The position numbers were made by a program, and so were the translations under genes. From positions 34,935 through 98,934 of the forward strand of contig CAZRWW010000010.1 of the NCBI GenBank assembly GCA_964603725.1: a stretch of 64,000 bases of DNA. Direction: 5' to 3'. Positions 1 through 64,000 of this stretch are shown here, one piece after another (within the stretch, counting starts at the first letter, position 1; every line of letters starts with the position of its first letter). The notes under the pieces were generated by a model. It worked only from the letters and a program-made list of their open reading frames with translations. It was not told where the DNA came from and did not search any database. This DNA is from an uncultured bacterium (GTDB taxonomy: Bacteria; Eisenbacteria; RBG-16-71-46; CAIMUX01; WJJG01).

Positions 1-1041
1 CAGGAAGCGGGCGCCTTCCGGGTCGGCTTGCGCCATGGCCAGACCGCGCTCCGCCGCTTCCTCCGCCTCGGAGAGATTCACGTCTTGTCTCAGGCACCAG
101 TCGGCGAAGGACAGCATCTCCAGGTAGTTCTCGCGCCAGTTGTCGCTCAAGGTCGCCCGCCGGCAGGCGAGGGCCTGCTCGCGGTCCTTGAGCACGTATA
201 GCGCGTAGTCGACCAGCAGGCCCTGGCGGCCCCAGCTCGCGCAGGCCTCTTCGTCCTGCGCGGTCGCGATGATGACGGCATCGATGTACGACGCCGCCAG
301 GGTCGTGTCGCTGACCGGCGGATAGACGAGCGCCGCCATCGAGCGTCCCAGCTCGATCAGATTGGCGGAGGAGCGGCGCGGGGAAGCGATGACCGCGTCG
401 GCGGCCGCTGCCAGATCCGCCCGCGTGAAGGCCGAGTCGGCGCCGGGACTGAAGACGGCGCCCAGCAGGGTCTCGAAGATGTCCATCAGGTAGTCACGGC
501 CTGCGTCGGTGTTGAGCCGCTGGGCTTCTCGGTAGTACCGCACCGCTTCTGCATACGCGGATCGCGCGACATGATAGCGGGCGAGCCTCACGGCCAGATC
601 GGTGGTCGGCTGGGCCGCGAAGCGGGCGGTCTTGTCCTCGATGGTGGTGGGATCAGCCAGGGCCTCGGCCAGCGATCCGAGGAACCCGGCCTTCTCGTAC
701 CCCACCCAGCTTTCGATCGGGGCGCCTTCGGGAGTGAGCAGGGCAAAGGTCGGATAGGCCCGCACCCGGTGCTCCTGGCTCAGCAGCTTGCCTTCCTCCT
801 GCGCCAGGTCGGCGGTGAACAGGACGACCGCCGCCAACGCCCTGCGCACCTCGGAGTCCGACTTCGCCTCACGGACGAAGACGTCGCAGGCGTGTCACCC
901 GCGGGAGTAGAAGTCGATCAGCAGCGGCCGCCGCAGACTCTGAGCCCGCGCCCGCGCCTCCGCGAGCGTGGTCGGGGCCACGTCACGGGAACAGGACGAC
1001 GTTGTCGCGATGAAAAGCACGAGTGCCAATGGAGCGATCAT
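1..1041 (-). CDS. Thioredoxin-fold protein with signal peptide; 3' end is off-window. In-frame TGA at 895..897 falls at the first Cys of the redox motif (U-H-A-C), so this is a candidate selenoprotein.
   Basis: My own minus-strand translation gives MIAPLALVLFIATTSSCS..LLIDFYSRG[TGA]HACDVFVRE..RVRAYPTFALLTPEGAPIESWVGY, followed by an alpha-helical/TPR-like region that stays open to position 1. The DFYS..xxC..AYPTF pattern is typical of thioredoxin-fold/TlpA-like proteins. TGA is an ordinary stop elsewhere in the window (8112, 8804). Confidence 0.5.
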
Positions 1042-1067
1042 TGCATGGCGCACGCTCACCTCCTGCA

Positions 1068-2300
1068 CTACAGCCGCTCGAGCGGCCGAAACAGCCAGGC
1101 CCACCGGCCGGGCACCAGATCGATCGCTTGCACGGGACAGAACTCGTGGCAGCAGTAGCAGCGTATGCACGTCGCGTCGTCGACGCCACCGCCTTCTTTG
1201 CGCCGAGGATCGACGACCGCAGGGCTGGCGGCAGAGGGATCGACGACCACGGGGTCGTCGGCTGCGGGACCGACTGCGGCAGGATCGATCGCGGCGGGAT
1301 CGACCGGGCACCCCTGCGCGCAGGCGTAACAGCGGATGCAGGCCTCGGCGCGGATTCGCGGGCGGGGTTGCCACTGGCGGCGAATCCATTGCTGGGCGCG
1401 TTCGGGCAGCGGGAGGATGTTCAACAGACTGGTGATCTCGCTCACGCGCTCGAAGTCGTCCAGCCGCAAGGCGGCGAGGTCCGCCCCGCGCACCTCGATC
1501 TCCTCCAGCCGGGTGGTCCCGAAGCCGACCTCGGCCGCGGCGGTCAGGGTGGGGACATTGCGCGCATCGATGCCCACCAGGTGGCAGGCGACAACATCCA
1601 CCGCGGAAAGGTCGGCTCCCGCGATCAGCGCGCCCACTTCCCGCGGGCGGCCGCCGCTCGGCCCCGGCCCCTCCATGCCGACGATGCCGTCCATCACCGC
1701 CAGCACGGGCTGCACGATGCGGTTGATGTCCACGATCAGTCGCGCCAGCCAGATGCGAGTTTGCAGCCGGTAGTGGTAGCGGGCCTTGCGCGTGCCGGGC
1801 ACGAGACCGAACTGGTTCTTGACGGCGCCCGTGAAGGTGAGCTGGCCGTGCGTCTTCAGCTTGGGCAACGTGATCACGGCGTCGACCCCCGCGAGAGCAC
1901 TGGGCAGCTCGATGCGGCGCGCGACGCGATTCTCCGGGGCCTCGAAGACGCGAGTCTGCGTGAGGTCAACCCACTCGGCGCCGCCGTCCGCGATCGCGGC
2001 GAGCAGCCCCGCCTTGCGCGCCAACGCCAGCGGGTCGCCGACGCCCGGGTTGTCGCCCACCCATACGCGCGCGCCGGCCTCGCGGCACAGCTCGATCATG
2101 GCGCGCACGACCGCCGGGTGCGTGGTGATCGCCTTCTCGGGCGCGGCGCCCTGCAACAGGTTCGGCTTGAGCAGGACGGTCTGCCCGGCCCGCACGAAGG
2201 CGCCGATCCCGCCCAGCGGCTCCAGGCAGGCCCGCACCGCGGCGGTCACGCGTCCGCGGTCGTACGTGCGGATCTCGTGAAGCGCGACGACGGCAGCCAT
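1068..2300 (-). CDS. DUF362-domain protein with two C-terminal 4Fe-4S ferredoxin-type cluster motifs
   Basis: Complete 410-aa ORF. C-terminus carries CIRCYACAQGCP and CIRCYCCHEFCP (CxxCxxCxxxCP twice). N-terminal two-thirds matches the DUF362 family commonly fused to ferredoxin domains. Confidence 0.8.
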   Translation of the reverse strand: MAAVVALHEIRTYDRGRVTAAVRACLEPLGGIGAFVRAGQTVLLKPNLLQGAAPEKAITTHPAVVRAMIELCREAGARVWVGDNPGVGDPLALARKAGLLAAIADGGAEWVDLTQTRVFEAPENRVARRIELPSALAGVDAVITLPKLKTHGQLTFTGAVKNQFGLVPGTRKARYHYRLQTRIWLARLIVDINRIVQPVLAVMDGIVGMEGPGPSGGRPREVGALIAGADLSAVDVVACHLVGIDARNVPTLTAAAEVGFGTTRLEEIEVRGADLAALRLDDFERVSEITSLLNILPLPERAQQWIRRQWQPRPRIRAEACIRCYACAQGCPVDPAAIDPAAVGPAADDPVVVDPSAASPAVVDPRRKEGGGVDDATCIRCYCCHEFCPVQAIDLVPGRWAWLFRPLERL

Positions 2301-2320
2301 GTCAGGCGCCGGCCGTCATG

Positions 2321-3442
2321 TCACCGGGTGATCAGCAGCCGCTGCGTCTGCTGCTCGGTGCCGGTCTCCAGGCGGCAGAAGTAGACACCGGACGGGACGT
2401 CTGTACCCGTGTCGGTCCGGCCGGTCCAGGTCACGGCATGGCGGCCCGGAGCGCGGCGGCCCTCCAGCAGCGTGGCGATCCGACGGCCGGCCGAATCGTA
2501 GACCTCCAGACACACGTCGCAGCTCGCGCGCAGCTCGAAGGCGATCTCGGTCTCCGGGCGACCGGGGCTGGGCTGCGCCGGATAAAGGACCGGCGCCAGG
2601 TCGGACGCAACGCGGCTGCCCGGCTGTTCCTGAACGGCGGCCATGTTCATGAGCTCGGGAATCGAGACCTTGGCGCCTTGCCAGATCTCCAACGTGTTGT
2701 CGGCCTGGAAGACGGTGTCCTGGAAGAAGCAGATGACCTCGCACTCTCCCTCGACCCACGTGCCTTGGAGCTGGAAGGGCAGCGTGACGGAAGCGTACCC
2801 GTTTGCGGCGAGCGACACCGGCGTGCCGGTCTCCGTGGGAACCATGTCGCGCATGACGTGGTGGTGCCAATCGAGCTGATTGGGAGCCACATAGTACAGC
2901 TCCGACTCGGTGAGCACGCAATGCAGCTTGCCCGAGAGGCTGCTCGTGCCGGCGTTGTGGAGCATCACGGTCACGAAGCCCGTGCGCGTGCCCGCGTCAT
3001 AGTCGCCGCTCAGATCGAGGGTCACGTTGGACTGAACGGGCAGCCTGTTCAGCAGGTGGTTCTCCCAGCCCGAGTAGATGTATCCAGGGGTCGGGCAGCC
3101 GTCCAGCCACAACCACGGCCAGGCATAGTAGTAGCTGCCCCCGTAGTAGTAGGGCGGCGGATAGGTGTGCCAGCGGCTGTAGCCCTCGGTGGTGTAGTAG
3201 GGAGCGGCGGTGTTGGTGTAGTAGGCGATCGCCGCCACGCGCGTGTTGTACACGTCGGCCAGTCTGTCCAGCTCACGGCTGGCTTGCAGGCAGGACCCTC
3301 AGGTGGTGCTGGTGAAGTATTCCAGGACCGCCATGCGCTCGACGGCGCCGGCCGCGCCCGACCCGATCGCGATGATCAGGGCGGGGACCAGCGTCAGCCC
3401 GAACGCCATCCGCGTCAGGACCCGGCTCCGAGAATCGTGCAT
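2321..3442 (-). CDS. Secreted thioredoxin-like protein (WCGYC-type family) with a C-terminal FlgD-Ig/T9SS-like sorting domain. In-frame TGA at 3299..3301 replaces the first Cys of CxxC (T-U-G-S-C), so this is a candidate selenoprotein.
   Basis: The track ORF 2321..3253 continues upstream in frame through one TGA. The translation is MHDSRSRVLTRMAFGLTLVPALIIAIGSGAAGAVERMAVLEYFTSTT[TGA]GSCLQASRELDRLADVYNTRVAAIAYY.., a signal peptide followed by an EEFTATWCGYCP-like motif. The C-terminus VYDSAGRRIATLLEG..GVYFCRLETGTEQQTQRLLITR matches the FlgD-Ig-like sorting tail also seen at 23350..23607 and 25450..25693. The start could instead be the ATG at 3409. Confidence 0.55.
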
Positions 3443-3445
3443 GAC

Positions 3446-5413
3446 CTACCTCCATGGTTGTGGATGCCCAGGAATTGTACCATGTCGCGGTTGCGCCCGC
3501 GTATAGACGGCCCACCCGCCGCCCTCGAAGGCCGCGCTGAAGCCGCCCGCCGCCAAAACCTCCCCGAGGCGCCGCGCCAGGAGCTCGTCCGGAACGGGCG
3601 CGGGGCAGTAGGGATCCCACACGATCGCCTCGAAGCGCTCGAGCGGACGCCGAGGGGGCCAGCCACGCCAGTCCCGCTCGAAATCGACCGGCCGCAGCAG
3701 GGGGAACGGCTCGAAGCGCGCGTAGAGCGTGCGCCGCGGATCAAGGGCAGCGAGCGCGGCGCGGAGCCGGGGATCCGGCGGATCGGGGCGCGCGCTCTGC
3801 TGGAAGGCGGCCGCGAGCTCGGAGGCGTCCGCCCGGCCGCCCGCCACGGCGTCCGCCGAACCGGGCGGGCGCCAGTCGCGTCGGGCCAGCACGATCAAGG
3901 CCTCGGGCGATGCGCTGACCCGCGCATTGACGTCCGGAAAGCGGGGCGGCGTGTAGCTGGCCGCGAGGATCTCATCGCGCGTGTGCAAGCGCAGGAAGTA
4001 GGCCAGCTCCCAGTCCGAGATCACCTCGCGATGACCCTGCGCCAGCAGCTCGCGGGCCAACAGCGGGCGCAGCGAGGCCTGCGGCAGAACCCAGGCGGCC
4101 GTGGCGGAAAGAGCGGTGATCGCGCCCAGGATCGCCAGGCACACCGCGATCGGCGCGACGTGGCGCGCGGGCCAGACGCCCAGGCCGCGCGCCGCGGACA
4201 GCACGAGGAACGGGGTCAGGGGCAGCGTGTAGCGGAACCACTGGGGGTCGTTCCGGAACTCGGGCGTCACGAGCAGAACGGCCAGGCCCCCCGCGCCCAG
4301 GTACGCCGCCAGCGCCAGCCCGGGGTCGACCGCGCCGAGCCACGCCCGCCGCCGGCGCGCGGCGCGGATCCAGTCGATGACGCCCAGGGCCGAGACGACG
4401 AGATACACGAGCGTGAACAGAGCGAGCGCCACCGCGGCTTCGTTGCTCGACCACGTGCCGGTGGTGAGCGCGGCGGGGAAGGCGCGGGCGAGATCGGCCA
4501 GGAGCGCGGGGCGCAGGATCGACGCAAGCTCCGGCGCCCAGCCGGTGCCCTCCGTGCCGGGAGGACCGAGCGCCGCCGGAACCAGGCGCGGCAACCAGAG
4601 CGGAAGATAGCCGGCGAGGAAGCCCAGCGCGGCGACGCCCAGCGACAGAACGCCCGCCGGCCGCGGCCTCCAGCGCGCCGCAACCTGTCCCACGAGCAGC
4701 GCCAGGGCCGCGGGCACGAACAGCAGCGCCTGATCGTGGGTCCAGACTGCCAGCCCGAGCAGGACTCCGCCCAGGAGCGAGTCGCGGAGGCAACGCGATC
4801 CGGACTCGCGCCTCGCCGGCCAGAGCAGGAGCGTGCCCAGCAGCCCGAGCACGAGCGACTCGAGATACCCGCCGCGCGCCTTGACGCCGGCCAGGAAGAG
4901 GACCGCGGGCGGAAGCAGCCAGACCAATGCCAACCGGAGCGCAGGGCGGCGCGACGCGTCTTCCGTTGCCCGCCTCTGCCAGGCGCGCAGAACCCAGAGA
5001 CCGAGCGGCACCCAGAGCAGCGGCGACAGCCGCACGGCCGTGGCCGAGGGTCCGAACAGAGCCACCCAAGGCGCGGCGATGAGACTCTGCAGCGCACCCA
5101 TGTAACTCTGCCCGGGGAGGAAGAGCGAGAAGCGACCCGCGAGGATCTCACGGGCGTGCAGGCCTACCAGAGCCTCATCGGCGTCGAAGTTGGCGGGCCA
5201 CTGCGCGAGAAACCCGATTCGCGTGGCCACGGCCAGCAGCAGCAGCGCGGGCCAGGCGAGTCGGATCGCGAGGCGCCGCGCGCGCGAACGGCGCGGGACT
5301 TGTCCGGCCTCCTCCGGGTGCAGGCTCATGCGGGCGAGCATACCCCAGCCGGCCGGAGGCTGATAGCCCGTCCGGCGGGACCCGGCCCAGTGGCCGGGGT
5401 ATTCCCGGCGCAC
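3446..5413 (-). CDS. GT-C fold membrane glycosyltransferase (ArnT/PMT, GT39/GT83-like) with a C-terminal soluble domain
   Basis: About 12 predicted TM helices. A FDADE motif sits in the first extracytoplasmic loop, as in ArnT/PMT. The GTG start abuts the radical-SAM stop; alternative ATG starts are at 5341 and 5329. Confidence 0.6.
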   Translation of the reverse strand: MRREYPGHWAGSRRTGYQPPAGWGMLARMSLHPEEAGQVPRRSRARRLAIRLAWPALLLLAVATRIGFLAQWPANFDADEALVGLHAREILAGRFSLFLPGQSYMGALQSLIAAPWVALFGPSATAVRLSPLLWVPLGLWVLRAWQRRATEDASRRPALRLALVWLLPPAVLFLAGVKARGGYLESLVLGLLGTLLLWPARRESGSRCLRDSLLGGVLLGLAVWTHDQALLFVPAALALLVGQVAARWRPRPAGVLSLGVAALGFLAGYLPLWLPRLVPAALGPPGTEGTGWAPELASILRPALLADLARAFPAALTTGTWSSNEAAVALALFTLVYLVVSALGVIDWIRAARRRRAWLGAVDPGLALAAYLGAGGLAVLLVTPEFRNDPQWFRYTLPLTPFLVLSAARGLGVWPARHVAPIAVCLAILGAITALSATAAWVLPQASLRPLLARELLAQGHREVISDWELAYFLRLHTRDEILAASYTPPRFPDVNARVSASPEALIVLARRDWRPPGSADAVAGGRADASELAAAFQQSARPDPPDPRLRAALAALDPRRTLYARFEPFPLLRPVDFERDWRGWPPRRPLERFEAIVWDPYCPAPVPDELLARRLGEVLAAGGFSAAFEGGGWAVYTRAQPRHGTIPGHPQPWR

Positions 5414-6580
5414 TCAGACGGTGACTTCCTCGGTGTGCTCCGGCTCCAGTCGCGGCGCGCGACGACCCGGGCGGGTGCGCCTGTAGATCCGCAGATTCTG
5501 GGCGGCCTTGTTGCAGGTCGTGAAGCACTCCTTGCAGATGGGCCGGCCCGTGCGAGGCATGGCGAGCGAGTTCCGGCGGTACTGGCGGTAGCGCGACCCG
5601 TACCAGATCTCCGCGAAGCTCTGCTCGTGGATATTGCCCAGCACCTCCTCCTCGCAGTAGCAGCACGGGACCACCACGCCGTCGGGTCCGATGACGCAGA
5701 AGACCCATCCTTCGTAGCAGGGGATCTTGCGCTGCAGGGGATTGCTCTGGACTCTGCCCTGTCCGGACCGGAGAGGCAGATGCGTCGTGAACTCGGCGAA
5801 GTTGTGGATGATGCCCGCCCGATCGAGACGGCTTTGCCACTGCGGCACGCCGGCGAGCAGGCGGGCCATGTCCTCGGGCGTCAGGCGCAGATGGGCCGTC
5901 TCGGGCAGCTCGCCCATGACGTTCCAGACGATCTCGTCGACGCCGAGGTCCAGGCAGGTCTGGGCCATGCCGTCGAAGTCGTCCAGATTGTCGCGGCAGA
6001 CGACGTGACTCGCGCGCACCCATGGACGCTGCTGGCCCGCGGCGCGCCGCCGCTCGAGGACATCCTTGAGAAACGCGATGGCCTTGTCCCACAGATCGGA
6101 GCCGTTGATGAGCCGGTAGGTCTCGCGCGTGCCCGCATTGAGCGAGACCGTCAGTCGGTCCAGCTTCGTTTCCACCAGGGTGGGCGCGAAATCGGACCCG
6201 GCCAGAGTGGCATTGGTGACCATGGCGCACGCCATCCCCGTCCCCTTGATCGCCCTCACGATCTCGCTCGGATTGGGGTGCGCGATCGGGTCCCCCTTGC
6301 CGGACAGCTCGACCAGATCGACCCCGGCCTGGGCGAGCTCGCGCGCCAGCCGGCGGATCGTGGGCAGATCCATGGTCTTGCGGCCGCCGGCGTAGGTGCG
6401 CCACGCGGTGACCGGGGCGGGTTGGAGCCTGCCGTGCGATTCGCAGAAGACGCAGCGGAGGTTGCAGTGGTGCGTGACCTCCAGGCTGACCACCTGCGGT
6501 CCGACCAGGGGACGGCCCAGGGCGGCGCCGAGCATCCGTCGCGCCTGGCGAGAGCGGGATGTGAACTTGAACCGATCCAT
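5414..6580 (-). CDS. Radical SAM enzyme with a C-terminal SPASM domain (peptide/protein-modifying maturase family)
   Basis: CNLRCVFC is the CxxxCxxC radical-SAM cluster motif. The C-terminal Cys-rich SPASM region reads CYEGWVFCVIGPDGVVVPCCYCEE...ICKECFTTC. Confidence 0.85.
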   Translation of the reverse strand: MDRFKFTSRSRQARRMLGAALGRPLVGPQVVSLEVTHHCNLRCVFCESHGRLQPAPVTAWRTYAGGRKTMDLPTIRRLARELAQAGVDLVELSGKGDPIAHPNPSEIVRAIKGTGMACAMVTNATLAGSDFAPTLVETKLDRLTVSLNAGTRETYRLINGSDLWDKAIAFLKDVLERRRAAGQQRPWVRASHVVCRDNLDDFDGMAQTCLDLGVDEIVWNVMGELPETAHLRLTPEDMARLLAGVPQWQSRLDRAGIIHNFAEFTTHLPLRSGQGRVQSNPLQRKIPCYEGWVFCVIGPDGVVVPCCYCEEEVLGNIHEQSFAEIWYGSRYRQYRRNSLAMPRTGRPICKECFTTCNKAAQNLRIYRRTRPGRRAPRLEPEHTEEVTV

Positions 6581-6804
6581 GCGCAGTCCCTCCGGACACG
6601 ACCTTCACGGTGAATCTGACCAAGTGTACCACGGGCCTCGGATGGAGACCCAGGCCAAGCCGGGCCGTGGGCCGCGCGCCCGCCGACGCAGCCGGCGAGC
6701 GTCCGGAACCGCACACCCGCCGTCCGCCAGCGAACGATCCGTCGGGGGCGCGACCGACGTAACATGCTCCCTCGCAATCAGTTGCGTTCTGGCCCGGCTG
6801 TTGC

Positions 6805-8108
6805 ATGCCGGTCGGGCGTAGCCCAGCTGATCTCGGAGCCTCACCGGAGGGCATCGACGTGGACCCGATGGATCGCGCCATTGCGCCGCACGAGCTCCGC
6901 CGGCGTCGCGCCCGGCGCCTCCTGACCAGCGCCGCTTGCCTCGCGCTGGCGTTGATCGCGGTGCGCGTGGCCGTCGGCCTGGCGCGGCCGACCGTGGATC
7001 GCTCGCGCCTGCGCACCGCCATCGTCGACCGCGGCCCGATCGAGGCGAGCGTCTCGGCGCGTGGCACGGTCGTCCCCGTGTACGAGCGCATCATCACCAG
7101 CCCGATCGACACCCGCGTGACGGACATCCTGAAGCTGCCCGGGTCCGCGCTGCAGGCCGGCGAGCCGATCCTCGCGCTCGATGTGACCGCCGCGCGGCTG
7201 GCGCTCGAGAAGTCGCAGGACCGGGTCGCGCTCAAGCAGAACGAGCGCGAGCGGGTCGGCGTGGAGCTCGAGCGCGCGCTCAGCGATCTGCGCGGCCGGC
7301 GCTCCGTGCAGGAACTGGAGGTCGAGACGTGCCACCGCCGCGCGGACCGCGATCGGCGTCTCGTGGAGCTGGGGGTGTGCAGCGAGGAGCAGGCCCGCGC
7401 GTCCGAGGCGGACGCGGCGCGGGCGGCCATCGAGCTCGCGCAGCTCGAGGAGAGCATCGCCAACGCGCAGCGCGCCCGCGACGTGCAGATGCGCGGCTTC
7501 GATCTCGAGGTGGGCATCCTGGGCAAGGAACGCGACGAGGCGGCTCGCCTGTTGCGGCTCGCGGTGCCGGCGGCCGATCGCCCCGGTGTGCTGACCTGGG
7601 TCGTCCCCAGCGAGGGCGCGGCCGTGCGTCAGGGGGAGGCGATCGCGCGCATTGCCGATCTGAGCGCCTTCAGCGTCGAGGCCGTCGTGGCCGACGTGCA
7701 CGCGGGCCGGCTGATGCGCGGGCAGGCGGCCGAGATTGTCGCCGGCGAGACCCGCCTGCGCGGGCAAGTCGCCAACGTCCGGCCCACGGTCGAGAACGGC
7801 ATGGTGACCTGCGAAGTGACGCTCGACGAGCCGGACCACGCCATCCTGCGGCACAACCTGCGCGTCGACGTCTATGTCATCACCGAGCGCAGGGACGACA
7901 CCCTACGGGTCAAGCGCGGCGCCTACGTCGCCCTCGACGGCGGCGATGCGGTGTTCGTCGTGCGCGGCAACGTCGCCGAACGAACGCCGGTGACCTTCGG
8001 CATCAGCAACCACGAGACGAGCGAGATCCTGGCGGGCCTGGCGCCGGGCGACGAAGTCGTCATCTCGGACATGAAGAGGTATGCGCGTGTGAAGGAGGTG
8101 AAGCTGCG

Positions 8109-8112
<4 letters not shown>
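6805..8112 (+). CDS. HlyD/MacA-family periplasmic adaptor (membrane fusion protein)
   Basis: N-terminal TM anchor, coiled-coil segment, then beta-barrel/lipoyl-like regions typical of the HlyD_3/MacA family. It is immediately followed by an ABC ATPase and FtsX permeases. The start may be the internal ATG near 6868. Confidence 0.8.
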
Positions 8113-8804
<692 letters not shown>

Positions 8805-8818
8805 TCGGGGAGGGTCGT

Positions 8819-10063
8819 ATGCTCAAGAACCACGTGAGTATCGCAGGGAAGGTCCTGGCGCGCCGTAAGTTCTTCACCTTCATCAGCCTCTTCGGCATCG
8901 GCTTCACGCTGATGGTGCTGACGATCGGAGCCGGCGTGCTCGACGTGGCGGTGACTCCGGGAGCGCCCGAGGTCAACCTCGGCCGCACCCTCTTCTTCAA
9001 TCGCGCAATCATGAAGGGCACCAAATCCGAGTGGTGGAGCTCGCCCGGCTACCGCCTGCTCGATCGTTACCTGCATGACATCCCGGGGCTAGAGCAGTTC
9101 TCGATCACATCGGACCCCGTCATCGCGGCCGCGTTCCTGGGCGACCGGAAGATCGAGATCCACACGCGCTTCACCGACGCGGCCTTCTGGGAGATCCACC
9201 GCTTCGACTTTCTCGAAGGTGAGCCCTACAGCGAGGAGGACGACCGCAACGGGAACCACGTGGCCGTCATCAGTGCCGACACGCGCAAGCGCTACTTCGG
9301 GGGGCGCCCCGCCCTCGGGCGGACGATCGAGCTCAACCAACTCAGCTTCCGTGTCGTCGGCGTGGTGGCGGACGTGGCCTACCATCGCGCCGGCGCCTTC
9401 TCTGGAGTGTGGGCTCCCCTGGGCACCTACCCCAATCGTGAGGTCATGGACAACCTGATGGGCGGCTTCAACGCCATCCTGCTGGCGCGCGGCCGGGCCG
9501 ATTTCCCGCGCATCCGCGAGGAGTTCCAGGCCCGCCTCACTCGGGTGGAGTTCTCCCAACCGGAACGCTTCGATCGCATGATCGGACGGCTGACCACGCG
9601 TTGGGACGACTACCTCTCGCCGATCAGCGACGTCGACGACAGCGGCGAGCTGCGCATCCGGCACCAGTTCCACGCGGTTCTAGGGATCGCCGCGGCGTTC
9701 ATGCTGCTGCCGTTGTTCAACCTGATCAGCATCAACATGAGTCGCATCTACGAGCGCGCCTCCGAGATCGGCGTGCGCAAAGCTTTCGGCGCCTCTGCGC
9801 TCGATCTGGTCGGGCAATTCGTGGTGGAGAACATTGTGCTCTGCCTCATCGGCGGCATGCTGGCCCTGGTGGGCGTCTTTGCCGTGCTGGCCGTCGTCAA
9901 TGCCAGCGGGGTCATCCCGCAGGCCGGCTTCCGCTTCAACTACCGCGTCTTCATCTACGCCATGCTGCTGGCGAGCGCCTTCGGCGTCCTGTCGGGGGCC
10001 TATCCTGCCTGGCGGATGTCCCGCATCCATCCGGTCGCGGCCCTGAGGGGAGGACTCCGATGA
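8819..10063 (+). CDS. ABC transporter permease, FtsX/MacB-type
   Basis: N-terminal TM helix, large periplasmic domain, then three C-terminal TM helices. The architecture is the FtsX fold. Confidence 0.8.
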   Translation: MLKNHVSIAGKVLARRKFFTFISLFGIGFTLMVLTIGAGVLDVAVTPGAPEVNLGRTLFFNRAIMKGTKSEWWSSPGYRLLDRYLHDIPGLEQFSITSDPVIAAAFLGDRKIEIHTRFTDAAFWEIHRFDFLEGEPYSEEDDRNGNHVAVISADTRKRYFGGRPALGRTIELNQLSFRVVGVVADVAYHRAGAFSGVWAPLGTYPNREVMDNLMGGFNAILLARGRADFPRIREEFQARLTRVEFSQPERFDRMIGRLTTRWDDYLSPISDVDDSGELRIRHQFHAVLGIAAAFMLLPLFNLISINMSRIYERASEIGVRKAFGASALDLVGQFVVENIVLCLIGGMLALVGVFAVLAVVNASGVIPQAGFRFNYRVFIYAMLLASAFGVLSGAYPAWRMSRIHPVAALRGGLR

Positions 10064-11301
10064 TCCGCCACTGTTTCAAGCTGGCCTGGAACCGCCGCCG
10101 GGCGAATGGACTCATCTTGGTGGAGCTGATCGGCTCCTTCCTGGTCCTCTGCGGCGTGCTGGCCGCCGTAGTGTACAACCTCGACCAGTGGCGGCGGCCG
10201 ATGGGATTCGAGCACGACGATGTCTGGAGCCTGGCGATCGACTCGGGAACCTACTCGACCTTGAGTGACGAGGGCAAGCTGGCCGCGCACGAGCGGGCGA
10301 CTCGGCTGGCGCAAGAAGTGCGTGCCCGGCCGGAGATAGAGCACGTGAGCGCTTGCGGCTACAACGTGCCCTTCGCGCGCAGCACCGCCCAGACCCTCAA
10401 CTACATCCAGGGCGTGCGCGAGGAGGTGGAGGTGAGTGAGGTTGACCCGGAGCTCCAAGAGGTGCTGGATCTGGAAGTCGTGGCCGGCCGCTGGCTGGAG
10501 CCGGGCGAGGGCGATCTCAACTGGCGGCCGGTCGTGATCTCCCGGAACTACGCCGAGCTGCTCTTCGGGAACGACGACCCGATCGGGCAACCCCTCGTCG
10601 AGCGCGACGAGAAGGGCGCGATCGAACAGCCCGAGGAGGGACGCGGCGAGAAGCGCGTGGTGGGCGTCATCCAGAGCATGCGCCGCCGGGGATCCTGCGC
10701 GCCGGCGCCCCTCAGCGAGTTTCAAGTCCGTCCCAGTGTGGCCGGGGATCCCGGCCGAACCGAGCCCCCGGTCGCGCTCCTGCTCAAGCTCAGACCGGGC
10801 GTCACGGCGGCCTTCGAGGAGCGGCTGCTGCGCCTGGCCCACGACATCGCCCCCGATTGGAAGTTCGAGGTCATTGCGCTGGAGGACGCGCGCCGGGACC
10901 TGCTGCGCGACACGTGGCTCCCGGTGCTCATGGGCGGGTCGGTGGCCGGGTTCCTGGTGATCATGGTGGGGATGGGGCTGGTGGGCGTCCTGTGGCAGAC
11001 GGTCGCGCGCCGCACGCGCGAGCTCGGGCTGCGGCGGGCGTTGGGGGCGACCGCGACGGCCGTGCGCTGGCAGGTGCTCGGCGAGCTGCTGGCTCTGACC
11101 ACGGGGGCCGTGGTGGTCGGAGCCCTCATCTTCCTTCAGTTGCCGATCCTGCACGTCTTCAGTCAGGCCGGGTATCATATCTATCTGATAGCGCTTGCCA
11201 TCGGGGTGGCGGTGATCTATCCCTTCGTCGTGCTCTGCGGCCTCTACCCGAGCTGGCTGGCCACGCGCGTGCACCCTGTGCAAGCGCTGCAGCACGAGTA
11301 G
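10060..11301 (+). CDS. Second ABC transporter permease, FtsX/MacB-type
   Basis: Same architecture as the 8819 gene. ATGA overlap. The real start is MIRHCFKLAWNRR at 10060; the track ORF from 9601 is an artefact extension. Confidence 0.8.
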   Translation: MIRHCFKLAWNRRRANGLILVELIGSFLVLCGVLAAVVYNLDQWRRPMGFEHDDVWSLAIDSGTYSTLSDEGKLAAHERATRLAQEVRARPEIEHVSACGYNVPFARSTAQTLNYIQGVREEVEVSEVDPELQEVLDLEVVAGRWLEPGEGDLNWRPVVISRNYAELLFGNDDPIGQPLVERDEKGAIEQPEEGRGEKRVVGVIQSMRRRGSCAPAPLSEFQVRPSVAGDPGRTEPPVALLLKLRPGVTAAFEERLLRLAHDIAPDWKFEVIALEDARRDLLRDTWLPVLMGGSVAGFLVIMVGMGLVGVLWQTVARRTRELGLRRALGATATAVRWQVLGELLALTTGAVVVGALIFLQLPILHVFSQAGYHIYLIALAIGVAVIYPFVVLCGLYPSWLATRVHPVQALQHE

Positions 11302-11333
11302 GCCCCCGGGTCCCGCAGGTCGTGAGGGGATTG

Positions 11334-12722
11334 ATGTCGGGCGACGCCACGATCCTGATCATCGACGACGATGACTCCGTCACGGCGTCACTGAGCCTCT
11401 TGCTCAAGCAGGCGGGCTATCGCTCGGTGGCGGCGGCGGCCCCCGAGGACGCGGTCGCGCAGCTCGAGCGCCATCCGATCACCCTGGTGCTCCAGGACAT
11501 GAACTTCTCCCGGGCGACGACCGGTGAGGAAGGCCTGGCGCTGCTGCGGCGGATCAAGGCGCTGCGCCCCGAGTTGCCGGTCGTGCTCATCACCGCCTGG
11601 GGGTCGATCGAGCTGGCCGTGGCGGGGATGAAGGCCGGCGCCGCGGACTTCGTCACCAAGCCCTGGAACAACCAACACCTGCTGCAGGCGATCGAGACCG
11701 CCCTGGGGCTCGCAGCCACGCGCGCGGGGGCGGAGGCGGGCGGACGACCAACCCGGAGCGATCTCGATGAGCGCTACGACCTGGCCGACGTGATCGGCGA
11801 GGACCCGCGCTTCCTCGAGGTGCTGGAGCTGGCCTGCCGCGTGAGCGCGACGGACGCCTCGGTGCTCATTACCGGCGACAGCGGCACCGGCAAGGAGGTC
11901 GTCGCGGCGGCCATCCACCGCAACAGCCGGCGTCGCGATGGGCCGTTCGTCAAGGTGAACCTGAGCGCGATCCCCACGTCGCTCTTCGAGAGCGAGATGT
12001 TCGGGCATGTGCGCGGGGCCTTCACCGACGCAGTGCGTGATCGCGAGGGGCGTTTCGCGGCGGCGGACGGCGGCACGATTCTGCTCGACGAGATCGGCGA
12101 CCTCGATCTGCGCTCCCAGGTCAAGCTGTTGCGCGTGCTCCAGGATCGCACGTTCGAGATCCTCGGCTCGAGCCGCGCTCGGCGGATCGAGGTGCGCGTG
12201 ATCTCCTCGACCAACCGCGATTTGCAGGCGGCCGTCGCGCGCGGCGAGTTCCGCGAGGACCTCTTCTACCGCATCAACCTGATCTCGCTGCGCCTGCCGC
12301 CCCTGGCCGAGCGGCGCGGCGACATCGCGCTCCTCGCCCGGCGTTTCCTGGCGGCGTTGGCGGTCAAGCACGACCGGCCGCCGGCAACGCTGAGCGCCGG
12401 CGCGCTCGCCTGGCTGCAGCGGCGGGAGTGGCCGGGCAACGTCCGCCAGCTCATGCACCTGATCGAGCGGACGCTCCTGCTCAGCGCGACGGCGCAGCTC
12501 GAGGCGGGCGACTTTGAGCGGGTTGCCCGCATGGAAGGGCCCGAGACCGAGGAGGACGGCCTGCCCGCGGTCGGCGGCATGACCCTGACCGAGCTGGAGA
12601 GGGCGATGATCGTCAAGAGCCTGGCGTATCACGGCGGCAACCTGAGTCGGGTGGCCGAGTCGCTCGGCATGAGCCGGGCCGCGCTCTACCGCCGCCTCGA
12701 GAAGTACGGGATCAAGCCGTGA
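11334..12722 (+). CDS. Sigma-54-dependent response regulator (NtrC family)
   Basis: Receiver domain with DDDD..K. AAA+ sigma54-activation domain with GDSGTGKE, the GAFTGA-like loop GHVRGAFTDA, and ESEMFGH. C-terminal Fis-type HTH. Confidence 0.9.
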   Translation: MSGDATILIIDDDDSVTASLSLLLKQAGYRSVAAAAPEDAVAQLERHPITLVLQDMNFSRATTGEEGLALLRRIKALRPELPVVLITAWGSIELAVAGMKAGAADFVTKPWNNQHLLQAIETALGLAATRAGAEAGGRPTRSDLDERYDLADVIGEDPRFLEVLELACRVSATDASVLITGDSGTGKEVVAAAIHRNSRRRDGPFVKVNLSAIPTSLFESEMFGHVRGAFTDAVRDREGRFAAADGGTILLDEIGDLDLRSQVKLLRVLQDRTFEILGSSRARRIEVRVISSTNRDLQAAVARGEFREDLFYRINLISLRLPPLAERRGDIALLARRFLAALAVKHDRPPATLSAGALAWLQRREWPGNVRQLMHLIERTLLLSATAQLEAGDFERVARMEGPETEEDGLPAVGGMTLTELERAMIVKSLAYHGGNLSRVAESLGMSRAALYRRLEKYGIKP

Positions 12723-14071
12723 GCCTGAGCTTGCGCCGCCGGTTCTACCTCTACCTGATCGCGGTGCACCTACTGATCGCGGTCGTGGCCGGGCTGGTCC
12801 TGCGGACGACCACGGTCTGGCTGGTCGCGGCGGAGGGGATCTTCGGGCTGTCGCTGGTGATCGGCCTGCTGCTCGTGCGCTCGCTCTTTGCGCCCGTCGA
12901 CCTCATTCGCGCCGGCGCCGAGTTCATCCGCGAACAGGACTTTACCACACGCTTCACCGAGACCGGTCCGCCGGAGCTGGTCGATTTGATCCGGGTGTAC
13001 AACCGCATGATGGACCAGCTTCGCCAGGAACGCATTCACAACCGCGAGCAGGAGCATTTCGTGCGCGAGGTGCTCGCGAATTCGCCCCTGGGCGTGGTGA
13101 CCCTCGACCTCGACGGCCGCATCGCGTCGGCGAATCCCGGCTCCGAGCAGCTTCTGGGCCGGACGCGGGCCGAGCTGATCGGGCAAACGCTGGGAGAGGT
13201 GGGCACGCCCTTCGCCGCCCAGCTCGATCGGATCGGACCCGGCGAGACCCGGGTCCTGCGGCTGCAAGGGCGGCGGCGAGTGAAGTGCCAGAGACTGTCT
13301 TACCTGGAGCGAGGGTTTCACAGGCCCTTCTTGCTCCTGGAAGAGCTGACGGAGGAGCTGCATCGCAGCGAGAAGGCGGCGTACGGCAAACTCATCCGCA
13401 TGATGTCCCACGAGGTGAACAATACCGTGGGCGCGGTCAACTCGCTGCTGCAGTCCTGCCAGGGGTACCGGGGCCAGCTACGGGCGGCCGACGCGGAGGA
13501 CTACGGTCGCGCGCTCGAGGTTGCCATCGCACGCAACAACCGCATGAACGAGTTCATGCGGGGCTTCGCGGAGGTGGTGCGCCTGCCGGCCCCGCGGCGC
13601 GAGCCCTGCGACGTGACGGGGCTGCTGCGCGATGTGGCGCGGCTGCTGCACGCGCAGTGCGAGCGGCGGGGGATCGCCTGGCGGTGGGAGATCCTGGACG
13701 AGCCCGGTCGCATCGACATGGATCCGGCGCAGATGGAGCAGGCGTTCCTCAACATCGTTCAGAACGCGATCGAGGCGATCGCGCCGGTCACGGAGGCAGC
13801 GGCCACGGAGGCAGCACCCGCGGCGGCGAAGGGGGTCATCACCGTGCGGATCGCGCGGGAGCGCGGGCGCGTGTCGGTGGCAGTGCATGACACGGGGCCC
13901 GGCATTCGCCCCGAGGCGCGCGAGCACCTCTTCACGCCGTTCTTCACCACCAAGGCCGGCGGCCGGGGGATCGGGCTCACGCTGGTGCAGGAGATCCTGC
14001 TGGCGCATGGCTTCGAATTCGCCCTGCATGATGCGCCGGGGGGCGGGACGGAATTCGTCATCACCTTCTAG
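12719..14071 (+). CDS. Sensor histidine kinase (TM, HAMP, PAS, HisKA, HATPase)
   Basis: Two N-terminal TM helices. H-box MMSHEVNNTVGAV. G-boxes DTGPGI and GGRGIGL. GTGA overlap with the upstream regulator. Confidence 0.85.
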   Translation: MSLSLRRRFYLYLIAVHLLIAVVAGLVLRTTTVWLVAAEGIFGLSLVIGLLLVRSLFAPVDLIRAGAEFIREQDFTTRFTETGPPELVDLIRVYNRMMDQLRQERIHNREQEHFVREVLANSPLGVVTLDLDGRIASANPGSEQLLGRTRAELIGQTLGEVGTPFAAQLDRIGPGETRVLRLQGRRRVKCQRLSYLERGFHRPFLLLEELTEELHRSEKAAYGKLIRMMSHEVNNTVGAVNSLLQSCQGYRGQLRAADAEDYGRALEVAIARNNRMNEFMRGFAEVVRLPAPRREPCDVTGLLRDVARLLHAQCERRGIAWRWEILDEPGRIDMDPAQMEQAFLNIVQNAIEAIAPVTEAAATEAAPAAAKGVITVRIARERGRVSVAVHDTGPGIRPEAREHLFTPFFTTKAGGRGIGLTLVQEILLAHGFEFALHDAPGGGTEFVITF

Positions 14072-14271
14072 CGGGCGACACCGCGGAGACCGCGAGGAAG
14101 CAGCCGCGGGCGGCGGGCCGCAACGGCTTGCTCGATAACGGATTACGCCTGTCGACGCGGCCTCGGGTGTTCAGCTGGCCCCTCAAGCCTGCCAGGACGC
14201 GTGCCGATAAACGAACCAAGGCGCACGGGCAGCCAACGCTCTTCAGCAGCTAATGTTGCCGGCCAGTCCCG

Positions 14272-17200
14272 TTGGCGCATCCCCCTCTGGACGGGATGCG
14301 GACGGACCGATTTGTGCGCCGTTGCACCCAGGGGCACAGCACCGTGGCCAGGACACCTGTGGCAACAGCGCGTGGGCGCGCGGGCGCGTGGGTCGGCCTC
14401 TGCCTGGCGAGCGGGCTGCTGTCCCCGGGCCAGATCCGGGCCGCGGCGATCGCGCTCCTCCTGCTGGCTGTCCTCGGCCACCCGGCGCTGGCCGTCGACC
14501 GGGTCTGGGACGGCGAGGGGCTGACCACCGCCTGGTCTAACAACCTCAACTGGTCGGGCGACACCGTGCCGGGCGCGGCCGACGTCGCCATCTTCGACGC
14601 GACGAGCTCCAAGGACGCGGTCATCACCGCCAACATCAACGTGGCCGGCGTCTCCATCCGCGCCGGCTACGGCGGCACGATCACGCAGAACGCGGGCCGG
14701 TCCATCACGGTCGGAGCAGCAGGTTTCGATCAGGCCGCCGGGACCTTCGCCGGCGGCACGAGCACGATCGACATCAACGGGCCGTGGACGCTCTCGGGCG
14801 GCAGCTTCACCGCGACCAGCGGCACGCTGGCGGTCAGCGGCAACCTCACCGTGAGCGGCGGGAGCTTCTCGCCCGGCGCCGGCACCGCGCAGTTCGACGG
14901 CACCCAGACGATCGCTGCCGACGGCGTGGTCTTCAACAAGGTCACCATCACCTCGGCCAGCACCCACACGATCACCCCGGGCACCACGATCACGGCCGCG
15001 GGCACGCTCACGCTGAGCAACGGCTACATCTCCGGCGGAACCCTGGCGGCGCAGGCGGCGATTTCCCAGGTTTCAGGCTTTGACGGCGGGACCGGCACCC
15101 TGCTCATCAACGGCGCCGGGGACCAGACCTTCACGGGCGCCAGCACCACCACGACCGGAACCCTGCCCGACGTCGTGATCGACAAGCCCGGGGGCGTCCT
15201 CACCCTGGCGGGGACAATCCGCACGACCAACGACTGGACCTACGTCGGGGGCGCACTGGATCCCGGCACCAGCCTGCTCGTCTTCGGCGGCACGCTGGCC
15301 GTCAGCGGCTCGCACACGCTCAAGCTGGTCCAGATCCGCGGCGCCACCACCGTGGCCGCGGGCACGACGCTCACGGTCGACAGCACGCTGACCATGCCCT
15401 CGGCGGTCGCCTTTGCCGTGAACGGCGGCGTCATCGTCAACCGCACCCTCACCCTGACGGACGGCTCGATCGCCGGCAGCGGCGCCGTGGAGGCGCGGGC
15501 CGATATCGCCCACGCCGCCACCTTTGACGGGGGCCTGGGGACCCTGCTCATCAACGGCCCGGGCGACCAGCTCTTCACGAGCGCGAGCACGACGACGACC
15601 GGCGACTTGCCGCATATCCGGATCGACAAACCGGGCGGCACGCTCAGCCTGGCGGGAACGCTGCGCCTCGTGACCGCCGACTGGACCTATATGGCCGGCA
15701 ACCTGGCGACGGCCGGCAGCGCCCTCGTCTTCGAGGGAACGGTGAACATCAGCGGCTCGCATGCTCTGGATCTGGTGACATTCCGGGGAACGGGGGCGAA
15801 GACCCTGGCGGCCGGCACGAACCTCACCGTGACCGGGGACCTGACCTTGACGGACGGCTCGATCGCCGGGGAGGGTGAAGTGGCGGCGCAGGCGAACATC
15901 GCCCAGGCCGCCGCCTTCGATGGCGGCGACGGGACGCTGCGTATCTGTGGCGCCGGTGATCAAACGCTCACCGGGGCGTGCACGGCCACGACGGGCGCCC
16001 TGCCCGATGTCGTGATCGACAAGCCCGGGGGCACCCTCACCCTGGCGGGGACGATCCGCACCATCAACGACTGGAGCTATCTCGCGGGGACGCTGGATGC
16101 CGGCGCCAGCACGATAGTCTTCGGCGGCACGCTGGCGGTGACCGGCTCGCACGAGCTGACCCTGGTCGAGATCCGGGGCGCCGCCACGGTGGCCGCGGGC
16201 ACAACGCTGACCGTCAAGAACACGCTCACCATGCCCTCCGCGGTGGCCTTCACCGTGGACGGCAGCGTCATCGCCACCAGCACGCTCATCCTGACCGACG
16301 GTTCGATCGCCGGCGTCGGCGCCGTGGAGGCGCGGGCCGACATCACCCACGCCGCCACCTTCGACGGCGGCCTGGGGACGCTGCTCATCAACGGCACGGG
16401 CGACCAGACCTTCACGAGCGCGAGCACCACCACAACCGGCGACTTGCCGCACATCCGGATCGACAAGCCGGCGGGCACGCTCAGCTTGGTGGGGACGCTG
16501 CGCATCGTTGCCGCCGACTGGACCTACGTGGCCGGAGGTCTGGCGCCGGGCGCCAGCCGCGTCATCTTCGACGGCACGGTCAACATCAGCGGATCGCAGA
16601 CCTTGAACCTGGTGACGTTACAGGGGATCGGCGCGAAGACCCTGGGCCCGGGAACGATCCTCACCGTGCCGAACACGCTGACCCTGACCGGTGGCTCGAT
16701 TGACGGAGAGGGCGAAGTCCGCGCCCAGGCGGGCATCACCCAGGCCGCCGCCTTCGACGGGGGCGCCGGCACGTTGCGCATCTGCGGCGCCGGCGACCAA
16801 ACCCTCACGGGCGCCAGCACGAGCACGACCGGATCGCTCTGCGACCTGGTGATCGAGAAGCCATCCGGCACGCTCACCCTGGCGGGGACGATCCGCACGA
16901 CCAACGACTGGACCTACAGCGCCGGCGCGGTGGCCTTGGGGACGTCGGCGGTGATCTTCGCCGGGAACGCGGTCGTCACCGGAACGCAGACGCTGCGGGC
17001 GGTGCAGGTCCGCGGCGATGTGACCGTCCCGGCGGGCACGACGCTCACGGTGAACAACGGCCTGACGGTGAACACGGCCGGCGCGTTGACGGTCGATGGG
17101 GTGGCGATCTCGACCAGCACCCTCACCCTGACGAACGGCGCGATCAACGGCCCCGGCCGGGTCGAGGCCCGCGCCAACATCACCCAGTCCGCCGATTTCG

Positions 17201-20200
17201 ACGGTGGCGCGGGGACCCTGCGAATCAACGGCACCGGCGATCAAACCTTCACCGGCAGCGCCACCCTCACTGAGGGGAGCCTGCCGGTTGTCGAAATCGC
17301 CAAGCCATCCAACACCCTCACACTGGCAGGCACGATTCGCGTGCAGGGATCCGCCTGGCGGCGCCTGTCGGGGACCGTCGCGTCCGGAACAAGCAGGCTT
17401 GTGCTGTCAAGCGGCGCGACAGTATCCGGATCCCATCAGCTGTACAACCTCGACCTCGAGGGCGACGGGGTCAAGACCGTCGAGGCGGGGACGACGCTGA
17501 CCGCGACGCGAACCCTGACCCTCGGCGGCGGAACCATCGATGGCGGCGCGCTGGTGGCCACCGGCGACGTGGTCCAGCTCCCGGCCTTTCTCGGGGGCAC
17601 GACCCTCCTCACCATCTCAGGCGCCGCGGCGCAGACCTTGACCGGGGGCGGCAGTCTGACCGAGGGCTCGTTGCCGTCCCTCACGATTCTCAAGACCGGC
17701 GGCGCACTGACCCTGAGCGGGATCATCCGCACCGAGCGCGACTGGACCTATGGCTCGGGCGCGGTGAACGCCGACACCAGCCTGGTCGTTCTGGGAGGGA
17801 CCGTCAATCTCGCAGCCGCCGGCATGGCCTTCAACGACCTGCGCCTGGATGCAACGGCGGTGACGCTCGCCACGGCGCTCGACGTCGACGACGACTTCGC
17901 CCTGTGCGACGGGGTGTTGGTCACGGCCGGGAATGCCGTGATGATCGGCGGGGACTGGTCCCAGACGGGCGGCACGCTCGTCCCGGGCGCCGCGGCCGTC
18001 ACCTTCAACGGCGGTCTCGATGCCGAGATCGCCTCGGCCGGTCTCGGGGCGGGGGCTCGATTCTCCGATCTGATCATCCAGAAGTCGGGTGGGGCCGCCG
18101 TCAGAGCGCTCGACGACCTCTGCGTGGGCGGGGACCTGCGCCTGACGACCGGGCGGCTCGACGGGGCGGACCGCAGGATCGTCCTGGCGGGAGACTGGCT
18201 CAACGATGCCGGGCCGAGCGCGTTCGCGGCCGGGACGGGCGCGGTCGAGCTGAACGGCGGGGGCCAGCTGATTGGCGGCGCGCACCCGACGACGTTTCAC
18301 GCCCTCGCGCTCGGCGGCAGCGGCGCCAAGAGCGCCGCGCGGGATCTTGCCGTCGTCGATCTGACCCTGGACCAGGACTTGCTCATTGCGCCCCACCTGC
18401 TGCGCATTTCCGGCGAGACGGCCGGCTCCGCCGACGTGGTCGGCACGGTCCGCCGGACCGTCAGCGGCGACGGCCCGTTCAGCCTCGGCAGTGCCCACAC
18501 GACGATCACGTTTGACGGTGTGGGGACGAACCCCGACTCGCTCGATGTGACCTTGACGCGCGGTGTCCCCCCGGTCGGTCTGCCCGATGCGGTCCGGCGC
18601 TACTACGATATCGCCGCTGCCGGCGGCGAGGGCTGGACGGCGACGCTGCGGCTGCATTACCGTCCCGACGAGCTGAACGGCAATGCCGAGGACGGCCTGG
18701 CGGTCTGGAGGCTGGCCGGAGTCTGGGAGCGCCTCGGCCGATCGGGACACCACTACGACCAGAACTGGATCGAGCGCTCGGGCGTCGCCCAATTCTCACG
18801 CTGGGCGCTGGCCTGCGGCTATCCGGATCACTTCGAGATCGATCCCATTCCCAGCCCGCAGACGGCCGGCGTGCCCTTCCCGCTCACCGTGACGGCCGTC
18901 GACTCATCCGGCGTCCGGCTGGCGGAGTACACGGGCGACCTGTCCCTCGCCACGACGGCCGGCAGCATCACTCCGGCGATGATCACGATGACCGCCGCGG
19001 ACAGCGGGCGCATCTCGCACTCGGTGCGGGTCACCGAGGCGGGCGCCGACCAGATCATCCGCGCCGACGACGGCGAGGGGCACCTGGGGCAGAGCAATCC
19101 CTTCACGGTCGCGCCGAGTCCGCTCAGACACTTCTCGATCCGCCCCATCGCCAGCCCACAGACCGCCGGCGTCCCGTTCGGGGTCACGATCGCGGCCCTG
19201 GACTCCTTCGCGAACCGGATCACCACATTCGTGGGTACCCTGACCTTGACGGCATCGGCCGGCGGCGTCAGCGGCGGGCGCATCGACATGACAGCGGCCG
19301 ACAGCGGGCTCGTCACCCGGCAGATCATGGTGGGGCGAGCCGAGCACGACCTCGTGCTGACCGCCAGCGACGGCCACGGTCACGCCGGCGTCACCAATGC
19401 CTTCACGGTTCTGCCGGCGATCACCAGGCGCTTCGCGATCAGATCAATCCCCAGCCCGCAGACGGCTGGCGAGTTCTTCGATCTGGAGATCACAGCGGAG
19501 GATGCTTACGGCAACGTCACGCCCGACTTCACCGGCGGCGTGGATCTCGCCACGAGCGCGGGATCGATCACGCCCAGGCGGGTGATCTTCAGCGTCACCG
19601 ACTGGGGCCGACACATCGAACCCGCCTGCGTGACCCTGGCCGGGCTCGGTCACACGGTCAGCGCCTCCGACACGAGCGGCCATCGCGGCACAAGCCGGCC
19701 GTTCGATGTCGCCGGCGCCCCACTTCATCACTATGACCTGGCCCCGATCGACAGCCCACAGACGGCCGGCGTCCCGTTCGAGATCGCCATCCGGGCGCTC
19801 GACCGCTTCGGGAACCTCTCGCCGGAAATCCCGGGGACGCTCGCCCTGGCCACCACGGCCGGGACGATCATCCCCGCGACCGCGAGGTTCAGCGCAGCCG
19901 ACAGCGGCCGGCATCGCGAAGGCGTCACGGTCACGGCGGCCGGCACCGGGCGCACGATCGAGCTCGTCGACAGCCTCGGGCGGGCGGCGACGAGCAACGC
20001 CTTCGACGTCCAGGCTGGCGGCGTGACACGGTTCGCCGTGAGGGCGATCCCGAGTCCGCAGACGGCGGGCGTGGCCTTCGACATCGCCCTGGAGGCGCTC
20101 GACGCCCAGGGCAATCTCGCCGTCGGCTTCGCCGGCGAGGTCGCGCTGGCGACCACGGCGGGGACGATCACGCCCGCCGCGGTAGTCTTCGCCCCGTCCG

Positions 20201-23200
20201 ATCGCGGCACGCGCGCGCTGTCCGTTCAGGTCACCCAGGCCGGAATGGGGCACGTCATCGCGGCGACGGACGCTGCTGGTCACAGCGGAGTGAGTGGACC
20301 CTTCAGCGTCACGCCCGGCGTTCTGGCGCGCTTCGCGCTCGCCGATGTGGCTAGCCCGCAGGTCGCCGGCGCGGCCTTCGATCTCGTGCTCACGGCCGAG
20401 GATTCCTGGGGCAACCGCGTGACGTCGTTTGCGGGCGATGTGGCCCTGGTCACCACCGCCGGGACCATCACCCCGGCGCTCGCTACCTTCGCCGGCGCCG
20501 ACAGCGGGCGGCACAGCGCGGCGGTCTGGGTGACCCTGGCGGCCGATGGGCGGACGATCACCGCCAGCGACGGCGCCGGGCACTCGGGCGCGAGCGCGCC
20601 CTTCACGGTGACGGCCGGTCCGCCCGCTCGTCTCGCCTTCGTCCAACAGCCGGGGAACGGCCGCAGCGGCGCGCCGCTGAGCCCACAGCCGGTGGTCGCG
20701 CTCGAGGATCTCTTCGGCAACCGCACCAGCCAGGTGGTCGCTATCGTGACGATGGCCCTGGCCGGCGGGGCCGCGGGTCTGCCCGGCGGCACGGCCACCG
20801 TGGTCACCGAAGACGGTGTGGCCGCCTTCCGTGACTTGCAGATCGATCGCGCGGGCGCGGGGCAGAGGTTGATCGCCAGCTCGCCCGACCTCGCGCCGGT
20901 TCTGAGCGCCGAGTTCGACGTCGAACCGGGTCCGGCCGCCAGGCTCATCTTCCTTGTACAACCCGGCGCCGGTGAGGGCGGCAGCGCGCTCGATCCCCAG
21001 CCTGTCCTCGCCGTGCACGATGCGGCGGGCAACCTGGCGGCCACCAGCACGGCCGTGATCCGTCTGGCCCTGGCGGACCCGCCGGTGCCGGCCGTCCTGT
21101 CGGGCTCGAGCAGCCGCGCCGCGAACGCCGGGGTGGCCGCCTTCGAGGACCTGAGCATCGACAGGTCCGCTTCCGGATACCGGCTCATGGCATCCTCCGA
21201 GGGACTCGTGGAGGCGGTGAGCGAGCCTTTCACGGTGCGCGTGGGGCCGGAAGTTGCGCTGGTGTTCATCACCCAGCCGGGACCGGCGATCAGCGAACAG
21301 CCCCTCGCGCCGCAGCCCGTGGTCGAGATCCGCGACGCGGGAGGCAACCGCGCCACCGTCACGGTCGCCGTGACGGTGTCACTGGGTGACCATCCCGCGG
21401 GCGCGACCCTGGAAGGATGCACGGTCGTGACCGCGACCGACGGGGTGGCGGCCTTCCCCGGCCTCATCATCGCGCGGGCCGCAGAAGGTTATACGCTGCG
21501 GGCGGCCTCGCCCGGGCTGATGCCGGCGCTCAGCGCGTCCTTCGGCGTCGCCGCCGGCCCACCGGTCGAGTTGGTCTACATTGAGCAGCCCAGTCATGGC
21601 TTCGGCGGTGAGCCGCTGGAGCGTCAACCCGCCATCGGCATCGCCGACGAAGCGGGCAACCCGACGGCCGCTGATGGCGTGGAGGTCAGGCTCGGCCTGG
21701 AGGGCGGCGACCGGGCTGGACGGCTGCTGGGCGCAAGCGCAGCGCGTTCGCGCGTGGGGCTGGTTCGCTTTCACGGCCTGCGCATCGACCGAAAGGGTCG
21801 CGGGTATGTGCTGGCGGCGCGATCGGACGGCCTGCGCGAGACCGCGAGTGCGCCGTTCGAGATCATCCCCGGGCGGCCAGCGGCGATCACGGCGTTCGGA
21901 GGCGAGGATCAGCGCGGGACAGCGGGGCTGCCGCTGGCCGAGCCCCTGCTCGCGCGCCTGGCCGATGCCGGCGACAATCCGCTGGCCGGCGTTCGGGTCA
22001 GGTTCGCGGTGACCTCATCCCCACGCTGGTCGAGCGGGCAGGGACTGAGCGACCCGCTCGTGGCCACCGACTCCGCCGGTGTGGCCGCGGTCCGGCTCAC
22101 GCTCGGGAGCCACGCCGGCGCCTATCAGGTGACGGCCACATCCCCCGACCTGCCCGGCCACGCGGTGGTCTTCTCGGCGAGCGCCCGTGAGCCGGACGGC
22201 ACCGGCGCGGTCACCATCGTGCCCATGGAGGTCTTCGCCGGCGCCGACGTGGACATCGCCTTCACGCTCCAGGCCGACGAGCGCGCCACCAACACGGAGG
22301 TGGCGATCGAATGGCCGATCGCATGGCGCTGGTCGGGTCGAGCCGCGGACCTCGAGCTGAGCGGCGACGGGTTCCTGGGCGCGCAGAGCTCCGTCTCCGG
22401 GAGCGGATCGGCGCACGATCCGTTCGTCCTGACCGTGACCCGCGCGCGCGTGGCGCCGCGGCGATTGGGGACTCTGACGGTGCGCGCCACGACGGCGCCC
22501 GAGGAGACCCGTGGCTTCGACTTCCGGGTCTCGACCGCCTCGCATTCGGGCTGTCTGACGCCGCTGGCGCACCAGCCCTCAGTCCAGGTGGGCCCACTCG
22601 TCGCGGGCGACGCCACCCTGGATGGGTTGGTGGACCTGCTCGATCTGCTGTCGCTGAGCGATTTCATCCAGGGACGGGGCGGCGACCTGGGCACGGCGCA
22701 GCGGCGCGCGGCGGACGTCTTCCCCGCGCATGCGGCCGCGCCGCGCGCGGGGCCGCCCGACGGGCGGCTGGAGCGCGCCGACATCGAGCTGCTCGAGCGC
22801 GCGATCCTGAACCAGGTCTGGGACGATGGGCTGGCGCTCGGCCGCGGCGGAGCACCGGCTCCGCCCGGCGTGAGCGGCGAAGCGATGCGAGCGGGCGGCG
22901 AAGCGATGCGAGCGGGCGGCGAAGCGATGCCAGCGGGCGGCGGCGACTTCTCGGCGGCCGGCGGGGATCTCACCCTGATCGCCGAGGCGGCCGCCGGCGG
23001 CGCGACCGCCCTGCGCATGACCAACGGGGTGCCCGTGCGCGGCATCCAGATCGATCTGCGGCCGCAAGCGGGTGGGCCGCTGGAGCTGCGCTGTCGCGGC
23101 TTCGATCGCGTCGACGGCTTCCGCCTGGTGTCCGCGATCGCTCATGGAGAGCATCGCATCCTGCTGTGGAGCCCCGGTGACGCCCTGATCGCGTCCGGGG

Positions 23201-23610
23201 CGGGCCACGTCCTCTGGGTCGACGCGACCCCGTCGTTGTACAACTTCGCGGCCTCGAGCGCTGTCGGCGCCGCCGCCGACAATCGCCCGCTGAGCCTGAC
23301 GCTCCGCGCCGGGGGCGACGATGACCTGCCCAAGGCCTTCCGCCTCGATCAGGCGCGACCAAACCCGTTCCGGGAGACGGCGACCATCTCGTTCGCCGTG
23401 CCCCGCTTCGCGCCCGTCACGATCGAGATCTTCGATGTGGCCGGCAGACTCGTGCGCCGGCTCCACGCGGGCGAGACGGACCCGGGCTACCACCGCATCG
23501 TCTGGGCCGGAACCGACGACGCCGGCCAGCGGCTGTTCGGCGGCCTCTACTGGTGTCGGCTGACCTCGGGGGGCTTCACCGCCACGCAGAGGATCATGCT
23601 GCTGGACTGA
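14272..23610 (+). CDS. Giant (3112 aa) secreted repeat adhesin. It has beta-helix-type repeats, two classes of Ig-like repeats, a dockerin-like pair and a FlgD-Ig/T9SS-like C-terminal sorting domain.
   Basis: Single uninterrupted ORF with an N-terminal hydrophobic signal. About seven roughly 145-aa repeats of DGG.GTL.I.G.GDQT.TGA.T.TTG.LPD.VIDKPGG.L.LAGTIR...DWTY lie at 14950..18500. Six copies of a roughly 100-aa ..F.I.PI.SPQTAGVPF..T..A.D..GN repeat lie at 18835..20640. Five copies of P.RL.F..QPG......L.PQPV....D..GN lie at 20610..22100. Dockerin-like D.T.DG.VD.LD.L. segments are near 22590..22830. The C-terminus is LDQARPNPFRETATISFAV..IEIFDVAGRLVRRL..GLYWCRL. Confidence 0.85.
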   Translation: MAHPPLDGMRTDRFVRRCTQGHSTVARTPVATARGRAGAWVGLCLASGLLSPGQIRAAAIALLLLAVLGHPALAVDRVWDGEGLTTAWSNNLNWSGDTVPGAADVAIFDATSSKDAVITANINVAGVSIRAGYGGTITQNAGRSITVGAAGFDQAAGTFAGGTSTIDINGPWTLSGGSFTATSGTLAVSGNLTVSGGSFSPGAGTAQFDGTQTIAADGVVFNKVTITSASTHTITPGTTITAAGTLTLSNGYISGGTLAAQAAISQVSGFDGGTGTLLINGAGDQTFTGASTTTTGTLPDVVIDKPGGVLTLAGTIRTTNDWTYVGGALDPGTSLLVFGGTLAVSGSHTLKLVQIRGATTVAAGTTLTVDSTLTMPSAVAFAVNGGVIVNRTLTLTDGSIAGSGAVEARADIAHAATFDGGLGTLLINGPGDQLFTSASTTTTGDLPHIRIDKPGGTLSLAGTLRLVTADWTYMAGNLATAGSALVFEGTVNISGSHALDLVTFRGTGAKTLAAGTNLTVTGDLTLTDGSIAGEGEVAAQANIAQAAAFDGGDGTLRICGAGDQTLTGACTATTGALPDVVIDKPGGTLTLAGTIRTINDWSYLAGTLDAGASTIVFGGTLAVTGSHELTLVEIRGAATVAAGTTLTVKNTLTMPSAVAFTVDGSVIATSTLILTDGSIAGVGAVEARADITHAATFDGGLGTLLINGTGDQTFTSASTTTTGDLPHIRIDKPAGTLSLVGTLRIVAADWTYVAGGLAPGASRVIFDGTVNISGSQTLNLVTLQGIGAKTLGPGTILTVPNTLTLTGGSIDGEGEVRAQAGITQAAAFDGGAGTLRICGAGDQTLTGASTSTTGSLCDLVIEKPSGTLTLAGTIRTTNDWTYSAGAVALGTSAVIFAGNAVVTGTQTLRAVQVRGDVTVPAGTTLTVNNGLTVNTAGALTVDGVAISTSTLTLTNGAINGPGRVEARANITQSADFDGGAGTLRINGTGDQTFTGSATLTEGSLPVVEIAKPSNTLTLAGTIRVQGSAWRRLSGTVASGTSRLVLSSGATVSGSHQLYNLDLEGDGVKTVEAGTTLTATRTLTLGGGTIDGGALVATGDVVQLPAFLGGTTLLTISGAAAQTLTGGGSLTEGSLPSLTILKTGGALTLSGIIRTERDWTYGSGAVNADTSLVVLGGTVNLAAAGMAFNDLRLDATAVTLATALDVDDDFALCDGVLVTAGNAVMIGGDWSQTGGTLVPGAAAVTFNGGLDAEIASAGLGAGARFSDLIIQKSGGAAVRALDDLCVGGDLRLTTGRLDGADRRIVLAGDWLNDAGPSAFAAGTGAVELNGGGQLIGGAHPTTFHALALGGSGAKSAARDLAVVDLTLDQDLLIAPHLLRISGETAGSADVVGTVRRTVSGDGPFSLGSAHTTITFDGVGTNPDSLDVTLTRGVPPVGLPDAVRRYYDIAAAGGEGWTATLRLHYRPDELNGNAEDGLAVWRLAGVWERLGRSGHHYDQNWIERSGVAQFSRWALACGYPDHFEIDPIPSPQTAGVPFPLTVTAVDSSGVRLAEYTGDLSLATTAGSITPAMITMTAADSGRISHSVRVTEAGADQIIRADDGEGHLGQSNPFTVAPSPLRHFSIRPIASPQTAGVPFGVTIAALDSFANRITTFVGTLTLTASAGGVSGGRIDMTAADSGLVTRQIMVGRAEHDLVLTASDGHGHAGVTNAFTVLPAITRRFAIRSIPSPQTAGEFFDLEITAEDAYGNVTPDFTGGVDLATSAGSITPRRVIFSVTDWGRHIEPACVTLAGLGHTVSASDTSGHRGTSRPFDVAGAPLHHYDLAPIDSPQTAGVPFEIAIRALDRFGNLSPEIPGTLALATTAGTIIPATARFSAADSGRHREGVTVTAAGTGRTIELVDSLGRAATSNAFDVQAGGVTRFAVRAIPSPQTAGVAFDIALEALDAQGNLAVGFAGEVALATTAGTITPAAVVFAPSDRGTRALSVQVTQAGMGHVIAATDAAGHSGVSGPFSVTPGVLARFALADVASPQVAGAAFDLVLTAEDSWGNRVTSFAGDVALVTTAGTITPALATFAGADSGRHSAAVWVTLAADGRTITASDGAGHSGASAPFTVTAGPPARLAFVQQPGNGRSGAPLSPQPVVALEDLFGNRTSQVVAIVTMALAGGAAGLPGGTATVVTEDGVAAFRDLQIDRAGAGQRLIASSPDLAPVLSAEFDVEPGPAARLIFLVQPGAGEGGSALDPQPVLAVHDAAGNLAATSTAVIRLALADPPVPAVLSGSSSRAANAGVAAFEDLSIDRSASGYRLMASSEGLVEAVSEPFTVRVGPEVALVFITQPGPAISEQPLAPQPVVEIRDAGGNRATVTVAVTVSLGDHPAGATLEGCTVVTATDGVAAFPGLIIARAAEGYTLRAASPGLMPALSASFGVAAGPPVELVYIEQPSHGFGGEPLERQPAIGIADEAGNPTAADGVEVRLGLEGGDRAGRLLGASAARSRVGLVRFHGLRIDRKGRGYVLAARSDGLRETASAPFEIIPGRPAAITAFGGEDQRGTAGLPLAEPLLARLADAGDNPLAGVRVRFAVTSSPRWSSGQGLSDPLVATDSAGVAAVRLTLGSHAGAYQVTATSPDLPGHAVVFSASAREPDGTGAVTIVPMEVFAGADVDIAFTLQADERATNTEVAIEWPIAWRWSGRAADLELSGDGFLGAQSSVSGSGSAHDPFVLTVTRARVAPRRLGTLTVRATTAPEETRGFDFRVSTASHSGCLTPLAHQPSVQVGPLVAGDATLDGLVDLLDLLSLSDFIQGRGGDLGTAQRRAADVFPAHAAAPRAGPPDGRLERADIELLERAILNQVWDDGLALGRGGAPAPPGVSGEAMRAGGEAMRAGGEAMPAGGGDFSAAGGDLTLIAEAAAGGATALRMTNGVPVRGIQIDLRPQAGGPLELRCRGFDRVDGFRLVSAIAHGEHRILLWSPGDALIASGAGHVLWVDATPSLYNFAASSAVGAAADNRPLSLTLRAGGDDDLPKAFRLDQARPNPFRETATISFAVPRFAPVTIEIFDVAGRLVRRLHAGETDPGYHRIVWAGTDDAGQRLFGGLYWCRLTSGGFTATQRIMLLD
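14950..22100 (+). repeat. Intragenic tandem repeat arrays of three classes inside the giant adhesin gene
   Basis: Class 1: about seven copies with a period of roughly 420 to 445 nt. Class 2: six copies with a period near 300 nt. Class 3: five copies with a period near 310 nt. All were seen directly in the translation and in recurring nucleotide blocks. Confidence 0.8.
22867..22935 (+). repeat. 21-nt perfect tandem repeat x3 inside the giant adhesin gene
   Basis: GGCGAAGCGATGCGAGCGGGC occurs three times, with one substitution in the third copy, encoding GEAMRAG x3. Confidence 0.8.
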
Positions 23611-23836
23611 GGAGCTCGCCGGCCGCCTCGGAGCCCGCCGGCTGCTCGTGGGCTGGCCGGCCGCCCGTTCCCACCGGCCCCTTCGCTCCCGCCGCGGCGC
23701 GAGACGGATCCGAGACGCTCGTGATGCGCCGTTCCGTCAGACTCCCCGCGATGAGCGATATCGGCGTCATCCAGTGACGGCGGCGGCTTGCCGCCGGCCG
23801 ATCGGAGCGCCGCCGGTCAAGGGCTGGCTGCCCGCG

Positions 23837-25693
23837 ATGGAAAGGATGAGAACCATGAGATCGACAATCGCGCTGTGCCTGTCCGCCTGTCTCGGCCTGC
23901 TCTACGCCGTGCCCGTGTCGGGGGAGATGGCTCAACAGACCGATTGGTCGAGGGGTCCCGGCGCCCCCGGCCCGGTGACACAGTGGAACGATCAGTTCGC
24001 CGCCGCGTCCGCGATCGACTGGGCGGATCCGGCGGGATCCCTGACGCTGCTCTCCGCGCTGCCGCATCCGCATGCGGTCACCACCACGTACGGAGAACCG
24101 GCCTGCGTCGACGCGGCCGACCTGGACGGCGACCAAGACATCGATCTTGTGTGCGCGGCCTACCAGGGGCACGAGGTGGCCTGGTGGGAGAACGACGGCA
24201 CGGGCGGCGGCTGGACCCAGCATTCGATCGCCACGGGATTCACCGAGGCCGCCAGTGTGCACGCGGCCGACATCGACCGCGACGGCGACGTGGACGTGGC
24301 GGCCACGTCGGAGGGCGGTCACACGGTCGCCTGGTGGGAGAACGACGGCACGGGCGGCGGGTGGCTCCCCCACGTGGTCGACGCCAATGTCAGCGGGCCC
24401 TTCTGCGTCTGTTCGGCCGACTTCGACGGCGACCAGGACGTGGACCTTTGCGGGGCGGTCTTCTACGCCAGCGACATCGTCTGGTGGGAGAACCTGGATG
24501 GCGTCGGCCACGCCTGGACCAAGCACACGGTCGATCCCAGTTTCTCGTACGCCTGGTGGACGGTCGCCGCCGACATCGACGACGACGGCGACTGCGACAT
24601 CGTGGGCGCGGCCTACAGCGCGGGCGACGTCTGCTGGTGGGAGAACAGCGGCGACGGCTCGGCCTGGACCAAGCGCTTCATCTGCGCGACGTTTCCCCAG
24701 GCGCTCAACGTGCGGGCCGCGGACCTGGACGGCGACGGCGATCTGGACGTCCTGGGCGCCGCCTATGCCGGCAACGTCGCTTGGTGGGAGAACGAGACCC
24801 CGACCGGCGCCTGGCTGGAGCACCCCATCGACAGCGGTCTGGCGAGTCCCTTCAGCTCGCGCGTCATGGACCTCGACGCGGACGGCGACCAGGACGTGAT
24901 CACCAACGAGCGCGACGGCAACCGGGTGCTGTGGTACGAGAACGTCGATGCCGCCGGCACGGTGTGGCTCAAGCGCGTGGTGGATGAGACGTCCGACGGG
25001 CCCAACGACGTGCTGGCGGCCGACGTCAACGGCGACCTCGTTGCGGAGATCATCGCCACCTTCTCCTGGGATGGAAGCATCATGTGGTACGAGCCGGCCG
25101 ACGAGTACGCCTCCGCCGGCACGCTCGAGTCCTCGATCCTCGACGCCGGAGGCCCCGTGCCCGACTGGGGCCCGATCACCTGGAACTGCACAGCGCCCCT
25201 CGGCGCGTCCGTGGGTGTACAAGTGCGGGCGGGGGCTGATCCGGCCGATCTGGGCGCATGGGTCGAGGTGGTCTCCTCGGGGGACGATCTCTCCGACTAC
25301 ATCGCCGGCGACACCCGCTACTTCCAGTACCGCGTCTCCCTGGCCACAGCCGACGCGGCGCTCAGCCCCACGTTCCAGGACATAGGCATCCAGTGGGAGT
25401 ACCTCAGCGGAGTGGGCGAGAGCGATGGCCCTCGAGGGGCGCGGCCGTGGTGCTCCGCGGCGAGCAACCCGGCGCGGCCCGGCGCGGCGGCGATCCGGTT
25501 CGCGGTGCCCCAGGCGGGCGAGGTCGAGGTGGCGCTCTACGACATCGGCGGCCGGAGGATTGCCACGCTCGCCAAGGGTCTCTACCCGGCGGGCACGCAC
25601 CTGGCGCCGGTGGAGGGCTTGAGCAGCGGGATGTACCTCTACGCTCTGCGCGCGGGAGAGCTGCGGGACGTGGGCAAGATCGTGCTGCCGTAA
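23837..25693 (+). CDS. FG-GAP/VCBS-repeat beta-propeller protein with a FlgD-Ig/T9SS-like C-terminal sorting domain; possible lipoprotein
   Basis: Seven copies of D.DGDGD.D..(GA).......WWEN.G.G..W. C-terminal tail ..EVEVALYDIGGRRIATLAKGLYPAGTH..GMYLYALRAGE. N-terminus MERMRTMRSTIALCLSAC has an L-S-A-C lipobox-like motif. GGAAAGG RBS upstream. The track ORF from 23648 is an artefact extension. Confidence 0.8.
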   Translation: MERMRTMRSTIALCLSACLGLLYAVPVSGEMAQQTDWSRGPGAPGPVTQWNDQFAAASAIDWADPAGSLTLLSALPHPHAVTTTYGEPACVDAADLDGDQDIDLVCAAYQGHEVAWWENDGTGGGWTQHSIATGFTEAASVHAADIDRDGDVDVAATSEGGHTVAWWENDGTGGGWLPHVVDANVSGPFCVCSADFDGDQDVDLCGAVFYASDIVWWENLDGVGHAWTKHTVDPSFSYAWWTVAADIDDDGDCDIVGAAYSAGDVCWWENSGDGSAWTKRFICATFPQALNVRAADLDGDGDLDVLGAAYAGNVAWWENETPTGAWLEHPIDSGLASPFSSRVMDLDADGDQDVITNERDGNRVLWYENVDAAGTVWLKRVVDETSDGPNDVLAADVNGDLVAEIIATFSWDGSIMWYEPADEYASAGTLESSILDAGGPVPDWGPITWNCTAPLGASVGVQVRAGADPADLGAWVEVVSSGDDLSDYIAGDTRYFQYRVSLATADAALSPTFQDIGIQWEYLSGVGESDGPRGARPWCSAASNPARPGAAAIRFAVPQAGEVEVALYDIGGRRIATLAKGLYPAGTHLAPVEGLSSGMYLYALRAGELRDVGKIVLP

Positions 25694-25769
25694 AAGGCCG
25701 CGCGCCGGCCCGGACGCGTCAGGCCGCGGCGAACCGGGTCTCAGATGAGCGCGTTCCCAGGCCTTGATC

Positions 25770-28700
25770 CTAGGCCTTGGCCTGCTTGTCCAGCTCCGCC
25801 CGGACGGTCTGGATCCGCGCCATCAGCGGCCCGTGGTGGGCCGCCTGCGCACCTTGCAGGGCCTGCTCCAGCGCCCGCCGGCACGCGGCGTGGTCGGCTC
25901 GCGCCAGGGCCAACCTGGCCGCCAGCAGATCGCGCCACGCCGAGGACCAGACCCGCGGCCAGCGGTCCCGGTCTGGGTCCGCCGCGCCGATCGCCGGCTC
26001 AGGGGGGGCGCCCGTCATGGCGCGCTCAAGGCACCAGCGGGCTTCCTGCGGATCATCCAGGTCCAGGGCGAGGATGCCGCTCAACACGTGCAAGTGGCGC
26101 GACCAGGACGCATGCTGGGTCTCCTCCGCGACCGCGAGCGCCGCCTCGATCAGCGGGCGCGCTTCCGCCGGCGCTCCGGTCAGCAGGTGGATCTGCGCCA
26201 GGCGCGTGCGGGCCAGCGCGATCTTCCCGCGCTGGCCCAGTCGTTGACCAAGGGCCAGCGCTTCCGCGCCGTGCCGGTGGGCGTCCGGCAACGTTCCCGT
26301 GTGCAAGGCCGTCCTCGTGATGCCTTCGAGGCAATCCAGAGCGCCGTCCGGGTCCACGCCGAGCCGGCGTCGCAGCGTCAGGCTCTCCTCGTAGCGGCGG
26401 CGGGCCCCGCGCAGATGCCCGCGTTCCTCGAGCAGCAGACCCAGGACGTACAGCCCCAGCGCGATCGACCAGCGATCGCGGCAGCGGCGTCGCAGCGTCA
26501 GGCTGCGATGCAGCACGCGCAGCGCTTCCTCCGGCCGGCTGGCGCGCAGGTGGTAGGCCAACACCTCCCACAATAGCCCCGCGCACCAGAGGTCATGGGC
26601 GCGCTCGCAGTCACGGGCGCCCTCCCGCAGCACCGACTCGGTGCGCCGGGAAGTGAGACCGAGGATCGCGGCCACTCCCTCGGCGAAGGCGCGCTCATCC
26701 GGCCGGCCGGCGACGCGCAGATCTCGCCGCCCCTGGCGGGCGAGCTGGCGGCACAGCGCTGGGTTCTCGTAGCGCAGAAACCAACCGCGCGCGGTGCGAG
26801 ACAAGGCGAGGAGTCGGATCGCCGCGCCGCTGCGAGCGCGTCTTTGCAGATGGGGCAGCGCGAGTGCCATGGCCTCGGCCCCCTCCACCGCGCGGCTGCT
26901 CATGTCGTAGAAGAGGAAGAGCGGTCTGACGGCCGGCGACATCTCGGTGAGCCAACCGCGCTCGGCCGCATGGGTCCAGGCCTGACGCAGGTTGTGGCGA
27001 TCCTGGGCCAGAGCGTGGAGCGCCCGCTTCTGGCCGGTCCCCTCGAGCGCGGCGCGCGCGGCGACGACCTTGCCCAGGTAGTGACGCGCGGCGCGGTCAC
27101 GGGCCGCGGCCTCCTCGCGCTTGCTCGCGCCGAGCTTCGCGCGACCGAACTGCCGGAGGGCCTCCAGGATCTCGAAGCGCTGGTCGCGCGTGCGCTGCAG
27201 GAACGACTGCTCGATGAGCGCGGTGAAGGTTGCCAGGGTCGTCTGGCCGATGGCCTGGGCCGCTTCGCGATCGAAGACCCCGGTGAGGATGCACAGGTGC
27301 CCGAAGGCCGCGCGCTCCTCGCGCGAGAGCATCGCCCAGGACTGCTCGAACACCGCGCGCAGACTGCGATGGCGCTCCGGGACGTCGGCCTGCGGCGCCG
27401 CCTCCACGTCGAGACTCTGCGCCAATCGGCCGGCGATCTCGGGCACGCTCAGGCTGTGCGCCCACGTGGCCGACAGCTCGAGACCCAGGGGATGTCCCCG
27501 CAGCCGGCGGCTGATCTGCGCGGCGGCCGACAGGTCCGCGGCCGAGGGCTTGAAGGAGGAACGCGCGCGGCGGATCGCCTGAAGCAGCAGGCGGACGGAG
27601 GCGCAGTCCGCGACCTCGCCCGGAGCCACCTTGCGCTCAGGCCAGGGCAGGCCCTCCACCTCCAGGACGTGCTCGCCCGCCAATCGCAGCCGCGACCGTG
27701 AGGTCGCCAGCACGACGCAGCCCCGCGTCCCCGCCAGGATCTCTCGCAGTGGCCCCAGGTCGCGCGCGACCTGTTCGAGATTGTCCAGGATGAGCAGCAT
27801 GCGCTTGCCGCGCAGGAACTCGATCAGGTCCCGGCATGACCCCGACGACGTGGAGCCCGGAGGCGCGGGTTCGCGAGCGCGCGTCCCGAGCGGGAGAGCC
27901 AGGCCTTCGGCCAGAGCGGCGGGGAGCAGATGTCCCGCGTCCACGGAGACCAGGGGGATGAAGACGACGCCGTCCGGGAACAGCCCGCTCAGCCGGCGCC
28001 CGGCCTCGAGCGCCAGGCGCGTCTTGCCGCAGCCGCCAGGGCCGGTCAGGGTGAGGAGTCGCAGGTCCGGCTCGCTGAGCAGTCCCGCGATCGCCTCCAG
28101 CTCCTGCTCGCGCCCGACGAAGGGCGTCGACGGCTCCGGGAGGATGAGCCGCGACGTCGCTGTCGCCGTCGGCGTGGCCATCGGCGGCGAGCTCGGCTGT
28201 CCGGGATCGCGCGCCAGGATCTCGTTGCGCAGCCGCACCGTCTCGCTGCAGGGCGCCACCTCGAGCTCGCGCGCGATCAGCTTCCTGAAGCGGTCGTACA
28301 GGCGCAGCGCCTCGGTGCGCCGGCCCATGCGCGCCAGAAGCGCCATGAGCGTGCGCAGGGCCCGCTCGTCGAGGGGATCGAGGTCCGCGCGCTGGCGAGC
28401 GCACGACAGCGCGCCGTCCAGGTCGCCGCGCCGCTCGCGCAGGCGGATCAAGGCGTCGAGCGCGCTTTCCTGGGCGGCTTTCAGCGCCTCCTCTTCGCGC
28501 AGTTGCCACTCCTCGAAGGGGAAGCTGCCGGCGAGCGTGAATCCGGCCAGGAAGTGTCCCTGGTAGAGAGCTGCCGCTTCGCTGAGGATCGGCTCCGCCC
28601 GGGCGCCCGGCGGAGTGTCGCCGCCGGAACCCAGGCCGGCGGACTTGAGCAACCGGCGATGCTCCCGCACGTCGACCCACAGGCCTTCGCCCGGCCGCAG

Positions 28701-28964
28701 CTCGACCATCTCGCCCTCGACCGCCAACCACGGGTCGAAACCCGACCGGCGGAGCACCCAGAGATGATTGCGCAGTTGGGCCAGAGCGTCTTCCCGGCCG
28801 CTGTCAGGCCAGAACATCGCCGCCAGCGCGTCGCGCGTGTGGGGTGTGCGGGTCGCGGCCAGGTAAGCTGCCAGGGCGAGCGCCCGGCGGCGTCGTATCG
28901 GCAGCGGGCGGCCCGAGGCTTGCACACGGGGGGGACCCAGCAGGCGGACTTCCAGGTGCGGCAC
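25770..28964 (-). CDS. SARP/AfsR-like regulator with a winged-helix DNA-binding domain, a BTAD domain, an NB-ARC/STAND P-loop NTPase and TPR repeats
   Basis: N-terminus ..HLEVRLLGPPRV...RRRALALAAYLA is an OmpR-type wHTH; a BTAD region follows. Walker A TGPGGCGKTRLA. C-terminal helical TPR-like repeats. The start is assigned to a GTG with an AAGGGAG RBS at about 28964, rather than the 29093 track start, which would overlap the upstream gene. Confidence 0.75.
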   Translation of the reverse strand: MPHLEVRLLGPPRVQASGRPLPIRRRRALALAAYLAATRTPHTRDALAAMFWPDSGREDALAQLRNHLWVLRRSGFDPWLAVEGEMVELRPGEGLWVDVREHRRLLKSAGLGSGGDTPPGARAEPILSEAAALYQGHFLAGFTLAGSFPFEEWQLREEEALKAAQESALDALIRLRERRGDLDGALSCARQRADLDPLDERALRTLMALLARMGRRTEALRLYDRFRKLIARELEVAPCSETVRLRNEILARDPGQPSSPPMATPTATATSRLILPEPSTPFVGREQELEAIAGLLSEPDLRLLTLTGPGGCGKTRLALEAGRRLSGLFPDGVVFIPLVSVDAGHLLPAALAEGLALPLGTRAREPAPPGSTSSGSCRDLIEFLRGKRMLLILDNLEQVARDLGPLREILAGTRGCVVLATSRSRLRLAGEHVLEVEGLPWPERKVAPGEVADCASVRLLLQAIRRARSSFKPSAADLSAAAQISRRLRGHPLGLELSATWAHSLSVPEIAGRLAQSLDVEAAPQADVPERHRSLRAVFEQSWAMLSREERAAFGHLCILTGVFDREAAQAIGQTTLATFTALIEQSFLQRTRDQRFEILEALRQFGRAKLGASKREEAAARDRAARHYLGKVVAARAALEGTGQKRALHALAQDRHNLRQAWTHAAERGWLTEMSPAVRPLFLFYDMSSRAVEGAEAMALALPHLQRRARSGAAIRLLALSRTARGWFLRYENPALCRQLARQGRRDLRVAGRPDERAFAEGVAAILGLTSRRTESVLREGARDCERAHDLWCAGLLWEVLAYHLRASRPEEALRVLHRSLTLRRRCRDRWSIALGLYVLGLLLEERGHLRGARRRYEESLTLRRRLGVDPDGALDCLEGITRTALHTGTLPDAHRHGAEALALGQRLGQRGKIALARTRLAQIHLLTGAPAEARPLIEAALAVAEETQHASWSRHLHVLSGILALDLDDPQEARWCLERAMTGAPPEPAIGAADPDRDRWPRVWSSAWRDLLAARLALARADHAACRRALEQALQGAQAAHHGPLMARIQTVRAELDKQAKA

Positions 28965-28986
28965 GGACCGCTCTCCCTTTGGCGGC

Positions 28987-31900
28987 TCAGGCGCCTTGTC
29001 GATCGACGGCCTCACCGACGGAAGCCATGAGATCGAAGTTGCCCGCCAGCACATGGTCGAGCCGGCCGGTGCGCCAGCCGCGCGCGCTGTCACGGACGAT
29101 CGGCGCTGCGCCCAGGCGATAGCTGCGGACGATGCGCAGGTCGGATGGGCCGAGCGCCGCCAGGGCCGCCCGCGCTTGGCCGCGCAGGGCCCGGAGCCGC
29201 GCCGCCCGCGTGTTGCCCGCCGGCGGCTCGATCGGCTGCGGCACCACCGTCACGTGCGCGCGCTCGCGGTCGGTCCCCTTGCCGCCGCCGCGCGGGTATT
29301 CCGCGACGTGCAGCCCGGTCTCACCGGCGAGGAGCCCGTAGGCGCCCAGGCCGGCGACGGCGAGGAGCAGCCGATAGTCTCCGGCGCGGGGATCCTCGCT
29401 CTCATCCAGCACCGTGCAGTTCATGCCGCGCTTCTGCGCCCAGGCCTGGTACATCATTCCCAGCGTCTGGCCCCAGCTTGGCCGCTGATCGCCGCCGGTG
29501 TCACGCGCCGCGCAAGCGACGCACTCCAGGCTCAGAAACGCCTCGCGAGGTCGCCCCGCGTGCACGTCGGCGCAGGCGGCATCGATCAGGTAGAGTTTCT
29601 GCGCGATGTCGCCGATGAGCTTGCGCGGCAAGTGCTCGCGCTGCCCCGCGGCCGAGGAAACCAGCCGCGTGAGCAGGGAGCCCGCGCTCTCCAGGACGCG
29701 CTCGATCCGATCCTGGTACTCAGCGCTGCCCAAGATCTCAAAGCGATCGAGCGAAGTCCAGAAGTCGCGCTCCGCCGTCCGCGCGAGGGCAGCCTGCTTG
29801 GCCGCCCGCCAGGACTCGGCCTCCACCAGGGCGCGCAGGCGATCGTGGTGCAGCTGCAGCGCCTCGGCCTCGGTCGCGGTGCCCCGCGGATCGAGCACGA
29901 TCGCGCCCAATGGCGGTCGCTCCACCGCCCCGCCCGCGTGGCGACCCCCGGCGGCGGCCGGCGCGTGCTCCGGCGCGTCGGGATCGACAAACTCGACCTG
30001 CAATCCCCCGCCGGCGGCGCGCACGAAGAGAAACTGGTCGCCGGCGGGCGCCTGGCACTTGGCGATCACCGTCGCCAGCGGCGCCAGCAGGTGACGTTCG
30101 ATGGCCCGCCGCAGCGGGCGCGCACCCAGGTCCGGTGTGAAACCCTTCTCCAGCAAGAACTCGATGGCGTCATCGTCCCACTCGATTGCCCAATCGCGCC
30201 AGCGCAAGCCCCGCAACCGGCTGATCGCTCGCAGTTCCTTGCGCAGGATGGCGCGCATCGTCTCGCGGCTGAGCGGCCGGAAGATGATCACCTGATCGAT
30301 GCGATTGAGGAACTCCCGGCGAAACGTCTCGCCGATCGCGCGCTCGATGGCCTCCGGGCGAAACTGCTCATCCTCGCGGGTGAATCCCAGGCGGGCCGCG
30401 CCGGACATCGCCGCGCCGATGTTGGCGGTCATGATGATGATCGCGTGCCGCAGGTTGACGGTCAGGCCGCGATCGTCGGTCAAGCGACCGTCGTCGAAGA
30501 CCTGCAGGAACATGTGCCACACCTGCTCGTTGGCCTTCTCGAACTCGTCCAGCAAGACGACCGCGAAGGGCTGCTCGCGAATGCGCTCCACCAGGGAGCC
30601 CTTGGCTTCCCCGGCGGCACGCCCCCCGAACAGGCGGGTCAGGGACCCGGACGTTTGCAGCTCGCTCATGTCGATGCGGATCATCCGCTCCGGCCGGCTG
30701 AACAGGAACTCGGTGAGCACCTTGGCGATTTCGGTCTTGCCCGTGCCGGTCGGGCCGGCGAACAGGAAGACCCCCAGCGGGCGCGTCGGATCGGTGAGTC
30801 CGGCCTTGATCATCGCCACGCGATCCACCAGGCAGTCGATGGCCTCGGGCTGCCCCATGACGCGCGACTCGAAGTGCGATCGCAACCGCGCCAGATCGAG
30901 CTGCTGTCGGTCGTCCAGGACCACGGCGGGCAAGCCCGTCAGCTGACTCACGGTGGTCATGAGGTCGTCGCGGCCGATCGCGGGCACCTCCCGTCTGGGG
31001 CCGATCGCGGGCACCTCCCGTCCGGGGCCGGTCCGGCCTTCGCGTCCTGTTTCGCTGGCGAGCCTCGCGCAGGTGGTCTTGAGCAAGTCGAGCACGTGGC
31101 CGGGCGCGGCGCGATCGGCCAGGAACTGCTCGGCCAAGTGCACGGCCTCGCACACCGTGTCGGGCGAGACTGGCGCGGCGCCGGCGTTCGTGCCCGCAGC
31201 TTGCGCCCACCGGCAGGCGAGGTCGAGCGTGGTCGCGGGGTCCGGCGGCGCGAGGCGCTCGGCTTGCAGCGCGCCACGATACCGCGGCCGCGCGCGCAGA
31301 ATGCGCTCGTAGCCTTCGGGATCGGTCTCCCCGATCACCACCACCTGCCGCGCTTCGAGGTGCGGCAGAAGGAGATCCAGCGCCCCGGTATCGCTCTTGT
31401 CATGTTGCCCGGTCCAGACGAGCTCGTGGATGTTCGGCGCGTACCAGAGCTGGCGCGGCTTGGCTGCCAGCCGCTTGAGCAGCCCTTCGAAGCGTTCTTC
31501 GAACTGGCCGATGTACTTCTGGCCGGCGATGAGGTCCATGTGCTGAGCTTCGATGATCGTCCAGCCCTTCGGCAGCAATCGCCGGCTCAGCAGGCGCATG
31601 ACGGTGGTCTTGCCTGTCCCCGCTTCGCCCACGAGCACGAAAGACGGCGGGGCGTCCCGTTCCAGGGCGGCCTCGATACGGTCGACCGTCTCCATGAGGG
31701 CCGGGTGCTCCACGATCGCGTCGATCCGCGGATCGACCTCCGCGCGCCACGGTTGGCCGACTCCGCCGCTCGCGGGCTGGTCGGGCGGCCTCTCCGGCAC
31801 GGCCAGCTCGGATTCCCGCCTGAGGCGTTCGATGTGGGTGAGCACTTCCTCGCGGAGGGCTCCGATGAGCTGGTCATCCAACTGGAACAAGAGTCGGCGC

Positions 31901-32658
31901 AGGGGTTGAAGCTGCATCTCGTCGAGCGTGTTCAACAGAGGCGCCAGAGTGGGCTTCTCGCCGGCACCGAGGCGCTCGCGGATGAAGTCCTCGACGAAGA
32001 CTTGTGCCGGCGACAGCCACAGCTCGGGGACGCGCGCCAGGACGGTGCCGACGACCTGGTCGCCAGCGGCGGTGTGCCGCGCGATCGCCCGCAGGGCGAA
32101 GTAGGCGATCCAACTGCTGTGGCGATCGAGAGCGCTGAGCAGCGAACGGGTGGGGACCGATCCCGGGTCCCGGCGCGACAACGCTTCCAGCGCCACGAGG
32201 ATCGCCAGGGGGTTGTCGGAGATGAGGAAGCTCAGCAACCCCTCGGTAGTGTCATGCTCGGCCGTCATGCGGGCGACCGCGCGCTCGAAGAGGGCATTCG
32301 TCAGTAGATCGCTCGGACGCAGCGAGACGTTCCAGAGGGGAATGAGCTCCGCCAGGAGCGCGTCGAGGGGCTGCTCGGCTTCGCCGGGCGGGCCGGGCGT
32401 GACGTCGCCGGGCGGGCCGGGCGTGACGTCGCCGGTGCCGGGGGCGGGCGGCGCGGCTCCGGTGGCCGCGCCGGAGGTGGGCGGCGAGCCCGGGGGGCCG
32501 GCGGCAGAGGGCCGGTCATCGGCGAGACGGGTATAGGGCGATAGCGCGCGGCGCGGACGCGCCGTCAGTCGCACGACGACCCCCGCGATGAGCCCGGCAG
32601 CGACCAACAGAAGTAGAGCCGCACCTATGCTGTCCACACCCCCTCCGGGCGACAACAC
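28987..32658 (-). CDS. Membrane-anchored ClpA/ClpB-family double-AAA+ ATPase fused to a C-terminal class-I peptide-chain-release-factor-like module with GGQ altered to GGK
   Basis: N-terminal TM helix, then a Pro/Gly-rich linker with the repeat GDVTPGPP x2. D1 Walker A VLVGEAGTGKTT. D2 is ClpB-D2-like with FLFAGPTGTGKTE, VVLLDEFEKA and a sensor region. The last ~350 aa align to RF1/RF2 domain 1 (ERDFWTS versus DPDFWND), the PCRF domain, a GGQ-region equivalent RGGGKGTDRERAHVTVVP (versus [21 protein letters not shown]), and domain 4 RIVRSYRLGAAPIVRDSARGWRTGRLDHVLAGNFD (versus [33 protein letters not shown]). Confidence 0.75.
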   Translation of the reverse strand: MLSPGGGVDSIGAALLLLVAAGLIAGVVVRLTARPRRALSPYTRLADDRPSAAGPPGSPPTSGAATGAAPPAPGTGDVTPGPPGDVTPGPPGEAEQPLDALLAELIPLWNVSLRPSDLLTNALFERAVARMTAEHDTTEGLLSFLISDNPLAILVALEALSRRDPGSVPTRSLLSALDRHSSWIAYFALRAIARHTAAGDQVVGTVLARVPELWLSPAQVFVEDFIRERLGAGEKPTLAPLLNTLDEMQLQPLRRLLFQLDDQLIGALREEVLTHIERLRRESELAVPERPPDQPASGGVGQPWRAEVDPRIDAIVEHPALMETVDRIEAALERDAPPSFVLVGEAGTGKTTVMRLLSRRLLPKGWTIIEAQHMDLIAGQKYIGQFEERFEGLLKRLAAKPRQLWYAPNIHELVWTGQHDKSDTGALDLLLPHLEARQVVVIGETDPEGYERILRARPRYRGALQAERLAPPDPATTLDLACRWAQAAGTNAGAAPVSPDTVCEAVHLAEQFLADRAAPGHVLDLLKTTCARLASETGREGRTGPGREVPAIGPRREVPAIGRDDLMTTVSQLTGLPAVVLDDRQQLDLARLRSHFESRVMGQPEAIDCLVDRVAMIKAGLTDPTRPLGVFLFAGPTGTGKTEIAKVLTEFLFSRPERMIRIDMSELQTSGSLTRLFGGRAAGEAKGSLVERIREQPFAVVLLDEFEKANEQVWHMFLQVFDDGRLTDDRGLTVNLRHAIIIMTANIGAAMSGAARLGFTREDEQFRPEAIERAIGETFRREFLNRIDQVIIFRPLSRETMRAILRKELRAISRLRGLRWRDWAIEWDDDAIEFLLEKGFTPDLGARPLRRAIERHLLAPLATVIAKCQAPAGDQFLFVRAAGGGLQVEFVDPDAPEHAPAAAGGRHAGGAVERPPLGAIVLDPRGTATEAEALQLHHDRLRALVEAESWRAAKQAALARTAERDFWTSLDRFEILGSAEYQDRIERVLESAGSLLTRLVSSAAGQREHLPRKLIGDIAQKLYLIDAACADVHAGRPREAFLSLECVACAARDTGGDQRPSWGQTLGMMYQAWAQKRGMNCTVLDESEDPRAGDYRLLLAVAGLGAYGLLAGETGLHVAEYPRGGGKGTDRERAHVTVVPQPIEPPAGNTRAARLRALRGQARAALAALGPSDLRIVRSYRLGAAPIVRDSARGWRTGRLDHVLAGNFDLMASVGEAVDRQGA

Positions 32659-33165
32659 GTGCCCTCGATCGGCATCGCAGTCCGCTCAGAGGGGAGCATA
32701 CGCCAAAGCTACCCGAGCCGTCATGGAGTTGTCGGACCTGCAAGCCCATGATCGAATGCAGTTCTGCCGCTAGCAGGGTGCTTCGGGGCCAAGTTCGAGT
32801 GTCTGGATCGCTTCTTTCCAATCTGAGAGTGGCCAGACCGTGCTGCGTAACGACAGACATGCGTTGGCCTTGCAGCCAGATCCGCCCCTTCTCGCGAAGG
32901 AACGAAGATACGTGGTCGCCGCCTCCGTCAGCGACGAGATTGTGCGGAACACATGGTTGGTCGGATCTCGTGTGCCCAACGGCATCTCGCGCTGACTCCC
33001 GCACCGGGGGCGCCCATTGCCATCGGCCCGCGGACTGCGCGCGCGCACCATGGGTCGTGAGGGAAACGCTCACTCAGATTCCTGGCCGACCTGCGGCTCG
33101 AAAGTCAGGCTGATCACACCCTTGCCGGCCGAGTGAACCATCGCGCTATCCGCTTCACGTGATCC

Positions 33166-34173
33166 TCAGCGGATGATCGTCCACCCCCCCCGCCCATCGC
33201 GGCAGAAGATGAAGCTGATGTAGTTGGCCTCTTCCTCGGCCTGGTCGGCGAAGTAGACGACCGACCTGTTGGTGACGGAGTCGATCGGCTGGTAGAGACG
33301 GCCACCGCCAAAGGGCCTGAACTCGAGGTCGGAGGTGTCGAGATCGGCCAGGTGCCACTCGTCGTCTTCCCACAGATACTTGAACTGCCCCAGGGTCTCC
33401 TGCTCAAAGGCCTGCGGGGTCATGTAGTGCGCCCGCTGCAGATCCGCGTTCCGTGCTGCTAGCGACCGCTTCAGGGCATCCATGTCTTCGCTCTGCAGGA
33501 CATTCCAGAATCTCTTGACCTCTCCGGTCAACGCCACGCGATCGGCGTCGGTGATGGGCTCAGGTGGCAGAGCCATCCAGGACCAGGGTGGGAGAGGCAT
33601 GCTGGCGGGGAAGCTCTGCCTCCCGAGCAGCGTGTGCTCGCCCTCGACTTCGAAGCTAAGTGCGCCACCTGGCGTGGGTACTTCAGGCCCGCCGGAGGAG
33701 GGGGACGGAGAACCTGGCGGCGGGGGGGATCCCGGCGGCGGCGTCTTGACTTGCATGCGCAGGAGGCTCGTCTTTGTGTCCGGCGGCAGGGCGTGCTCGC
33801 GGACAAACACCTCCAGCCGGACTTCTCCCGGGGTGGGGCCGTCCCCGAGCGTCAGGCGGACGGAGATCTCGTTCAGTCCATCGGCAAGCCAGCGATTGAT
33901 CGGCATCTCGGTCGAGACGGTGCCGCGGCCAATGTCGTCGGCCAGAACCGGTCCGTCATTGACCCGAATGTCCCACGGGCGGCCGCCCGCCGTGATACTC
34001 AGCGTGTAATACGGTTCTCGCAGATCCATGGGCATCCTTTCCAAGGTCGCCTGGCTTGCCAGGCCTGCTGCTGCCGCAAGTATGAGCACAGCGGCGGCTC
34101 GGACACTACCCCTTCTGCAGAACAGGCTGCTTACGGAATGGGAACTTCTTCCCTTCCACGATCTTGACCTCAT
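33166..34173 (-). CDS. Hypothetical secreted protein with signal peptide and a Pro-rich linker
   Basis: Hydrophobic AAAVLILAAAAGLASQA with an AxA cleavage site. Low-complexity PPPGSPPPPGSPSPSSGGP segment. No recognisable domain. Start is uncertain, between 34104 and 34197. Confidence 0.45.
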   Translation of the reverse strand: MRSRSWKGRSSHSVSSLFCRRGSVRAAAVLILAAAAGLASQATLERMPMDLREPYYTLSITAGGRPWDIRVNDGPVLADDIGRGTVSTEMPINRWLADGLNEISVRLTLGDGPTPGEVRLEVFVREHALPPDTKTSLLRMQVKTPPPGSPPPPGSPSPSSGGPEVPTPGGALSFEVEGEHTLLGRQSFPASMPLPPWSWMALPPEPITDADRVALTGEVKRFWNVLQSEDMDALKRSLAARNADLQRAHYMTPQAFEQETLGQFKYLWEDDEWHLADLDTSDLEFRPFGGGRLYQPIDSVTNRSVVYFADQAEEEANYISFIFCRDGRGGWTIIR

Positions 34174-35965
34174 TCCCGTACTCTTCTCCGCCCTCAAGAG
34201 CTCCAGTTCGTTCGGTCTTCCCCTTGCCCTTCTTCCGCAGTCCCTCGTGTTGGATCTCCGCTCCTACGTGGTAGTAAGCGCGCCAGCCGAGCACAATGCC
34301 CGACCAGGCGAACTCGCCGTCGATATAGAGCCCCTTCTCTTCGAACGCGCCGGTCAACTCGCCGCTCAGCACCGTCTTTGCATATCCCTCAATGCCCGCG
34401 CAGAAGTTGATGATGACAATGTGGAGCTCGACAGAAACCTCGGGCTTGATCATCAGCTCGAGTTCTCCGCCAATCTTCCCCTCGACCGGTTCGCGCTTCA
34501 TGTCGACACCCGTCACCGAAAGCGTTCCCTCGATTGTGGCTTCGGCAGAAAGCCAGATGGCCATGACCCCCTTGGCGCCGATCACCTCGTTGCCGATTCC
34601 CTTGGCGATGCGCCGCTTGACCTTGGCAATAAAGGTTCCGAGGGCAGGCACAATGTGGCAGAGAATGTCCAGGATGTCGACGCGCCCCATGATGCCGATC
34701 AGCGGTGAGAAGCCGACTGTCACATCATACTTGTACTCAACAAGGGGGCCATCGTCCTGTTCTTCGTACCCCCAGCTCCCCTTCAGCACGAACGTGGGCC
34801 AGGTGAACTCCAGCTCGACGCCGCCGATGTAGTCAATGCAATCGGCGACGTATTCCACCATGCCCTTGGTGTCATTCAAGAGCTGGAGCGCGGTGTTGAT
34901 TTCTTGCTCGTAGCTTGCCTTAAGGCTTTTCTTGTGTTGGTCGCTCTCGACGGAGATCTCCCCTTCGACAGTGAAACTGGAATCCACCTTGGTCTTGCGC
35001 CGCTGGCCCGCCTTGCGCTCCGCCTGAGTCGAATACCCCGCGCTGATGCCGGCCTCCCAATGCAGGTCGGGGAAGACCTCGATCGTGACCTCGGCCGGCT
35101 TGGTGGTCTGGCAGGCGGAGAGCTTGACGCGAGATTCCTTAGGCTTAGCCTTATAAGGCCAGATGATCTTGCGGATGTTCTGCTCAAGAGCGTAGTCCTT
35201 GTGGCATGGGAGATGGAAGGACCCACCCGCATCGGGCAGCGCGGGTTCGAGACCGGGCACGGAGATGAGACGGTTGGCGTGCCTTTCGCACGGTCCGGCC
35301 CCGATCTTGGTCGTGACCTTGATCTCGCCGCCCTTCTTCGCGCCACCGACGACTTGGAACCGGGGCTTCTCCCCGGCAGGGATTTTCCCCGGCACCTCGA
35401 GCTTGTACTCGCGTTCGGGGTCCGCTCCGGAGAGGGTGAAGCCGTCGACGCGGCAGGTGTCGGACTTCTTGCCCTCACCCTCGGTGGCGCCTGCGCCGGC
35501 GCCCGCTTCGGCCTGGTCAGCGGTCGCCGCGCCGGCGGGGGCGCCAGTCGTCGCCCCTGTGTTGGTGTCCGCGCCCTCGCCCTCGGTCGCGCCGAGCCTG
35601 CTGGGATCGGCAACCGTGGCCGTGTCCCCCGCCAGCGCGCTCGAGGAGATGCCGGTCGAGACCATGGCGGCCGTACAGGGCTGGGGGGGTGAAAACAGGA
35701 TGCGCCCGGTCTCGATCCGCGCGATCAGGGCCTCGCGCAGCTCGTACGTGTCGGTGGGAAGGTGAGTGATGTCGCCCTCGGCCAGCTGGAGGACTTCCAA
35801 GAGGCTCCGGACCAGCGACCGATTCTCGGGGGCACGCAAGTAGGGAGCCAGCGTCTCCGTAAGCTGGGTCCGCACCGGTCCCGAAAGACGCCGGTCGGGG
35901 TTGCCCGGGTCGGGGGAGAGCTGCAGCTCAATTTCCAGGTCGATCTTGCGGAGGATGGTTTTCAT
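34106..35965 (-). CDS. Hypothetical 619-aa lysine-rich protein of unknown function with atypical composition for this genome
   Basis: Complete ORF. It is K/E/I-rich and lower in GC than block 1, and sits at the edge of the T6SS island. No recognisable motifs. Confidence 0.45.
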   Translation of the reverse strand: MKTILRKIDLEIELQLSPDPGNPDRRLSGPVRTQLTETLAPYLRAPENRSLVRSLLEVLQLAEGDITHLPTDTYELREALIARIETGRILFSPPQPCTAAMVSTGISSSALAGDTATVADPSRLGATEGEGADTNTGATTGAPAGAATADQAEAGAGAGATEGEGKKSDTCRVDGFTLSGADPEREYKLEVPGKIPAGEKPRFQVVGGAKKGGEIKVTTKIGAGPCERHANRLISVPGLEPALPDAGGSFHLPCHKDYALEQNIRKIIWPYKAKPKESRVKLSACQTTKPAEVTIEVFPDLHWEAGISAGYSTQAERKAGQRRKTKVDSSFTVEGEISVESDQHKKSLKASYEQEINTALQLLNDTKGMVEYVADCIDYIGGVELEFTWPTFVLKGSWGYEEQDDGPLVEYKYDVTVGFSPLIGIMGRVDILDILCHIVPALGTFIAKVKRRIAKGIGNEVIGAKGVMAIWLSAEATIEGTLSVTGVDMKREPVEGKIGGELELMIKPEVSVELHIVIINFCAGIEGYAKTVLSGELTGAFEEKGLYIDGEFAWSGIVLGWRAYYHVGAEIQHEGLRKKGKGKTERTGALEGGEEYGNEVKIVEGKKFPFRKQPVLQKG

Positions 35966-36154
35966 GGGTGCACCTTCTCGCCTGACCGAGGGCGGGTGGA
36001 ACTGCGTCCGTCCCTTCCGATGGCTTCACGAAGGTCCGTAGACGGTCATCAACCTTGCGCTGGACCCGGCAGGGGGACCAGGCCGCAGTCTTACTAGCTA
36101 TCAGGGTAGCACCCTGTCGCGGGGGGCGGCAACGGGAGAGCGGTGCCTAGAATC

Positions 36155-37450
36155 CAGCGCCTCCGATTCGAGCGATGTCGGAGGGTGCTCACCGAAGGGC
36201 TGTTTTCTGCAGACCTCCCATGAGCAGCAGCTCTCCGAGGCTCTATCGCCCAAGTTCACACCCCACGGGCAATTGGAGCGCCCCGGCGAATGCACCTCGC
36301 CCGAGGTCGCTACTCGCGAACTTGTGGTCGTCTCCGCAGTACCCTCCCGGGACACTCCGCTCAGCCCGGTCAACTGCGCGCCAGCAGACCTATGCGCTCC
36401 CGGGCGGCCAACACGAGTTCCATCGAGGGGTGGCCAGCGCTGAGCCGCAGCCACCAACACCGCGCGTGACGCACTACCCGCCCCGGCAGGTGGCTGATGG
36501 CGTAACGGATCGCCTTCAGCCGCTTCGTCACCCACTCGCCCCCCAAGACCAACCGCTTTAGCGCCGTGTTCAAGTTCAGCGCCAACACCATGATCGCCCA
36601 CCAGGCCGCGTTGGCACCGAACGACCCCGAGGGCAGTTTGCCGCCGGCCAAGCCATGCTTCATCTCCCTGTGGATGCCTTCGCTCGTCCCGCACCGCTCG
36701 CGATACCACCCAATCAACTCCTCACCATCGATCGCGCGGTTCGTCGCGATCCCGAACACCTTGTAGCGCCCCCTGTGCACCAAACTCCTTGACCGGAAAC
36801 GGCAGATCCTGCTGGACGCGGTAGCGCAACAACCGGTGGTTGTAACCAACCTTATCCGATTGCAGATACACGCGCCGCACACCCTGCGGCAATCCCGCCA
36901 ACGCCTCGGCGAGCACCCGCAGGATCTCATAGCCGGCCGACGCGTTGCCGTCCCGGAACTCCGAGTGCATGACCAAACCCTGCTCGACCCAATACACGTT
37001 CAGCGGTTGATACCCCTTGAAGCCCCGGTAACAACACAGCGCCTCCCGCTTCTCGCCCGCCACCAAGGTGGCATCGGCGTCCAGCGTGGCCTGTTCCTGT
37101 GCCGCACACCGCTGCACGAACCCCACCATCTCCCGGTTCACCGCCGCCAACCCTTGCAAGGTCGGCTTCGGCGTCGGAATGAGGGCCTTGTGCGCCTCGC
37201 GCAACTTCTTCTGCTCCGGATAGTGAAACTCCGTCAAGTAGCAAAACGTCGCGGTGGGCGACGGCACACTCCGGTGCCGGCTCTTGCGCCACCGCCGCTC
37301 CCGCGCCCGGCGCTCCCGCCGGAAAACGCCGTGACACTCCACTTGGCGCAGCAACCGACCGAGGCCCTCGTCGTCCTGCCGCACGCGCAGATCGTCCACA
37401 CTCTCCCCACCAGCCAACTGCGTCAGCATCAGCAACAACACGATCCAAGT
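36155..37450 (-). mobile_element. IS1380/IS4-like insertion-sequence remnant. The transposase is split across two frames and 5'-truncated by the IS630 insertion.
   Basis: The track ORFs 36370..36930 and 36722..37903 together encode a DDE transposase C-terminal region (..YRGFKGYQPL..EFRDGN.. and GKLPSGSFGANAAWWAIMVLALNLNTALKRL), but the two frames differ. The 3' 340 bp (36155..36494) recurs at 46360..46700. Confidence 0.5.
36370..37450 (-). pseudogene. Frameshifted, N-terminally truncated IS1380/IS4-family transposase gene
   Basis: Two overlapping reading frames (36370..36930 and 36722..37450) each carry part of the transposase. The upstream part of the 36722..37903 ORF is antisense to the IS630 transposase and so is not real. 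Confidence 0.5.
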
Positions 37451-37513
37451 AGCTTCGCCTGATTCGGAATAACCGCGCTTTGATAGATCTTCCTTGACGG
37501 GCCGCCGGAATAG

Positions 37514-37576
37514 AAAGAGACCTCCCTTGTCAACACAACCCTCCCCAGACGGGGAGAGCAATAGGGAGGTCTCTTT
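37514..37576 (+). promoter_or_regulatory. Perfect 13-bp inverted repeat that sequesters the GGGAGG Shine-Dalgarno of the IS630 transposase
   Basis: AAAGAGACCTCCC (37514..37526) pairs with GGGAGGTCTCTTT (37564..37576), which ends 1 nt before the GTG start at 37577. A nested CTCCCC/GGGGAG repeat sits in the loop. Confidence 0.5.
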
Positions 37577-38620
37577 GTGCGCGCTCGTCTGTTGCCACTC
37601 GGCCGCGCCGCCCAGCGGCGCATCCTGGGCCTCGATCGTAAGACCCGCAACGCGGATGTCCGCATCCGCTGTCGCATTGTCCTGAAGGTCAGCCAAGGCC
37701 AAAGCTGTCGGGCCGCAGCACTTCAGCTGGGCTGCGTCCCCTCCACCGGCTGGCGCATCGTACAGCGATTCCGCTGCCTGGGGGAAGCAGGTTTGCTCGA
37801 CGGACGCTGCGACAACGGCACGCCCAAGCTGGACGACGACTTGCGCCAAGCCATTGAAGCGATCCTCTACAACTCCCAGCCAGACTACGGCTGCCAGCGC
37901 CAAAGCTGGACCCTGGAGATCCTGGCCCGCGTCATTGCCGACGCCCTACAGGTTCAGCTCTCTGTCGGCCACCTCTGGAAGATTCTGAAGACCATGGGCG
38001 TACGCTGGGGTCTGCCCAGGCCCGTCGTGGCCTGCCCCTGGAAGGCCGCCCGCCGCAAGCGCCGGCTGCGCAAGCTGCACCGCTTGGCCCGACATCCCGC
38101 CGCCCGCGAGGTCGTCGTCTATGCCGACGAAGTCGATATCCATCTGAACGCCCGCATCGGTCGCGACTGGATGCCGCGTGGCTACCAGCGCCGCCTGCTC
38201 ACCCCCGGCCAGAACGCCAAACACTACGTCGCGGGAGCCTATGATCCCTTGCGTCAGCGGATGGTCTGCGTCTCGGGTGATCGCAAGGTCAGTTGGCTGT
38301 TCCTCAACCTCTTGCGCGCGCTCCTCCAAGCCTACCCGTGGGTCCGCCGGATCCACGTGATCCTCGACAACTACGTGATCCACAAGAGTCGACTGGTCCT
38401 GACTGCGCTGCGCGCCATGCCCAAGACCCAGCTGCCCTTCTTGCTGCCCTACTGCCCGGACCACAACAAGATCGAGAGGGTCTGGAGAGACCTGCACGCC
38501 AGCGTCACTCGTAATCATCGCTCCCCCGACCTCAAAGCCCTGATGAACAACGTCTACAAGTACCTCAGCGCTCACTTCCAGGTGTTCTATGGTTCCTGCT
38601 TCACGCCGATCAGGACTTGA
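37577..38620 (+). CDS. IS630-family (Tc1/mariner-like) DDE transposase
   Basis: N-terminal HTH, then a DDE region (..VVYADEVDIHLN.. ..ILDNYVIHKS..) typical of IS630 transposases. GTG start. Confidence 0.8.
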   Translation: MRARLLPLGRAAQRRILGLDRKTRNADVRIRCRIVLKVSQGQSCRAAALQLGCVPSTGWRIVQRFRCLGEAGLLDGRCDNGTPKLDDDLRQAIEAILYNSQPDYGCQRQSWTLEILARVIADALQVQLSVGHLWKILKTMGVRWGLPRPVVACPWKAARRKRRLRKLHRLARHPAAREVVVYADEVDIHLNARIGRDWMPRGYQRRLLTPGQNAKHYVAGAYDPLRQRMVCVSGDRKVSWLFLNLLRALLQAYPWVRRIHVILDNYVIHKSRLVLTALRAMPKTQLPFLLPYCPDHNKIERVWRDLHASVTRNHRSPDLKALMNNVYKYLSAHFQVFYGSCFTPIRT

Positions 38621-38757
38621 TGCAGAATCAGGCGAAGCTATTCAGTCATCGGTTCATCATTGGCGCCTGCGACGAGCATGAACATGCTTGTCGATCGAGT
38701 CGCGCAGGCGGACCACGTGGGCCAACTCCAGGTACAGCGGCAGGCCGCCCAGGGCGG

Positions 38758-39318
38758 TCAGACCCGGCAGGGAGGCGCCGGAAACCATCCGGAACGGAAG
38801 CACCTTCTGTGGCACCATGGATTCTGCTCGTTGGTGATGGTAGGTCTTGCTATCACCTTCCTATCTACCTGATCTCTTAGGACCCAACGAGGCTTTTCCT
38901 TCTTCAGGCGGTGGATCCGGGCCGAGGCAGCTCTATGACCGCTTGGGCTGTCCAGATCTTCGCCGCCCTTCTGCGAGCTCTTCCCCACCAGTGGATCACG
39001 TTGTGGCGAGGGACACCCGTTCTTGGCGAGCTCGACCTGAACGTAGGCCTTGTCGCCCATCTCCAGGCCCTCGGGCAGGTCGAGCACGTCGTCGTGGCGG
39101 TTCTGCCGAATCACGTCCGAGACTTGGTCGAGATCCTTCCCGCCCTCGGTACGCCTGTGATCTTGATGGGCGCGCCGTTGCTCACGAACTCGGTCAGGAT
39201 CTGGAGGGACGCCTGCCAACAACCCACTCGCCGGGACAGGTCCGAGGGCCGCGATCAGGCGCGACGTGAGCTTGACCTCGTGCTTCGAGTCGGTGCTCTT
39301 GCTGTGGCGCTGCGGCAT
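38758..39318 (-). CDS. Orphan member of the PAAR C-terminal domain family, possibly degraded
   Basis: MPQRHSKSTDSKHEVKLTSRLI.. aligns with the start of the 48888..49772 protein (MDLKFTKDTDTKHTVKLEARLV..) and with internal segments of both PAAR C-terminal extensions. The longer track ORF 38758..39774 fuses it with out-of-frame sequence. Confidence 0.4.
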   Translation of the reverse strand: MPQRHSKSTDSKHEVKLTSRLIAALGPVPASGLLAGVPPDPDRVREQRRAHQDHRRTEGGKDLDQVSDVIRQNRHDDVLDLPEGLEMGDKAYVQVELAKNGCPSPQRDPLVGKSSQKGGEDLDSPSGHRAASARIHRLKKEKPRWVLRDQVDRKVIARPTITNEQNPWCHRRCFRSGWFPAPPCRV

Positions 39319-39332
39319 GGCCGGCCCTCGTC

Positions 39333-39765
39333 TCAGGTCCGGGGTCGGGGCGCGAGGCTGGCGATCATCCCGTCCACCGCGGCGCCCAGGGTCTCCATGG
39401 TCTGCTTCGAGAAGGCGGCGCTGAAGTTGCAGGTCGTGCCCTCGTGCATCACGAAGACGAGCTTCTGGAACACCACCTTGCCCTCGGCCGGCGCCCACTC
39501 GTACACGGCCCCGCAGACGGAGGCACCGTCGGGCCGCTGCCTCGTTCTGCGGCTCAGCAGCTCGGCGCCGGGATGGCTGTCCAGGGAATGCGCGATGCGC
39601 CCCTCGGCATAGTCCTCGATGTCCGTGCTGTTGGGCCGCGCGTTGACCTGGATGAAGAGGATGTGCTGGTGCCCGCCCGCCTCCGGACCCAGGATGAAGT
39701 GGACCAACTGGTCCTTTCAAGCGTCCGGGAGCGCGATCCTGAAGGTGCCGTTGAACCTGTTCATA
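39333..39765 (-). pseudogene. DUF1795/Eag-family chaperone pseudogene; TGA replaces the conserved Trp of the LPDGW motif
   Basis: Minus-strand translation MNRFNGTFRIALPDA[TGA]KDQLVHFILGPEAGG.. aligns with the intact paralog at 50014..50460 (..FKLLLPDGWEDRTVHCFVGPEDVG..). The TGA lies at about 39718..39720. The downstream body is conserved. Confidence 0.5.
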
Positions 39766-39811
39766 TTGCTGCAAACATTTCGGTTAGGAGATCTGCCCTC
39801 ACCAAGGCACT

Positions 39812-41050
39812 CTATTCGAGGCAGTGAATGCCGTCAATGCCCCCGTAGTATATCCTGCCGTCTTCGTCCATGATCATCCTGGTCAAGATGGCCGATTCCA
39901 GCCACTTCGTCAGGATCTCCTGGCCGTCCGCCGAGACGTGCACCAAGACGTGGCCGCACCCCGCGAGGACCGAGCCGTCGGCCAGGACGCTGACGGCGAC
40001 GTCGGGGACGCTGCCGGGGAGCGTGTAGGACCAGACCGCGGCGCCGCTGCGCACCTGCTGGAGCCTGTTGCCGACGACCACGTAGACCGTACCGTCCGGC
40101 GTCGAGGCCGGCGGCTGGGCCGAGGCATCGCCCTTGCCGAGGTCCAGTTCCCAGGCCACGTTGCCGTCTGCAGCGAACTGGCTCAGGCGGGGTGTCTTCT
40201 GCTCGGCGTCCACCAGCAGCGCCTGCCCGTCGGGGGTCATGGCCAGCGAGACGACGGCCGGAGTGACCACCTCGACCACGCCCTTCTCCTCCGTCTCTTC
40301 CCCCCGGAAGAGAAAGAGCCGATCCTCCGTCGCGACGGCGGCCCGCCCCCCGTCGTCGGACAGGGCGACGCCCCGCAGCCGGACCGGGAAGCGAAGCGCC
40401 GACAAGGTCTTCATGCGGTCGGGCAGGTAGCGGATGAAGCGGGAGACCGCGGGGACGGGGTTGTCCTCCGGCGTGCTCACCGGCTCCTCCCGCTCCTCCA
40501 GGCAGTAGACGACCAGCTTGTCCTGCCGCAGGTAGGCGTGCAGAACCACGTCCGGGGAGACGGACGCCAGGTGCACCTTCTGCGCGGCCTGGCCCGCATC
40601 GTCCAGCATGACGCAGTAGCCGGCGTGGTCGAGGGTCAGGATGCCGTCCTCCTCCAGCGCGAAGAGGTGGTTGCCGTACAGAGGATGGGTCCAGCGCACA
40701 TCCCCGCCCGCACGGTCTACGGCGACCAACAGGTCGCCGTAGCAGACCACCAGGAGGTCCCCGCGTAGGCCCAGACAGCGCGGCCGCCGACCCGCGGCCG
40801 CGGGGGCCGATGCGCTCCAGACGACGTCTCCCGCCGGGTGGCCGGCCACCGGCAGGAAGGAGCTGTGGCGCTGGTCGGCGTACATGCGACCGTTGAGGAT
40901 CGTCGGACCAGTCATCATATCCTCCGCATTCTCCAACGTTCTCCGATCTCTTTCGGATCCGCCCCGGCATCCGCTCAGGAGGGGCCAGGACGCCAGGAGC
41001 AGGACCGCCAGGGACAGGATTCGCGCGCCTCTCATGGATTTCTCCTGCAT
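39812..41050 (-). CDS. Lipoprotein with PQQ-like beta-propeller repeats; candidate immunity protein for the upstream metalloprotease-like effector
   Basis: Signal peptide with lipobox LLSGC. Repeated ..DG.V(W/Y).. segments consistent with a beta-propeller. It lies immediately downstream of the 1338-aa effector in the PAAR operon. Confidence 0.6.
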   Translation of the reverse strand: MQEKSMRGARILSLAVLLLASWPLLSGCRGGSERDRRTLENAEDMMTGPTILNGRMYADQRHSSFLPVAGHPAGDVVWSASAPAAAGRRPRCLGLRGDLLVVCYGDLLVAVDRAGGDVRWTHPLYGNHLFALEEDGILTLDHAGYCVMLDDAGQAAQKVHLASVSPDVVLHAYLRQDKLVVYCLEEREEPVSTPEDNPVPAVSRFIRYLPDRMKTLSALRFPVRLRGVALSDDGGRAAVATEDRLFLFRGEETEEKGVVEVVTPAVVSLAMTPDGQALLVDAEQKTPRLSQFAADGNVAWELDLGKGDASAQPPASTPDGTVYVVVGNRLQQVRSGAAVWSYTLPGSVPDVAVSVLADGSVLAGCGHVLVHVSADGQEILTKWLESAILTRMIMDEDGRIYYGGIDGIHCLE

Positions 41051-41117
41051 TTCTGCGCCGCTCCGGACCGCGCGCGGTCCGCCCCGGCCGCCTCTGGGCG
41101 TCCCGGGCCTGCCCAGG

Positions 41118-44100
41118 CTACGGCGTGATCCTCTGCAGGCTGTAGGTCGCCGGCGTGGTGCCGTCGGATCGCATCTTGTCGTTGACCCAAATCTCCAGGA
41201 ACTTCAGCGCCGCTTCCTCGCTGACCCCGGCGTCCATGTTCAGGAAGTGGGCCTTCAGTTCGTCGGCCCTGACGGACTCGGCGACGTCGAGCCGCCCGTC
41301 CGCGCTGATCAGGAGCGTCTTATCGCAGAGCTCGTCCATCGCCCGCTTGTCCGCGGCGCCGGTGAACAGGCCGCGCAGCTCATTCCGGTGGGCGTCGCTC
41401 AGGGCGCCCGTGCCCGTGTACGACACCTTCCGAGACGCGTTGTTGTAGCTGATGTCCGCCTGCAGGCCGACGGACAGAGTGGTCAAGTCCGGCGCCGTCG
41501 ACACGGTCACCGCGTAGTCGGTGATGAAGCTCAGAGCGTGGTTCCAATCGCCGCCGCCGTGGCCCTCCTGGAATCCGGACAGGAAGTGGACGTACAGGTC
41601 GTCCATCCCGGCCGGTCCGCCGACGAGGCGATACTTCTGACCGAGGTCGTCCCAGAACTTCCGGATCAGGCCCAGCCGGTCGTGGGCGTCGGCCGCGGCC
41701 ATGGCCGGCGCACCCATTGCGGCGCCGATCATCACGCGCACGAGCAGGACTCCGTGGTGGCGGTGCGTGGGCTGGTTCTTCGTGAAGCAGCCCTTCGAGC
41801 CCGCCTCGCCGTGGGACGATTCGTCCTCGGCCGTGTCGTAGAGCGCCAGGTGGAGCCGGCGCTGGGAGCGCGACTTCCGCTGCAGCCGGTTGACCGCGCT
41901 CTTGTCGGCCGCCCCGGCGAAGAGGTCGCGCAGGTCGTCGCGCTCGTCGTCGGTCATCGCGCCGCTGTCGGTCCAGAACAGGAACCGATCCGTCGCTTCG
42001 TGGCGCACCTTGGCCCGCAGCGCGGCGTCCAGGGTGGTCAGATCCGGGGTCGTGGACACGGTCACCCAGTTTGGCAGCCGGTACTGGGCATCCCGCACCA
42101 TCGGCTCGCGAAGATCGCCCTGGATCTGCGGCGTGCCCGCGGGCGCCGCGGCGCCCGTCCAGGGCGTCCAGCCAGTGGCGCGCTTGAAGGTCTGGTCCTT
42201 TCCGCCCCGCACGAAGCGGATGATGAACTTCTTCCCCTTCAGCGGGTGGTCCCCCGCGGCCGTGGGCGGCGGGCACTGGGCGTTCAGGTAGTGCAGGTGA
42301 TACCAGCAGTGGCGGCTCCGCGTGACGCCGTTGTGGAACATGATGGCTGCTTCGTTGTTCGGGTCCATGCTGTACTGCGCCAGGTGCGTGGAGAAGGCGT
42401 TGTAGTTACGCTTGTCTCCGCCGAGGTCGACGCCTCCCTTCTTGATGTACTCGTCCTGCAGGCTGGTGGCATGGCCCAGCTCGTGGGCCATGACGAAGCA
42501 GTCGTAGCTGTCGCCGTCCTCCGAATAGCCACCTCCCGTCTCGTATTTCCAGCCGGCATTGGCGGCCTGGTAGGTCGACTTGCGCAGCAACATGGCCGAA
42601 TGGGCCGTCGCGCCGTCCCGCACCGACCAGGCCCACGAGCCCGTCGCCTCGGGAACCAGAAAACACACCCAGCGCACAGACCCGCCGAAGGCACTCTCCT
42701 GGGCAGTCCGGAACTTCCCGTCGTTGTAGACCTGCTGCAGATGCACCAGCCTTTGCGCCGTCGAGAGAGTACTGCTGACGAAGTCCTTGTTCTTGGGATG
42801 GTCCGCCAGCGGGATCTCGAAGGTCTCACGCTCGTCGAAGAAGTAGAATGGCTTGATGCGCAGGGAGTCGTCCGCGGCCGGATCGATGTCCTCGTCGTAG
42901 TGGAAGCGCTTTGAGTTCCAACGCGCCATGGCGTTGTAGGGCGCCTGGTTGACGAAGTTCGAGATGTCGTCCAGGTCCGGGTTGGCGGCGACGGCGGACC
43001 AGGCCGTCCGATCCTGCGCCCCGCGCGTGTCGAGCATCACGTTCCAGGCAACCTCGATCACCAGGAAGGACAAGGGGTGGGTCCCCTCGATGTCCAGATG
43101 GTGGAAGTAGCGCAGCCCGTAGTCGCCGGTGTAGCCGTACTCGTTGTCCGAGACGTTCCGGTCCCAGGTGAAGGCGGCGTCCAGCTTCACCGCCTTCCGC
43201 GCCCCCACCACCGGCCGGTGCGCCAGGTCCATCCAGTTGGCCGGCTGGTCGGTGGTCCGCTCCCGGCCGATGACGAAGAAGTCGTTGCGGAAGTGGATGA
43301 TCCGCGCGTTGGGCGCCATGCCGCTGACCAGGTTCCGCTCGAAACGGATGCGCTCGTCGCGGGCTGTCGTGATGTTGGCGCCGCGGGACGGCGAGGCCGG
43401 AGCCGCCAGCCGCGGCGTCCGCAGCGAGGTGTTGTCCTCGGAGGGCTTGGTCCACAGGCGGAGGGTGTGGTTCGCGGTGTCGACGACAAGCACCTTGACC
43501 CGCGAGCCGGGATTCGCCCGGCCGTCGCAGAGCGCCTTGGCGATGCCCCGCTGGTTCGCGTCCTGGATGTTCTGGTCGTGCGAGGCGGCTGTCTCGAAGA
43601 TGACGACGTCGTCGAGAGAAAACTCCAGCGGCTCGCTGCGCGTCGTCGTGTTGGCGCCAAAGGGCTTCAGCTGGCGTTTGTCCGCGAGGTGCTCGTGGAA
43701 GGCGCAGTCGTGGCTGTGATCTCTGTCGTGGCGGGTGTGGTAGTTATGCGCACTCCACTTCATCGGCAGGTCGTAGTAGTGGAACTTCTGGGCGAAGGTC
43801 AGTTTAGCCCAGTTGTCGGGGCGGTTCACGATGCAGGGCGTCGCGTCGGCGTTCCGCGTGTGGATCATCCGCACGACGGGCGTGCCCTCGTGCTCGGGCG
43901 CCTCGAAGGCGAAGTAGAAGTACCTGTCCATGAAGTCCGGGTTCGGATCCTCGCTGTCGAAGCGGACGCGGACGGAGTGAATGCCCTCCTGGTACTGCGT
44001 AACGCAGGGGATCTCCTCCGGGGCGCTGCCGGCCGTCCGGAGTCGCTTGAAGGCCCTGACGTTCACGCGGCCGGGGATGTCCCGGAATTCCTCCTTGATC

Positions 44101-45134
44101 ACGTCGTAGTAGCGGAACTTGAGGTGGTAGACCACCGCGAAGCGGTCGCCCGGCCCCACGTAGTAGCGGTTGAAGTGCCGCTCGTACCACATCGGACAGT
44201 CGTGCGCCAGATCGTGCACCGCGCTCGTCGGGAGGGTGGGGCAGGCTGCCAGGGCGCCCGACTCGGCGGTGCCGGCCTGGTAGATTAGGACCTCGATGCG
44301 GCTGTCCGTCTCGGAGCGGATCTTCTCGTCGCCTCGCTCGCCGTCGGGCACGGGAAAGGAGTGGGCGCAGCCGACCATCTTGACGGTGCCGTTGATCCAG
44401 TGCAGGCCGCCGCGCAGGGCCGCCAGCTCGGCCCGGGTCTTGCCGAGGAAGTCGCCGACCATCAGCTCGTAGACGTGATAGATCGCACGCCAGTGCGAGG
44501 TCGCGAGCAGGTTTCCCTCCGCCCCGCTCACCACCTCGCCCAGGTTGGGCGGCAGGTCGGCAATCTCCTTCATGTGGGCGGCCACGTCGCTGTTAAAGTG
44601 GGCGGCGAAGTTGTCCAGGGCCGTCTGCGTGGCCTCGTCGAAGGAGTTGTTCACCTCGCCGGGGTCGCACTCCCAGTCGCCGTTCTTCCAGCCGCCGGAC
44701 TCATCGTACTCGTGGACGTGCTTCAGGATCTGCTTGTAATCCCCGACGGTGTGCCGACCACGGCAGGTCAGAGCCCAGCGCTCCGCGTTGCCGGCGATCA
44801 GCTGCAGGATCCCGTCGGCCCGCTCGCGCGAGAGGCGGAAGCTCTCCGGGATGTCGTCCTGCGCCGCCGTGTGGCCGGTGACGAGCAGGCCGCGCTCCGG
44901 ATAGAGCCGCGCCAGGACGAGGGCCAGGCCCACGGCCCTCAAGCCGGTCGCGGGAGGGTCGTCGGCATCGGGATCGACGTCCGGCGACTCGGGCATCATG
45001 ACCGCGCTGTTTTCCCGGAAGAGGACGTCCTCGAACTCGACGATGTCGACGGGGATGCGATCGACCCGGGCCTCGACGGTGGTGCCGGTCACACCGGTGG
45101 CGCCGACCCCGCCGCTGCCGCCGTTCATTGCCAT
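41118..45134 (-). CDS. Giant (1338 aa) T6SS cargo effector candidate with an OmpA/MotB-like N-terminal domain, a central zincin HExxH metallopeptidase-like domain and a duplicated C-terminal ~65-aa module
   Basis: N-terminal LLVTGHTAAQDDIPESFRLSRERADGILQLIAG resembles the OmpA_C peptidoglycan-binding motif. CFVMAHELGHATSLQDEY is an HExxH motif. The C-terminus has two homologous segments (VTVSTTPDLTTLDAALRAKV..LRDLFAGAADKSAV and VTVSTAPDLTTLSVGLQADI..LRGLFTGAADKRAM). It lies directly downstream of a PAAR gene. Confidence 0.65.
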   Translation of the reverse strand: MAMNGGSGGVGATGVTGTTVEARVDRIPVDIVEFEDVLFRENSAVMMPESPDVDPDADDPPATGLRAVGLALVLARLYPERGLLVTGHTAAQDDIPESFRLSRERADGILQLIAGNAERWALTCRGRHTVGDYKQILKHVHEYDESGGWKNGDWECDPGEVNNSFDEATQTALDNFAAHFNSDVAAHMKEIADLPPNLGEVVSGAEGNLLATSHWRAIYHVYELMVGDFLGKTRAELAALRGGLHWINGTVKMVGCAHSFPVPDGERGDEKIRSETDSRIEVLIYQAGTAESGALAACPTLPTSAVHDLAHDCPMWYERHFNRYYVGPGDRFAVVYHLKFRYYDVIKEEFRDIPGRVNVRAFKRLRTAGSAPEEIPCVTQYQEGIHSVRVRFDSEDPNPDFMDRYFYFAFEAPEHEGTPVVRMIHTRNADATPCIVNRPDNWAKLTFAQKFHYYDLPMKWSAHNYHTRHDRDHSHDCAFHEHLADKRQLKPFGANTTTRSEPLEFSLDDVVIFETAASHDQNIQDANQRGIAKALCDGRANPGSRVKVLVVDTANHTLRLWTKPSEDNTSLRTPRLAAPASPSRGANITTARDERIRFERNLVSGMAPNARIIHFRNDFFVIGRERTTDQPANWMDLAHRPVVGARKAVKLDAAFTWDRNVSDNEYGYTGDYGLRYFHHLDIEGTHPLSFLVIEVAWNVMLDTRGAQDRTAWSAVAANPDLDDISNFVNQAPYNAMARWNSKRFHYDEDIDPAADDSLRIKPFYFFDERETFEIPLADHPKNKDFVSSTLSTAQRLVHLQQVYNDGKFRTAQESAFGGSVRWVCFLVPEATGSWAWSVRDGATAHSAMLLRKSTYQAANAGWKYETGGGYSEDGDSYDCFVMAHELGHATSLQDEYIKKGGVDLGGDKRNYNAFSTHLAQYSMDPNNEAAIMFHNGVTRSRHCWYHLHYLNAQCPPPTAAGDHPLKGKKFIIRFVRGGKDQTFKRATGWTPWTGAAAPAGTPQIQGDLREPMVRDAQYRLPNWVTVSTTPDLTTLDAALRAKVRHEATDRFLFWTDSGAMTDDERDDLRDLFAGAADKSAVNRLQRKSRSQRRLHLALYDTAEDESSHGEAGSKGCFTKNQPTHRHHGVLLVRVMIGAAMGAPAMAAADAHDRLGLIRKFWDDLGQKYRLVGGPAGMDDLYVHFLSGFQEGHGGGDWNHALSFITDYAVTVSTAPDLTTLSVGLQADISYNNASRKVSYTGTGALSDAHRNELRGLFTGAADKRAMDELCDKTLLISADGRLDVAESVRADELKAHFLNMDAGVSEEAALKFLEIWVNDKMRSDGTTPATYSLQRITP

Positions 45135-45146
45135 AACCAGAGCCTC

Positions 45147-46229
45147 TCAGGATCGATTCTGATCCCGCACGTTGACGGTGACCCGTATTCGCCCGGGCGA
45201 AATGTCCTCCACCTTGCCGCAGCCGTTCTCGTCGAGGGTGCCCTCGATCACCTGGCCGTTGGCGCAGACCACGCAGTAGGGTTCGTAACCCACCTCGTTG
45301 CCCTCCTCGTCCCACAGCTGCAGCTCGATCCAGTCCTTGAAGATCCGCGATCCGGAGCGCGCCGCGCAGATGCTGGCCTCGGCGATGCAGTGGAAGGTCG
45401 GCGCCGAGTTCCCCTGCCAGACGCTGCGCTCCTCCTGGACCGGCAGCAGGTCCTCGGCCACGTCGAGGGTCCACTCTCCCTCGATCCGGTCGCCGTCGAC
45501 CTGGGTCTCGATCATCCGGAGCTCGCGCTCGGGGGCGTTGAGGTCGCGCATGAAGATCGGCAACCGCGCCGGGGTTCCCGACTCGAGCGCCGAGCACTTG
45601 CCCTGCGGCCGGACGACTTCGCCCAAGCCCGCCCCGCCGACAGACCAGGCGGCCCGGGAGGTGACGCACACCTCGATGTCGTAGCTGCCGGACTCGAGGT
45701 CCGTCTTGCACAGGGTGCCGTCAAAGGTGCCGACTTCCTTGACCGTGCCGCGACCGCAGAGGGCGCAGCCAATTCCCGTGACCGGGAAGCCGCCCTCGTC
45801 CACGAAATCGACGTGCAGAAAGTGGTCGTCGGCCTCCTCGGTCTGGGAATCGATGCCGGCCTCGCTCTCACAGGCCGAGCTGCCGGCCCCCCCGGCGGTC
45901 GCGCAACCGGCTGCGGTGCCGGTCCCCATCAGAACGGTCGGGCAGCCAGGTGGCGCAATGGTGTCGAGCGGTCCGACGCAGGTGGCCATGTCGCCGGCGC
46001 AGGCCGCCGGGAGGCCGCCGGTCAGCACGGTCGCCACTTCGGGCGGCATTACGGGCCCGCCGACGTGGGCGATGGGTGGGGTCCCTGGCGTCCGCATGGG
46101 GCAGGTGCGCATGTCGCCGACGCGGGCCGCCGGAACTCCCCCGATGAGCACAGTCGGCGCGCCAGCGACGACCTTTCCGCCATGGGCGGTGGTGTCACCC
46201 AATCGCGCGTCCGGTTTGGACATACCCAA
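45147..46229 (-). CDS. PAAR-repeat spike-tip protein with a ~200-aa C-terminal extension domain of unknown function
   Basis: N-terminus RLGDTTAHGGKVVAGAPTVLIGGVPAARVGDMRTCPM..TVLTGGLPAACAGDMATCVG carries the PAAR motifs. The C-terminal half is homologous to the 50507 PAAR C-terminus and to the standalone ORFs at 48888 and 38758. Confidence 0.85.
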   Translation of the reverse strand: MGMSKPDARLGDTTAHGGKVVAGAPTVLIGGVPAARVGDMRTCPMRTPGTPPIAHVGGPVMPPEVATVLTGGLPAACAGDMATCVGPLDTIAPPGCPTVLMGTGTAAGCATAGGAGSSACESEAGIDSQTEEADDHFLHVDFVDEGGFPVTGIGCALCGRGTVKEVGTFDGTLCKTDLESGSYDIEVCVTSRAAWSVGGAGLGEVVRPQGKCSALESGTPARLPIFMRDLNAPERELRMIETQVDGDRIEGEWTLDVAEDLLPVQEERSVWQGNSAPTFHCIAEASICAARSGSRIFKDWIELQLWDEEGNEVGYEPYCVVCANGQVIEGTLDENGCGKVEDISPGRIRVTVNVRDQNRS

Positions 46230-46359
46230 GCCCCAGGAACGTCGGTAGGATTCCTCAGTTCCCGAAGATCATACCAGCAGCAAGCCCCAGTGTCATCTGT
46301 TGGCAATCAGCACTCACTCGACGGTAATGACTGGGGTGGGGAGAAGTCAACGGAGCCCC

Positions 46360-46700
46360 GGGAATCCACCGCCTCCGATTCTGGCGATGTCGGAGGGTGC
46401 TCATCGAAGGGCTGTTTTTGCAGGCCTCCCATGAGCCGCAGCTTTCCCAGGCTCTATCGCCCAACTTCGCACCCCAAGGGCAATTGGAGCGCCCCTGCGA
46501 ATGCACCTCGCCCGCGGTCGCTACTCGCGATCTTGCGGTCTTGCTCGCAGTACCTCACGGGACACTCCGCCCAGCTCGGTGACCCGCGCGCCAGCAGGCC
46601 GATGCGCTGCCGAGCGGCCAACACGACGTCCGTCGAGGGGTGGCTGGCGCTGAGCCGCAACCACCAACACCGCGCGTGACGCACCACCCGCCCCGGCAGG
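46360..46700 (-). repeat. 340-bp partial copy (about 88% identity) of the 3' end of the IS1380/IS4-like element at 36155..36494
   Basis: Directly alignable nucleotide blocks, for example GATGTCGGAGGGTGCTCA.CGAAGGGCTGTTTT and CACCAACACCGCGCGTGACGCAC.ACCCGCCCCGGCAG. The copy lacks the stop codon, producing the chimeric ORF 46454..46975. Confidence 0.8.
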
Positions 46701-46975
46701 GAGTAAGAGGAATCTTGTGTCCTTGACCGCTGGGATCTAAGGGGCTTGCGAGACTGGCACGACCGTCGTCGCCCTAGGCGCCGGTGGCCGGGGTGGGGGA
46801 GTATGCTCTGCGCCTGTGCCTGGGCCGGTGGCCACCCCCGGGAGTCTGCATGCCGCGCGTACCGGCGGATCGCCTTGCCATCCACGCCCGTGTGACGTGC
46901 GATCTCCCGCTGGCTGAACCCGTAGCTTATTAGAGTCTTGATCGCTATCCGTAGATGGCTCTTCAAACTGTTCAC
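46454..46975 (-). pseudogene. Chimeric IS remnant ORF: an N-terminal IS-type HTH fused to the C-terminal tail of the IS1380/IS4-like transposase
   Basis: N-terminus MNSLKSHLRIAIKTLISYGFSQREIARHTGVDGKAIRRYARH is an HTH. C-terminus ..LPGRVVRHARCWWLRLSASHP.. equals the end of the 36370..36930 ORF. There is no DDE core. Confidence 0.5.
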
Positions 46976-47170
46976 TCCTTCCCCCCTTCCCTGTGGTGAA
47001 GGGGGTAGGGTAACGTCCCGCCGCTGAGCCGGCGATCAGGTGATGCTCAGCTCACTGCCAGGTGGGGAGTTTGAGGTGGCCATCGCTGGCGGAGCTTGGG
47101 TGGCCACCGGGGCTTTGTGGAAGGAAGGACTCCATCTCATCACTTACAGCCCAACATTGCTGGGGGCGCT

Positions 47171-48181
47171 CTACCCTCCTGCACCATCCGCACACCAGAT
47201 GTGTTTCCACGTGATCCGGAGGGTCTTGCCCTCGGTGCTGACGTCGATCCAGTAGCCGTTGTCCATATTCCAGTTCTTGACCACGGATCGGAACTGGTTC
47301 TGCTGATCCTCGCTGCTTGGATTGCCCTGATAGAGAGTGATCAAAGCCTCGCAGAGCTTCTCCGCCAACCCCACAGCGCGTGTCCGCAGAAGGTCGGGAT
47401 AGTACTTCGTCTTCGACTTGATCCGGTCGTGTTCGACCAAGGACATATGCGGTTTCGTGGGCACGGGACTTCCAACAACGCCCCAGATGATCCGAGACTT
47501 GTCATACGCCTCGTCCAGAACCACGTCATAGTAGTTCTCGTAGCAGTTCTTCAGGTAGGCGAAGCCCGGGGACTGGCCGTGCGTGTTCTGGAAGGCGAGT
47601 TCTATGTCGCGTAGAACATCTTTGGTCTCGGCATGGAGCTGCGTATAGCCCGGCATGGCAGGCAAAGTAACCTGAGTGCAGGGAGGGACTAAGTGGACCC
47701 AGGAGGAACCCGTGTGGATGTCTTTGCGTCCGTAGAATTCCTTCGCGAGGTATGAGTCCTGGTGACACTCAGAGGTCTTGTGAATGTCCTTGATGACCTG
47801 GGAGTGGTAAGCACCCGCGTAGCAGTTTACGTAAGGGTGAACCATCGCATCCGCCGCAACGTGCGTGGCATGCCCGAGCGCGTAGGCCAGCGTCCGTTCC
47901 CGGCGGTCCTTGTCCTTCGTGGTCTTTGCCACGAGGACCAGCTGCAGTAGGAACTCTCCCTGCTTGTTGTAGTGGAATAGGTCCGCATAGACGCTGTGGC
48001 CGGACTTCTCCCGGCAGTATGGCAGATCGGGTCCATTCGCGCCGAAGTAGACGTACTTGGAGATGCCCTCGTTCTGATCGTCCGCACGACCCTTGAAGAG
48101 CTCGTAGCCCTGCTTTTTGCCGTTGATGAAGCGCCAGGCGACATCCTTGGCAACAGCCCAATGCGCCAGAATAGCAGGCAT
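47171..48181 (-). CDS. Zinc-dependent phospholipase C / S1-P1 nuclease-fold protein; candidate T6SS lipase effector
   Basis: N-terminal MPAILAHWAVAKD and LAYALGHATHVAADAMVHPYVN match the H/D zinc-ligand pattern of the Zn-dependent PLC family. It is the last gene of the PAAR2/Eag operon. Confidence 0.55.
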   Translation of the reverse strand: MPAILAHWAVAKDVAWRFINGKKQGYELFKGRADDQNEGISKYVYFGANGPDLPYCREKSGHSVYADLFHYNKQGEFLLQLVLVAKTTKDKDRRERTLAYALGHATHVAADAMVHPYVNCYAGAYHSQVIKDIHKTSECHQDSYLAKEFYGRKDIHTGSSWVHLVPPCTQVTLPAMPGYTQLHAETKDVLRDIELAFQNTHGQSPGFAYLKNCYENYYDVVLDEAYDKSRIIWGVVGSPVPTKPHMSLVEHDRIKSKTKYYPDLLRTRAVGLAEKLCEALITLYQGNPSSEDQQNQFRSVVKNWNMDNGYWIDVSTEGKTLRITWKHIWCADGAGG

Positions 48182-48253
48182 CGCAGACCCTCTTGATCAA
48201 CTCTGCCTGAGCCTACGGCGCTAGGCCACTAGCATCAGGCAGTAGTAATAGCA

Positions 48254-48859
48254 TTAGACAGTGGTGACGACTTGCTTGCCGTTTTTCCAGTAGATGACCC
48301 CGTCAATCAGGCAATCGAGAATCTTGGCCTCCTCCTTCTTGTCGAGACGGATCAGGATCCGGTTGATGCCTGCATCCGACTTCTGCAGATCCTTGGCAAG
48401 CTCATCGAACGTCTTGGTCTCTCCGGTCAGACAGAAGTCACCGCGGAACAGGATGATCTGCGCCCGTAGAGAGGCTGTTGGATATACGTCCGCATCCTCC
48501 CGGAAGACCGTCTTCCCGCTGTCCTTGTCGTACGTCTTCAGAAGACCGCCTTTCTGCGGTTTCAGGGTGACACACAGGTTTTCAAGAGAATTGTTGACGC
48601 AGTCCACATCTCGCAGAGTGATGGAATGGCGATTGCCCTTGGTGACGACTCCGCGATCGCTCACCTTCCGAAGCCGTCCCTCGTGCATTTCCATCAAGAG
48701 CCGGCCGCTTCTGTCTCCCAGCTCAAGATCAGCTTTGGTCTTCAGGCCAGCCGTGGGATCGATCTCGATGGCGAGTTCGATGTTCACTTGCGACAGGACG
48801 AGGGGATGGCTCTCACCGGTCTTCAACTTGCTATCGGTCTGCTCGGGGTCACCCATCAC
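48254..48859 (-). CDS. Hypothetical 201-aa protein; candidate immunity or adaptor within the PAAR2 effector operon
   Basis: Complete ORF with plausible composition and no recognisable motif. It lies between the PAAR C-terminal-domain-family ORF and the PLC-like gene. Confidence 0.4.
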   Translation of the reverse strand: MMGDPEQTDSKLKTGESHPLVLSQVNIELAIEIDPTAGLKTKADLELGDRSGRLLMEMHEGRLRKVSDRGVVTKGNRHSITLRDVDCVNNSLENLCVTLKPQKGGLLKTYDKDSGKTVFREDADVYPTASLRAQIILFRGDFCLTGETKTFDELAKDLQKSDAGINRILIRLDKKEEAKILDCLIDGVIYWKNGKQVVTTV

Positions 48860-48887
48860 GTCTCTCCTGTACAGGCATGCCTACCCG

Positions 48888-49772
48888 TCACTCTCCGGCT
48901 TGCTCAGGCAGGATGGTAACGGTGCAGGTTCCGGGAGGGATGTTATCGAGACGGATGAGACCCTCCTCGTTGATCTGCTCCTCGCGTTCACTACCGTCGG
49001 GAAGCGTAATCCGTGCCCTTCGGTTGGCGGCAGGTTGGCCGTCGACCCCGGCGCAATGGACTTCCATCCAATCCTTGAATCTCAGAAGCTCCGATTCCTG
49101 TTCCGTCCCAAACTCCTTCTCCCCGACCTTCACCGTAAAGAAGTACTCTGGCGGGTTGTAGCCTCCTCCGTACTTCTCCATCTCTTCCTGGGTAGGAATC
49201 TCGTCCGTGTCCTCGTAGTACTCGTACTCCCACTGTACGTCGATCCGCTCGTCGACTACCTGCGCAGGCAGCTCCACGATCTTGTCCGGTGCCCCATTTT
49301 GGTCATACTCGTAGACGGTGACAACAGCCTCTGTCCCGGGTGGCGCCCCCTGCACTCTGGCGGTCATCTTCAGGAGATCCCCCCGGCGAGCCTCCGTCGC
49401 ACTCCACTTGAGGTTGGAGACCTTGATGGGTGGGTAGGCCTGTATCCGATCCGACTCCCCCCGAATCGAGTGCTTGGGCAGTTCCACCATGAAGTAGACT
49501 TCATCCCCGACCTCGATGTCCTCCGGTATGCTGAGTGCTGTGCACAGGACGTTTCGTGAGATCTTCTCTTTGACCTTGCCCAGCTTCTTGCCTCTGACGC
49601 TGCGCCCCTCGATGGTCACCGGCGCGCCCAGGCCGACCATCTCCGTGCGCACCTCGAGTCTGACCTTCTGGCCGCCGAATGCGCATGGGGACAGCCACTG
49701 CGCTCGCACGAGACGCGCCTCGAGCTTGACGGTGTGCTTCGTATCCGTGTCTTTGGTGAACTTGAGATCCAC
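48888..49772 (-). CDS. Standalone member of the PAAR C-terminal domain family (294 aa)
   Basis: Aligns with the C-terminal extensions of both PAAR proteins, for example ..YFFTVKVGEKEF..LLRFKDWMEVHC.. versus ..YYFIVMAGDCMAQSGVLKYKDWIEIKL... It has no PAAR motifs. Confidence 0.5.
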   Translation of the reverse strand: MDLKFTKDTDTKHTVKLEARLVRAQWLSPCAFGGQKVRLEVRTEMVGLGAPVTIEGRSVRGKKLGKVKEKISRNVLCTALSIPEDIEVGDEVYFMVELPKHSIRGESDRIQAYPPIKVSNLKWSATEARRGDLLKMTARVQGAPPGTEAVVTVYEYDQNGAPDKIVELPAQVVDERIDVQWEYEYYEDTDEIPTQEEMEKYGGGYNPPEYFFTVKVGEKEFGTEQESELLRFKDWMEVHCAGVDGQPAANRRARITLPDGSEREEQINEEGLIRLDNIPPGTCTVTILPEQAGE

Positions 49773-50013
49773 TCTATTCCCCTAATGAACTTGGCCCGGG
49801 GGCTGTCGGGAACATCCCAGAACCGAACACGCTGAGCCGGTAGCCCGACGGTTGGCGGCCGGCAGCACACCCTTAGGGCCATGCCGCCCCCAGCTCAACG
49901 AAGCACCCCAACAGCCGCCTACGTCATTCCCGCCACTGAGGACTACGTCACCCCGCGACACCGGTCTACGTCACCGCTGCGATCGCCGCTTACGTCACCG
50001 CCGCGACCGCCGC

Positions 50014-50460
50014 CTACGTCCCCCCCGCGATCGTATCCACCATGCTCGTGATCTGCGGAACCAGCATCTTATTCGCCCGCTTCGAGAGATCCACCCAGCA
50101 AGTGTACCCCGTCCCATCGAGCATCAAGTAAAAGTGCCTGCGGATCAGGGTCCGTCCGTCGGGGTGCGCCCAGCGGCACACCAAGCTGTAGCACTTCTTA
50201 CCGCTCGGGAGCGCCTCCTCGCCTTCGCTGGTGACCTCTGCCCCCGCCAGGGCGTCCAGGGCCGCATCTCGACGCAGGCGTGCATACGCCTCCAGGGCTG
50301 CCGACTCGGGTTTCGGATCAATGTTAATCAGTAACGTGGGTTGTTCGCCCACGTCTTCCGGGCCAACGAAGCAGTGGACCGTGCGGTCTTCCCACCCGTC
50401 GGGTAGGAGCAGCTTGAACTGATGATTCGTCCGATCCGTCACGATGGCCTCACGACCCAC
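50014..50460 (-). CDS. DUF1795/Eag-family effector-associated chaperone
   Basis: 148 aa with the F.LLLPDGWEDRT motif characteristic of DUF1795 (EagR/EagT) adaptors. It lies immediately downstream of a PAAR gene. Confidence 0.65.
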   Translation of the reverse strand: MGREAIVTDRTNHQFKLLLPDGWEDRTVHCFVGPEDVGEQPTLLINIDPKPESAALEAYARLRRDAALDALAGAEVTSEGEEALPSGKKCYSLVCRWAHPDGRTLIRRHFYLMLDGTGYTCWVDLSKRANKMLVPQITSMVDTIAGGT

Positions 50461-50506
50461 CGGCGGCGGGCAGCGTCCGCAAGGACTCCCCGGCCCTCAG
50501 TGCCGC

Positions 50507-51634
50507 CTAGCTGCCTTGGCTCCGAAGATCGAATGACACCTCAACCTTCCCCGGAGCAATCTTCTCGACCCTGGCCTGGCCCTGCGAGTCCAGCTGGCCT
50601 TCCCTTATCTCACCGTTCGGCATGCGCAGCTTGTACTTGGCGTTGCCGATCGGCTGATCCTTTTCATCAACCAGCTTGATCTCGATCCAATCCTTGTACT
50701 TCAGCACGCCCGATTGCGCCATGCAGTCGCCCGCCATGACGATGAAGTAGTACGATGGGGTTGAATAGGCGCGTTTTGGAGCGCTTTCGTCGTCTTCCGG
50801 GATGGCATTCTCGACCTTGAACTCCCATTCGGCTTCGATCTTATCGCCACTGACCTGGGAATCCAAGGTGTACAAGATCCGGTCGGGGCGCTTGTTGTCG
50901 CGGGCGAAGATGCGCAGGGTCGCCGGTGTGCCGCCGTCGATGCCGGAGGTCTCGGCGGTCAGCTTGACCTTGTCGCCGACCGCAGCCTCCGCGACGGACC
51001 AGTTCGCGTGATGAATCACCCGTAGCTGGATCTCGTAGCTGCCTTCCTCGACCCCTGTACACTTGAGATGTCCCGCTAGCATTCCTTGGGTCACCTTGCC
51101 GGAGGGGTACTTGAGTTCGTACTTGAGATCCGACACCGGGAACCCGCCTTGATCGACGAACTTGACGTCGAGGAAATGGGTCTCTTCCTCAGCTTCAGCC
51201 TCACCCTCACCGGCGGCCTGGCCCTCAGCGCTGCGATCAGCAAGCGCGAGCTCGGCGGCCACCTGCGCGCCGCCCTTAACGCCCGCACCCCGGCCCGAGC
51301 CCGTACGGCCGGCGCCGCCTCCACCTCCGCCTCCGCTCTGGCCGATCAGGACGGTGAAGCATCCCATGGCGATCGTATCCGGCGGTCCCGCGCATTGGCA
51401 CATGTCGCCCACGCGAGCTGCCGGCATGCCGCAGATCAGGACATTGGGGGATCCCATCGAAATCGGACCGCCGACGTGAGGGGAGGGACCGGGGTTCATC
51501 ATGGGGCAGACGTGCATGTCGCCGACGCGAGCCGCCGGGGCTCCCCCGATGAGCACAGTCGGCGCCCCGGCGACGACCTTCCCGCCATGGACGGTGGTGT
51601 CACCCAATCGCGCAGCCGGCTTAGACATGAGCAA
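50507..51634 (-). CDS. PAAR-repeat spike-tip protein with a Gly-rich linker and the same ~200-aa C-terminal extension domain
   Basis: N-terminal PAAR motifs (AARLGDTTVHGGKVVAGAPTVLIGGAPAARVGDMHVCPM..). A poly-Gly linker is followed by a C-terminal domain homologous to the 45147 PAAR C-terminus. Confidence 0.85.
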   Translation of the reverse strand: MLMSKPAARLGDTTVHGGKVVAGAPTVLIGGAPAARVGDMHVCPMMNPGPSPHVGGPISMGSPNVLICGMPAARVGDMCQCAGPPDTIAMGCFTVLIGQSGGGGGGGAGRTGSGRGAGVKGGAQVAAELALADRSAEGQAAGEGEAEAEEETHFLDVKFVDQGGFPVSDLKYELKYPSGKVTQGMLAGHLKCTGVEEGSYEIQLRVIHHANWSVAEAAVGDKVKLTAETSGIDGGTPATLRIFARDNKRPDRILYTLDSQVSGDKIEAEWEFKVENAIPEDDESAPKRAYSTPSYYFIVMAGDCMAQSGVLKYKDWIEIKLVDEKDQPIGNAKYKLRMPNGEIREGQLDSQGQARVEKIAPGKVEVSFDLRSQGS

Positions 51635-51980
51635 GCCTCAGTGACGCTAGCGAAATCCCACGATTCGTCACGATCATACAAGCGGCCGGACTTGCTGTCA
51701 CCTGGTTGTCAGCGGAGCTTGTCTTTGCGTAGGCACCTGACTCAGCTTCTTGGTTATCGGACGGATCGCCCCAGCCCCGCCCGGGAGGTTAAGACGCAAC
51801 AGGAGATACAGATGTAAGCATTCCTGGCGCTGTAGCGACCCGCCGGTCACGCGCCTGCCTTGCACCCCCTGCGTCTGGCCCATAACCTCGCCACAGAATC
51901 GCACAATCCCGATTGACGGTCGCCCCCCGAACTCACTACTATCGACGTGTTCGGCAGCGCGTAGATGGCGCGGAAGGTCA
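51635..51980. promoter_or_regulatory. Divergent intergenic region between the PAAR2 effector operon (minus strand) and the ClpV-TssBC-Hcp-VgrG-TssEFG operon (plus strand)
   Basis: About 350 bp of non-coding sequence sits between two divergently oriented T6SS gene sets. No specific promoter motif could be assigned by eye. Confidence 0.3.
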
Positions 51981-54725
51981 ATGCCCAACTTGGGTTGGGC
52001 CTCAGGTTCGGTACGCAGATGGCTTCCTGCGGAGTACGTGCCCGTGGAAGTAGCGAAGCTTGAGGCCGGGGTGCTGCGACTGCTGGAGCTGGCTAACAGC
52101 TTCGCGCGGGAGCGGCGCCACCGCTATGTGATGCCCGAGCACGTCCTCTTCGTGCTGGTCGGGGAGGAAGCCGGGCTGATTCCCTTGCTCCTCGATAAGT
52201 TACGTACGACGCGCAACCGCATCCGCAGCCATCTCGAAGACGTGCTCCGCTTCGCCGTGCAGCAGGCCTACCTTCCCGATGCGCTCCCTCTGGCCAAGAA
52301 GACGCACGGCCTCTTCGATCACGCCGTGAAACTTGCCGCTGCGAACGGGCACCCCAAGGCCGGTCCGGGCGACCTGTTCCTGGCGCTCATCTCTCAAGAA
52401 GGCTTCCTGGCGCAGGAAACCATCGCCAAGATCGGCATTTCGGCAGAGAAGGTGCGCCAGGCGCTCGCCGAGCTGGCCAGCATTGAGGACATGGTCGCGT
52501 CCGAGTCCGGCGAAGAAGAGGCCGACGAGTTTGGCGTCGAACACGCGTCCGATAAGCCCCGCGCCCAGGGCTCGGCGCTGCGCTTCTGTGCCGACGTGAC
52601 CGTCGCGGCCGAGGAGGGCCGGCTGCCGCCGCTCATCGGCCGCAAGACGGAGCTGTCCCAGATCGTCGAGATCCTGAGCTGCCGGGAGTCCCGCAATCCC
52701 CTGCTGGTCGGGGACGCCGGGGTGGGCAAATCCGCCCTGATCGAGGGACTCGCCCAGAGGATCATTGCTGGGGAGGTCCCTGACAGCCTCAAGGGCAAGC
52801 GCATCCTGTCGCTCGATGTGGGAGCCCTCGTTGCCGGCGCCTCGTACCGGGGCGAGTTCGAGGAGCGGTTCAAGAACGCTCTGGCCGAGCTGGAGCGCCG
52901 CAAGGGGATGGTGATCCTGTTCGTCGACGAGATCCACACCCTGATGGGCGCGGGTGGGCAGCGGGGCGGGACGGACGCGGGCAACCTGCTCAAGCCCGCC
53001 CTGGCCCGCGGTGAGGTGCAGGTTATCGGCGCGACGACCTACGACGAGTACCGGCAGCACATCGAGAAGGACAAGGCCTTCTCGCGCCGCTTCGCCAAGG
53101 TCGACATCGCCGAGCCCGATCCGTGCGAATGCCTCGAGATCCTCAAGGGCGCGGCGGCGCGTTTCGAGGCACACCATCGCGTTCATTACACCGAGGCCGC
53201 CCTCGACCAGGCGGTGAAGATGAGCATCCGCTACCTGCGTGACCGCGCGAACCCGGCCAAGGCCGTCGGGCTGATTGACCGCGCTGCAGGGACGCTGCGG
53301 GTGGCGCTGGAGAACTGCGCGAAGGAGCTCGAGCTGCTGCAGGGCATGGCGAGCCTTGCAGCAGAAGCGTCCACGGAAGCGGTCGCGCCGGGTGAGCTTC
53401 AGGCCGTGCCAGGGGATCCTCAAGTCGCGTCGGGCTCGCCAGGGGCGGAGGCGAGACCGCTCGGACCGCGGGGCGACGGCGATGAGGACGTCGACTGGCC
53501 GACCACCCAGGCGCGTTTGATCCGGCTGCTGCCGGAACGCCAGCATCCGCCGGGCCTCGCCGGCGCCGCAGCGGGGATTGCCGGCAGCGCACCGGAGCCT
53601 CCCGCTGGCGCGCAGCTCCAGGCGATGCGCGAGTACTTGGCCACGTTGGTTCCCGATGTGGGCCCGGCCGCCATTGCCGAGGCCATAGCGTCGCAGACCG
53701 GCATCCCGGTGTCCAAGGTCACCCAGGATGAGAAGGAGAAACTGCTGCGGCTCGAGGAGGCGCTCGGCACGCACGTGATCGGCCAGGACGAGGCGATTCG
53801 CGAAGTGGCCCGCGCCATCCGCCAGGCGCGGATGGGTGTGAAAGATCCGCGCCGGCCGGTCGGGTCGTTCCTCTTTCTGGGGCCGACCGGCGTGGGCAAG
53901 ACCTGGCTCCCGAAGGTGCTGGCGGAGCAGCTGTTCAACGATCGGGACGCGTTGCTGCGTTTCGACATGAGCGAGTTCGGCACATCCGAGCAGGTGTCGC
54001 GTCTGAAGGGCACTTCGCCCGGCTATGTTGGCTACGAACAGGGCGGGGAATTGACGGAGGCGGTGCGTCGCAACCCCTACAGCGTGGTCCTCTTTGACGA
54101 AGTCGACAAGGCGCACGTCGAGTTGTACAAGATCTTCCTCAACATCCTGGAAGAGGGCGAACTCACCGACGGTCAGGGCCGCAAGGCGGACTTCCGCAAT
54201 GCCGTGGTCATCATGACCGCCAACTGGGGCGCTCAGGAGCTGCTGACCGCCGGTGAGAAGGGTCGCAAGCTGTCGAACGACGAAGTCCGCGCCATCGTCC
54301 GCAAGGGGAGCGCCATTGTCCCCGGTCGGCAGGTGGGGGTGGGATTCACACCGGAGCAGATGAATCGCTTCGATGCGCTCGTTCCCTTCTATCCGCTCGG
54401 GCGCGACCACATCTACCGCATCATCGACCTTGAGTTCGAGGCCGTTGCCGCCCGTTTGCGCGATCGGCACATCAGCATCGCGCTCACTGAGGAAGTCCGG
54501 CAGTTTCTCCTCGCAGGTGGGCACGATCCCCAGTACGGCGCCCGCCCCCTGCGCAATTTCATGACGCGCACGCTGGTGGATCAACTCGCCACAAGCCTGC
54601 TCGAAGGGGACGTGGTTGACGGGGGTGATTACCGCGCCGTCGTTCAAGACGGGGCGATCAAGATCGTTCGCATGTCCGATGAGCCCAACCAAGGTCCGGG
54701 CGAAGCGGACATGACGGATGGATAA
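51981..54725 (+). CDS. tssH: ClpV/TssH-type AAA+ ATPase (Clp_N domain plus two AAA+ modules)
   Basis: Clp_N-like N-terminus ..[29 protein letters not shown]... D1 [13 protein letters not shown] and [11 protein letters not shown]2 [25 protein letters not shown] and a sensor-2 region. The start is uncertain, either ATG 51981 or GTG near 52039; the track start 51750 is an upstream extension. Confidence 0.8.
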
Positions 54726-54769
54726 TGGGAGACCCTTGGCGGGCTCCGAGACCATGAGCAGAAGGTGAG

Positions 54770-55237
54770 GTGCAAATGGCGGAGAAGTACCAGCGGCTGA
54801 TTGACGCTCTCCCCGCTGAGCTCAAGGAGAATGTTCAGGCCATGGACCTGAGCAACACGATCATCGTGGGGGAGTTCGGTGAGCACAAGCAGAACGAACT
54901 GGTTCCCGTGCCGACCATCAAGAAGGCCTTCGAGACCTACGAGCCGTCCGTCGAAATCTCGGTTGAGACGGTGGATGGCGACACTGCCAGCGAGGTGCTT
55001 CGCTTCCGCGAACTGAAGGACTTCGAGGTCGAACGGGTCGTGCCGCAGTCCAAGGCGTTGTCGGAGCTGAGTGCGGCCGTTGACGTGTATGCCGATCTGA
55101 AGGGCACGCTCGGCAAGTCCCCCAAGTGGAAAAAGCTGTTCGAGGACCCCAAGCTGCGGGCGGGTCTGGTGGAACTGCTCGATCAGATGCTGAAGGTCAT
55201 TGATCCGGAAGACAAGACCAAGGTGGCAGAGAAGTAA
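54770..55237 (+). CDS. tssB: T6SS small sheath subunit TssB (VipA-like)
   Basis: 155 aa. The motif TIIVGEFGEH matches the conserved TLVVGDFKGH segment of VipA. It lies immediately upstream of a ~460-aa TssC-sized gene. Confidence 0.6.
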   Translation: MQMAEKYQRLIDALPAELKENVQAMDLSNTIIVGEFGEHKQNELVPVPTIKKAFETYEPSVEISVETVDGDTASEVLRFRELKDFEVERVVPQSKALSELSAAVDVYADLKGTLGKSPKWKKLFEDPKLRAGLVELLDQMLKVIDPEDKTKVAEK

Positions 55238-55255
55238 GGAAGCGGGGGAGCAGTC

Positions 55256-56638
55256 ATGGCAGATGCAGAACAGAAAGAAACGCGTGAAAAGGTCAAGCTT
55301 GAAGAGAAGGAGCTTGAGAAGATCAAGGAACAGCTTCTCCCGATGCTCCCGGCGCTCTTTCCCCGAGGAGGCACATTCGTCGGGGAGATGTTGCCCAGTG
55401 CTGGCTTGTTCGACCCCGAAGATCCCGGCGCCACCAAGGAAGCGGTTGAAGCACTCACCCCCTACCAGTGGCTAGCGCTGGCGATGCGCCTGCGCCTGGC
55501 CCGCCGGATGCTCGACGAGGCCGCCACCCTGACAGATGCTGTTCAAGCGGCTGAGAAGCAACACACCCGGCACCAGGAAGCCCTGGACAAGAATCTTCGC
55601 TCGGTCTACGAGCAAATGCGTCCGCTGGAGATCCAGTACCGCACGCTGAACCAGTTCTTCGACAACGCTGCGGCATCCCCGGGGGCAAATGTCTCGGTGG
55701 AGATTTACAACACCCCACCAGCGTCGTTGTTCGAGGACGCGAGCGAGTCGCTGGCCGTGCTCACGAAAGAGATCCAGGGAACCAATGCCGAGGCATTTCA
55801 CCAGAGCAAAGCCAAGTCCTTGCTCGTGATTCCCGGGCACTGGGCTGAGAACAAGTATCTCAATCGCCTCGAAGCTCTGCTGGCGGACAACCGTGTCAGC
55901 TTGTTCACAGACATTTTCGCCGGTCAAAAGCGCATGGACAACTACGACGCCGTACAGGACAAGCTGGAGCTCGAGACCTACAAGGGGCTCAAGCAGGGTT
56001 CTGAGGGTCGGGCGCACATGTCCGTCTGCGTAAATGAGATCTGCGGGCGCCAGAAGTACGCCTGGGAAGATGATCACATCTGGATTCCTGCCTCCACAAC
56101 TGTGGCCGGGCGTGTGTACAATGTGGACCAGGCATGGGAGGCCATCAAGGAGGGTGCGGCTGGCTACAAGCGCGGGAAAGCCCTGGTCTCCTCCCCGATG
56201 GTGCGCATCAAGCTCAACAACGCCAGCACGGGCGCTCTGGCCAACACGTACAATTTGATTCCCATGATCGAGTCGAAGGGCGACGTGTTTATCATGGGTG
56301 TCGGTTCGCTCTGTACCGACGAGACGATGAAGCAGTACCCCACCGTGCGGATCTACGATTTCATCCAGAAGTCGATGCTGGATTACAGTCGCACACTCCT
56401 GTTCGAGCGGTTCAGCGAGAAGTCGAAGGAAACCGTCAAGGCAGGCCTGCGGCGGTTCTTCGATGGCCTGGTGAAAGAGGGTGTGATCGAGTCCTACTCA
56501 GATTTGACCGTGGAACGGGATGGGAAGCCCGGGGAAAAGGGGAAAGCGCGAGTCTTGGTGAATGTCAAATTCTACGACATCGTGACACAAGTCCGAACGG
56601 GCGTGAAATTCGACGAAGAGGGCAACGTCGAGAAGTAG
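55256..56638 (+). CDS. tssC: T6SS large sheath subunit TssC (VipB-like)
   Basis: 460 aa. Position and size fit the TssB-TssC pair. The assignment rests on context and on homology to the downstream paralog; no signature motif was verified by eye. Confidence 0.55.
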   Translation: MADAEQKETREKVKLEEKELEKIKEQLLPMLPALFPRGGTFVGEMLPSAGLFDPEDPGATKEAVEALTPYQWLALAMRLRLARRMLDEAATLTDAVQAAEKQHTRHQEALDKNLRSVYEQMRPLEIQYRTLNQFFDNAAASPGANVSVEIYNTPPASLFEDASESLAVLTKEIQGTNAEAFHQSKAKSLLVIPGHWAENKYLNRLEALLADNRVSLFTDIFAGQKRMDNYDAVQDKLELETYKGLKQGSEGRAHMSVCVNEICGRQKYAWEDDHIWIPASTTVAGRVYNVDQAWEAIKEGAAGYKRGKALVSSPMVRIKLNNASTGALANTYNLIPMIESKGDVFIMGVGSLCTDETMKQYPTVRIYDFIQKSMLDYSRTLLFERFSEKSKETVKAGLRRFFDGLVKEGVIESYSDLTVERDGKPGEKGKARVLVNVKFYDIVTQVRTGVKFDEEGNVEK

Positions 56639-56642
56639 GCAA

Positions 56643-58184
56643 TTGAATCGAGGGGCGGCGAGCCATGACCCAGCAGCCTGGAAAGGCAAGCTGGAACGGC
56701 AACCGGAAAGGCAAGCCGGCAAGGGCACGGCGGGATGGGTGGGATGGATGGCGGGGCAGGGCTACAGCGAATTCCTAGCGGGCTTCAATCTGAGCTGTGG
56801 CATGCGAATGCCGAGCAGCGGGTCGGTGTTTGCAGAACACGCCGACGGTTCGCTGGAGCTGGCCGCGGACGCGTCGAATCTTGACCGGAGGCTACTGAGA
56901 CGCCGGCTGCGGTGCCTGCGGGAGATCCTGGAAGACGGACAGGACATCGAGGCGGCGCGAGCGCAAGCTGAGGCCCGCCATGGGGCTCTGACGCAGCGAC
57001 TCGAGGGAGCGCTGCGAGCCGTCTACAGACAGACGCGGCCGATCGAGGCGGTCTGGCGAGGTCTGGGGGTCTTTTACGAGGAGGCGGCGCCTGAGGGCAA
57101 GGAGATCCCGGTTTGGGTCTGGAATGGCAACTCCCCGAAATGGGTCACTGTAATGCGCGACCTGGATCCAACATTCGTCCTCGCCCCGGGGTGTCAGGAG
57201 CCGCCGCCGCAGTTGGACGAATGGAACGGCACCTACCCGCAGCCGATTCTGTTCGGTGACCGGGAGCTGCCTGCCTACGACGAGCCTGTGGGATCTCACG
57301 ACCATCGGGAGGAGACCAGCCCCGGACCCGGCCGGCAGGACGGTCCGGAGACCCTGCCATCACGCTATGCCGCGTGCGTGAACGAAGTGGAAGGCCGCGC
57401 TGCCTACCCCTGGGAGGACGAGCCGCTCTGGGTTCGGCCGAGTTTCGCGGTAGCTGGCGTGCACGTTCGGCACTGGCGGGGAGGGTACTGGCGGAGCACC
57501 GGGGCAGGGCACTGGACTGGACGGCTGCAGCGTGCCCGCAAGACGAGGGTGCGCATGCAGGTGACCCAGGCCGTCACCTTGCATGAGGCGGGCTACGCCG
57601 CCATCACGGAGGACGGCCGAGGAGTGATGGCCATCGGCGATCGGACATTCCCGTTGCCGGGGCATCATCCGGCGGGACTCGGGGCCCTCAAGCTGGAAGC
57701 GGCCGTCACCCGGATCGTCTGCCAGCGCTTTGCAGCGCGCGCCCGCAAAGCCACGCCGGGTCCTGGCCCGGGGCTTGACCCCCGACAGGAAGCCGAGGCC
57801 GTCCTGCACGATTTCAAGGTGCACCGCGTGCTTGATGACTACAGCGTCAGGCGGCAGTTGGGCGCGGGTCCGGAAGCCCCCATGGAGATGACGCTCACTG
57901 TGGACGGGGTCTCTGCCAGTTCATGGCTGATCCGCCGCACGCGCGAGGAAGTCGTCTCGCGGTCGCGGGCGGACAAGCTGCCGATGCCCGAGCGGTTGGA
58001 GGCCGCCGTCCGGAGACGGGAAGCAAAGCCTGAGCCGGTCGCGGTCGGCGTGTCTGTGAACGCGCCGGACGCCAAACCACAGGAGGGGCTGGAGCCGATC
58101 CCCGCCAGAGAGAGGGGTGGAATTGGGGAGTTCATCAGCTCCCTGTTCGGACAGATGTTCCGCGGACGGGACCGGAAGCGCTGA
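56643..58184 (+). CDS. Diverged TssC-like paralog (513 aa) with markedly higher GC and Arg content than the neighbouring genes
   Basis: Alignable with the 55256 protein (LRSVYEQMRPLEIQYRTLNQFFDNAA..VSVEIYN versus LRAVYRQTRPIEAVWRGLGVFYEEAA..IPVWVWN, and MSVCVNEICGRQKYAWEDDHIWIPASTTVAGRVYNV versus YAACVNEVEGRAAYPWEDEPLWVRPSFAVAGVHVRH). Confidence 0.5.
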   Translation: MNRGAASHDPAAWKGKLERQPERQAGKGTAGWVGWMAGQGYSEFLAGFNLSCGMRMPSSGSVFAEHADGSLELAADASNLDRRLLRRRLRCLREILEDGQDIEAARAQAEARHGALTQRLEGALRAVYRQTRPIEAVWRGLGVFYEEAAPEGKEIPVWVWNGNSPKWVTVMRDLDPTFVLAPGCQEPPPQLDEWNGTYPQPILFGDRELPAYDEPVGSHDHREETSPGPGRQDGPETLPSRYAACVNEVEGRAAYPWEDEPLWVRPSFAVAGVHVRHWRGGYWRSTGAGHWTGRLQRARKTRVRMQVTQAVTLHEAGYAAITEDGRGVMAIGDRTFPLPGHHPAGLGALKLEAAVTRIVCQRFAARARKATPGPGPGLDPRQEAEAVLHDFKVHRVLDDYSVRRQLGAGPEAPMEMTLTVDGVSASSWLIRRTREEVVSRSRADKLPMPERLEAAVRRREAKPEPVAVGVSVNAPDAKPQEGLEPIPARERGGIGEFISSLFGQMFRGRDRKR

Positions 58185-58240
58185 CCGATGCGTTCCAGAC
58201 CGTTCTAGGCACGACGTAACAGCCAACGGAGGACAAAGCC

Positions 58241-58672
58241 ATGGCAGAGAGACTCGGTCGGGTCGAAGTGATGATCGAGGGGCAGCCCGAGCAGGAGGTA
58301 CTCACTTTCGTGCTCGAGGCCGAGACACCCGTCGACTACAAAGGCGCGCCGCAGGGGCAACCCGTCTTCAGGCGGCTGACATTCACGACGCGTGTGATGC
58401 AGGGGATGCACGATGCAGTGGGCTGGTGCCTCAACGAGCCGCGCACCGCACACAACCTTCGCAACGGGACTGTCAAGTTCTACGACAAGAATGGCGAAAA
58501 CTACCAGACGCTCGAGTGGACCAATGGATTCATCGAAGATGCATCGTGGGTCCTACCCGATGCGGAGAAGGACGAGCAGCAGAGAGTCTACATGAAGTAC
58601 CAGGTAGTTGCACAGCGGATCAACATCGGCGGCACGGAACTTGCGAACCCGTGGCCCAACATCTACGGGTAG
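58241..58672 (+). CDS. Hcp-like tube protein paralog 1
   Basis: 143 aa. Size, position between sheath and VgrG, and similarity to the next ORF (VKFYDKNGENYQTLEWTNGFIEDAS versus VIEFYDQAQVVLKAEFTNALVADYR). Confidence 0.5.
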   Translation: MAERLGRVEVMIEGQPEQEVLTFVLEAETPVDYKGAPQGQPVFRRLTFTTRVMQGMHDAVGWCLNEPRTAHNLRNGTVKFYDKNGENYQTLEWTNGFIEDASWVLPDAEKDEQQRVYMKYQVVAQRINIGGTELANPWPNIYG

Positions 58673-58713
58673 AGACCCTATTCCAGAAGCTGAAATGAAG
58701 GAGGATCGCAGTC

Positions 58714-59136
58714 ATGGCATTTGACGGAAGAGTCGTCATCGACGGTAACGAGATCGACAAGATCCGCAATGTGCAGTTCGGTGTCCGGAACAAGGTCGAC
58801 GATATCACCACCAACCCCTCCGGAAGCACCCGTAACAACCTGATCATCATCGAGCGCGAGCACGACCAGTCGAACTTCCTCTGGGAGTGGGCGGTGAGCG
58901 CCAAGAAGGAGAATCGCAAGAACGGCGTCATCGAGTTCTACGATCAGGCTCAGGTGGTTCTCAAGGCAGAATTCACCAACGCGCTCGTTGCCGACTACCG
59001 CATCATGCTGGGCGAAACGCAGTACGAGCGCACGGCCATGCAGATCCGTGAGCGTGTCGAGATCTCCACAGAGCAGTTGGCGCTCGAAACCCTCGGTGGA
59101 AGGGTTGAGCACAGCGATCAGTGGGATATTCGTTAG
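58714..59136 (+). CDS. hcp: Hcp (TssD) tube protein paralog 2
   Basis: 140 aa. Typical Hcp size and context immediately upstream of vgrG. Sequence pattern is consistent with the Hcp family. Confidence 0.6.
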   Translation: MAFDGRVVIDGNEIDKIRNVQFGVRNKVDDITTNPSGSTRNNLIIIEREHDQSNFLWEWAVSAKKENRKNGVIEFYDQAQVVLKAEFTNALVADYRIMLGETQYERTAMQIRERVEISTEQLALETLGGRVEHSDQWDIR

Positions 59137-59227
59137 CAGGGCGGCCTCCTGATCAGGATATCGTCGGCCGGCCGGAGGCTGCTGATTCCGGCCGGCCCGC
59201 CAGCCTGTGCTAGCCGGAGGTGCCCTC

Positions 59228-61201
59228 ATGCATGTCGTGACAGAGATCAAGATTGGCGGCGCCTCGTTGCCATTCAATGTCAGGAGCATCCGCTGGCTCC
59301 AGTCGCTCTACGACTACGACCGATTCACGATCACGTTGGCAGACCCCAATCTGGTGGACGGTTCGGGTCCTGTAGCTGACATCACTCAACGCCTGGCCGC
59401 GCAACTCGGTCAGCCGGTCATCGTTGATCTGCAGTCAGGCGGTGAGGAGTGGCGCGAGCACCTGGCGGGATTCGTCACGGGGGTTCGCGGGCGGTACGTC
59501 CAGCGAGGGGTGGAGGTCGTGTTGGAGGGAGCTGGGGCCGCGCACACGCTGGACAAGGCCGTTCACACGCGGGTCTTTCAGCAGTTGACCTGGAAGGAGA
59601 TTGTCGAGCAGATTCTCGCGCCCGCTTCTAGCCAACTGAAGGGCTCTACTGTGAAGCTGGGGCCCTTCGAATCCGTCAAGGTCCCTTTCTGCTGCCAGTA
59701 TCAGGAGACGGACTTTGCTTTCCTACGGCGTGTGTGCGGCCGGCTCGGGCTCGTGCTGTGTGCTGGCGGGAATGGTCTCGTGCTGGTGCCGGCCAAAGAC
59801 TTCAAGGGCATTCCCGGGTGTGATGTCCGGAGGGAGCTCATTCCCGGGGCCAACTGCCGCTACGTGGAATCGCGTGTCCAGGCGGTTCCGGCAATGACAG
59901 AAACGGCAGGCTACCAACACTACGGCGAGCGCGGTCTCCAGGATGGCAACTACGGCGATGAAGAGACGCGCACGTGGTCGTCGACTCCCGAAGCTGCCGG
60001 CGGTGGGCTGACCGCCACGGGCCTGGATTCTGGCCGCACGCTGTATACGTCTCCGGGGTCGGTCCATGAGAGCGGCGTGCACTGGTCCCAGGAGGAGTTC
60101 GACAACCGAGTTGCCCGGTGGGGGATGCACGCTGCAGGTGCGGTCGTGCGTTTCGAAGGAAGGACCTGGGTCCCCGACCTCAGGCTGGGACATCAGGCAG
60201 TGGTGAAGCCGGAGAGCGCCCTGGCTGTCGACTGGGTCAGCAGTGAGAGCATCCTGGTGACCTCTGTGGAGCACACGATCGAAGCTGGCGACTACACCAA
60301 CCTGTTTGTAGGCTGTTCGGTGCCAGCCCCACCGCTGCTGAACCCGAATGACTTTCCGCCGCGGCAGCGCTTCGTAACCTTGCCGGCCCGGGTCGTGCAG
60401 AGTGATGATCCGAGCCGAGTGGGGCGCGTGCGGGTGCAGCCGCTCGTGCTGGAGAGCAGCTGGCTTCCCGAGACGATCCACGTCCGTGTGGCAGCCCGAT
60501 CGGCCGGGCCCGATCATGGCGAGTTGATGCTTCCGGAAGTGGGAGACGAGGTTCTACTGGCGTTTCATCCGGACGCTTGCGAGGAGCCGTACGTCACGGC
60601 CATCTTCTACAATGGCACGCACAAGACGCTTCCGGACAAGCTTCCGGCGCACACCGAGCTGGAGCAAGCGCAAGTCGATAAGAACGACCTCAAGTGGGTA
60701 CTGACTCGCGGCGGAAACGCACTCATCTTCGATGATACCCAGGGCAAAGAACGTCTCCTGGCAGTGACCAAAACCGGATCCTTGGAGCTCAGCGAAGTCG
60801 CCGCCGGTCCGCACATGGCGCTGACGGTGCGGGATGGCAGCGAACCGATGTGCATTCTCACGTTCGACAAGAAGGGCCAAGTCACGTTGAAGGCCACCAA
60901 TGTGCTCTTCGACATCAAGGAGTCGATGGAGATCAAAACGGGCGAGCACTTCACGCTGGATGCGAAGGGGAAGATCACCCTCAAGGCGGGTGAAGACTAT
61001 GATCTGAAGGCCCAGGGCAAGGTCCAGACGAAATCGGGAACTGACACGATGCTCGACGCGGGGACCAAGGCCACGGTCAAGTCCGGAACGGACACCAGTG
61101 TCCAGGCGGGGATGAACCTGAAGCTCCAGGGGGCTGCTCAGGGTGAGCTCAAATCCGGAGCCATCATGACGATCAAGTCTGGCCTAGTGAAGATCAACTG
61201 A
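59228..61201 (+). CDS. vgrG: VgrG (TssI) spike protein: gp27-like hub, gp5 OB-fold and a C-terminal beta-helix
   Basis: gp5-OB/Phage_base_V-like segment ..HVRVAARSAGPDHGELMLPEVGDEVLLAFHPDACEEPYVTAIFYN... C-terminal repetitive K/T/G-rich beta-helix (..LKAGEDYDLKAQGKVQTKSGTDTMLDAGTKATVKSGTD..). Confidence 0.85.
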   Translation: MHVVTEIKIGGASLPFNVRSIRWLQSLYDYDRFTITLADPNLVDGSGPVADITQRLAAQLGQPVIVDLQSGGEEWREHLAGFVTGVRGRYVQRGVEVVLEGAGAAHTLDKAVHTRVFQQLTWKEIVEQILAPASSQLKGSTVKLGPFESVKVPFCCQYQETDFAFLRRVCGRLGLVLCAGGNGLVLVPAKDFKGIPGCDVRRELIPGANCRYVESRVQAVPAMTETAGYQHYGERGLQDGNYGDEETRTWSSTPEAAGGGLTATGLDSGRTLYTSPGSVHESGVHWSQEEFDNRVARWGMHAAGAVVRFEGRTWVPDLRLGHQAVVKPESALAVDWVSSESILVTSVEHTIEAGDYTNLFVGCSVPAPPLLNPNDFPPRQRFVTLPARVVQSDDPSRVGRVRVQPLVLESSWLPETIHVRVAARSAGPDHGELMLPEVGDEVLLAFHPDACEEPYVTAIFYNGTHKTLPDKLPAHTELEQAQVDKNDLKWVLTRGGNALIFDDTQGKERLLAVTKTGSLELSEVAAGPHMALTVRDGSEPMCILTFDKKGQVTLKATNVLFDIKESMEIKTGEHFTLDAKGKITLKAGEDYDLKAQGKVQTKSGTDTMLDAGTKATVKSGTDTSVQAGMNLKLQGAAQGELKSGAIMTIKSGLVKIN

Positions 61202-61203
61202 GC

Positions 61204-61593
61204 ATGGGTGGCACCATGAGCAGAGTGGATGCGAGGTCTGGGCCGGGACGCATCATTGCGCTGCCCGTGCGGATGCGCGATGGGAGATTCCAGGTGCAAG
61301 AGGCGGCGGATGCGCTCGCGCGCTTCGCCCGCTGTTTCTTTAGCGAGTACCAGGGGGCAGTGCCTGATGACCCCGCGTTCGGAGGACGCGGGATTCCGTG
61401 GGGGACGAAGGCCGCTCCCTTGCTGCCCCTGGAACCGGTGATTCAGGAATTCAGGAACCGCTACGGAGCGGACTTCGCGATCACTGTGTTGTTGGAGGAG
61501 CGGCCTCATGGTTCAGGTGGGCGACAACGGATACGTGTGATCCGCATCACCTTGAGGGCTTTCCCTGAGCTCAAGATCGAGATAGAAATCTGA
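61204..61593 (+). CDS. gp25/TssE-like baseplate wedge protein (tentative)
   Basis: 129 aa, located directly between vgrG and tssF as in many T6SS and contractile-injection-system loci. The call rests on size and context only. Confidence 0.4.
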   Translation: MGGTMSRVDARSGPGRIIALPVRMRDGRFQVQEAADALARFARCFFSEYQGAVPDDPAFGGRGIPWGTKAAPLLPLEPVIQEFRNRYGADFAITVLLEERPHGSGGRQRIRVIRITLRAFPELKIEIEI

Positions 61594-63368
61594 TGTCTGT
61601 CAGCCAACGGCCAGTACCCAGTCGAGCCGATGTTGCCGCAGTGTACGCGCGGCTGAAGAGCGAGGCCGTGCGCTGCGGCCTGCTAGGACCAGCGGGTCGC
61701 CCCGATCCAATCCTGGAGACGCTGCTGCAGGGTTTCGCCCGCGAGATCGCTGCCCTGCAGCTCGAACTCGAAAGGTCGCTCGACGACAACCGGCGCAACC
61801 TGCTCGCGCATTTCCTGGGGCTTGGCTACCGGCGTCAGCCTGCGCAGGCTCTGGTGGCGTTCTGCATGGATCGCCCCCAGGGTGTGGACTGCCTGCTCAA
61901 ACTCGCGGGCACGCCGGCTGCCGAGGGGCGATCCGACAAGATCCGCCTCTCCATTCCGGGGTCATTCCGGCTACCGGCGCTCAAGCTGTCGGCGGCGGCC
62001 TACACGGGTCCGGGAGGTTTGGTTCTGTGGGAGTCGGACGCCAAGCAGTCTGTCAGAACGGTGGATGCACCGCGAGCGTGCGGAGCATTCGGCGAACCGG
62101 GTCCCCCGACGATTCACCTTGGGCTGGCCGGGACACCGCCGGGCGCCGGGGAGATCTTGTCGATCGCCGTAGTACCTCCGGAGGAGACCACGTCGATCCT
62201 CGCTCGCGACGGCGCCGAACTGGTCTCATATCGCCGCTGGCTGATGCGCGGCCGTTTCCTGTCAGGGGCGGGCCCTCTGGGGCCACCAAGGCGGCCTGAT
62301 GAGGTCACGCGGCAAACATCGGTTCGTGATGCCGTCAGCAGCCAGCTCCCCACAAAAGGAGCGGCCATGCGGCTGGCCCTCGAGCGCCACATCTACGGCG
62401 AGCTCCTGTTCATTTGGGAGGGCCCGCTCGTAGAGTCCTTGGCGGTCGGAGAACCGCCGGAGACGCTGAGACGCGCCGCGGCTGATCTGGCGCCCGATGA
62501 TCTCGAAGAGTGGGGGGGCGAACTGCGTTGGCTTTCGATCGAGTTGCCGAACCTGCCCCGGGGTGACCCCCTGCGCCTCTTCAAAACGCTCGCGGTCAAC
62601 GCGTTGCCCGTGATCGCCTACCGCGAGCTGCGCCCCGATCGCAACAACATCAGCTACGATGAAATCGTCGCGCAGACCGGTGTGGTGTCCTACCCCTTGT
62701 CCAATGAGCTGCACCAGGCGCTCCAGCGAGATGACTGGGTCGTTGACCGGGTTGAATGCTCCGGGGAGGAATTCCCTCACGTTCAGGAACACCCCGATCC
62801 TGAGAAGGGATGGTACGCCTTGGTTTCAGATTCGCGCAGTTCAACGATCTATTTCCATGTGCCGGAAGACAGACCGGTACACATGGGGACGTTGGATCTC
62901 TACATTGGACAGCTTGTAGGAGAAGAAGGCAATGGGGCGCTGATCGAACCCAACCCGTACAATCGAGCCAGCTACTCCGGCCTCCGCAGTGTGACTGCTG
63001 TCACTGAGACCGTGGGGGGCACTGGCGAGTACGAGGGTGACCACGAGCTGCCCTGGGAAGCGGTAGGGTCTTTTCTGCGGACGCGGGACCGCCTCATCAC
63101 GCGTTGGGACTATGACGGGTTCATCCGGAGATTCGACCCGCGCATTGCGGCCTGCAGCTTCCGGAATGTGGCCCTACAACGCGAAGACGCCTTCTTGCCC
63201 GGTGTCGCCATAACTGTCCACTTCGATCAGGAGCTCAACGTGCCGCGGGCGGATTGCCAAGTGGCCATCGCTCTGCTGGCACGGGAACTCGAACGCCGGG
63301 CAGCTCTGGGTACGCAATTGGAGGTGAGATTGGGAGAGCCGCGGGCTCGGATGGCGGAGGCGCTGTGA
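61593..63368 (+). CDS. tssF: T6SS baseplate subunit TssF
   Basis: 591 aa. N-terminal DPILETLLQGFAREIAALQLELERSLDDNRRNLLAHFLGLGYRRQPAQA matches the conserved TssF N-terminal segment (DP.VERLLEGFAFL.ARI..KLDDEFPE.T..LL..LYPHYLRPIPS). Confidence 0.75.
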   Translation: MSVSQRPVPSRADVAAVYARLKSEAVRCGLLGPAGRPDPILETLLQGFAREIAALQLELERSLDDNRRNLLAHFLGLGYRRQPAQALVAFCMDRPQGVDCLLKLAGTPAAEGRSDKIRLSIPGSFRLPALKLSAAAYTGPGGLVLWESDAKQSVRTVDAPRACGAFGEPGPPTIHLGLAGTPPGAGEILSIAVVPPEETTSILARDGAELVSYRRWLMRGRFLSGAGPLGPPRRPDEVTRQTSVRDAVSSQLPTKGAAMRLALERHIYGELLFIWEGPLVESLAVGEPPETLRRAAADLAPDDLEEWGGELRWLSIELPNLPRGDPLRLFKTLAVNALPVIAYRELRPDRNNISYDEIVAQTGVVSYPLSNELHQALQRDDWVVDRVECSGEEFPHVQEHPDPEKGWYALVSDSRSSTIYFHVPEDRPVHMGTLDLYIGQLVGEEGNGALIEPNPYNRASYSGLRSVTAVTETVGGTGEYEGDHELPWEAVGSFLRTRDRLITRWDYDGFIRRFDPRIAACSFRNVALQREDAFLPGVAITVHFDQELNVPRADCQVAIALLARELERRAALGTQLEVRLGEPRARMAEAL

Positions 63369-64000
63369 TTTCCGCAGAGGCCAGCAGTGCCCCGCGGGGC
63401 AGGCCTGTAGCTGCAGCAACGGGACGTGTTCCCGAAGTGCGCTTCCGACGAAAGCACTGGCTTAGCTTCACCTGCGAGGAGGCGATCACTCTGGCGCTCG
63501 ATGCGATCGGCCGTGGCGAAGAGGGCCTGGAGCAGATCCGCGTGTTCATGGAGGGCTCCCATCGAGCACCGCTGCCGGACTTCTCGGAGAAGACGGGAAG
63601 CATTGTTCCTTCCTCCCGCACCAGCATCACACTTGGGCAGCAGATTGAGCTCCACGTGCGACGCGCGGGTCTTTTCGAACGCTTCCCGAGCGTGCTCTTC
63701 TCCGATTCGGCGGCCTACGTCAATGCCAGGGGTGATGCGGCGTCGGTTCAGCACGTGGACCAGAGCGAAGAAGAGGCCCGCCGCTATCTTCAGCCTTTCG
63801 ATCGCGAGTCGATGTTCGTACGGGCGCGCAACCGTTTCTGGACCAGCATGATCGCTGGAGCGCGGCCCGGTGAGCTCTACCGCGACTTCGTGTGGAGGCT
63901 CTTTGGGCTTCCGGAGGCATGCCGGGCGCTTGTCCGCCAGATGCTACCGGAACGCGATCAAACCGTCCTCACGTTCCTCCTGCCGCATCTGGGTCAGATT
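63365..64000 (+). CDS. tssG: TssG-like baseplate subunit; partial, continues beyond the window
   Basis: The frame is open from the GTG at 63365 (GTGA overlap with the tssF stop) to the window end. Its position immediately after tssF is the conserved tssF-tssG order. No signature motif was verified by eye. Confidence 0.45.
   Translation, partial: MISAEASSAPRGRPVAAATGRVPEVRFRRKHWLSFTCEEAITLALDAIGRGEEGLEQIRVFMEGSHRAPLPDFSEKTGSIVPSSRTSITLGQQIELHVRRAGLFERFPSVLFSDSAAYVNARGDAASVQHVDQSEEEARRYLQPFDRESMFVRARNRFWTSMIAGARPGELYRDFVWRLFGLPEACRALVRQMLPERDQTVLTFLLPHLGQI

What the first reader, a model, noticed from the sequence alone, without database searches (positions are those of the whole stretch)
880..1045. 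In-frame UGA at the first Cys of a thioredoxin CxxC motif (U-H-A-C): candidate selenoprotein 1
Seen in sequence: the minus-strand thioredoxin-fold gene reads LLIDFYSRG-[TGA]-HACDVF and stays open and protein-like for more than 290 codons downstream, with AYPTF..WVGY in register. Established knowledge: TGA terminates other genes in this window (8112, 8804), so the genetic code is standard, and UxxC thioredoxin-like folds are the most common bacterial selenoprotein class. Inference: this TGA is decoded as selenocysteine. A short hairpin with a CGUGAGG-containing loop starts about 12 nt downstream of the UGA, which is where bacterial SECIS elements lie.
Basis: partly seen in the sequence, partly recalled or inferred. 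Interest (0 to 1): 0.7.

Follow-up and report, generated by a model that had tools for sequence, protein, structure and literature searches.

The report
Exported thioredoxin–TPR selenoprotein with conserved SECIS
The in-frame TGA is real and almost certainly encodes selenocysteine at the active site of an exported thioredoxin-plus-TPR protein. The protein belongs to a sizeable family that is mostly in the selenocysteine form, that gene callers truncate, and that I could not find in current selenoprotein catalogues.

Summary
**Observation: confirmed.**
- A minus-strand gene (start GTG 1053 or ATG 1041, running off the window start) has one in-frame TGA at 897..895, inside LLIDFYSRG-U-HAC.
- Three independent assemblies carry identical DNA.

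**Interpretation (selenocysteine): supported.**
- Across 168 related loci from at least 8 bacterial lineages, the aligned codon is TGA in 137, Cys (TGC/TGT) in 30 and Ser in 1. It is never TAA or TAG.
- Every Sec form has a 7-bp hairpin with a [C/G]G[U/G]GN pentaloop 14 nt after the UGA (window 880..862).
- The hairpin meets the published bacterial SECIS criteria and shows repeated compensatory changes at synonymous sites. It is absent from Cys forms, apart from one Cys form that looks recently converted.
- TGA terminates ordinary genes in the window, so the genetic code is standard.
- A second, unrelated U-x-x-C gene 2.4 kb away (TGA 3301..3299) has the same loop at the same spacing.

**The protein.** It has a signal peptide or lipobox, a Thioredoxin_7 fold with U at the nucleophilic position, and a TPR superhelix. 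This is the CnoX/YbbN architecture, but exported.

**Not tested.** No selA, selB, selC or selD lies in the held sequence. Function is inferred.

**Novelty.** A new family within a well-known class.

The parts
1..1053 (-). Coding sequence of the thioredoxin-TPR selenoprotein. It is partial: the first 351 (GTG start) or 347 (ATG start) of about 476/472 codons, and the gene continues beyond window position 1.
   Evidence: Translation. GC3 is 0.87 in this frame. The full length comes from identical assembly L008. Homologues P0001-P0004.
1060..1065 (-). Shine-Dalgarno-like AGGAGG, 6 nt upstream of GTG 1053. The upstream DUF362/4Fe-4S gene stops at 1070..1068, so the two genes are probably co-transcribed.
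   Evidence: Read directly from the sequence; ORF table. Inference.
991..1053 (-). Signal peptide (MRHAMIAPLALVLFIATTSS) ending in a lipobox-like TSS|C, with the Cys codon at 993..991.
   Evidence: Read from the sequence. All 126 family N-termini inspected have a hydrophobic leader with an AxA-type site or a Cys. The lipobox pattern is recalled from established knowledge, not scored by a predictor.
895..897 (-). In-frame TGA, proposed to encode selenocysteine (U49 counted from ATG 1041). It is the first residue of the U-H-A-C redox motif.
   Evidence: Aligned codon in 168 loci: TGA 137, TGC 23, TGT 7, TCG 1.
886..888 (-). TGC, the resolving Cys (C52) of the UxxC motif.
   Evidence: T and G are invariant in the 122-sequence alignment (columns 13-14). 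Cys is invariant in the protein alignment A1.
862..880 (-). SECIS hairpin: 7-bp stem (880..874 pairs with 868..862) and CGUGA loop (873..869). There are 14 nt between the UGA and the stem, and 21 nt between the UGA and the loop. The hairpin also encodes part of helix alpha-1 (F-V-R-E-A-K).
   Evidence: RNAalifold consensus, pair counts, Sec versus Cys contrast, energies, covariance model 52.7 bits with E=1.7e-12, Fitch counts.
682..969 (-). Thioredoxin-like domain (residues about 25-120), including the cis-Pro motif YPTF (Pro codon 753..751).
   Evidence: Pfam Thioredoxin_7 at E=1.2e-10, 41.8 bits against a cut-off of 27. PDB sequence hits to thioredoxin and the DsbD gamma domain. Model of a Cys homologue with a beta-alpha-beta-alpha-beta-beta-alpha fold.
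1..654 (-). N-terminal part of the all-helical TPR-like superhelix domain (residues about 130-347 of 472).
   Evidence: AlphaFold model of homologue P0006, pLDDT 92. Foldseek best hits are consensus-TPR and OGT TPR superhelices.

Best explanation
The TGA at 897..895 is a selenocysteine codon in a gene for an exported, probably lipid-anchored, thiol:disulfide oxidoreductase built from a Thioredoxin_7-type domain and a TPR superhelix.

**Decoding.** The ribosome reaches UGA-49. A 7-bp hairpin with a CGUGA loop lies 14 nt downstream, inside the coding sequence. It is bound by SelB-GTP-Sec-tRNA(Sec), which inserts Sec instead of terminating. Translation then continues for 423 codons.

**Protein.** After export, U49-H-A-C52 sits at the N-terminus of helix alpha-1, opposite the cis-Pro (YPTF). 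The selenolate acts as the attacking nucleophile on disulfides or oxidised thiols of client proteins. C52 resolves the selenenylsulfide. The TPR domain supplies client or partner binding. This is an envelope counterpart of the cytoplasmic Trx-TPR 'chaperedoxin' CnoX.

**What is shown.**
- The TGA and its conservation.
- The Sec/Cys alignment.
- The hairpin, its covariation and its absence from Cys forms.
- The standard genetic code.
- The signal peptides.
- The Trx and TPR folds, by prediction on a Cys homologue.

**What is inferred.** SelB-dependent insertion, lipidation, the reductase direction, the client-binding role of the TPR domain and the electron donor.
For: **1. The Sec/Cys pair.** Among 168 loci the aligned codon is TGA in 137, Cys in 30 and Ser in 1. 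It is never TAA or TAG. Among species-representative genomes the split is 56 Sec, 23 Cys and 1 Ser. These span Eisenbacteria, Krumholzibacteriota, Zixibacteria, Gemmatimonadota, Acidobacteriota, Fibrobacteraceae, Ignavibacteria and Calditrichia. The peptide patterns used to collect the loci lie outside the TGA and hairpin region, so collection did not bias this count.

**2. The SECIS hairpin.**
- RNAalifold predicts the hairpin.
- The six core pairs form in 93-100% of 120 distinct sequences.
- Both-sided changes occur at 24/36 (CG to UA, 6 sequences), 25/35 (GC to AU, 5; GU, 27), 27/33 (CG to UA, 19; GC, 2) and 21/39 (GC 58, CG 19, UA 13).
- The covariation score is 0.317, against at most 0.138 for slid partners, and 0 of 500 shuffles reach it.
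- The 27/33 switch is between synonymous third positions: GCC/GAG or GCG against GCU/GAA or GCA.
- Pair states changed at least 6, 10 and 3 times at 27/33, 25/35 and 24/36 on a tree built from downstream protein sequence.
- Loop positions G2 and G4 are invariant.

**3. Contrast with Cys forms.**
- Sec forms pair 6-7 of 7 positions in 120 of 122 sequences. Cys forms pair 1-4 of 7 in 24 of 28.
- The median 25-nt MFE is -9.8 kcal/mol for Sec forms and -4.6 for Cys forms.
- The covariance model scores Sec forms at 40-71 bits and Cys forms at 20 bits or less. The exception is L012 (TGC, 41 bits), which looks like a recent Sec-to-Cys conversion.

**4. bSECIS criteria (PMC13188914).**
- Loop of 3-9 nt: observed 5.
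- Stem of 4-16 bp: observed 7.
- G in the first two loop positions followed by U or G: met.
- UGA-to-loop spacing of 16-37 nt: observed 21.
- MFE of -7.5 kcal/mol or lower: -10.4 for the 25-nt segment.

**5. Standard genetic code.** TGA terminates the HlyD-like and ABC ATPase genes, and 14 of 36 coding frames end in TGA.

**6. A second U-x-x-C gene on the same contig.**
- It has TGA at 3301..3299.
- The TGA is conserved in homologues at 52%, 48% and 34% identity.
- It has the same CGUGA loop at nt 25-29 after the UGA.

**7. Fold and location.**
- Pfam Thioredoxin_7.
- A model with pLDDT 92 places the Cys aligned to U at the alpha-1 N-terminus and shows a TPR superhelix.
- Family N-termini carry signal peptides.

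**8. Database behaviour.** Gene callers truncate every Sec form, splitting off a small 5' ORF of about 50 codons, while Cys forms are called full length.
Against: - No Sec machinery (selA, selB, selC/tRNA-Sec, selD) was seen. The window has no tRNA at all and no matching Pfam domains in 30 ORFs.
- There is no selenium-incorporation or proteomic evidence.
- Single-sequence folding of 71-nt windows is no better than shuffles in this 67% GC genome, with z-scores from -0.02 to +1.3. The bare 19-nt hairpin of the window copy scores only -7.1 to -7.4 kcal/mol, because it has a U-G pair.
- The family covariance model gives only 7.2 bits (E=1.8) for the second gene's hairpin. The 'shared SECIS' argument therefore rests on loop identity and spacing, not on a significant score.
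- No conserved gene neighbourhood points to a substrate or a reductant.
Confidence: 0.88

Rival explanations
1. The UGA is read through without selenocysteine. This could be near-cognate Trp or Cys insertion, or a lineage-specific reassignment of UGA. In that case the hairpin would act as a generic read-through stimulator rather than a SelB-binding SECIS.
For: Sec machinery was not observed in the held sequence. RNA structures downstream of stop codons can stimulate read-through in other systems (general knowledge).
Against: TGA is a normal terminator in this window. The TGA occurs once per gene and only at the position where homologues have the catalytic Cys. The hairpin satisfies all the sequence and geometry rules of bacterial SECIS, including the invariant loop G followed by U or G. 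A second gene on the contig repeats the pattern at a UxxC site.
Confidence: 0.05
2. The TGA is a true stop. The locus would then be either a pseudogene or two separate genes: a 48-codon leader peptide ORF, and a TPR protein initiating downstream, as automatic annotation calls it (P0001).
For: Gene callers annotate it that way in every database copy.
Against: The thioredoxin fold spans the TGA: beta-1 lies upstream, and xxC, alpha-1 and the cis-Pro lie downstream. Cys-form homologues are continuous proteins. The stop is conserved as TGA only in 137 loci, with protein-level conservation on both sides. A signal peptide would be left on a 48-residue fragment, while the TPR part would have none.
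Confidence: 0.03
3. The TGA is a sequencing or assembly error in place of TGC or TGT.
For: None beyond the prior that single-base errors occur.
Against: Three independent assemblies from different runs have identical sequence. There are also 136 other loci with TGA at the same codon.
Confidence: 0.01

Closest known systems
Sec-containing thioredoxin-fold oxidoreductases with a UxxC motif, such as selenoprotein thioredoxin (PF00085) and 'thiol:disulfide interchange protein' (PF13098), as listed in Table 1 of PMC13188914
   Same: Thioredoxin fold; Sec replaces the first (nucleophilic) Cys of CxxC; Cys-containing homologues exist; the SECIS lies immediately downstream inside the ORF.
   Different: The Thioredoxin_7-type domain is fused to a TPR superhelix of about 260-340 residues and preceded by a signal peptide. 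No NCBIfam selenoprotein model reaches its cut-off (best is TsoB, 20.5 bits against 805). None of the 119 families in the 2026 table has this architecture.
CnoX / YbbN 'chaperedoxin' (E. coli YbbN, PDB 3QOU; Caulobacter CnoX with an active CxxC; PMC6282202)
   Same: N-terminal thioredoxin domain plus C-terminal TPR domain. JGI labels one Cys-form relative 'thioredoxin-like negative regulator of GroEL'. 3QOU and 3QDN are the only solved structures that align over both domains.
   Different: CnoX is cytoplasmic and hands clients to GroEL and DnaK. This family carries signal peptides or lipoboxes. The TPR domain is longer. phmmer finds no sequence match to 3QOU at E<=0.1. The Foldseek TM-score is only 0.21/0.28. 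No CnoX is known to contain Sec (literature search).
C-terminal (gamma) thioredoxin domain of DsbD, and Pfam Thioredoxin_7
   Same: Best sequence-level similarity of the Trx domain: NF001419 DsbD positions 465-552 at E=3.3e-7; PDB DsbD gamma domains at E of about 2e-4. Both are periplasmic reductase-type domains.
   Different: There is no membrane domain and no DsbD alpha domain. The score is far below the DsbD cut-off (29 against 330). It contains Sec rather than Cys and has a TPR fusion.
Trx7/PDZ domain-containing selenoprotein (NF041199; PMC13188914 Table 1)
   Same: A Thioredoxin_7-type selenoprotein fused to a protein-binding domain.
   Different: That family has CxxU (Sec in the second position) and a PDZ domain. 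It was not hit at E<=1 in the NCBIfam scan.
Bacterial SECIS consensus (bSECISearch model) and the E. coli fdhF SECIS
   Same: A stem-loop directly 3' of the UGA within the ORF, with a small apical loop that has G followed by U or G at its start, and spacing within 16-37 nt.
   Different: It is very compact and unusually uniform: a 7-bp stem, a pentaloop [C/G]G[U/G]GN, and a fixed 21-nt spacing across several phyla. No bulged U is evident. The hairpin fixes the peptide F-A-R-[E/A]-[A/V] in helix alpha-1 of Sec forms.

Membership tests
Bacterial selenoprotein gene (Sec-UGA with bSECIS) | In-frame UGA that aligns with Cys in homologues | tested here: met
   137 TGA, 30 Cys and 1 Ser at the same aligned codon, with no TAA or TAG.
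Bacterial selenoprotein gene (Sec-UGA with bSECIS) | Apical loop of 3-9 nt on an upper stem of 4-16 bp (PMC13188914, Fig. 2 legend) | tested here: met
   5-nt loop and 7-bp stem.
Bacterial selenoprotein gene (Sec-UGA with bSECIS) | At least one G in the first two loop positions, usually followed by G or U | tested here: met
   Loop census: CGUGA 57, CGUGC 44, CGGGA 8, GGUGC 6, CGGGC 5, CGGGU 2. The G at loop position 2 is invariant.
Bacterial selenoprotein gene (Sec-UGA with bSECIS) | 16-37 nt between the UGA and the apical loop | tested here: met
   21 nt in all 122 sequences; the alignment is ungapped.
Bacterial selenoprotein gene (Sec-UGA with bSECIS) | Hairpin MFE of -7.5 kcal/mol or lower | tested here: met
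   The window's 25-nt segment gives -10.4 kcal/mol, and 103 of 122 Sec forms are at or below -7.5. The bare 19-nt hairpin of the window copy is borderline at -7.4.
Bacterial selenoprotein gene (Sec-UGA with bSECIS) | selA, selB, selC (tRNA-Sec) and selD present in the same genome | not testable with these tools
   Only 64 kb of the genome is held. It has no tRNA and no SelA/B/D domains in 30 ORFs. There is no tRNA-Sec in the 170 loci held at that point. No SelD or SelA was found in all 1.73 Mb held.
Bacterial selenoprotein gene (Sec-UGA with bSECIS) | Selenium actually incorporated at the UGA | not testable with these tools
   Needs 75Se labelling or mass spectrometry.
Pfam Thioredoxin_7 (PF13899) / thioredoxin fold | Score above the Pfam gathering threshold | tested here: met
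   41.8 bits against 27, E=1.2e-10, residues 25-104, scored with U replaced by C.
Pfam Thioredoxin_7 (PF13899) / thioredoxin fold | CxxC at the N-terminus of alpha-1 after beta-1, with a cis-Pro loop before beta-3 | tested here: met
   In the model of Cys-form homologue P0006 (pLDDT 92), beta-1 is 41-46, C50 and C53 sit at the start of helix 51-62, and FPTF precedes strand 99-103. The window protein aligns as U49, C52 and P97. This was tested on a homologue, not on the window protein itself.
CnoX / YbbN chaperedoxin | N-terminal Trx domain fused to a C-terminal TPR domain | tested here: met
CnoX / YbbN chaperedoxin | Cytoplasmic protein (no signal peptide) working with GroEL and DnaK | tested here: not met
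   Signal peptide or lipobox in the window protein and in all 126 inspected family members.
CnoX / YbbN chaperedoxin | Detectable sequence homology to YbbN | tested here: not met
   3QOU is absent from phmmer hits at E<=0.1. Foldseek gives E=5e-4 with TM-scores of only 0.21/0.28.
Catalogued prokaryotic selenoprotein families (NCBIfam release 20; Table 1 of PMC13188914) | Match to a family-specific model at its cut-off, or the same domain architecture and Sec motif in the catalogue | tested here: not met
   The best selenoprotein model is TsoB at 20.5 bits against 805. No Trx7+TPR UxxC entry appears among the 119 listed families. Full-text searches found no such report.

The most novel reading that the evidence does not exclude
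This is the first recognised member of an uncatalogued selenoprotein family: exported, CnoX-like 'seleno-chaperedoxins'.

- The family comprises about 170-350 clusters at 50% identity.
- It is confined almost entirely to uncultured lineages: Eisenbacteria, Krumholzibacteriota, Zixibacteria, Gemmatimonadota, Acidobacteriota, Fibrobacteraceae, Ignavibacteria and Calditrichia.
- About four-fifths of genes are in the Sec form.
- A single compact SECIS type (a 7-bp stem with a CGUGA-like pentaloop, fixed 21 nt from the UGA) is conserved across these lineages and dictates the peptide FAR[E/A]A in helix alpha-1.
Probability: 0.55. Interest if true: 0.6.

Novelty: new member of a known kind. Interest (0 to 1): 0.5.

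Why it matters
**Annotation.** Every Sec-form copy in public protein collections is truncated to an unnamed 'TPR' fragment. A family of exported redox proteins is therefore invisible in poorly known phyla that are common in soil and sediment. A model for it would repair hundreds of gene calls and flag these lineages as Sec users.

**Biology.** It would add a selenoprotein that combines a redox-active Trx domain with a client-binding TPR scaffold outside the cytoplasm. This is an envelope analogue of the chaperedoxin idea.

**RNA and protein constraints.** The Sec/Cys contrast cleanly shows an RNA element constraining protein sequence: FAR[E/A]A is fixed in Sec forms and free in Cys forms. The L012 fossil hairpin captures a Sec-to-Cys conversion in progress. 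The uniform hairpin could also seed a lineage-specific SECIS model for finding further selenoproteins.

Tried and rejected
- **Rfam.** A scan of the window at gathering thresholds gave no hit. This is uninformative, because I know of no bacterial SECIS family in Rfam.
- **tRNA-Sec.** ARAGORN found no tRNA-Sec on the window or on the 170 loci held at that point.
- **Sec machinery in the window.** A Pfam scan of 30 GC3-supported window ORFs found no SelA, SelB or SelD. The window holds a T6SS cluster, PAAR proteins, ClpV/ClpB-like ATPases, MacAB-like ABC genes, a histidine kinase, a radical SAM/SPASM gene and a DDE transposase.
- **SelD/SelA probes.**
  - The single hit was an AIRS protein in L171, next to a homologue of the second selenoprotein.
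  - NCBIfam scores it below every cut-off (hypE 91 bits, selD 62 bits against 125).
  - It lacks the SelD N-terminal Gly-rich Cys/Sec-Lys motif, so I rejected it as SelD.
- **Single-sequence folding.** z-scores on 71-nt windows were not significant in this GC-rich sequence. I replaced this test with comparative analysis.
- **Family covariance model on the window.** It finds the main site at 52.7 bits. The second gene's hairpin scores only 7.2 bits (E=1.8), so the model is family-specific and not a general SECIS detector. Marginal extra hits in L029 and L055 are not in-frame Sec sites.
- **Structure prediction.** I modelled Cys-form homologue P0006 instead.
- **Gene neighbourhood.** No conserved neighbourhood exists. 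The neighbours differ in L001, L003, L007 and the window.
- **Source genome.** I could not obtain the source genome's accession or name.
Full report
**1. The observation**

On the minus strand, the frame that starts at ATG 1041 (or GTG 1053, six nt behind an AGGAGG) reads MIAPLALVLFIATTSSCSRD...RRPLLIDFYSRG-TGA-HACDVFVREAK... It then stays open for 298 codons to the edge of the window, with AYPTF and WVGY in register. The TGA is at 897..895.

This frame has the codon-position GC pattern of real genes in this 67% GC window, with GC3 of 0.87. With U replaced by C, residues 25-104 match Pfam Thioredoxin_7 above the gathering score (E=1.2e-10).

The called protein in public collections (P0001, 408 aa) starts downstream of the TGA. 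The full gene, read through the TGA in assembly L008, is 472 codons, and L008 is identical to the window over 1041 bases. Three assemblies from different sequencing runs carry the same TGA. A sequencing error is excluded.

TGA at 8110-8112 and 8802-8804 terminates a HlyD-like gene and an ABC ATPase gene. Fourteen of 36 well-supported coding frames in the window end in TGA. The genetic code is standard.

**2. Relatives**

The three other database relatives (69%, 51% and 35% identity) were also called as N-terminally truncated proteins preceded by an ORF of about 50 codons. Reading their DNA showed the same layout in each: signal peptide, LIDF[FY]xxx, TGA, xxC.

I then scanned one genome per species (GTDB representatives) and JGI metagenomes with peptide patterns that lie outside the TGA region (AWWCFE, AV.Y.EAQ, KPLLIDF). 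This gave 160 more loci.

A tblastn alignment of the N-terminal 180 residues against all 170 loci placed query residue 49 on a subject codon in 168:

| Aligned codon | Loci |
|---|---|
| TGA | 137 |
| TGC | 23 |
| TGT | 7 |
| TCG | 1 |
| TAA or TAG | 0 |

In the species-representative genomes the split is 56 Sec, 23 Cys and 1 Ser. These genomes are spread over Eisenbacteria, Krumholzibacteriota, Zixibacteria, Gemmatimonadota, Acidobacteriota, Fibrobacteraceae, Ignavibacteria and Calditrichia.

The only cultured carrier, Sulfidibacter corallicola, has the Cys form. Several MAGs carry both a Sec and a Cys paralogue, and L067 has two Sec-form copies in tandem.

An exhaustive HMMER search with the TPR part found 172 clusters (50% identity) at E<=1e-30 and 351 at E<=1e-10. 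Lengths fall into two groups. One is about 300-340 aa, starting just after the Sec position. The other is about 380-420 aa and full length.

**3. The RNA element**

In 122 distinct Sec-form sequences, the 51 nt around the TGA align without gaps. RNAalifold predicts one hairpin: columns 21-27 pair with columns 33-39, closing a 5-nt loop.

In the window this corresponds to:

- stem 880..874 paired with 868..862
- loop CGUGA at 873..869
- 14 nt between the UGA and the stem
- 21 nt between the UGA and the loop

The six inner pairs form in 93-100% of sequences. Both-sided changes that keep pairing occur at four pairs. The covariation score is 0.317, against at most 0.138 when the 3' partners are slid by 1-3 columns, and no shuffle out of 500 reaches it.

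The switch at pair 27/33 is between two synonymous third positions: Ala GCC with GAG or GCG, against Ala GCU with GAA or GCA. It therefore cannot be explained by selection on the protein. On a neighbour-joining tree built only from protein sequence downstream of the hairpin, pair states changed at least the following number of times:

| Pair | Minimum state changes |
|---|---|
| 27/33 | 6 |
| 25/35 | 10 |
| 24/36 | 3 |

The loop is [C/G]-G-[U/G]-G-N, with both G invariant.

The published bacterial SECIS criteria are a 3-9 nt loop, a 4-16 bp stem, a G in the first two loop positions usually followed by G or U, 16-37 nt from UGA to loop, and an MFE of -7.5 kcal/mol or lower (PMC13188914). All are met. 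The window's 25-nt segment folds at -10.4 kcal/mol, and 103 of 122 Sec forms pass the energy criterion.

The Cys forms serve as a natural control:

| Measure | Sec forms | Cys forms |
|---|---|---|
| Pairs formed out of 7 | 6-7 in 120 of 122 | 1-4 in 24 of 28 |
| Median 25-nt MFE (kcal/mol) | -9.8 | -4.6 |
| Covariance-model score (bits) | 40-71 | 20 or less |

At the protein level, Sec forms have the fixed peptide F-A-R-[E/A]-[A/V] in helix alpha-1. Cys forms vary freely there (FTKAAE, FNKESK, FQADAS and others).

One Cys form is an exception. L012, from a Zixibacteria MAG, has TGC but keeps an intact hairpin at 41 bits. It looks like a recent Sec-to-Cys replacement.

**4. Other support for Sec decoding in this organism**

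The window has no tRNA genes and no SelA, SelB or SelD. The rest of the genome could not be reached.

A scan for in-frame TGAs flanked by coding signal found a second case 2.4 kb away on the same strand. It reads AVLEYFTSTT-TGA-GSC, with the TGA at 3301..3299 in a gene running from 3442 to 2321.

- The protein is Omp28-like with a FlgD-Ig/T9SS-type tail. It is distantly related to the NCBIfam 'Omp28-related selenoprotein' model, below cut-off.
- Its database relatives are again N-terminally truncated.
- Three relatives, at 52%, 48% and 34% identity, keep the TGA at the same place.
- The TGA is followed by CCAGC-CGUGA-GCUGG. This has the same pentaloop at the same distance (nt 25-29 from the U of UGA) as the main gene.

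The family-specific covariance model does not score this second hairpin significantly (7.2 bits). The link rests on loop identity and spacing. Two unrelated UxxC genes with conserved TGA and the same loop geometry on one contig are what a Sec-decoding organism would show.

**5. What the protein is**

An AlphaFold model of the full-length Cys-form homologue P0006 (37% identical over the aligned part, 15-sequence alignment) has mean pLDDT 92. It shows:

- a disordered leader
- a minimal thioredoxin fold (beta-1, alpha-1, beta-2, alpha-2, beta-3, beta-4, alpha-3)
- the Cys aligned to U directly after beta-1, at the N-terminus of alpha-1
- a cis-Pro motif (FPTF; YPTF in the window) before beta-3
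- a continuous helical-repeat domain

Foldseek against the PDB matches the repeat domain to consensus-TPR and O-GlcNAc-transferase TPR superhelices. It matches the N-terminal domain to thioredoxins and to a Bacteroides disulfide isomerase. The only entries aligned over both domains are E. coli YbbN/CnoX (3QOU) and its Salmonella orthologue, at low TM-score. By sequence, the Trx domain is closest to the DsbD gamma domain.

All 126 family N-termini inspected carry a hydrophobic leader with an AxA-type site or a lipobox-like Cys. The window has ...FIATTSS|C. The family is therefore exported.

Sources name Cys forms 'thioredoxin family protein', 'thiol-disulfide isomerase/thioredoxin' or 'thioredoxin-like negative regulator of GroEL'. 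The Sec forms in these searches are unnamed, apart from one JGI fragment labelled 'TPR repeat protein'.

**6. Mechanism**

Shown:

- A conserved UGA sits at the catalytic position.
- A conserved, covarying hairpin with SECIS properties follows it.
- The genetic code is standard.
- The proteins have export signals.
- The architecture is Trx plus TPR.

Inferred:

- SelB-GTP-Sec-tRNA(Sec) binds the hairpin and inserts Sec at codon 49.
- The exported, possibly lipid-anchored protein uses the selenolate of U49 to attack disulfides or oxidised thiols of envelope proteins held by the TPR domain.
- C52 resolves the selenenylsulfide.
- A membrane electron transporter of the DsbD or CcdA type re-reduces the protein.

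Cys-form relatives mostly have the thioredoxin-type WCGPC motif, which points to a reductase rather than an oxidase role. No conserved neighbouring gene identifies a substrate or a donor. The functional part is therefore the weakest link.

**7. Comparison with what is known**

Trx-fold UxxC selenoproteins with an intragenic SECIS are the commonest class of bacterial selenoprotein.

The family itself does not appear to be catalogued:

- NCBIfam release 20 has no model that reaches cut-off (best selenoprotein model is TsoB, 20.5 bits against 805).
- None of the 119 families or subfamilies in the May 2026 review table has a Trx7+TPR UxxC architecture. The nearest is Trx7/PDZ with CxxU.
- Full-text searches for a selenoprotein combined with TPR or CnoX found nothing relevant.

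The family resembles CnoX in architecture but fails two CnoX criteria: cytoplasmic location and detectable sequence homology. I therefore call it CnoX-like in design, not a CnoX.

**8. Verdict**

The open items are the unverified Sec machinery and the inferred function. This is a new family within a known class, of moderate interest.

Noticed in passing
window 2321..3442 (minus); TGA at 3301..3299: A second candidate selenoprotein. It has a signal peptide, then AVLEYFTSTT-U-GSC, an Omp28-like domain and a FlgD-Ig/T9SS-type tail. The TGA is conserved in homologues L171, L172 and L173 (52%, 48% and 34% identity). The hairpin CCAGC-CGUGA-GCUGG has its loop at nt 25-29 after the UGA, the same geometry as the main finding. 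The gene is weakly related to NCBIfam 'Omp28-related selenoprotein' NF045500 (22 bits, far below the cut-off of 200).
   Followed up: partly
window 45147..45149 (minus): A PAAR-domain gene (45150-46229) and a 1338-codon ORF with no Pfam match (41121-45134) are in the same frame. They are separated only by a TGA and four codons before an ATG. They are probably just adjacent T6SS effector genes. I saw no Cys alignment and looked for no hairpin.
   Followed up: no
L012:2714-2764: A Zixibacteria Cys-form homologue (TGC) still carries an intact SECIS-type hairpin, UUUGCC-CGUGA-GGCAAA (41 bits with the family model). It appears to be a recent Sec-to-Cys conversion with a fossil SECIS.
   Followed up: partly
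L067:10076-10126 and 11429-11479: Two Sec-form copies of the family lie in tandem in one Krumholzibacteriia MAG. Each has its own signal peptide, TGA and hairpin.
   Followed up: partly
L041/L080, L055/L081, L033/L068/L079, L049/L066: Single MAGs carry both Sec-form and Cys-form paralogues of the family, and in one case a Ser form. The Cys paralogues often have a KVG/KIG beta-1 strand and a CSAC or CSSC motif, which suggests a separate subfamily.
   Followed up: no
L171:1372-2427 (minus): An AIRS/AIRS_C protein lies divergently next to a homologue of the second selenoprotein. It scores better as HypE-like and lacks the SelD N-terminal motif, so I do not accept it as SelD.
   Followed up: yes
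window protein residues 390-395 (beyond the window; seen in L008 and alignments A1 and A3): A motif, AWWCFE, with a conserved Cys sits in the TPR domain of both Sec and Cys forms: Cys invariant in the four-sequence alignment A1, at least 90% conserved in A3. It could be a third redox-active or structural Cys. Its conservation is partly an ascertainment effect, because the motif was used as a search pattern.
   Followed up: no
window 1068..6604 (minus): The two selenoprotein genes lie in one co-directional run: radical SAM/SPASM (5417-6604), an unknown 655-aa ORF (3449-5413), the Omp28-like selenoprotein, a DUF362 + 4Fe-4S protein (1071-2300; Npun_F2552 family, below cut-off), and the Trx-TPR selenoprotein. 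This arrangement is not conserved in relatives.
   Followed up: partly
window 14272..23607 (+) and 51750..61198 (+): A 3112-codon ORF whose only Pfam match is a C-terminal FlgD-Ig domain. There is also a type VI secretion cluster (ClpV-like ATPase, TssB/TssC, two Hcp, VgrG), with two PAAR genes and a DDE transposase (37577-38617) nearby.
   Followed up: no
window clade (window, L001, L003; alignment A1 columns about 311-388): The window's clade has an insertion of about 78 residues in the TPR domain relative to most of the family. It also has G or S instead of W before the Sec (G-U-H-A-C rather than W-U-G-x-C).
   Followed up: no

What the first reader, a model, noticed from the sequence alone, without database searches (positions are those of the whole stretch)
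3290..3445. Second in-frame UGA at a CxxC position (T-U-G-S-C) in a T9SS-tail thioredoxin-like protein: candidate selenoprotein 2
Seen in sequence: MAVLEYFTSTT-[TGA]-GSCLQASRELDRLADV.. continues in frame into the 310-aa ORF. The motif corresponds to the EEFTATWCGYCP family with Sec at the first Cys. Both UGAs in this operon are followed exactly 8 codons later by CGU-GAG (R-E) inside a small hairpin loop (CCAGC-CGUGA-GCUGG here). That shared spacing is either a conserved protein feature or part of a SECIS. Two independent TGAs, each at the catalytic Cys of a paralogous domain, are hard to explain as pseudogenes.
Basis: partly seen in the sequence, partly recalled or inferred. Interest (0 to 1): 0.7.

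Follow-up and report, generated by a model that had tools for sequence, protein, structure and literature searches.

The report
Unannotated selenocysteine gene, HBP35/Omp28-like thioredoxin
The in-frame TGA is very probably a real selenocysteine codon in a secreted thioredoxin-like protein that public annotations cut in two, but it belongs to a selenoprotein family first predicted in 2008, so it is a sound and fairly ordinary addition.

Summary
On the minus strand an ORF with a Shine-Dalgarno site and a signal peptide (ATG 3442) reaches TGA 3301..3299 inside ..EYFTSTT-U-GSC.. and continues in frame to the gene's own TGA stop at 2323..2321.

Reasons to read the TGA as selenocysteine:
- All 12 distinct orthologs (46-80% identity; several from Candidatus Eisenbacteria MAGs) keep the TGA. 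The protein upstream of it is under purifying selection.
- The wider family has 37 TGA members, never TAA or TAG, and 9 Cys members at that column.
- P. gingivalis HBP35 Cys48, shown to be needed for its thioredoxin activity, aligns there.
- TGA is also the commonest ordinary stop in the window.
- A hairpin 21 nt after the UGA (CCAGC-CGUGA-GCUGG) is nucleotide-invariant across orthologs and fits the bacterial SECIS model. Comparable hairpins follow every Sec member but not the Cys members.

The family is already known as "hypothetical protein GOS_C" (2008), now NCBIfam NF045500 "Omp28-related selenoprotein". This gene is a divergent member below that model's cut-off (22 vs 200 bits), which probably explains why public records truncate it.

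Not shown: Sec machinery in this genome, and selenium in the protein. The claim that the two UGAs share a SECIS is only weakly supported.

The parts
2321..3442 (-). Full read-through coding sequence: 373 codons including Sec48, plus the TGA stop at 2323..2321
   Evidence: Translation; the same architecture is conserved in orthologs.
3449..3453 (-). Shine-Dalgarno GGAGG, 6 nt before the ATG
   Evidence: Sequence. Orthologs have GGAGG, AGGAG or GAAGGAG before their upstream ATG.
3344..3442 (-). Predicted Sec-pathway signal peptide (residues 1-33, ..AAGA|VERM)
   Evidence: Read from the sequence. An AxA-type site precedes (A/V)(E/Q)RM in all orthologs. This is inferred; no signal-peptide predictor was run.
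3299..3301 (-). In-frame TGA, proposed selenocysteine codon (U48)
   Evidence: Conserved as TGA in 12 distinct orthologs and 37 family members in all; Cys in 9 others.
3290..3301 (-). U-G-S-C redox motif (U48, C51)
   Evidence: Aligns with C48-G-Y-C51 of HBP35 and with U-P-Y-C of GOS_C. HBP35 C48/C51 are essential for its activity (PMC2907840).
3268..3282 (-). Core SECIS-like hairpin CCAGC-CGUGA-GCUGG (5 bp, 5-nt loop, loop starts 21 nt after the UGA)
   Evidence: Invariant at the nucleotide level in 12 orthologs: pS 0.09 here against about 0.55 elsewhere, and the run of 4 invariant codons has permutation p = 0.002. The 5 core pairs are 100% paired in 18 sequences, with compensatory changes.
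3257..3297 (-). Extended stem-loop around the core hairpin in the MFE fold (-11.9 kcal/mol)
   Evidence: The lower stem is not shown to be conserved.
3083..3343 (-). Thioredoxin-like N-terminal domain (about residues 34-120)
   Evidence: Profile matches to 2axo, HBP35 and thioredoxins. The AF2 model of Cys homolog P0018 has beta1-CxxC-alpha1 with pLDDT 80-96, and its best fold match is 5y1a.
2714..3076 (-). Omp28-like beta-sandwich domain (residues 123-243)
   Evidence: PF11551, 39 bits against a cut-off of 34.9. The P0018 model matches 2r2c with TM 0.70.
2324..2551 (-). C-terminal FlgD-Ig-like domain, a probable T9SS-type sorting domain
   Evidence: PF13860, 34.1 vs 27 bits. TIGR04183, 21.1 vs 23 bits, just below cut-off. 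PDB profile matches to FlgD and to the PorU and PG93 C-termini.
862..897 (-). Companion site from finding 1: TGA 897..895 in a Thioredoxin_7-type protein (..DFYSRG-U-HAC..) and hairpin CUUCGUC-CGUGA-GGCGAAG (880..862)
   Evidence: A homolog with Cys at the first CxxC position (HCMQC) is in L003.

Best explanation
The region encodes one 373-residue exported selenoprotein, not a 47-codon ORF plus a 310-residue gene. Proposed mechanism (all steps below are inferred): the mRNA hairpin 16-30 nt downstream of UGA 3301..3299 acts as a bacterial SECIS. SelB carrying Sec-tRNA(Sec) binds it and decodes the UGA as selenocysteine. The product has a cleavable signal peptide, a thioredoxin-fold domain whose active site is U48-G-S-C51, an Omp28-like beta-sandwich, and a FlgD-Ig/T9SS-type C-terminal domain. 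It is a homolog of the Porphyromonas gingivalis surface protein HBP35 (which carries Cys at this position), whose equivalent C48/C51 pair carries disulfide-reductase activity. It most likely works as a periplasmic or cell-surface thiol/selenol-disulfide oxidoreductase, cycling through a selenenylsulfide between U48 and C51. Shown here: the UGA and its flanking coding sequence are conserved; Sec and Cys alternate at the same column; the hairpin is conserved beyond coding constraint and covaries; the fold resembles HBP35. Inferred only: SelB/SECIS decoding, export route, surface location, substrate.
For: (1) Orthologs. Four genome loci at 50-68% identity and seven more metagenome or assembly loci all keep TGA at the same codon, within ERM(A/V)xLEYFTSTT-U-xxC, each with an upstream SD, ATG and signal peptide. 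(2) Selection. The 14 codons upstream of the TGA have pS 0.53 and pN 0.09. The 15 codons between the TGA and the annotated GTG start are also conserved as protein. (3) Census. 37 distinct family members have TGA, none TAA or TAG, and 9 have TGT or TGC. This includes tandem Cys paralogs in L009 that are 54-57% identical to tandem Sec paralogs in L011. (4) Genetic code. TGA ends 12 of 26 high-GC3 ORFs in the window, including this gene. (5) Hairpin conservation. Of 76 amino-acid-invariant degenerate codon columns, only 8 are codon-invariant. These are the TGA itself, the consecutive AGC-CGT-GAG-CTG of the hairpin, and three scattered others. pS is 0.09 in the hairpin against 0.55-0.57 elsewhere. 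(6) Base pairing. The 5 core pairs are 100% paired in 18 sequences, 3 pairs show changes on both sides, and the covariation score exceeds 500 of 500 shuffles. (7) Family-wide hairpins. Every Sec member has a hairpin with its loop 14-34 nt after the UGA (mean -8.3 kcal/mol; mean z -1.88 against synonymous recodings). Cys members do not (mean -2.6 kcal/mol; z +0.06). Mann-Whitney p = 6e-5. (8) bSECIS criteria as stated in PMC13188914: loop of 5 nt, stem of 5 bp, G at loop position 2 followed by U, spacing 21 nt, and -11.9 kcal/mol for the extended stem-loop. (9) Known relatives. The U aligns with the U of GOS_C (BLASTP E = 4e-4) and with C48 of HBP35, and HBP35 C48S/C51S loses insulin-reduction activity (PMC2907840). 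The AF2 model of Cys homolog P0018 matches HBP35 (5y1a) best, at E = 1.9e-12.
Against: No selA, selB, selD or tRNA-Sec was found in the 64-kb window or in the fetched loci, and the rest of the genome could not be searched. The window's own hairpin is short: the core is -6.2 kcal/mol, which is not unusual for 67% GC sequence (p = 0.13 against recodings; global MFE z-scores 0.67 and 1.31). The hairpin codons also encode conserved residues (S-R-E-L-D), so part of the nucleotide conservation is due to the protein. The pair and hairpin statistics use related sequences and a structure derived from them. There is no proteomic or labelling evidence. The structural evidence comes from a 31%-identical Cys homolog, because the tool would not accept the U-to-C window sequence.
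Confidence: 0.85

Rival explanations
1. The UGA is read through, but not as selenocysteine. A near-cognate tRNA inserts Trp, Cys or Arg, and the conserved hairpin acts as a read-through stimulator rather than a SelB-binding SECIS.
For: Sec machinery was not found in the sequence available. The hairpin is small, and its energy is not exceptional in this gene.
Against: The UGA sits exactly at the first Cys of a CxxC redox motif and alternates only with Cys across the family. It is always TGA in 37 members. The hairpin meets the bSECIS spacing and loop rules. A second conserved UGA at another CxxC lies in the same gene cluster. Relatives of this family were already classed as selenoproteins (PMC2398784).
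Confidence: 0.06
2. The TGA is a true stop. A 47-codon upstream ORF and a separate 310-residue gene starting at GTG 3253 are expressed independently, as in the public annotations, or the gene is a pseudogene.
For: Gene callers split it this way in every public record: 15 close database homologs start after the TGA, and small 35-47-aa ORFs are called upstream. HBP35 itself is known to give N-terminally truncated forms (abstract of PMC2907840).
Against: The frame and protein sequence are conserved straight across the TGA in 12 orthologs. The called downstream start positions differ between orthologs. The 15 codons between the TGA and the GTG are conserved as protein. A protein starting at the GTG would lack a signal peptide and the beta1-CxxC-alpha1 part of its thioredoxin fold while keeping a secretion-type C-terminal domain. 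A pseudogene would not keep pN/pS of 0.17 upstream, nor the same TGA in sequences only 50% identical.
Confidence: 0.04
3. The organism uses a genetic code in which UGA is a sense codon (Trp or Gly).
For: None beyond the in-frame TGA itself.
Against: TGA terminates 12 of 26 confidently coding ORFs in the window, including this gene. A scan for in-frame TGAs with coding signal on both sides finds only this site and one adjacent-gene junction.
Confidence: 0.01

Closest known systems
Hypothetical protein GOS_C, now NCBIfam NF045500 'Omp28-related selenoprotein' (Zhang & Gladyshev 2008, PMC2398784; Table 1 of PMC13188914)
   Same: It has a UxxC motif at the homologous position..RVVMVEDFTGLN-U-PYCPAAS.. 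against ..RMAVLEYFTSTT-U-GSCLQAS... It also has a thioredoxin-like N-terminal domain followed by an Omp28-like region, many Cys homologs, and a SECIS-like hairpin after the UGA.
   Different: Identity is only 22% (E = 4e-4). The window protein scores 22.4 bits against the model's 200-bit cut-off, and none of the ten other family members tested reaches it either (20-75 bits). This clade is high-GC, from Eisenbacteria-type MAGs and sediment or soil metagenomes rather than ocean surface reads. It carries a FlgD-Ig/T9SS-like C-terminal domain, which was not seen in the one GOS_C read compared (a 295-residue sequence).
Porphyromonas gingivalis HBP35 (PG0616/PGN0659; PDB 5Y1A)
   Same: The domain order is the same: signal peptide, thioredoxin-like domain with VLEVFTAEWCGYCPG, beta-sandwich, T9SS C-terminal domain. 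The profile matches along the whole chain (E = 1.5e-4). It is the best structural match of the family model (E = 1.9e-12). C48/C51 are needed for insulin-disulfide reduction, and the protein is secreted by the Por/T9SS system and anchored on the surface (PMC2907840, PMC3120885).
   Different: HBP35 has Cys, not Sec. It comes from Bacteroidota. Hemin binding and a role in heme use are shown for HBP35 and unknown here. Sequence identity is low, about 14% in the structural alignment of P0018.
P. gingivalis Omp28 (Pfam PF11551, NCBIfam NF033782, PDB 2R2C)
   Same: The central beta-sandwich passes the PF11551 threshold (39 vs 34.9 bits). The family model matches 2r2c with TM 0.70.
   Different: It is below the NF033782 cut-off (50 vs 150 bits). 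There is no lipoprotein Cys in the signal peptide. The solved Omp28 structure (2R2C) covers only the beta-sandwich domain.
Bacterial SECIS elements (E. coli fdhF type; bSECISearch consensus)
   Same: It is a stem-loop inside the coding region just after the UGA. The loop is 5 nt with G at position 2 followed by U, the stem is 5 bp, and the spacing is 21 nt (allowed range 16-37). Other members of the family carry a GGUCUU loop that resembles the fdhF GGUC loop (the fdhF loop sequence is from my own knowledge).
   Different: The core is very short, and no bulged U is evident. SelB binding is untested. The family uses at least four unrelated hairpin sequences at two spacings (about 21-24 nt and about 34 nt).
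DUF1223 / Atu2684 (PDB 2AXO)
   Same: The N-terminal thioredoxin-like part with ..VVELFTSQGCASCPPAD.. aligns over residues 6-99 of the profile (E = 6e-5). Structural match TM 0.61.
   Different: It is a Cys protein with no T9SS tail and no known function.

Membership tests
Bacterial selenoprotein gene (UGA decoded as Sec through a SECIS) | In-frame UGA conserved in orthologs, with conserved coding sequence on both sides | tested here: met
   12 distinct orthologs and 37 family members in all keep the TGA. pN/pS upstream is 0.17.
Bacterial selenoprotein gene (UGA decoded as Sec through a SECIS) | Homologs with Cys aligned to the UGA | tested here: met
   9 metagenomic members plus P0018, P0019 and HBP35 C48.
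Bacterial selenoprotein gene (UGA decoded as Sec through a SECIS) | bSECIS consensus: 3-9 nt loop, 4-16 bp stem, G in the first two loop positions, 16-37 nt spacing, MFE <= -7.5 kcal/mol (PMC13188914) | tested here: met
   Loop CGUGA, 5 bp stem, 21 nt spacing. The core is -6.2 kcal/mol and the extended stem-loop is -11.9 kcal/mol, so the energy criterion is met only with the lower stem included.
Bacterial selenoprotein gene (UGA decoded as Sec through a SECIS) | selA, selB, selD and tRNA-Sec present in the same genome | not testable with these tools
   None in the 64-kb window or the fetched loci.
Bacterial selenoprotein gene (UGA decoded as Sec through a SECIS) | Selenium demonstrated in the polypeptide | not testable with these tools
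   Needs 75Se labelling or mass spectrometry.
NF045500 Omp28-related selenoprotein (GOS_C) | HMM score at or above the curated cut-off (200 bits) | tested here: not met
   22.4 bits, E = 6.7e-5. Ten other family members tested (nine Sec, one Cys) score 20-75 bits.
NF045500 Omp28-related selenoprotein (GOS_C) | UxxC at the homologous position of a thioredoxin-like N-terminal domain | tested here: met
   BLASTP against the GOS_C representative aligns U48 with its U (sequence from the PMC2398784 supplement).
Omp28 family (PF11551 / NF033782) | Pfam gathering threshold | tested here: met
   39.0 bits against 34.9.
Omp28 family (PF11551 / NF033782) | NF033782 cut-off and a lipoprotein signal | tested here: not met
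   50.3 bits against 150. There is no Cys in the signal peptide region.
HBP35-like T9SS cargo thioredoxin | N-terminal thioredoxin-fold domain with CxxC at the start of helix 1, followed by a beta-sandwich | tested here: met
   HBP35 matches the family profile in three stretches along the chain. The AF2 model of Cys homolog P0018 has beta(22-28)-C32xxC35-alpha(35-52), and its top PDB match is 5y1a. This used a homolog as proxy, not the window protein itself.
HBP35-like T9SS cargo thioredoxin | T9SS C-terminal sorting domain | tested here: inconclusive
   TIGR04183 scores 21.1 bits against 23, and PF18962 scores 14.6 against 27. PF13860 FlgD_ig passes. Several paralogous family members pass TIGR04183 at 30-48 bits. 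No T9SS genes were looked for in the genome.
HBP35-like T9SS cargo thioredoxin | Disulfide-reductase activity and hemin binding | not testable with these tools
   Needs biochemical assays.

The most novel reading that the evidence does not exclude
The HBP35/Omp28-like family may be a large, mostly unannotated group of secreted and possibly T9SS-displayed cell-surface selenoproteins. It is spread across Eisenbacteria-type and other sediment lineages and often occurs as tandem arrays of 2-3 Sec genes. Its SECIS hairpins turn over quickly: at least four sequence types at two spacings, and a decaying relic in a recent Sec-to-Cys convert. The identical CGUGA loop at an identical 21-nt spacing in two unrelated genes of this genome could reflect a lineage-specific SelB recognition motif.
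Probability: 0.3. Interest if true: 0.5.

Novelty: new member of a known kind. Interest (0 to 1): 0.3.

Why it matters
The public records for this gene and for at least 15 close homologs are truncated after the UGA. They lose the signal peptide and the catalytic motif, so the proteins are named "hypothetical" or "Omp28-related" with no redox site. Recognising the Sec codon restores a complete exported thioredoxin-fold enzyme. It also extends the GOS_C / NF045500 selenoprotein family to a divergent clade that the current NCBI model misses. It implies that these Eisenbacteria-type organisms decode selenocysteine. And it ties a so far uncharacterised predicted selenoprotein family to an experimentally studied relative, HBP35, which gives concrete assays for function. 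It does not change what is known about how Sec is encoded.

Tried and rejected
- Global MFE tests. Z-scores of the post-UGA regions were not significant (0.67 and 1.31 for this gene, about -0.7 for the other). Against synonymous recodings the family-wide signal was weak (Sec -0.91, Cys -0.17, p = 0.059). I replaced these with a position-restricted single-hairpin test. A first version of that script timed out.
- Covariance model R1, built from 17 Omp28-type sites and run on the window with filters off. It finds its own site at 63 bits, but the other UGA site only at 11.4 bits (E = 0.45, rank 7). This gives no significant independent support for a shared SECIS.
- Rfam at gathering thresholds on the whole window gave no hit. 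I do not know whether Rfam holds a model that would detect this kind of hairpin, so I treat this as uninformative.
- ARAGORN found no tRNA-Sec in the window or in 25 loci. Pfam scans of 25 window ORFs found no sel genes.
- Synteny. The DUF362, radical-SAM and glycosyltransferase-like neighbours are kept only in the closest relatives, about 80% identical. No conserved functional partner emerges.
- tblastn of the finding-1 protein against all loci found only one distant Cys homolog, in L003.
I used the Cys homolog P0018 instead.
- Literature. No paper holds both 'Omp28' and 'selenoprotein', or both 'Eisenbacteria' and 'selenocysteine'. The BSepDB supplements are not held.
- Rejected explanations: a UGA-sense genetic code, an assembly error, and a pseudogene. 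Reasons are given under the rival explanations.
Full report
**1. What is in the sequence**

The finding lies on the minus strand. ATG 3442 is preceded by GGAGG (3453..3449). It opens a reading frame with a basic, then hydrophobic, N-terminus that looks like a signal peptide (..AAGA|VERM). The frame reads MAVLEYFTSTT and then meets TGA at 3301..3299. It continues without interruption through GSCLQASRELDRLADV into the 310-residue ORF that gene callers start at GTG 3253, and it ends at TGA 2323..2321.

Read through, the product has 373 residues. It carries an Omp28 domain (PF11551, 39 bits against a cut-off of 34.9) and a C-terminal FlgD-Ig domain (PF13860, 34 against 27). The T9SS sorting-domain models fall just below threshold. 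The hairpin CCAGC-CGUGA-GCUGG is at 3282..3268.

The other UGA in the cluster (897..895) lies in a Thioredoxin_7 protein..DFYSRG-U-HAC... It also has CGU-GAG as codons 8-9 after it, in the loop of a 7-bp hairpin in exactly the same register.

**2. Is the TGA translated?**

A database search found 15 close homologs (44-100% identity). Every one begins after the TGA position, at varying start codons, which is what truncation by gene callers produces. Only two distant homologs cover the motif, and both have Cys opposite the TGA.

I then fetched DNA. Four genome loci at 50-68% identity, two of them titled Candidatus Eisenbacteria MAGs, keep TGA at the same codon. So do seven further metagenome or assembly loci. 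All have ERM(A/V)xLEYFTSTT-U-xxC and an upstream SD, ATG and signal peptide with an AxA-type cleavage site. Four independent assemblies of the identical sequence also carry the TGA.

In a codon alignment of the 12 distinct orthologs, the 14 codons upstream of the TGA have pS 0.53 and pN 0.09. That stretch is translated and under purifying selection.

TGA is also the commonest ordinary stop in the window: it ends 12 of 26 high-GC3 ORFs, including this gene. A UGA-sense code is therefore excluded.

**3. Sec/Cys alternation in the wider family**

A metagenome scan with a family alignment gave 33 more loci. Across all loci, the census found 37 distinct members with TGA at the first position of U-x-x-C. 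None had TAA or TAG. Nine members had TGT or TGC.

Sec members often sit in tandem arrays of two or three genes (L010, L011, L014, L032). L009 has the same tandem layout with Cys, and its copies are 54-57% identical to the Sec copies of L011. This is the standard comparative signature of a genuine selenoprotein family.

**4. The hairpin**

Taken alone, the window's hairpin is unremarkable. The core is -6.2 kcal/mol (p = 0.13 against synonymous recodings), and the global MFE z-scores are not significant. The evidence for function is comparative.

- *Synonymous conservation.* Of 76 codon columns whose amino acid is invariant and degenerate in the 12 orthologs, only 8 are codon-invariant. These are the TGA itself, the four consecutive codons AGC-CGT-GAG-CTG that form the hairpin, and three scattered others. 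The run of four has a permutation p of 0.002. pS is 0.09 in the hairpin codons against 0.55-0.57 elsewhere. CGT is used throughout, although other Arg columns vary freely among CGC, CGG and CGT.
- *Base pairing.* In 18 sequences sharing this register, the five core pairs are 100% paired. Three pairs show changes on both sides. One example is G-C to A-U in L033, L035 and L037, achieved partly through a synonymous CUG-to-UUG change. The covariation score exceeds all 500 shuffles. The caveat is that the structure was derived from these same related sequences.
- *Family-wide association.* Every one of the 37 Sec members has a single hairpin with its loop 14-34 nt after the UGA (mean -8.3 kcal/mol; mean z -1.88; all z below 0). 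The 9 Cys members do not (mean -2.6 kcal/mol; z +0.06). Mann-Whitney p = 6e-5. The hairpin sequences differ between subgroups: CCAGC-CGUGA-GCUGG, GCUGAUCU-GGUCUU-AGAUCAGC, CUCGACC-AGUU-GGUCGAG, CUCAGCC-GGUU-GGCUGAG. Within subgroups there are compensatory changes. The Cys paralog L009:1582 keeps a mismatched relic of the GGUC-type hairpin.
- *Fit to the published model.* The criteria as stated in PMC13188914 are a loop of 3-9 nt, a stem of 4-16 bp, a G in the first two loop positions, a spacing of 16-37 nt, and MFE no higher than -7.5 kcal/mol. All are met. The energy criterion is met only if the lower stem of the MFE fold is included (-11.9 kcal/mol).

**5. The 'shared SECIS' idea**

The two UGAs in the window share the loop CGUGA at the same 21-nt spacing. 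TGA-N21-CGTGAG occurs only at these two sites in the window, but the count itself is not significant: 0.66 expected, and 12 of 100 shuffles gave at least 2.

A covariance model built from the Omp28-type sites alone recovers the other site in full register, but only at 11.4 bits (E = 0.45, rank 7).

A homolog of the Thioredoxin_7 protein in L003, with Cys at the first CxxC position, also has CGT-GAG at +8/+9 but no stem. In that family R-E may simply be a protein feature. In the Omp28-type family, by contrast, R-E is not conserved outside one subgroup, while a hairpin always is.

The two thioredoxin-like domains are not detectably similar in sequence (E = 2.2). A common lineage-specific loop remains possible but is not shown.

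**6. What the protein is**

A profile of the family matches solved structures by sequence:
- P. gingivalis HBP35 (5y1a), in three stretches along its whole length, including VVLEVFTAEWCGYCPG opposite the U-x-x-C motif.
- Atu2684/DUF1223 (2axo), over the N-terminal domain.
- Omp28 (2r2c), over the middle domain.
- FlgD, and the C-termini of PorU and PG93, over the tail.

Residues 20-240 are confident (pLDDT 80-96). They form beta(22-28), then C32xxC35 at the start of helix 35-52, within a thioredoxin-like alpha/beta unit, followed by a beta-sandwich. The best PDB match is HBP35 (E = 1.9e-12), then 2axo; 2r2c matches with TM 0.70.

HBP35 is an exported protein that is secreted by the Por/T9SS system and anchored on the cell surface. 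Recombinant HBP35 reduces insulin disulfides, and the C48S/C51S mutant does not. It also binds hemin (PMC2907840; PMC3120885).

By homology, U48/C51 of the window protein is the redox centre. The likeliest function is a periplasmic or surface thiol/selenol-disulfide oxidoreductase. The export route, location and substrate are inferred.

The neighbouring genes (radical SAM/SPASM, a glycosyltransferase-like membrane protein, DUF362 Fe-S, Thioredoxin_7-TPR) are syntenic only in the closest relatives. They give no firm functional clue.

**7. Comparison with what is known**

NCBIfam holds NF045500, 'Omp28-related selenoprotein'. A 2026 review equates it with 'hypothetical protein GOS_C', a UxxC, thioredoxin-like-fold family predicted from the Global Ocean Sampling data in 2008 (74 Sec sequences, 312 Cys homologs). 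The GOS_C representative reads ..RVVMVEDFTGLN-U-PYCPAASFAIDSL.., and BLASTP aligns its U with U48 (22% identity, E = 4e-4). The kind of selenoprotein is therefore already known.

The window protein scores only 22 bits against the model's 200-bit cut-off. The other family members tested score 20-75 bits. That probably explains why public annotation truncates them and names two of them merely 'Omp28-related outer membrane protein'.

I found no paper that mentions Omp28 together with selenoproteins, or Eisenbacteria together with selenocysteine.

**8. What is not shown**

- No selA, selB, selD or tRNA-Sec lies in the window or the fetched loci, and the rest of the genome could not be searched.
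- No experimental evidence for selenium or for read-through exists here.
- Non-Sec read-through of the UGA cannot be formally excluded, although the CxxC position, the exclusive use of TGA and the SECIS-like hairpin argue against it.

**9. Verdict**

This is a real, conserved selenocysteine codon in a mis-annotated gene. It is a divergent new member of a known predicted selenoprotein family, with a useful link to the characterised Cys protein HBP35. It is solid but not surprising to a specialist.

Noticed in passing
window 1..1041 (-), TGA 897..895: This is the companion candidate (finding 1): a Thioredoxin_7 plus TPR-like protein with ..LLIDFYSRG-U-HAC.. and a 7-bp hairpin with loop CGUGA. 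A distant homolog next to the Omp28-like gene in L003 (about 4930-5890) has Cys at that position (..IDVYASHCMQC..).
   Followed up: partly
window 28987..32658 (-): A 1223-residue AAA_2/ClpB-D2/STAND-like protein has a PCRF (peptide chain release factor) domain match near its C-terminus (residues 1054-1117, E = 1e-8). This is an unusual combination.
   Followed up: no
window 45147..61201: A type VI secretion-like cluster: two PAAR proteins (45147-46229 and 50507-51634, both -), a ClpV-like ATPase (51750-54725), TssC (55256-56638) and VgrG (59207-61201).
   Followed up: no
window 45147..45149 (-): The TGA stop of the PAAR gene is followed in the same frame, four codons later, by the ATG of a 1338-residue ORF (41118-45134) with GC3 of 0.92. 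Apart from the finding itself, it is the only in-frame TGA with coding signal on both sides. It is probably just two adjacent genes.
   Followed up: partly
window 14272..23610 (+): A giant 3112-residue ORF, followed by an FG-GAP repeat protein (23648-25693). The giant ORF was not examined; the FG-GAP call comes from the Pfam scan.
   Followed up: no
L010, L011, L013, L014, L015, L032 (for example L011:523, 1621, 2858): Tandem arrays of two or three Sec-type HBP35/Omp28-like paralogs, each with its own UGA and hairpin.
   Followed up: partly
L009:1582 and L009:2785: Tandem Cys-type paralogs, 54-57% identical to the Sec-type copies in L011. The first keeps a mismatched relic of the GGUC-type hairpin (GCUAAUCUGGUUUUAGAUCAGC), which suggests a recent Sec-to-Cys conversion.
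   Followed up: partly
L013:419, L014:1546, L015:1636, L032:398: Some paralogs with the U-x-x-C motif appear frameshifted or end early (74-117 residues). They could be decaying copies or assembly errors.
   Followed up: no
window 3446..6580 (-) and 1068..2300 (-): The selenoprotein gene sits in a tight same-strand run: radical SAM/SPASM, then a PMT_2-like membrane protein, then this gene, then DUF362 with 4Fe-4S motifs, then the Thioredoxin_7 selenoprotein candidate. Only relatives about 80% identical share this order.
   Followed up: partly

What the first reader, a model, noticed from the sequence alone, without database searches (positions are those of the whole stretch)
28987..32658. Membrane-anchored ClpB-like double-AAA+ unfoldase fused to a full class-I release-factor-like module with GGQ changed to GGK
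Seen in sequence: one 1223-aa ORF with an N-terminal TM helix, two AAA+ modules (the second clearly ClpB/ClpA-D2-like), and a C-terminal ~350 aa that aligns along RF1/RF2 domain 1 (ERDFWTS), the PCRF domain and domain 4 (RIVRSYRLGAAPIVRDSARGWRTGRLDHVLAGNFD). The catalytic GGQ loop equivalent reads RGGGKG with a 3-residue deletion, so peptidyl-tRNA hydrolysis is likely lost while ribosome A-site binding may be retained. Established knowledge: in eukaryotes a release-factor homolog (Vms1) works with the AAA+ unfoldase Cdc48 to clear stalled nascent chains. A covalent bacterial RF-unfoldase fusion is, to my knowledge, undescribed. Inference: it could act in membrane-proximal ribosome quality control, or as a ribosome-targeting toxin or defence module.
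Basis: partly seen in the sequence, partly recalled or inferred. Interest (0 to 1): 0.85.

Follow-up and report, generated by a model that had tools for sequence, protein, structure and literature searches.

The report
Membrane Clp-type ATPase with dead release-factor tail
This gene encodes a membrane-anchored Clp/Hsp100-type protein-remodelling ATPase whose tail is a copy of bacterial release factor 2 that has lost its whole peptide-releasing (GGQ) domain; the same fusion occurs in hundreds of uncultured bacteria and I found no description of it, so it may link an unfolding motor to ribosomes at the membrane.

Summary
The ORF (28987-32658, minus strand, 1223 aa) is real and the fusion is not a chimera. 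Sixty-two independent genome loci from many phyla carry the same ~1100-1300 aa architecture. A profile of the tail finds 434 protein clusters at E<=1e-30.

Architecture:
- N-terminal TM helix and a low-complexity linker
- ARM/HEAT-like helical domain
- D1 AAA+ ring: Walker A and pore-loop Tyr kept; Walker B DE changed to P-(D/N/E); Arg fingers lost
- D2 AAA+ ring, ClpB-like and catalytically intact, but without the GYVG pore-loop aromatic
- an invariant h-G-F at the position of the ClpC ClpP-docking loop
- a C-terminal RF2-derived module

The module is not a full release factor with GGQ changed to GGK. Domain 3 is absent: there is no Pfam RF-1 hit, and one helix sits where about 90 residues should be. 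RGGGKG lies in the hairpin where RFs carry SPF/PxT. It is unique to this protein.

The codon-reading elements are not conserved either, whereas domain 4 is as conserved as the D2 motor.

My best guess (inference, about 0.4) is a membrane-tethered motor that uses a non-hydrolytic RF2-like module to engage ribosomes. I found no prior description. Interest 0.7.

The parts
28987..32658 (-). Whole gene, 1223 codons plus stop. The GTG start is preceded by GAGGG. The stop is TGA at 28989-28987.
   Evidence: full-length orthologues in 62 loci
32569..32628 (-). N-terminal transmembrane helix (residues 11-30, IGAALLLLVAAGLIAGVVVR), followed by basic residues
   Evidence: maximum 19-residue hydropathy is 2.77; a comparable helix occurs in about 55 of 63 family members
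32383..32568 (-). Pro/Gly-rich low-complexity tether (residues 31-92). Its length and sequence vary across the family.
   Evidence: information 0.73 bits per position
31759..32382 (-). Family-specific all-alpha N-domain (residues 93-300), ARM/HEAT-like and acidic (median net charge -9). It replaces Clp_N.
   Evidence: AF2 pLDDT 89.7 with 13 helices. Foldseek finds only weak armadillo-repeat matches, E>=0.013. No Pfam hit. Charge.
31024..31701 (-). D1 AAA+ module (residues 320-545). Walker A GEAGTGKT is intact and the pore loop AGQKYIGQFEER keeps its Tyr. Walker B is non-canonical and the Arg fingers are not conserved.
31426..31446 (-). D1 Walker-B position (residues 405-411, WYAPNIH). It aligns to ClpB LFIDELH, with DE replaced by P-N; in the family this is P-(D/N/E).
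30292..30783 (-). D2 AAA+ large domain (Pfam AAA_2, residues 626-789). Walker A GPTGTGKT, Walker B LLDEFEKA, the sensor-1 position (T-S/A-N; TAN in the window protein) and the Arg finger NRID are all conserved. The pore-loop GYVG is replaced by a shorter polar/acidic loop with no aromatic residue.
30382..30390 (-). L-G-F (residues 757-759); the G-F is nearly invariant (82 and 83 of 84). It aligns with B. subtilis ClpC V671-G672-F673, which by established knowledge is the ClpP-docking tripeptide.
30034..30273 (-). ClpB_D2-small domain (residues 796-875) with sensor-2 GARPL
29872..30003 (-). Linker (residues 886-929) after the conserved FVDPDAP motif. It joins D2-small to the RF-like module.
   Evidence: pLDDT <60 for its first ~20 residues
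29584..29871 (-). RF2-like domain 1 (residues 930-1025), a helical bundle carrying the RF2-type DFW motif
29266..29571 (-). RF domain-2-like part of the beta-sheet superdomain (residues 1030-1131). The Pfam PCRF hit covers 1054-1117.
29275..29292 (-). RGGGKG (residues 1123-1128), the beta4-beta5 hairpin loop. Structurally this is the position of the SPF/PxT loop, not a GGQ loop. It is not conserved in the family.
   Evidence: The sequence-level ambiguity is shown.
29167..29265 (-). Short segment (residues 1132-1164) with a single helix. It stands in place of the ~90-residue GGQ domain 3.
29026..29166 (-). RF domain-4-like strands and C-terminal helix (residues 1165-1211, RIVRSYRLGAAPIVRDSARGWRTGRLDHVLAGNFDL). 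This is the most conserved part of the tail and it is basic.

Best explanation
SHOWN:
- The gene encodes a member of a widespread, unnamed family of single-pass membrane-anchored Hsp100/Clp-type double-ring AAA+ proteins.
- The domain order is: TM helix, flexible tether, acidic ARM/HEAT-like domain, D1, D2, then a C-terminal RF2-derived module.
- D1 keeps nucleotide binding and a pore-loop tyrosine but lacks a canonical Walker B and Arg fingers.
- D2 is a fully equipped ATPase but has no pore-loop aromatic. It carries an h-G-F tripeptide at the ClpC ClpP-docking position.
- The RF2-derived module keeps domain 1 and the domain 2/4 beta-superdomain. It has lost the GGQ peptidyl-tRNA-hydrolase domain and all conserved stop-codon-reading residues.

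INFERRED:
- The protein forms a hexamer tethered under the cytoplasmic membrane.
- D2 is the motor. D1 is a substrate-gripping, nucleotide-stabilised ring.
- The six RF2-like tails act as non-catalytic ribosome-targeting or ribosome-sensing modules. They would bind the factor-binding/A-site region of ribosomes that lack a decodable A-site codon. This is analogous to Dom34/Pelota, an eRF1 paralogue that lost both GGQ and codon recognition.
- In this way the motor would be brought to stalled, membrane-engaged ribosomes, to remodel them or to extract the associated nascent or membrane protein.
- Substrates may be handed to ClpP through the h-G-F loops.
- The protein cannot release peptides itself.
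For: Architecture and conservation:
- The fusion is conserved in 62 full-length loci from Acidobacteriota, Gemmatimonadota, Calditrichota, Eisenbacteria, Krumholzibacteriota, Rokubacteria, Proteobacteria, Bacteroidota and Spirochaetes.
- A profile of the tail finds 434 clusters at E<=1e-30, mostly about 1100-1290 aa with the module at the extreme C-terminus.
- The TM helix is a family feature.

RF homology:
- The module derives from RF2 rather than RF1: prfB 41 bits against prfA 17; PDB RF2 E 1e-9 against RF1 4e-5.
- Domain 3 is absent, and the SPF loop, alpha5 tip and switch loop are unconserved.

Selection on the tail:
- Domain 4 carries 2.8 bits per position against 3.0 for D2.
- Its charge has shifted to basic: pI about 10.3 against 5.0 in E. 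coli RF2. Domain 1 is near neutral, against -20 in RF2.
- This is compatible with a retained RNA/ribosome interface and incompatible with a decaying relic.

Motor anatomy.

ClpP loop: h-G-F aligns with ClpC V671-G672-F673.

Established knowledge: the only known partner of RF domains 1, 2 and 4 is the ribosome, together with ArfA/BrfA bound on it.
Against: - No ribosome binding was tested.
- The elements by which RFs contact mRNA and the decoding centre (alpha5 tip, SPF/PxT loop, beta5 His-Thr, switch-loop Trp) are variable or lost. Canonical A-site docking is therefore not assured.
- No conserved neighbours link the gene to translation, rescue or secretion.
- D2 lacks a pore-loop aromatic and D1 probably cannot hydrolyse ATP. 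Processive threading is therefore uncertain.
- The h-G-F loop is 4 residues shorter than in ClpC, and T. thermophilus ClpB has G-W at the same spot without binding ClpP.
- The geometry is unexplained. The tails leave the D2 (cytosolic) face while the entry pore faces the membrane.
Confidence: 0.4

Rival explanations
1. The RF2-derived tail no longer touches ribosomes. It has been exapted as a protein-protein, regulatory or oligomerisation domain. For example, it could stand in functionally for the missing M-domain or for adaptor docking, or act as an auto-inhibitory cap. On this reading the protein is a general membrane-protein quality-control unfoldase, FtsH-like in role, possibly feeding ClpP. 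Substrates would be chosen by the ARM-like N-domain facing the membrane.
For: - All codon and decoding-centre contact elements are unconserved, and domain 3 is gone.
- The M-domain and Clp_N are absent, so another regulatory or adaptor surface is needed.
- The ARM/HEAT-like N-domain is a typical peptide or protein binder.
- The membrane anchor and tether place the D1 entry face towards the membrane.
- There is no translation-related gene context.
Against: - Retention of three RF domains in their native arrangement, with strong purifying selection, including the RF2-specific DFW motif and a domain 4 that has become more basic, is more than a generic scaffold would need.
- No precedent is known for RF domains 1, 2 and 4 binding anything other than the ribosome and the rescue factors bound on it.
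Confidence: 0.35
2. It is a ribosome-targeting toxin or a defence/conflict effector. The dead RF module would plug the A site to shut down translation, or the ATPase would dismantle ribosomes, during phage attack or stress.
For: - The phyletic distribution is patchy, and there is no synteny even with the 70%-identical relative.
- Transposases and a compositional shift lie next to the gene in the window.
- Burroughs and Aravind propose conflict-driven origins for other aberrant RF paralogues (PMC6514570).
- The D2 domain resembles the ClpB-like DolB of the Dodola system.
Against: - No conserved partner, antitoxin or sensor gene was found.
- There are no copies on viral contigs or plasmids.
- The PADLOC hits cover only the generic AAA_2 domain.
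- A stable membrane anchor and large family-wide conservation look like housekeeping or stress proteostasis rather than an arms-race module.
Confidence: 0.1
3. One reading: a complete class-I RF module whose GGQ has mutated to GGK, so it would be a full tRNA-mimicking A-site and PTC binder.
For: MAFFT places RGGGKG opposite GGQ. The family HMM scores an RF2 construct deleted from SPF to GGQ about 20 bits better than one deleted for domain 3 only. Strand beta5 may therefore descend from the post-GGQ strand.
Against: - No RF-1 domain hit at E<=10.
- By my count from the sequences, about 65 residues are missing relative to RF2.
- The AF2 model has no domain 3 and puts the loop in the domain-2 hairpin.
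- GGK is absent from every relative examined.
Confidence: 0.03
4. It is an artefact: an assembly chimera, a fused pseudogene or a spurious high-GC ORF.
For: At 70% GC the genome produces many long spurious ORFs. In some related long-read assemblies the gene is split into 2-4 ORFs.
Against: - The codon-position GC signature is uniform along the whole ORF.
- Sixty-two independent full-length copies exist in different phyla and assemblies.
- There are hundreds of full-length clusters.
- Every domain is under purifying selection.
Confidence: 0.01

Closest known systems
Bacterial release factor 2 (PrfB; Pfam PCRF + RF-1)
   Same: - The tail has the RF2-type domain 1 with its DFW motif.
- It has the domain 2/4 beta-superdomain topology (beta1-beta8 and the C-terminal helix).
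- It has the conserved domain-4 motif, hRxY...hhRD...TG...VLxGxhD.
- Best sequence and structure hits are RF2/RF1.
   Different: - There is no domain 3 or GGQ, so no hydrolase.
- The SPF loop, alpha5 GGTE tip and switch-loop Trp are not conserved.
- Domain 4 is basic and domain 1 is neutral rather than acidic.
- The module is fused to the C-terminus of a 900-aa AAA+ protein.
ClpC / ClpA (ClpP-partner class-1 Hsp100 unfoldases)
   Same: - Two stacked AAA+ modules.
- The D1 pore-loop motif AGxxY.G.hE.R.
- D2 of the AAA_2 type with a D2-small domain.
- An h-G-F tripeptide at the ClpC V671-G672-F673 position.
- JGI names fragments of the family 'ClpC'.
   Different: - No Clp_N domain; an ARM-like domain and a TM anchor take its place.
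- No M-domain.
- D1 Walker B and Arg fingers are degenerate.
- D2 GYVG is lost.
- Scores fall far below the equivalog cut-offs: ClpA 311 against 993 bits.
ClpB / Hsp104 disaggregases
   Same: The best overall sequence match is D2 plus D2-small: TIGR03346 332 bits; PDB 1qvr E 9e-83.
   Different: - It lacks the M-domain, which by established knowledge is required for coupling to DnaK.
- It lacks the D2 pore tyrosine.
- It has an h-G-F loop that ClpB lacks.
- It is membrane-anchored.
Dom34/Pelota with Hbs1 and ABCE1 (archaeo-eukaryotic no-go and non-stop rescue)
   Same: The logic is the same. A release-factor paralogue has lost both the catalytic GGQ and the codon-recognition motif. It senses an empty or blocked A site and works with an ATPase (established knowledge; summarised in PMC6514570).
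   Different: - The fold is unrelated (aeRF1 fold against bacterial RF fold).
- The polypeptides are separate.
- The ATPase is of the ABC type, not AAA+.
- It is not membrane-bound.
- This is analogy only; no function has been shown here.
Vms1/ANKZF1 with Cdc48/p97
   Same: A release-factor-family protein is physically coupled to an AAA+ unfoldase for clearing stalled nascent chains (PMC6514570).
   Different: - Vms1 is an active aeRF1-fold hydrolase or nuclease that recruits Cdc48 non-covalently through a VIM motif.
- Here the RF part is a bacterial-type RF, catalytically void and covalently fused.
PrfH and ArfB (bacterial RF paralogues used in rescue)
   Different: PrfH and ArfB retain the GGQ domain and lose other parts: PrfH lacks domain 1, and ArfB lacks domains 1, 2 and 4. 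This family does the opposite, keeping domains 1, 2 and 4 and losing GGQ.
FtsH (membrane-anchored AAA+ protease)
   Same: An N-terminally membrane-anchored AAA+ hexamer that could survey membrane-proximal substrates.
   Different: FtsH has one AAA+ ring fused to an M41 protease and two TM helices. It shows no homology to this protein beyond the AAA+ fold.

Membership tests
Class-I peptide chain release factor (RF1/RF2) | N-terminal helical domain 1 | tested here: met
   phmmer aligns the tail to RF2 residues 18-107. The family HMM aligns to RF2 residues 9-201 at 65 bits. The AF2 model has a four-helix bundle. The DFW motif is conserved.
Class-I peptide chain release factor (RF1/RF2) | Domain 2/4 beta-sheet superdomain (Pfam PCRF) | tested here: met
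Class-I peptide chain release factor (RF1/RF2) | Domain 3 carrying GGQ (Pfam RF-1, PF00472) | tested here: not met
   No PF00472 hit at E<=10. One helix replaces the domain. The gap is 23-34 residues in 60 of 61 members, and only 1 of 61 has any GGQ string.
Class-I peptide chain release factor (RF1/RF2) | Stop-codon recognition elements (SPF or PxT tripeptide, alpha5-tip GGTE, beta5 His-Thr) | tested here: not met
   The hairpin loop is variable: RGGGKG here, RRPSQG in L006, TPQDEKSF as consensus. The alpha5-tip region is variable and contains indels.
Class-I peptide chain release factor (RF1/RF2) | Binds the ribosomal A site and releases the peptide | not testable with these tools
   This needs biochemistry or cryo-EM. 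Peptide release can be excluded from the absence of domain 3.
Hsp100/Clp class-1 double-ring AAA+ (ClpA/B/C) | Two AAA+ modules; D2 of the AAA_2 type followed by ClpB_D2-small; D2 Walker A and B, sensor-1, Arg finger and sensor-2 intact | tested here: met
   Walker A and B, N746, R786 and G845-A846-R847 are invariant or nearly invariant in 84 sequences.
Hsp100/Clp class-1 double-ring AAA+ (ClpA/B/C) | Catalytically competent D1 (Walker B hhhhDE, Arg fingers) | tested here: not met
   ClpB LFIDELH aligns to WYAPNIH. Pro occupies the Asp position in 69 of 84 sequences. The ClpB RR fingers align to T/A.
Hsp100/Clp class-1 double-ring AAA+ (ClpA/B/C) | Aromatic pore-loop-1 residue in both rings | tested here: inconclusive
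   D1 has Y/F/W in 61 of 63 sequences. In D2 the GYVG is replaced by a 3-residue-shorter loop with no aromatic in any common state.
Hsp100/Clp class-1 double-ring AAA+ (ClpA/B/C) | Clp_N N-terminal domain | tested here: not met
   No Clp_N hit. The N-domain is an ARM/HEAT-like solenoid.
ClpB/Hsp104 | Coiled-coil M-domain inserted in D1-small | tested here: not met
   The D1 alignment ends at ClpB residue ~394-400 and D2 resumes at 521. About 25 residues lie between them in the query.
ClpP-partner unfoldases (ClpA/C/E/X) | Surface loop with an [LIV]-G-[FL] tripeptide that docks into ClpP | tested here: inconclusive
   L757-G758-F759 is present, with G in 82 and F in 83 of 84 sequences. It aligns with ClpC V671-G672-F673. 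The loop is 4 residues shorter than in ClpC. ClpP binding itself was not testable.
Named Clp orthologues (NCBIfam equivalogs ClpA, ClpB, ClpV, ClpG, ClpK) | Score above the curated equivalog cut-off | tested here: not met
   ClpB 332 against 1232 bits; ClpA 311 against 993; ClpV 249 against 885; ClpG 251 against 1900.
Dom34/Pelota or Vms1 (aeRF1 superfamily) | aeRF1-type (RNase-H-like) central domain | tested here: not met
   All structural matches are to bacterial-type RFs. The resemblance is functional analogy only.

The most novel reading that the evidence does not exclude
The family is a bacterial, single-polypeptide, membrane-tethered counterpart of the Dom34-ABCE1 and Vms1-Cdc48 systems. 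An RF2 paralogue stripped of hydrolase and codon reading would sense ribosomes stalled on translocating or membrane-inserting nascent chains. It would couple them directly to a Clp-type AAA+ motor, and possibly to ClpP. The motor would split or strip the ribosome, or extract and degrade the jammed nascent chain. This would be a previously unknown bacterial ribosome-rescue or ribosome-quality-control pathway, widespread in uncultured soil and sediment phyla.
Probability: 0.25. Interest if true: 0.9.

Novelty: new variant of a known kind. Interest (0 to 1): 0.7.

Why it matters
- All described bacterial RF paralogues (ArfB, PrfH, ICT1-like) keep the GGQ hydrolase and shed the other domains. This family does the reverse and welds the remainder to an ATP-driven remodelling machine anchored in the membrane.
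- If the tail still recognises ribosomes, bacteria would have a non-hydrolytic, motor-coupled way to deal with stalled ribosomes at the membrane. Until now that logic has been known only from archaea and eukaryotes (Dom34-ABCE1, Vms1-Cdc48).
- If the tail does not recognise ribosomes, it would be a clear case of a translation factor domain being reused for something else.
- It is also an unusual Hsp100. The pore tyrosine sits in a non-catalytic D1 ring, and the catalytic D2 ring has no pore tyrosine. That challenges the usual threading model.
- The family has hundreds of members but no name, no Pfam architecture note and no published description that I could find.

Tried and rejected
- Homologue search with the N-domain alone found nothing, because the search is word-limited.
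- A second homologue search with the tail alignment added only a few fragments.
I rebuilt the alignment from proteins returned by the representative search.
- The afdb50 fold library was unavailable, so I could not look for UniProt or cultured-organism members by structure.
- An exact look-up of the window protein found no record in the collection. The source organism stays unknown; the closest relative is an unclassified MAG (L006/L086, 70% identity).
- Conserved gene-neighbourhood analysis over 85 loci found only within-Pyrinomonadaceae synteny: a histidine-kinase-like gene and an M48 peptidase. Nothing is shared across phyla. There is no synteny between the window and L086.
- The downstream SARP regulator is not conserved in L006.
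- PADLOC gave only generic AAA_2 similarity.
- There are no copies on viral contigs or plasmids.
- Rfam found nothing in the window, and the promoter/terminator scan found nothing informative.
- Literature searches gave no description of the fusion. The most complete RF survey, PMC6514570, does not mention it. One literature query failed on a format error.
- I considered whether strand beta5 derives from RF2 beta5 or from the post-GGQ strand. Sequence scoring favours the post-GGQ strand by about 20 bits, whereas the structure says it occupies the beta5 position. I left this open because it does not change the functional conclusion.

Full report

The window is about 70% G+C, so long ORFs occur on both strands. 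The 1223-codon ORF at 28987-32658 on the minus strand has the coding signature expected for such a genome. Its GC1/GC2/GC3 values are 0.74/0.51/0.87, and GC3 stays at 0.83-0.93 in every 100-codon block. The overlapping 1103-codon plus-strand ORF has its GC maximum at position 1, so it is its mirror image.

The start is a GTG preceded by GAGGG. The stop is TGA at 28989-28987. A SARP/BTAD-NB-ARC-TPR regulator gene starts 22 bp downstream on the same strand, behind a GGGAGA site.

**Domain calls**

Pfam gives AAA_2 at residues 626-789 (E 1.5e-41), ClpB_D2-small at 796-875, weak generic P-loop hits around residue 340, and PCRF at 1054-1117 with 35.7 bits against a gathering score of 24.

NCBIfam places the core nearest ClpB (332 bits), ClpA (311 bits, spanning 326-865), ClpG, ClpV and ClpK. 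All of these fall far below their equivalog cut-offs. It places the tail nearest prfB (41 bits) rather than prfA (17 bits).

Scanned alone, the last 339 residues hit only PCRF (38.3 bits). They do not hit RF-1/PF00472, the GGQ domain, even at E<=10. phmmer against PDB sequences aligns residues 937-1128 with RF2 residues 18-214 at E 1e-9; RF1 is weaker at 4e-5.

**The fusion is a family, not a chimera**

A first homologue search returned 12 proteins at 35-46% identity. Most were contig-end fragments that already combined ClpB_D2-small with PCRF. JGI calls them 'ClpC' and NCBI calls one a 'PCRF domain-containing protein'.

A scan of one genome per species found 299 genomes with a relative. The best 80 are all MAGs. 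They come from Acidobacteriota (many Pyrinomonadaceae and Blastocatellia), Gemmatimonadota, Calditrichota, Eisenbacteria, Krumholzibacteriota, Rokubacteria, delta- and alpha-proteobacteria, Bacteroidota, Spirochaetes and others.

In 62 of these loci the match is the C-terminal end of one uninterrupted 1090-1500 aa ORF. That ORF has two Walker A motifs about 275 residues apart.

An exhaustive profile search of 1.84 billion representatives found 434 clusters at E<=1e-30. Most are 1050-1290 aa with the module at the extreme C-terminus.

The gene is absent from viral contigs and plasmids.

**N-terminal part**

A hydrophobic 19-residue segment with Kyte-Doolittle mean above 2 precedes the conserved region in about 55 of 63 members. 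In the window protein this is residues 11-30. It is typically followed by Arg/Lys and then by a tether that varies in length and composition. The positive-inside rule (inference) puts the bulk of the protein in the cytoplasm.

Residues 93-300 form a conserved, acidic, all-alpha domain. Its AF2 model has pLDDT 89.7 and 13 helices. Its only structural neighbours are armadillo/HEAT-type repeats at weak significance (E>=0.013). It has no Pfam match. It replaces the Clp_N domain.

**The motor**

Alignment to ClpB and column statistics over 63 and 84 family members give the following picture.

- D1 keeps Walker A (G-x-x-G-x-GK-T/S) and the pore-loop motif AGQxYIGxLEER, with Y/F/W in 61 of 63 sequences.
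- D1 Walker B is non-canonical. ClpB LFIDELH aligns to W-x-x-P-(D/N/E)-F-H, with Pro at the Mg-binding Asp position in 69 of 84 sequences.
- The two D1 arginine fingers of ClpB align to T/A.
- There is no M-domain. About 25 residues link D1-small to D2.
- D2 has invariant Walker A and Walker B (LLDEFEKA), a conserved sensor-1 position (T-S/A-N), the Arg finger (NRxD) and sensor-2 (GARPL).
- The D2 GYVG pore loop is replaced by a loop 3 residues shorter, made of acidic and polar residues with no aromatic.
- L757-G758-F759 has G in 82 and F in 83 of 84 sequences. It aligns exactly with V671-G672-F673 of B. subtilis ClpC. I recalled that ClpC segment from memory and verified it as identical to PDB 3j3t residues 649-723.
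- The loop holding h-G-F is intermediate in length between ClpB and ClpC.

By established knowledge, that tripeptide is what docks ClpA/C/E/X onto ClpP. Whether it does so here is untested.

**The release-factor-like tail: what is there and what is not**

An AF2 model built on 13 family sequences is confident, with pLDDT 90.7 and pTM 0.88. In the numbering of that model it shows:

- a four-helix domain 1;
- then beta1, alpha5, beta2, beta3, a short helix, beta4 (221-228), a six-residue turn (229-234) and a long beta5 (235-246);
- then ONE helix (257-274);
- then beta6, beta7, beta8 and a C-terminal helix.

This is the complete topology of the RF domain 2/4 superdomain, with nothing but a helix where the roughly 90-residue domain 3 is inserted in real RFs.

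By my count from the sequences, the window protein is about 65 residues shorter than E. coli RF2 between the start of beta4 and the start of beta6. Typical family members are about 71 shorter. I checked the RF2 sequence against PDB 1gqe. The segment between the conserved '..QP' and 'VRRYR' is 23-34 residues in 60 of 61 members.

In RFs that turn carries SPF or PxT. phmmer aligns it to RF2 'SGGRRH', just after SPF.

The string is not conserved. The 70%-identical relative has RRPSQG, and the family consensus is E-T-P-Q-D-E-K-S-F. Only 1 of 61 tails contains any GGQ string.

One nuance remains. MAFFT and a scoring test with engineered RF2 deletions (89.6 against 69.4 bits) prefer to align the family's 'F-N-R-A-x-A-x-V-R-V-V-x-Q-P' with the post-GGQ strand '[14 protein letters not shown]'. 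Historically, then, the deletion may have run from the SPF loop to the GGQ loop, with that strand taking over the place of beta5. It does not rescue the claim, because there is no GGQ, no conserved GG and no domain 3.

**Other RF features**

The alpha5 N-terminal tip (GGTE in RF2, which reads U1) falls in a variable, indel-rich stretch. The stretch before beta6, which is the switch loop with Trp319 in RF2, is also variable. All three codon and decoding-centre reading elements are therefore unconstrained.

By contrast, several elements are strongly conserved:
- the RF2-type 'DFW' motif of domain 1;
- the 'MY..WA..R.M' helix;
- 'GLHV.E.P';
- above all, domain 4, 'VRRYR..PSPLVRD..RGWRTGRLDRVL.GDFDL'.

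Domain 4 carries 2.8 bits per position against 3.0 for the D2 motor and 1.4 for the N-domain. Its charge has changed. Domain 4 is basic (median pI 10.3 against 5.0 in E. coli RF2) and domain 1 is neutral (against net -20). The tail is under strong selection for something, and that something is not stop-codon reading or peptide release.

**Context**

No neighbour is conserved across phyla. Recurrent neighbours (a histidine-kinase-like gene and an M48 peptidase) are confined to closely related Pyrinomonadaceae. The four database contexts differ from one another. The window and its closest relative share nothing but the gene itself.

In the window the gene lies between the SARP regulator and a stretch of lower G+C. 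That stretch holds unannotatable ORFs and IS630-type and DDE transposase genes.

PADLOC shows only generic AAA_2 similarity, for example to DolB. Rfam finds nothing, and the promoter/terminator scan shows no sigma-70-type promoter match and only one terminator-like match, within chance expectation.

**How it most likely works**

The following are shown: the anatomy above, the loss of hydrolase and codon reading, and purifying selection on the tail.

The following are inferred:
- It forms a hexamer, as Hsp100 proteins do.
- It hangs from the inner face of the membrane by six tethers.
- D2 drives the work, while D1 binds nucleotide and grips substrate through its tyrosines.
- The six RF2-derived tails project from the D2-small domains.

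The only known ligands of RF domains 1, 2 and 4 are the ribosome (the L11/stalk region for domain 1 and the 30S A site for domains 2/4) and the rescue factors bound there (ArfA, BrfA). The most economical reading is therefore that the tail still targets ribosomes, but as a non-catalytic, codon-independent sensor. Dom34/Pelota, which lost the same two functions of eRF1, is the closest analogy.

Combined with the anchor, this suggests surveillance of membrane-engaged ribosomes, possibly with hand-over to ClpP. I put this at about 0.4.

The main rival, at about 0.35, is that the tail has been exapted for a non-ribosomal role such as regulation or adaptor or partner binding. In that case the protein would be a membrane-protein quality-control unfoldase. 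The loss of every decoding-centre contact motif and the absence of any translation-related context speak for this rival. A toxin or defence role (about 0.1) has little support.

**Comparison with what is known, and novelty**

The protein is not a member of the class-I RF family in the functional sense, because two defining features were tested and failed. It is not an orthologue of any named Clp protein. It is a new architecture within the Hsp100/Clp kind.

The fullest published survey of RF domain architectures describes bacterial RFs as a catalytic domain inserted into the codon-recognition domain. It catalogues paralogues that keep the catalytic domain (ArfB, PrfH, ICT1, C12orf65, MRPS35). 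It does not mention Clp or ClpB, and its three AAA+ mentions shown all refer to Cdc48 (PMC6514570). Three further full-text searches found nothing either. Databases hold the family only under generic names.

I rate it a new variant of a known kind, with interest 0.7. The architecture is surprising to specialists in both the ribosome-rescue and AAA+ fields, and it is directly testable. The ribosome link, however, is still inference.

Noticed in passing
window 25770-28964 (-): A large SARP-type regulator (BTAD + NB-ARC/AAA_16 + TPR, about 1065 aa from the GTG at 28964) starts 22 bp after the stop of the target gene on the same strand, behind a GGGAGA site. It may be co-transcribed. The adjacency is not seen in the closest relative, L006/L086.
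   Followed up: partly
window 51750-54725 (+), 45147-46229 (-), 41118-45134 (-): A second, canonical Clp/Hsp100 gene (Clp_N + AAA + AAA_lid_9 + AAA_2 + D2-small, 991 aa, ClpV/ClpB-like) lies about 20 kb away. Near it are a PAAR-motif protein and a 1338-aa protein with no Pfam hit. This suggests type VI secretion components or effectors.
   Followed up: partly
window 14272-23610 (+) and 23648-25693 (+): A giant 3112-aa ORF has only a C-terminal FlgD Ig-like domain hit. It is followed by a 681-aa FG-GAP/VCBS-repeat protein. These are probably surface or secreted proteins.
   Followed up: no
window 32000-40000; 36722-37903 (-), 37577-38620 (+): G+C drops from about 0.72 to about 0.63 just upstream of the target gene. 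This region holds an IS630-family transposase (DDE_3 + HTH), a DDE_Tnp_1_4-like fragment, and ORFs of 343 and 619 aa with no family match. The target gene therefore sits at the edge of a compositionally distinct, probably mobile segment.
   Followed up: partly
L001 8496-11746; L003 7748-11164; L004 7356-10792; L005 8193-11077: In several related contigs the gene is called as 2-4 consecutive ORFs. In L001, for example, there are ORFs of 502 aa (N-domain plus D1) and 581 aa (D2 plus RF-like tail) with a 4-nt overlap. These may be frameshift errors of long-read assemblies, pseudogenes or genuine two-gene versions.
   Followed up: no
window 28996-32307 (+): An 1103-codon antisense ORF mirrors the target gene. 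Its codon-position G+C is 0.88/0.49/0.74, which marks it as a non-coding shadow typical of high-GC genomes.
   Followed up: yes
P0016 (1049 aa): One database representative carries an unrelated, repeat-rich and Arg-rich N-terminal 570 aa joined directly to the middle of D2. It looks like a mis-assembly or mis-called gene. I excluded it from the alignments.
   Followed up: no
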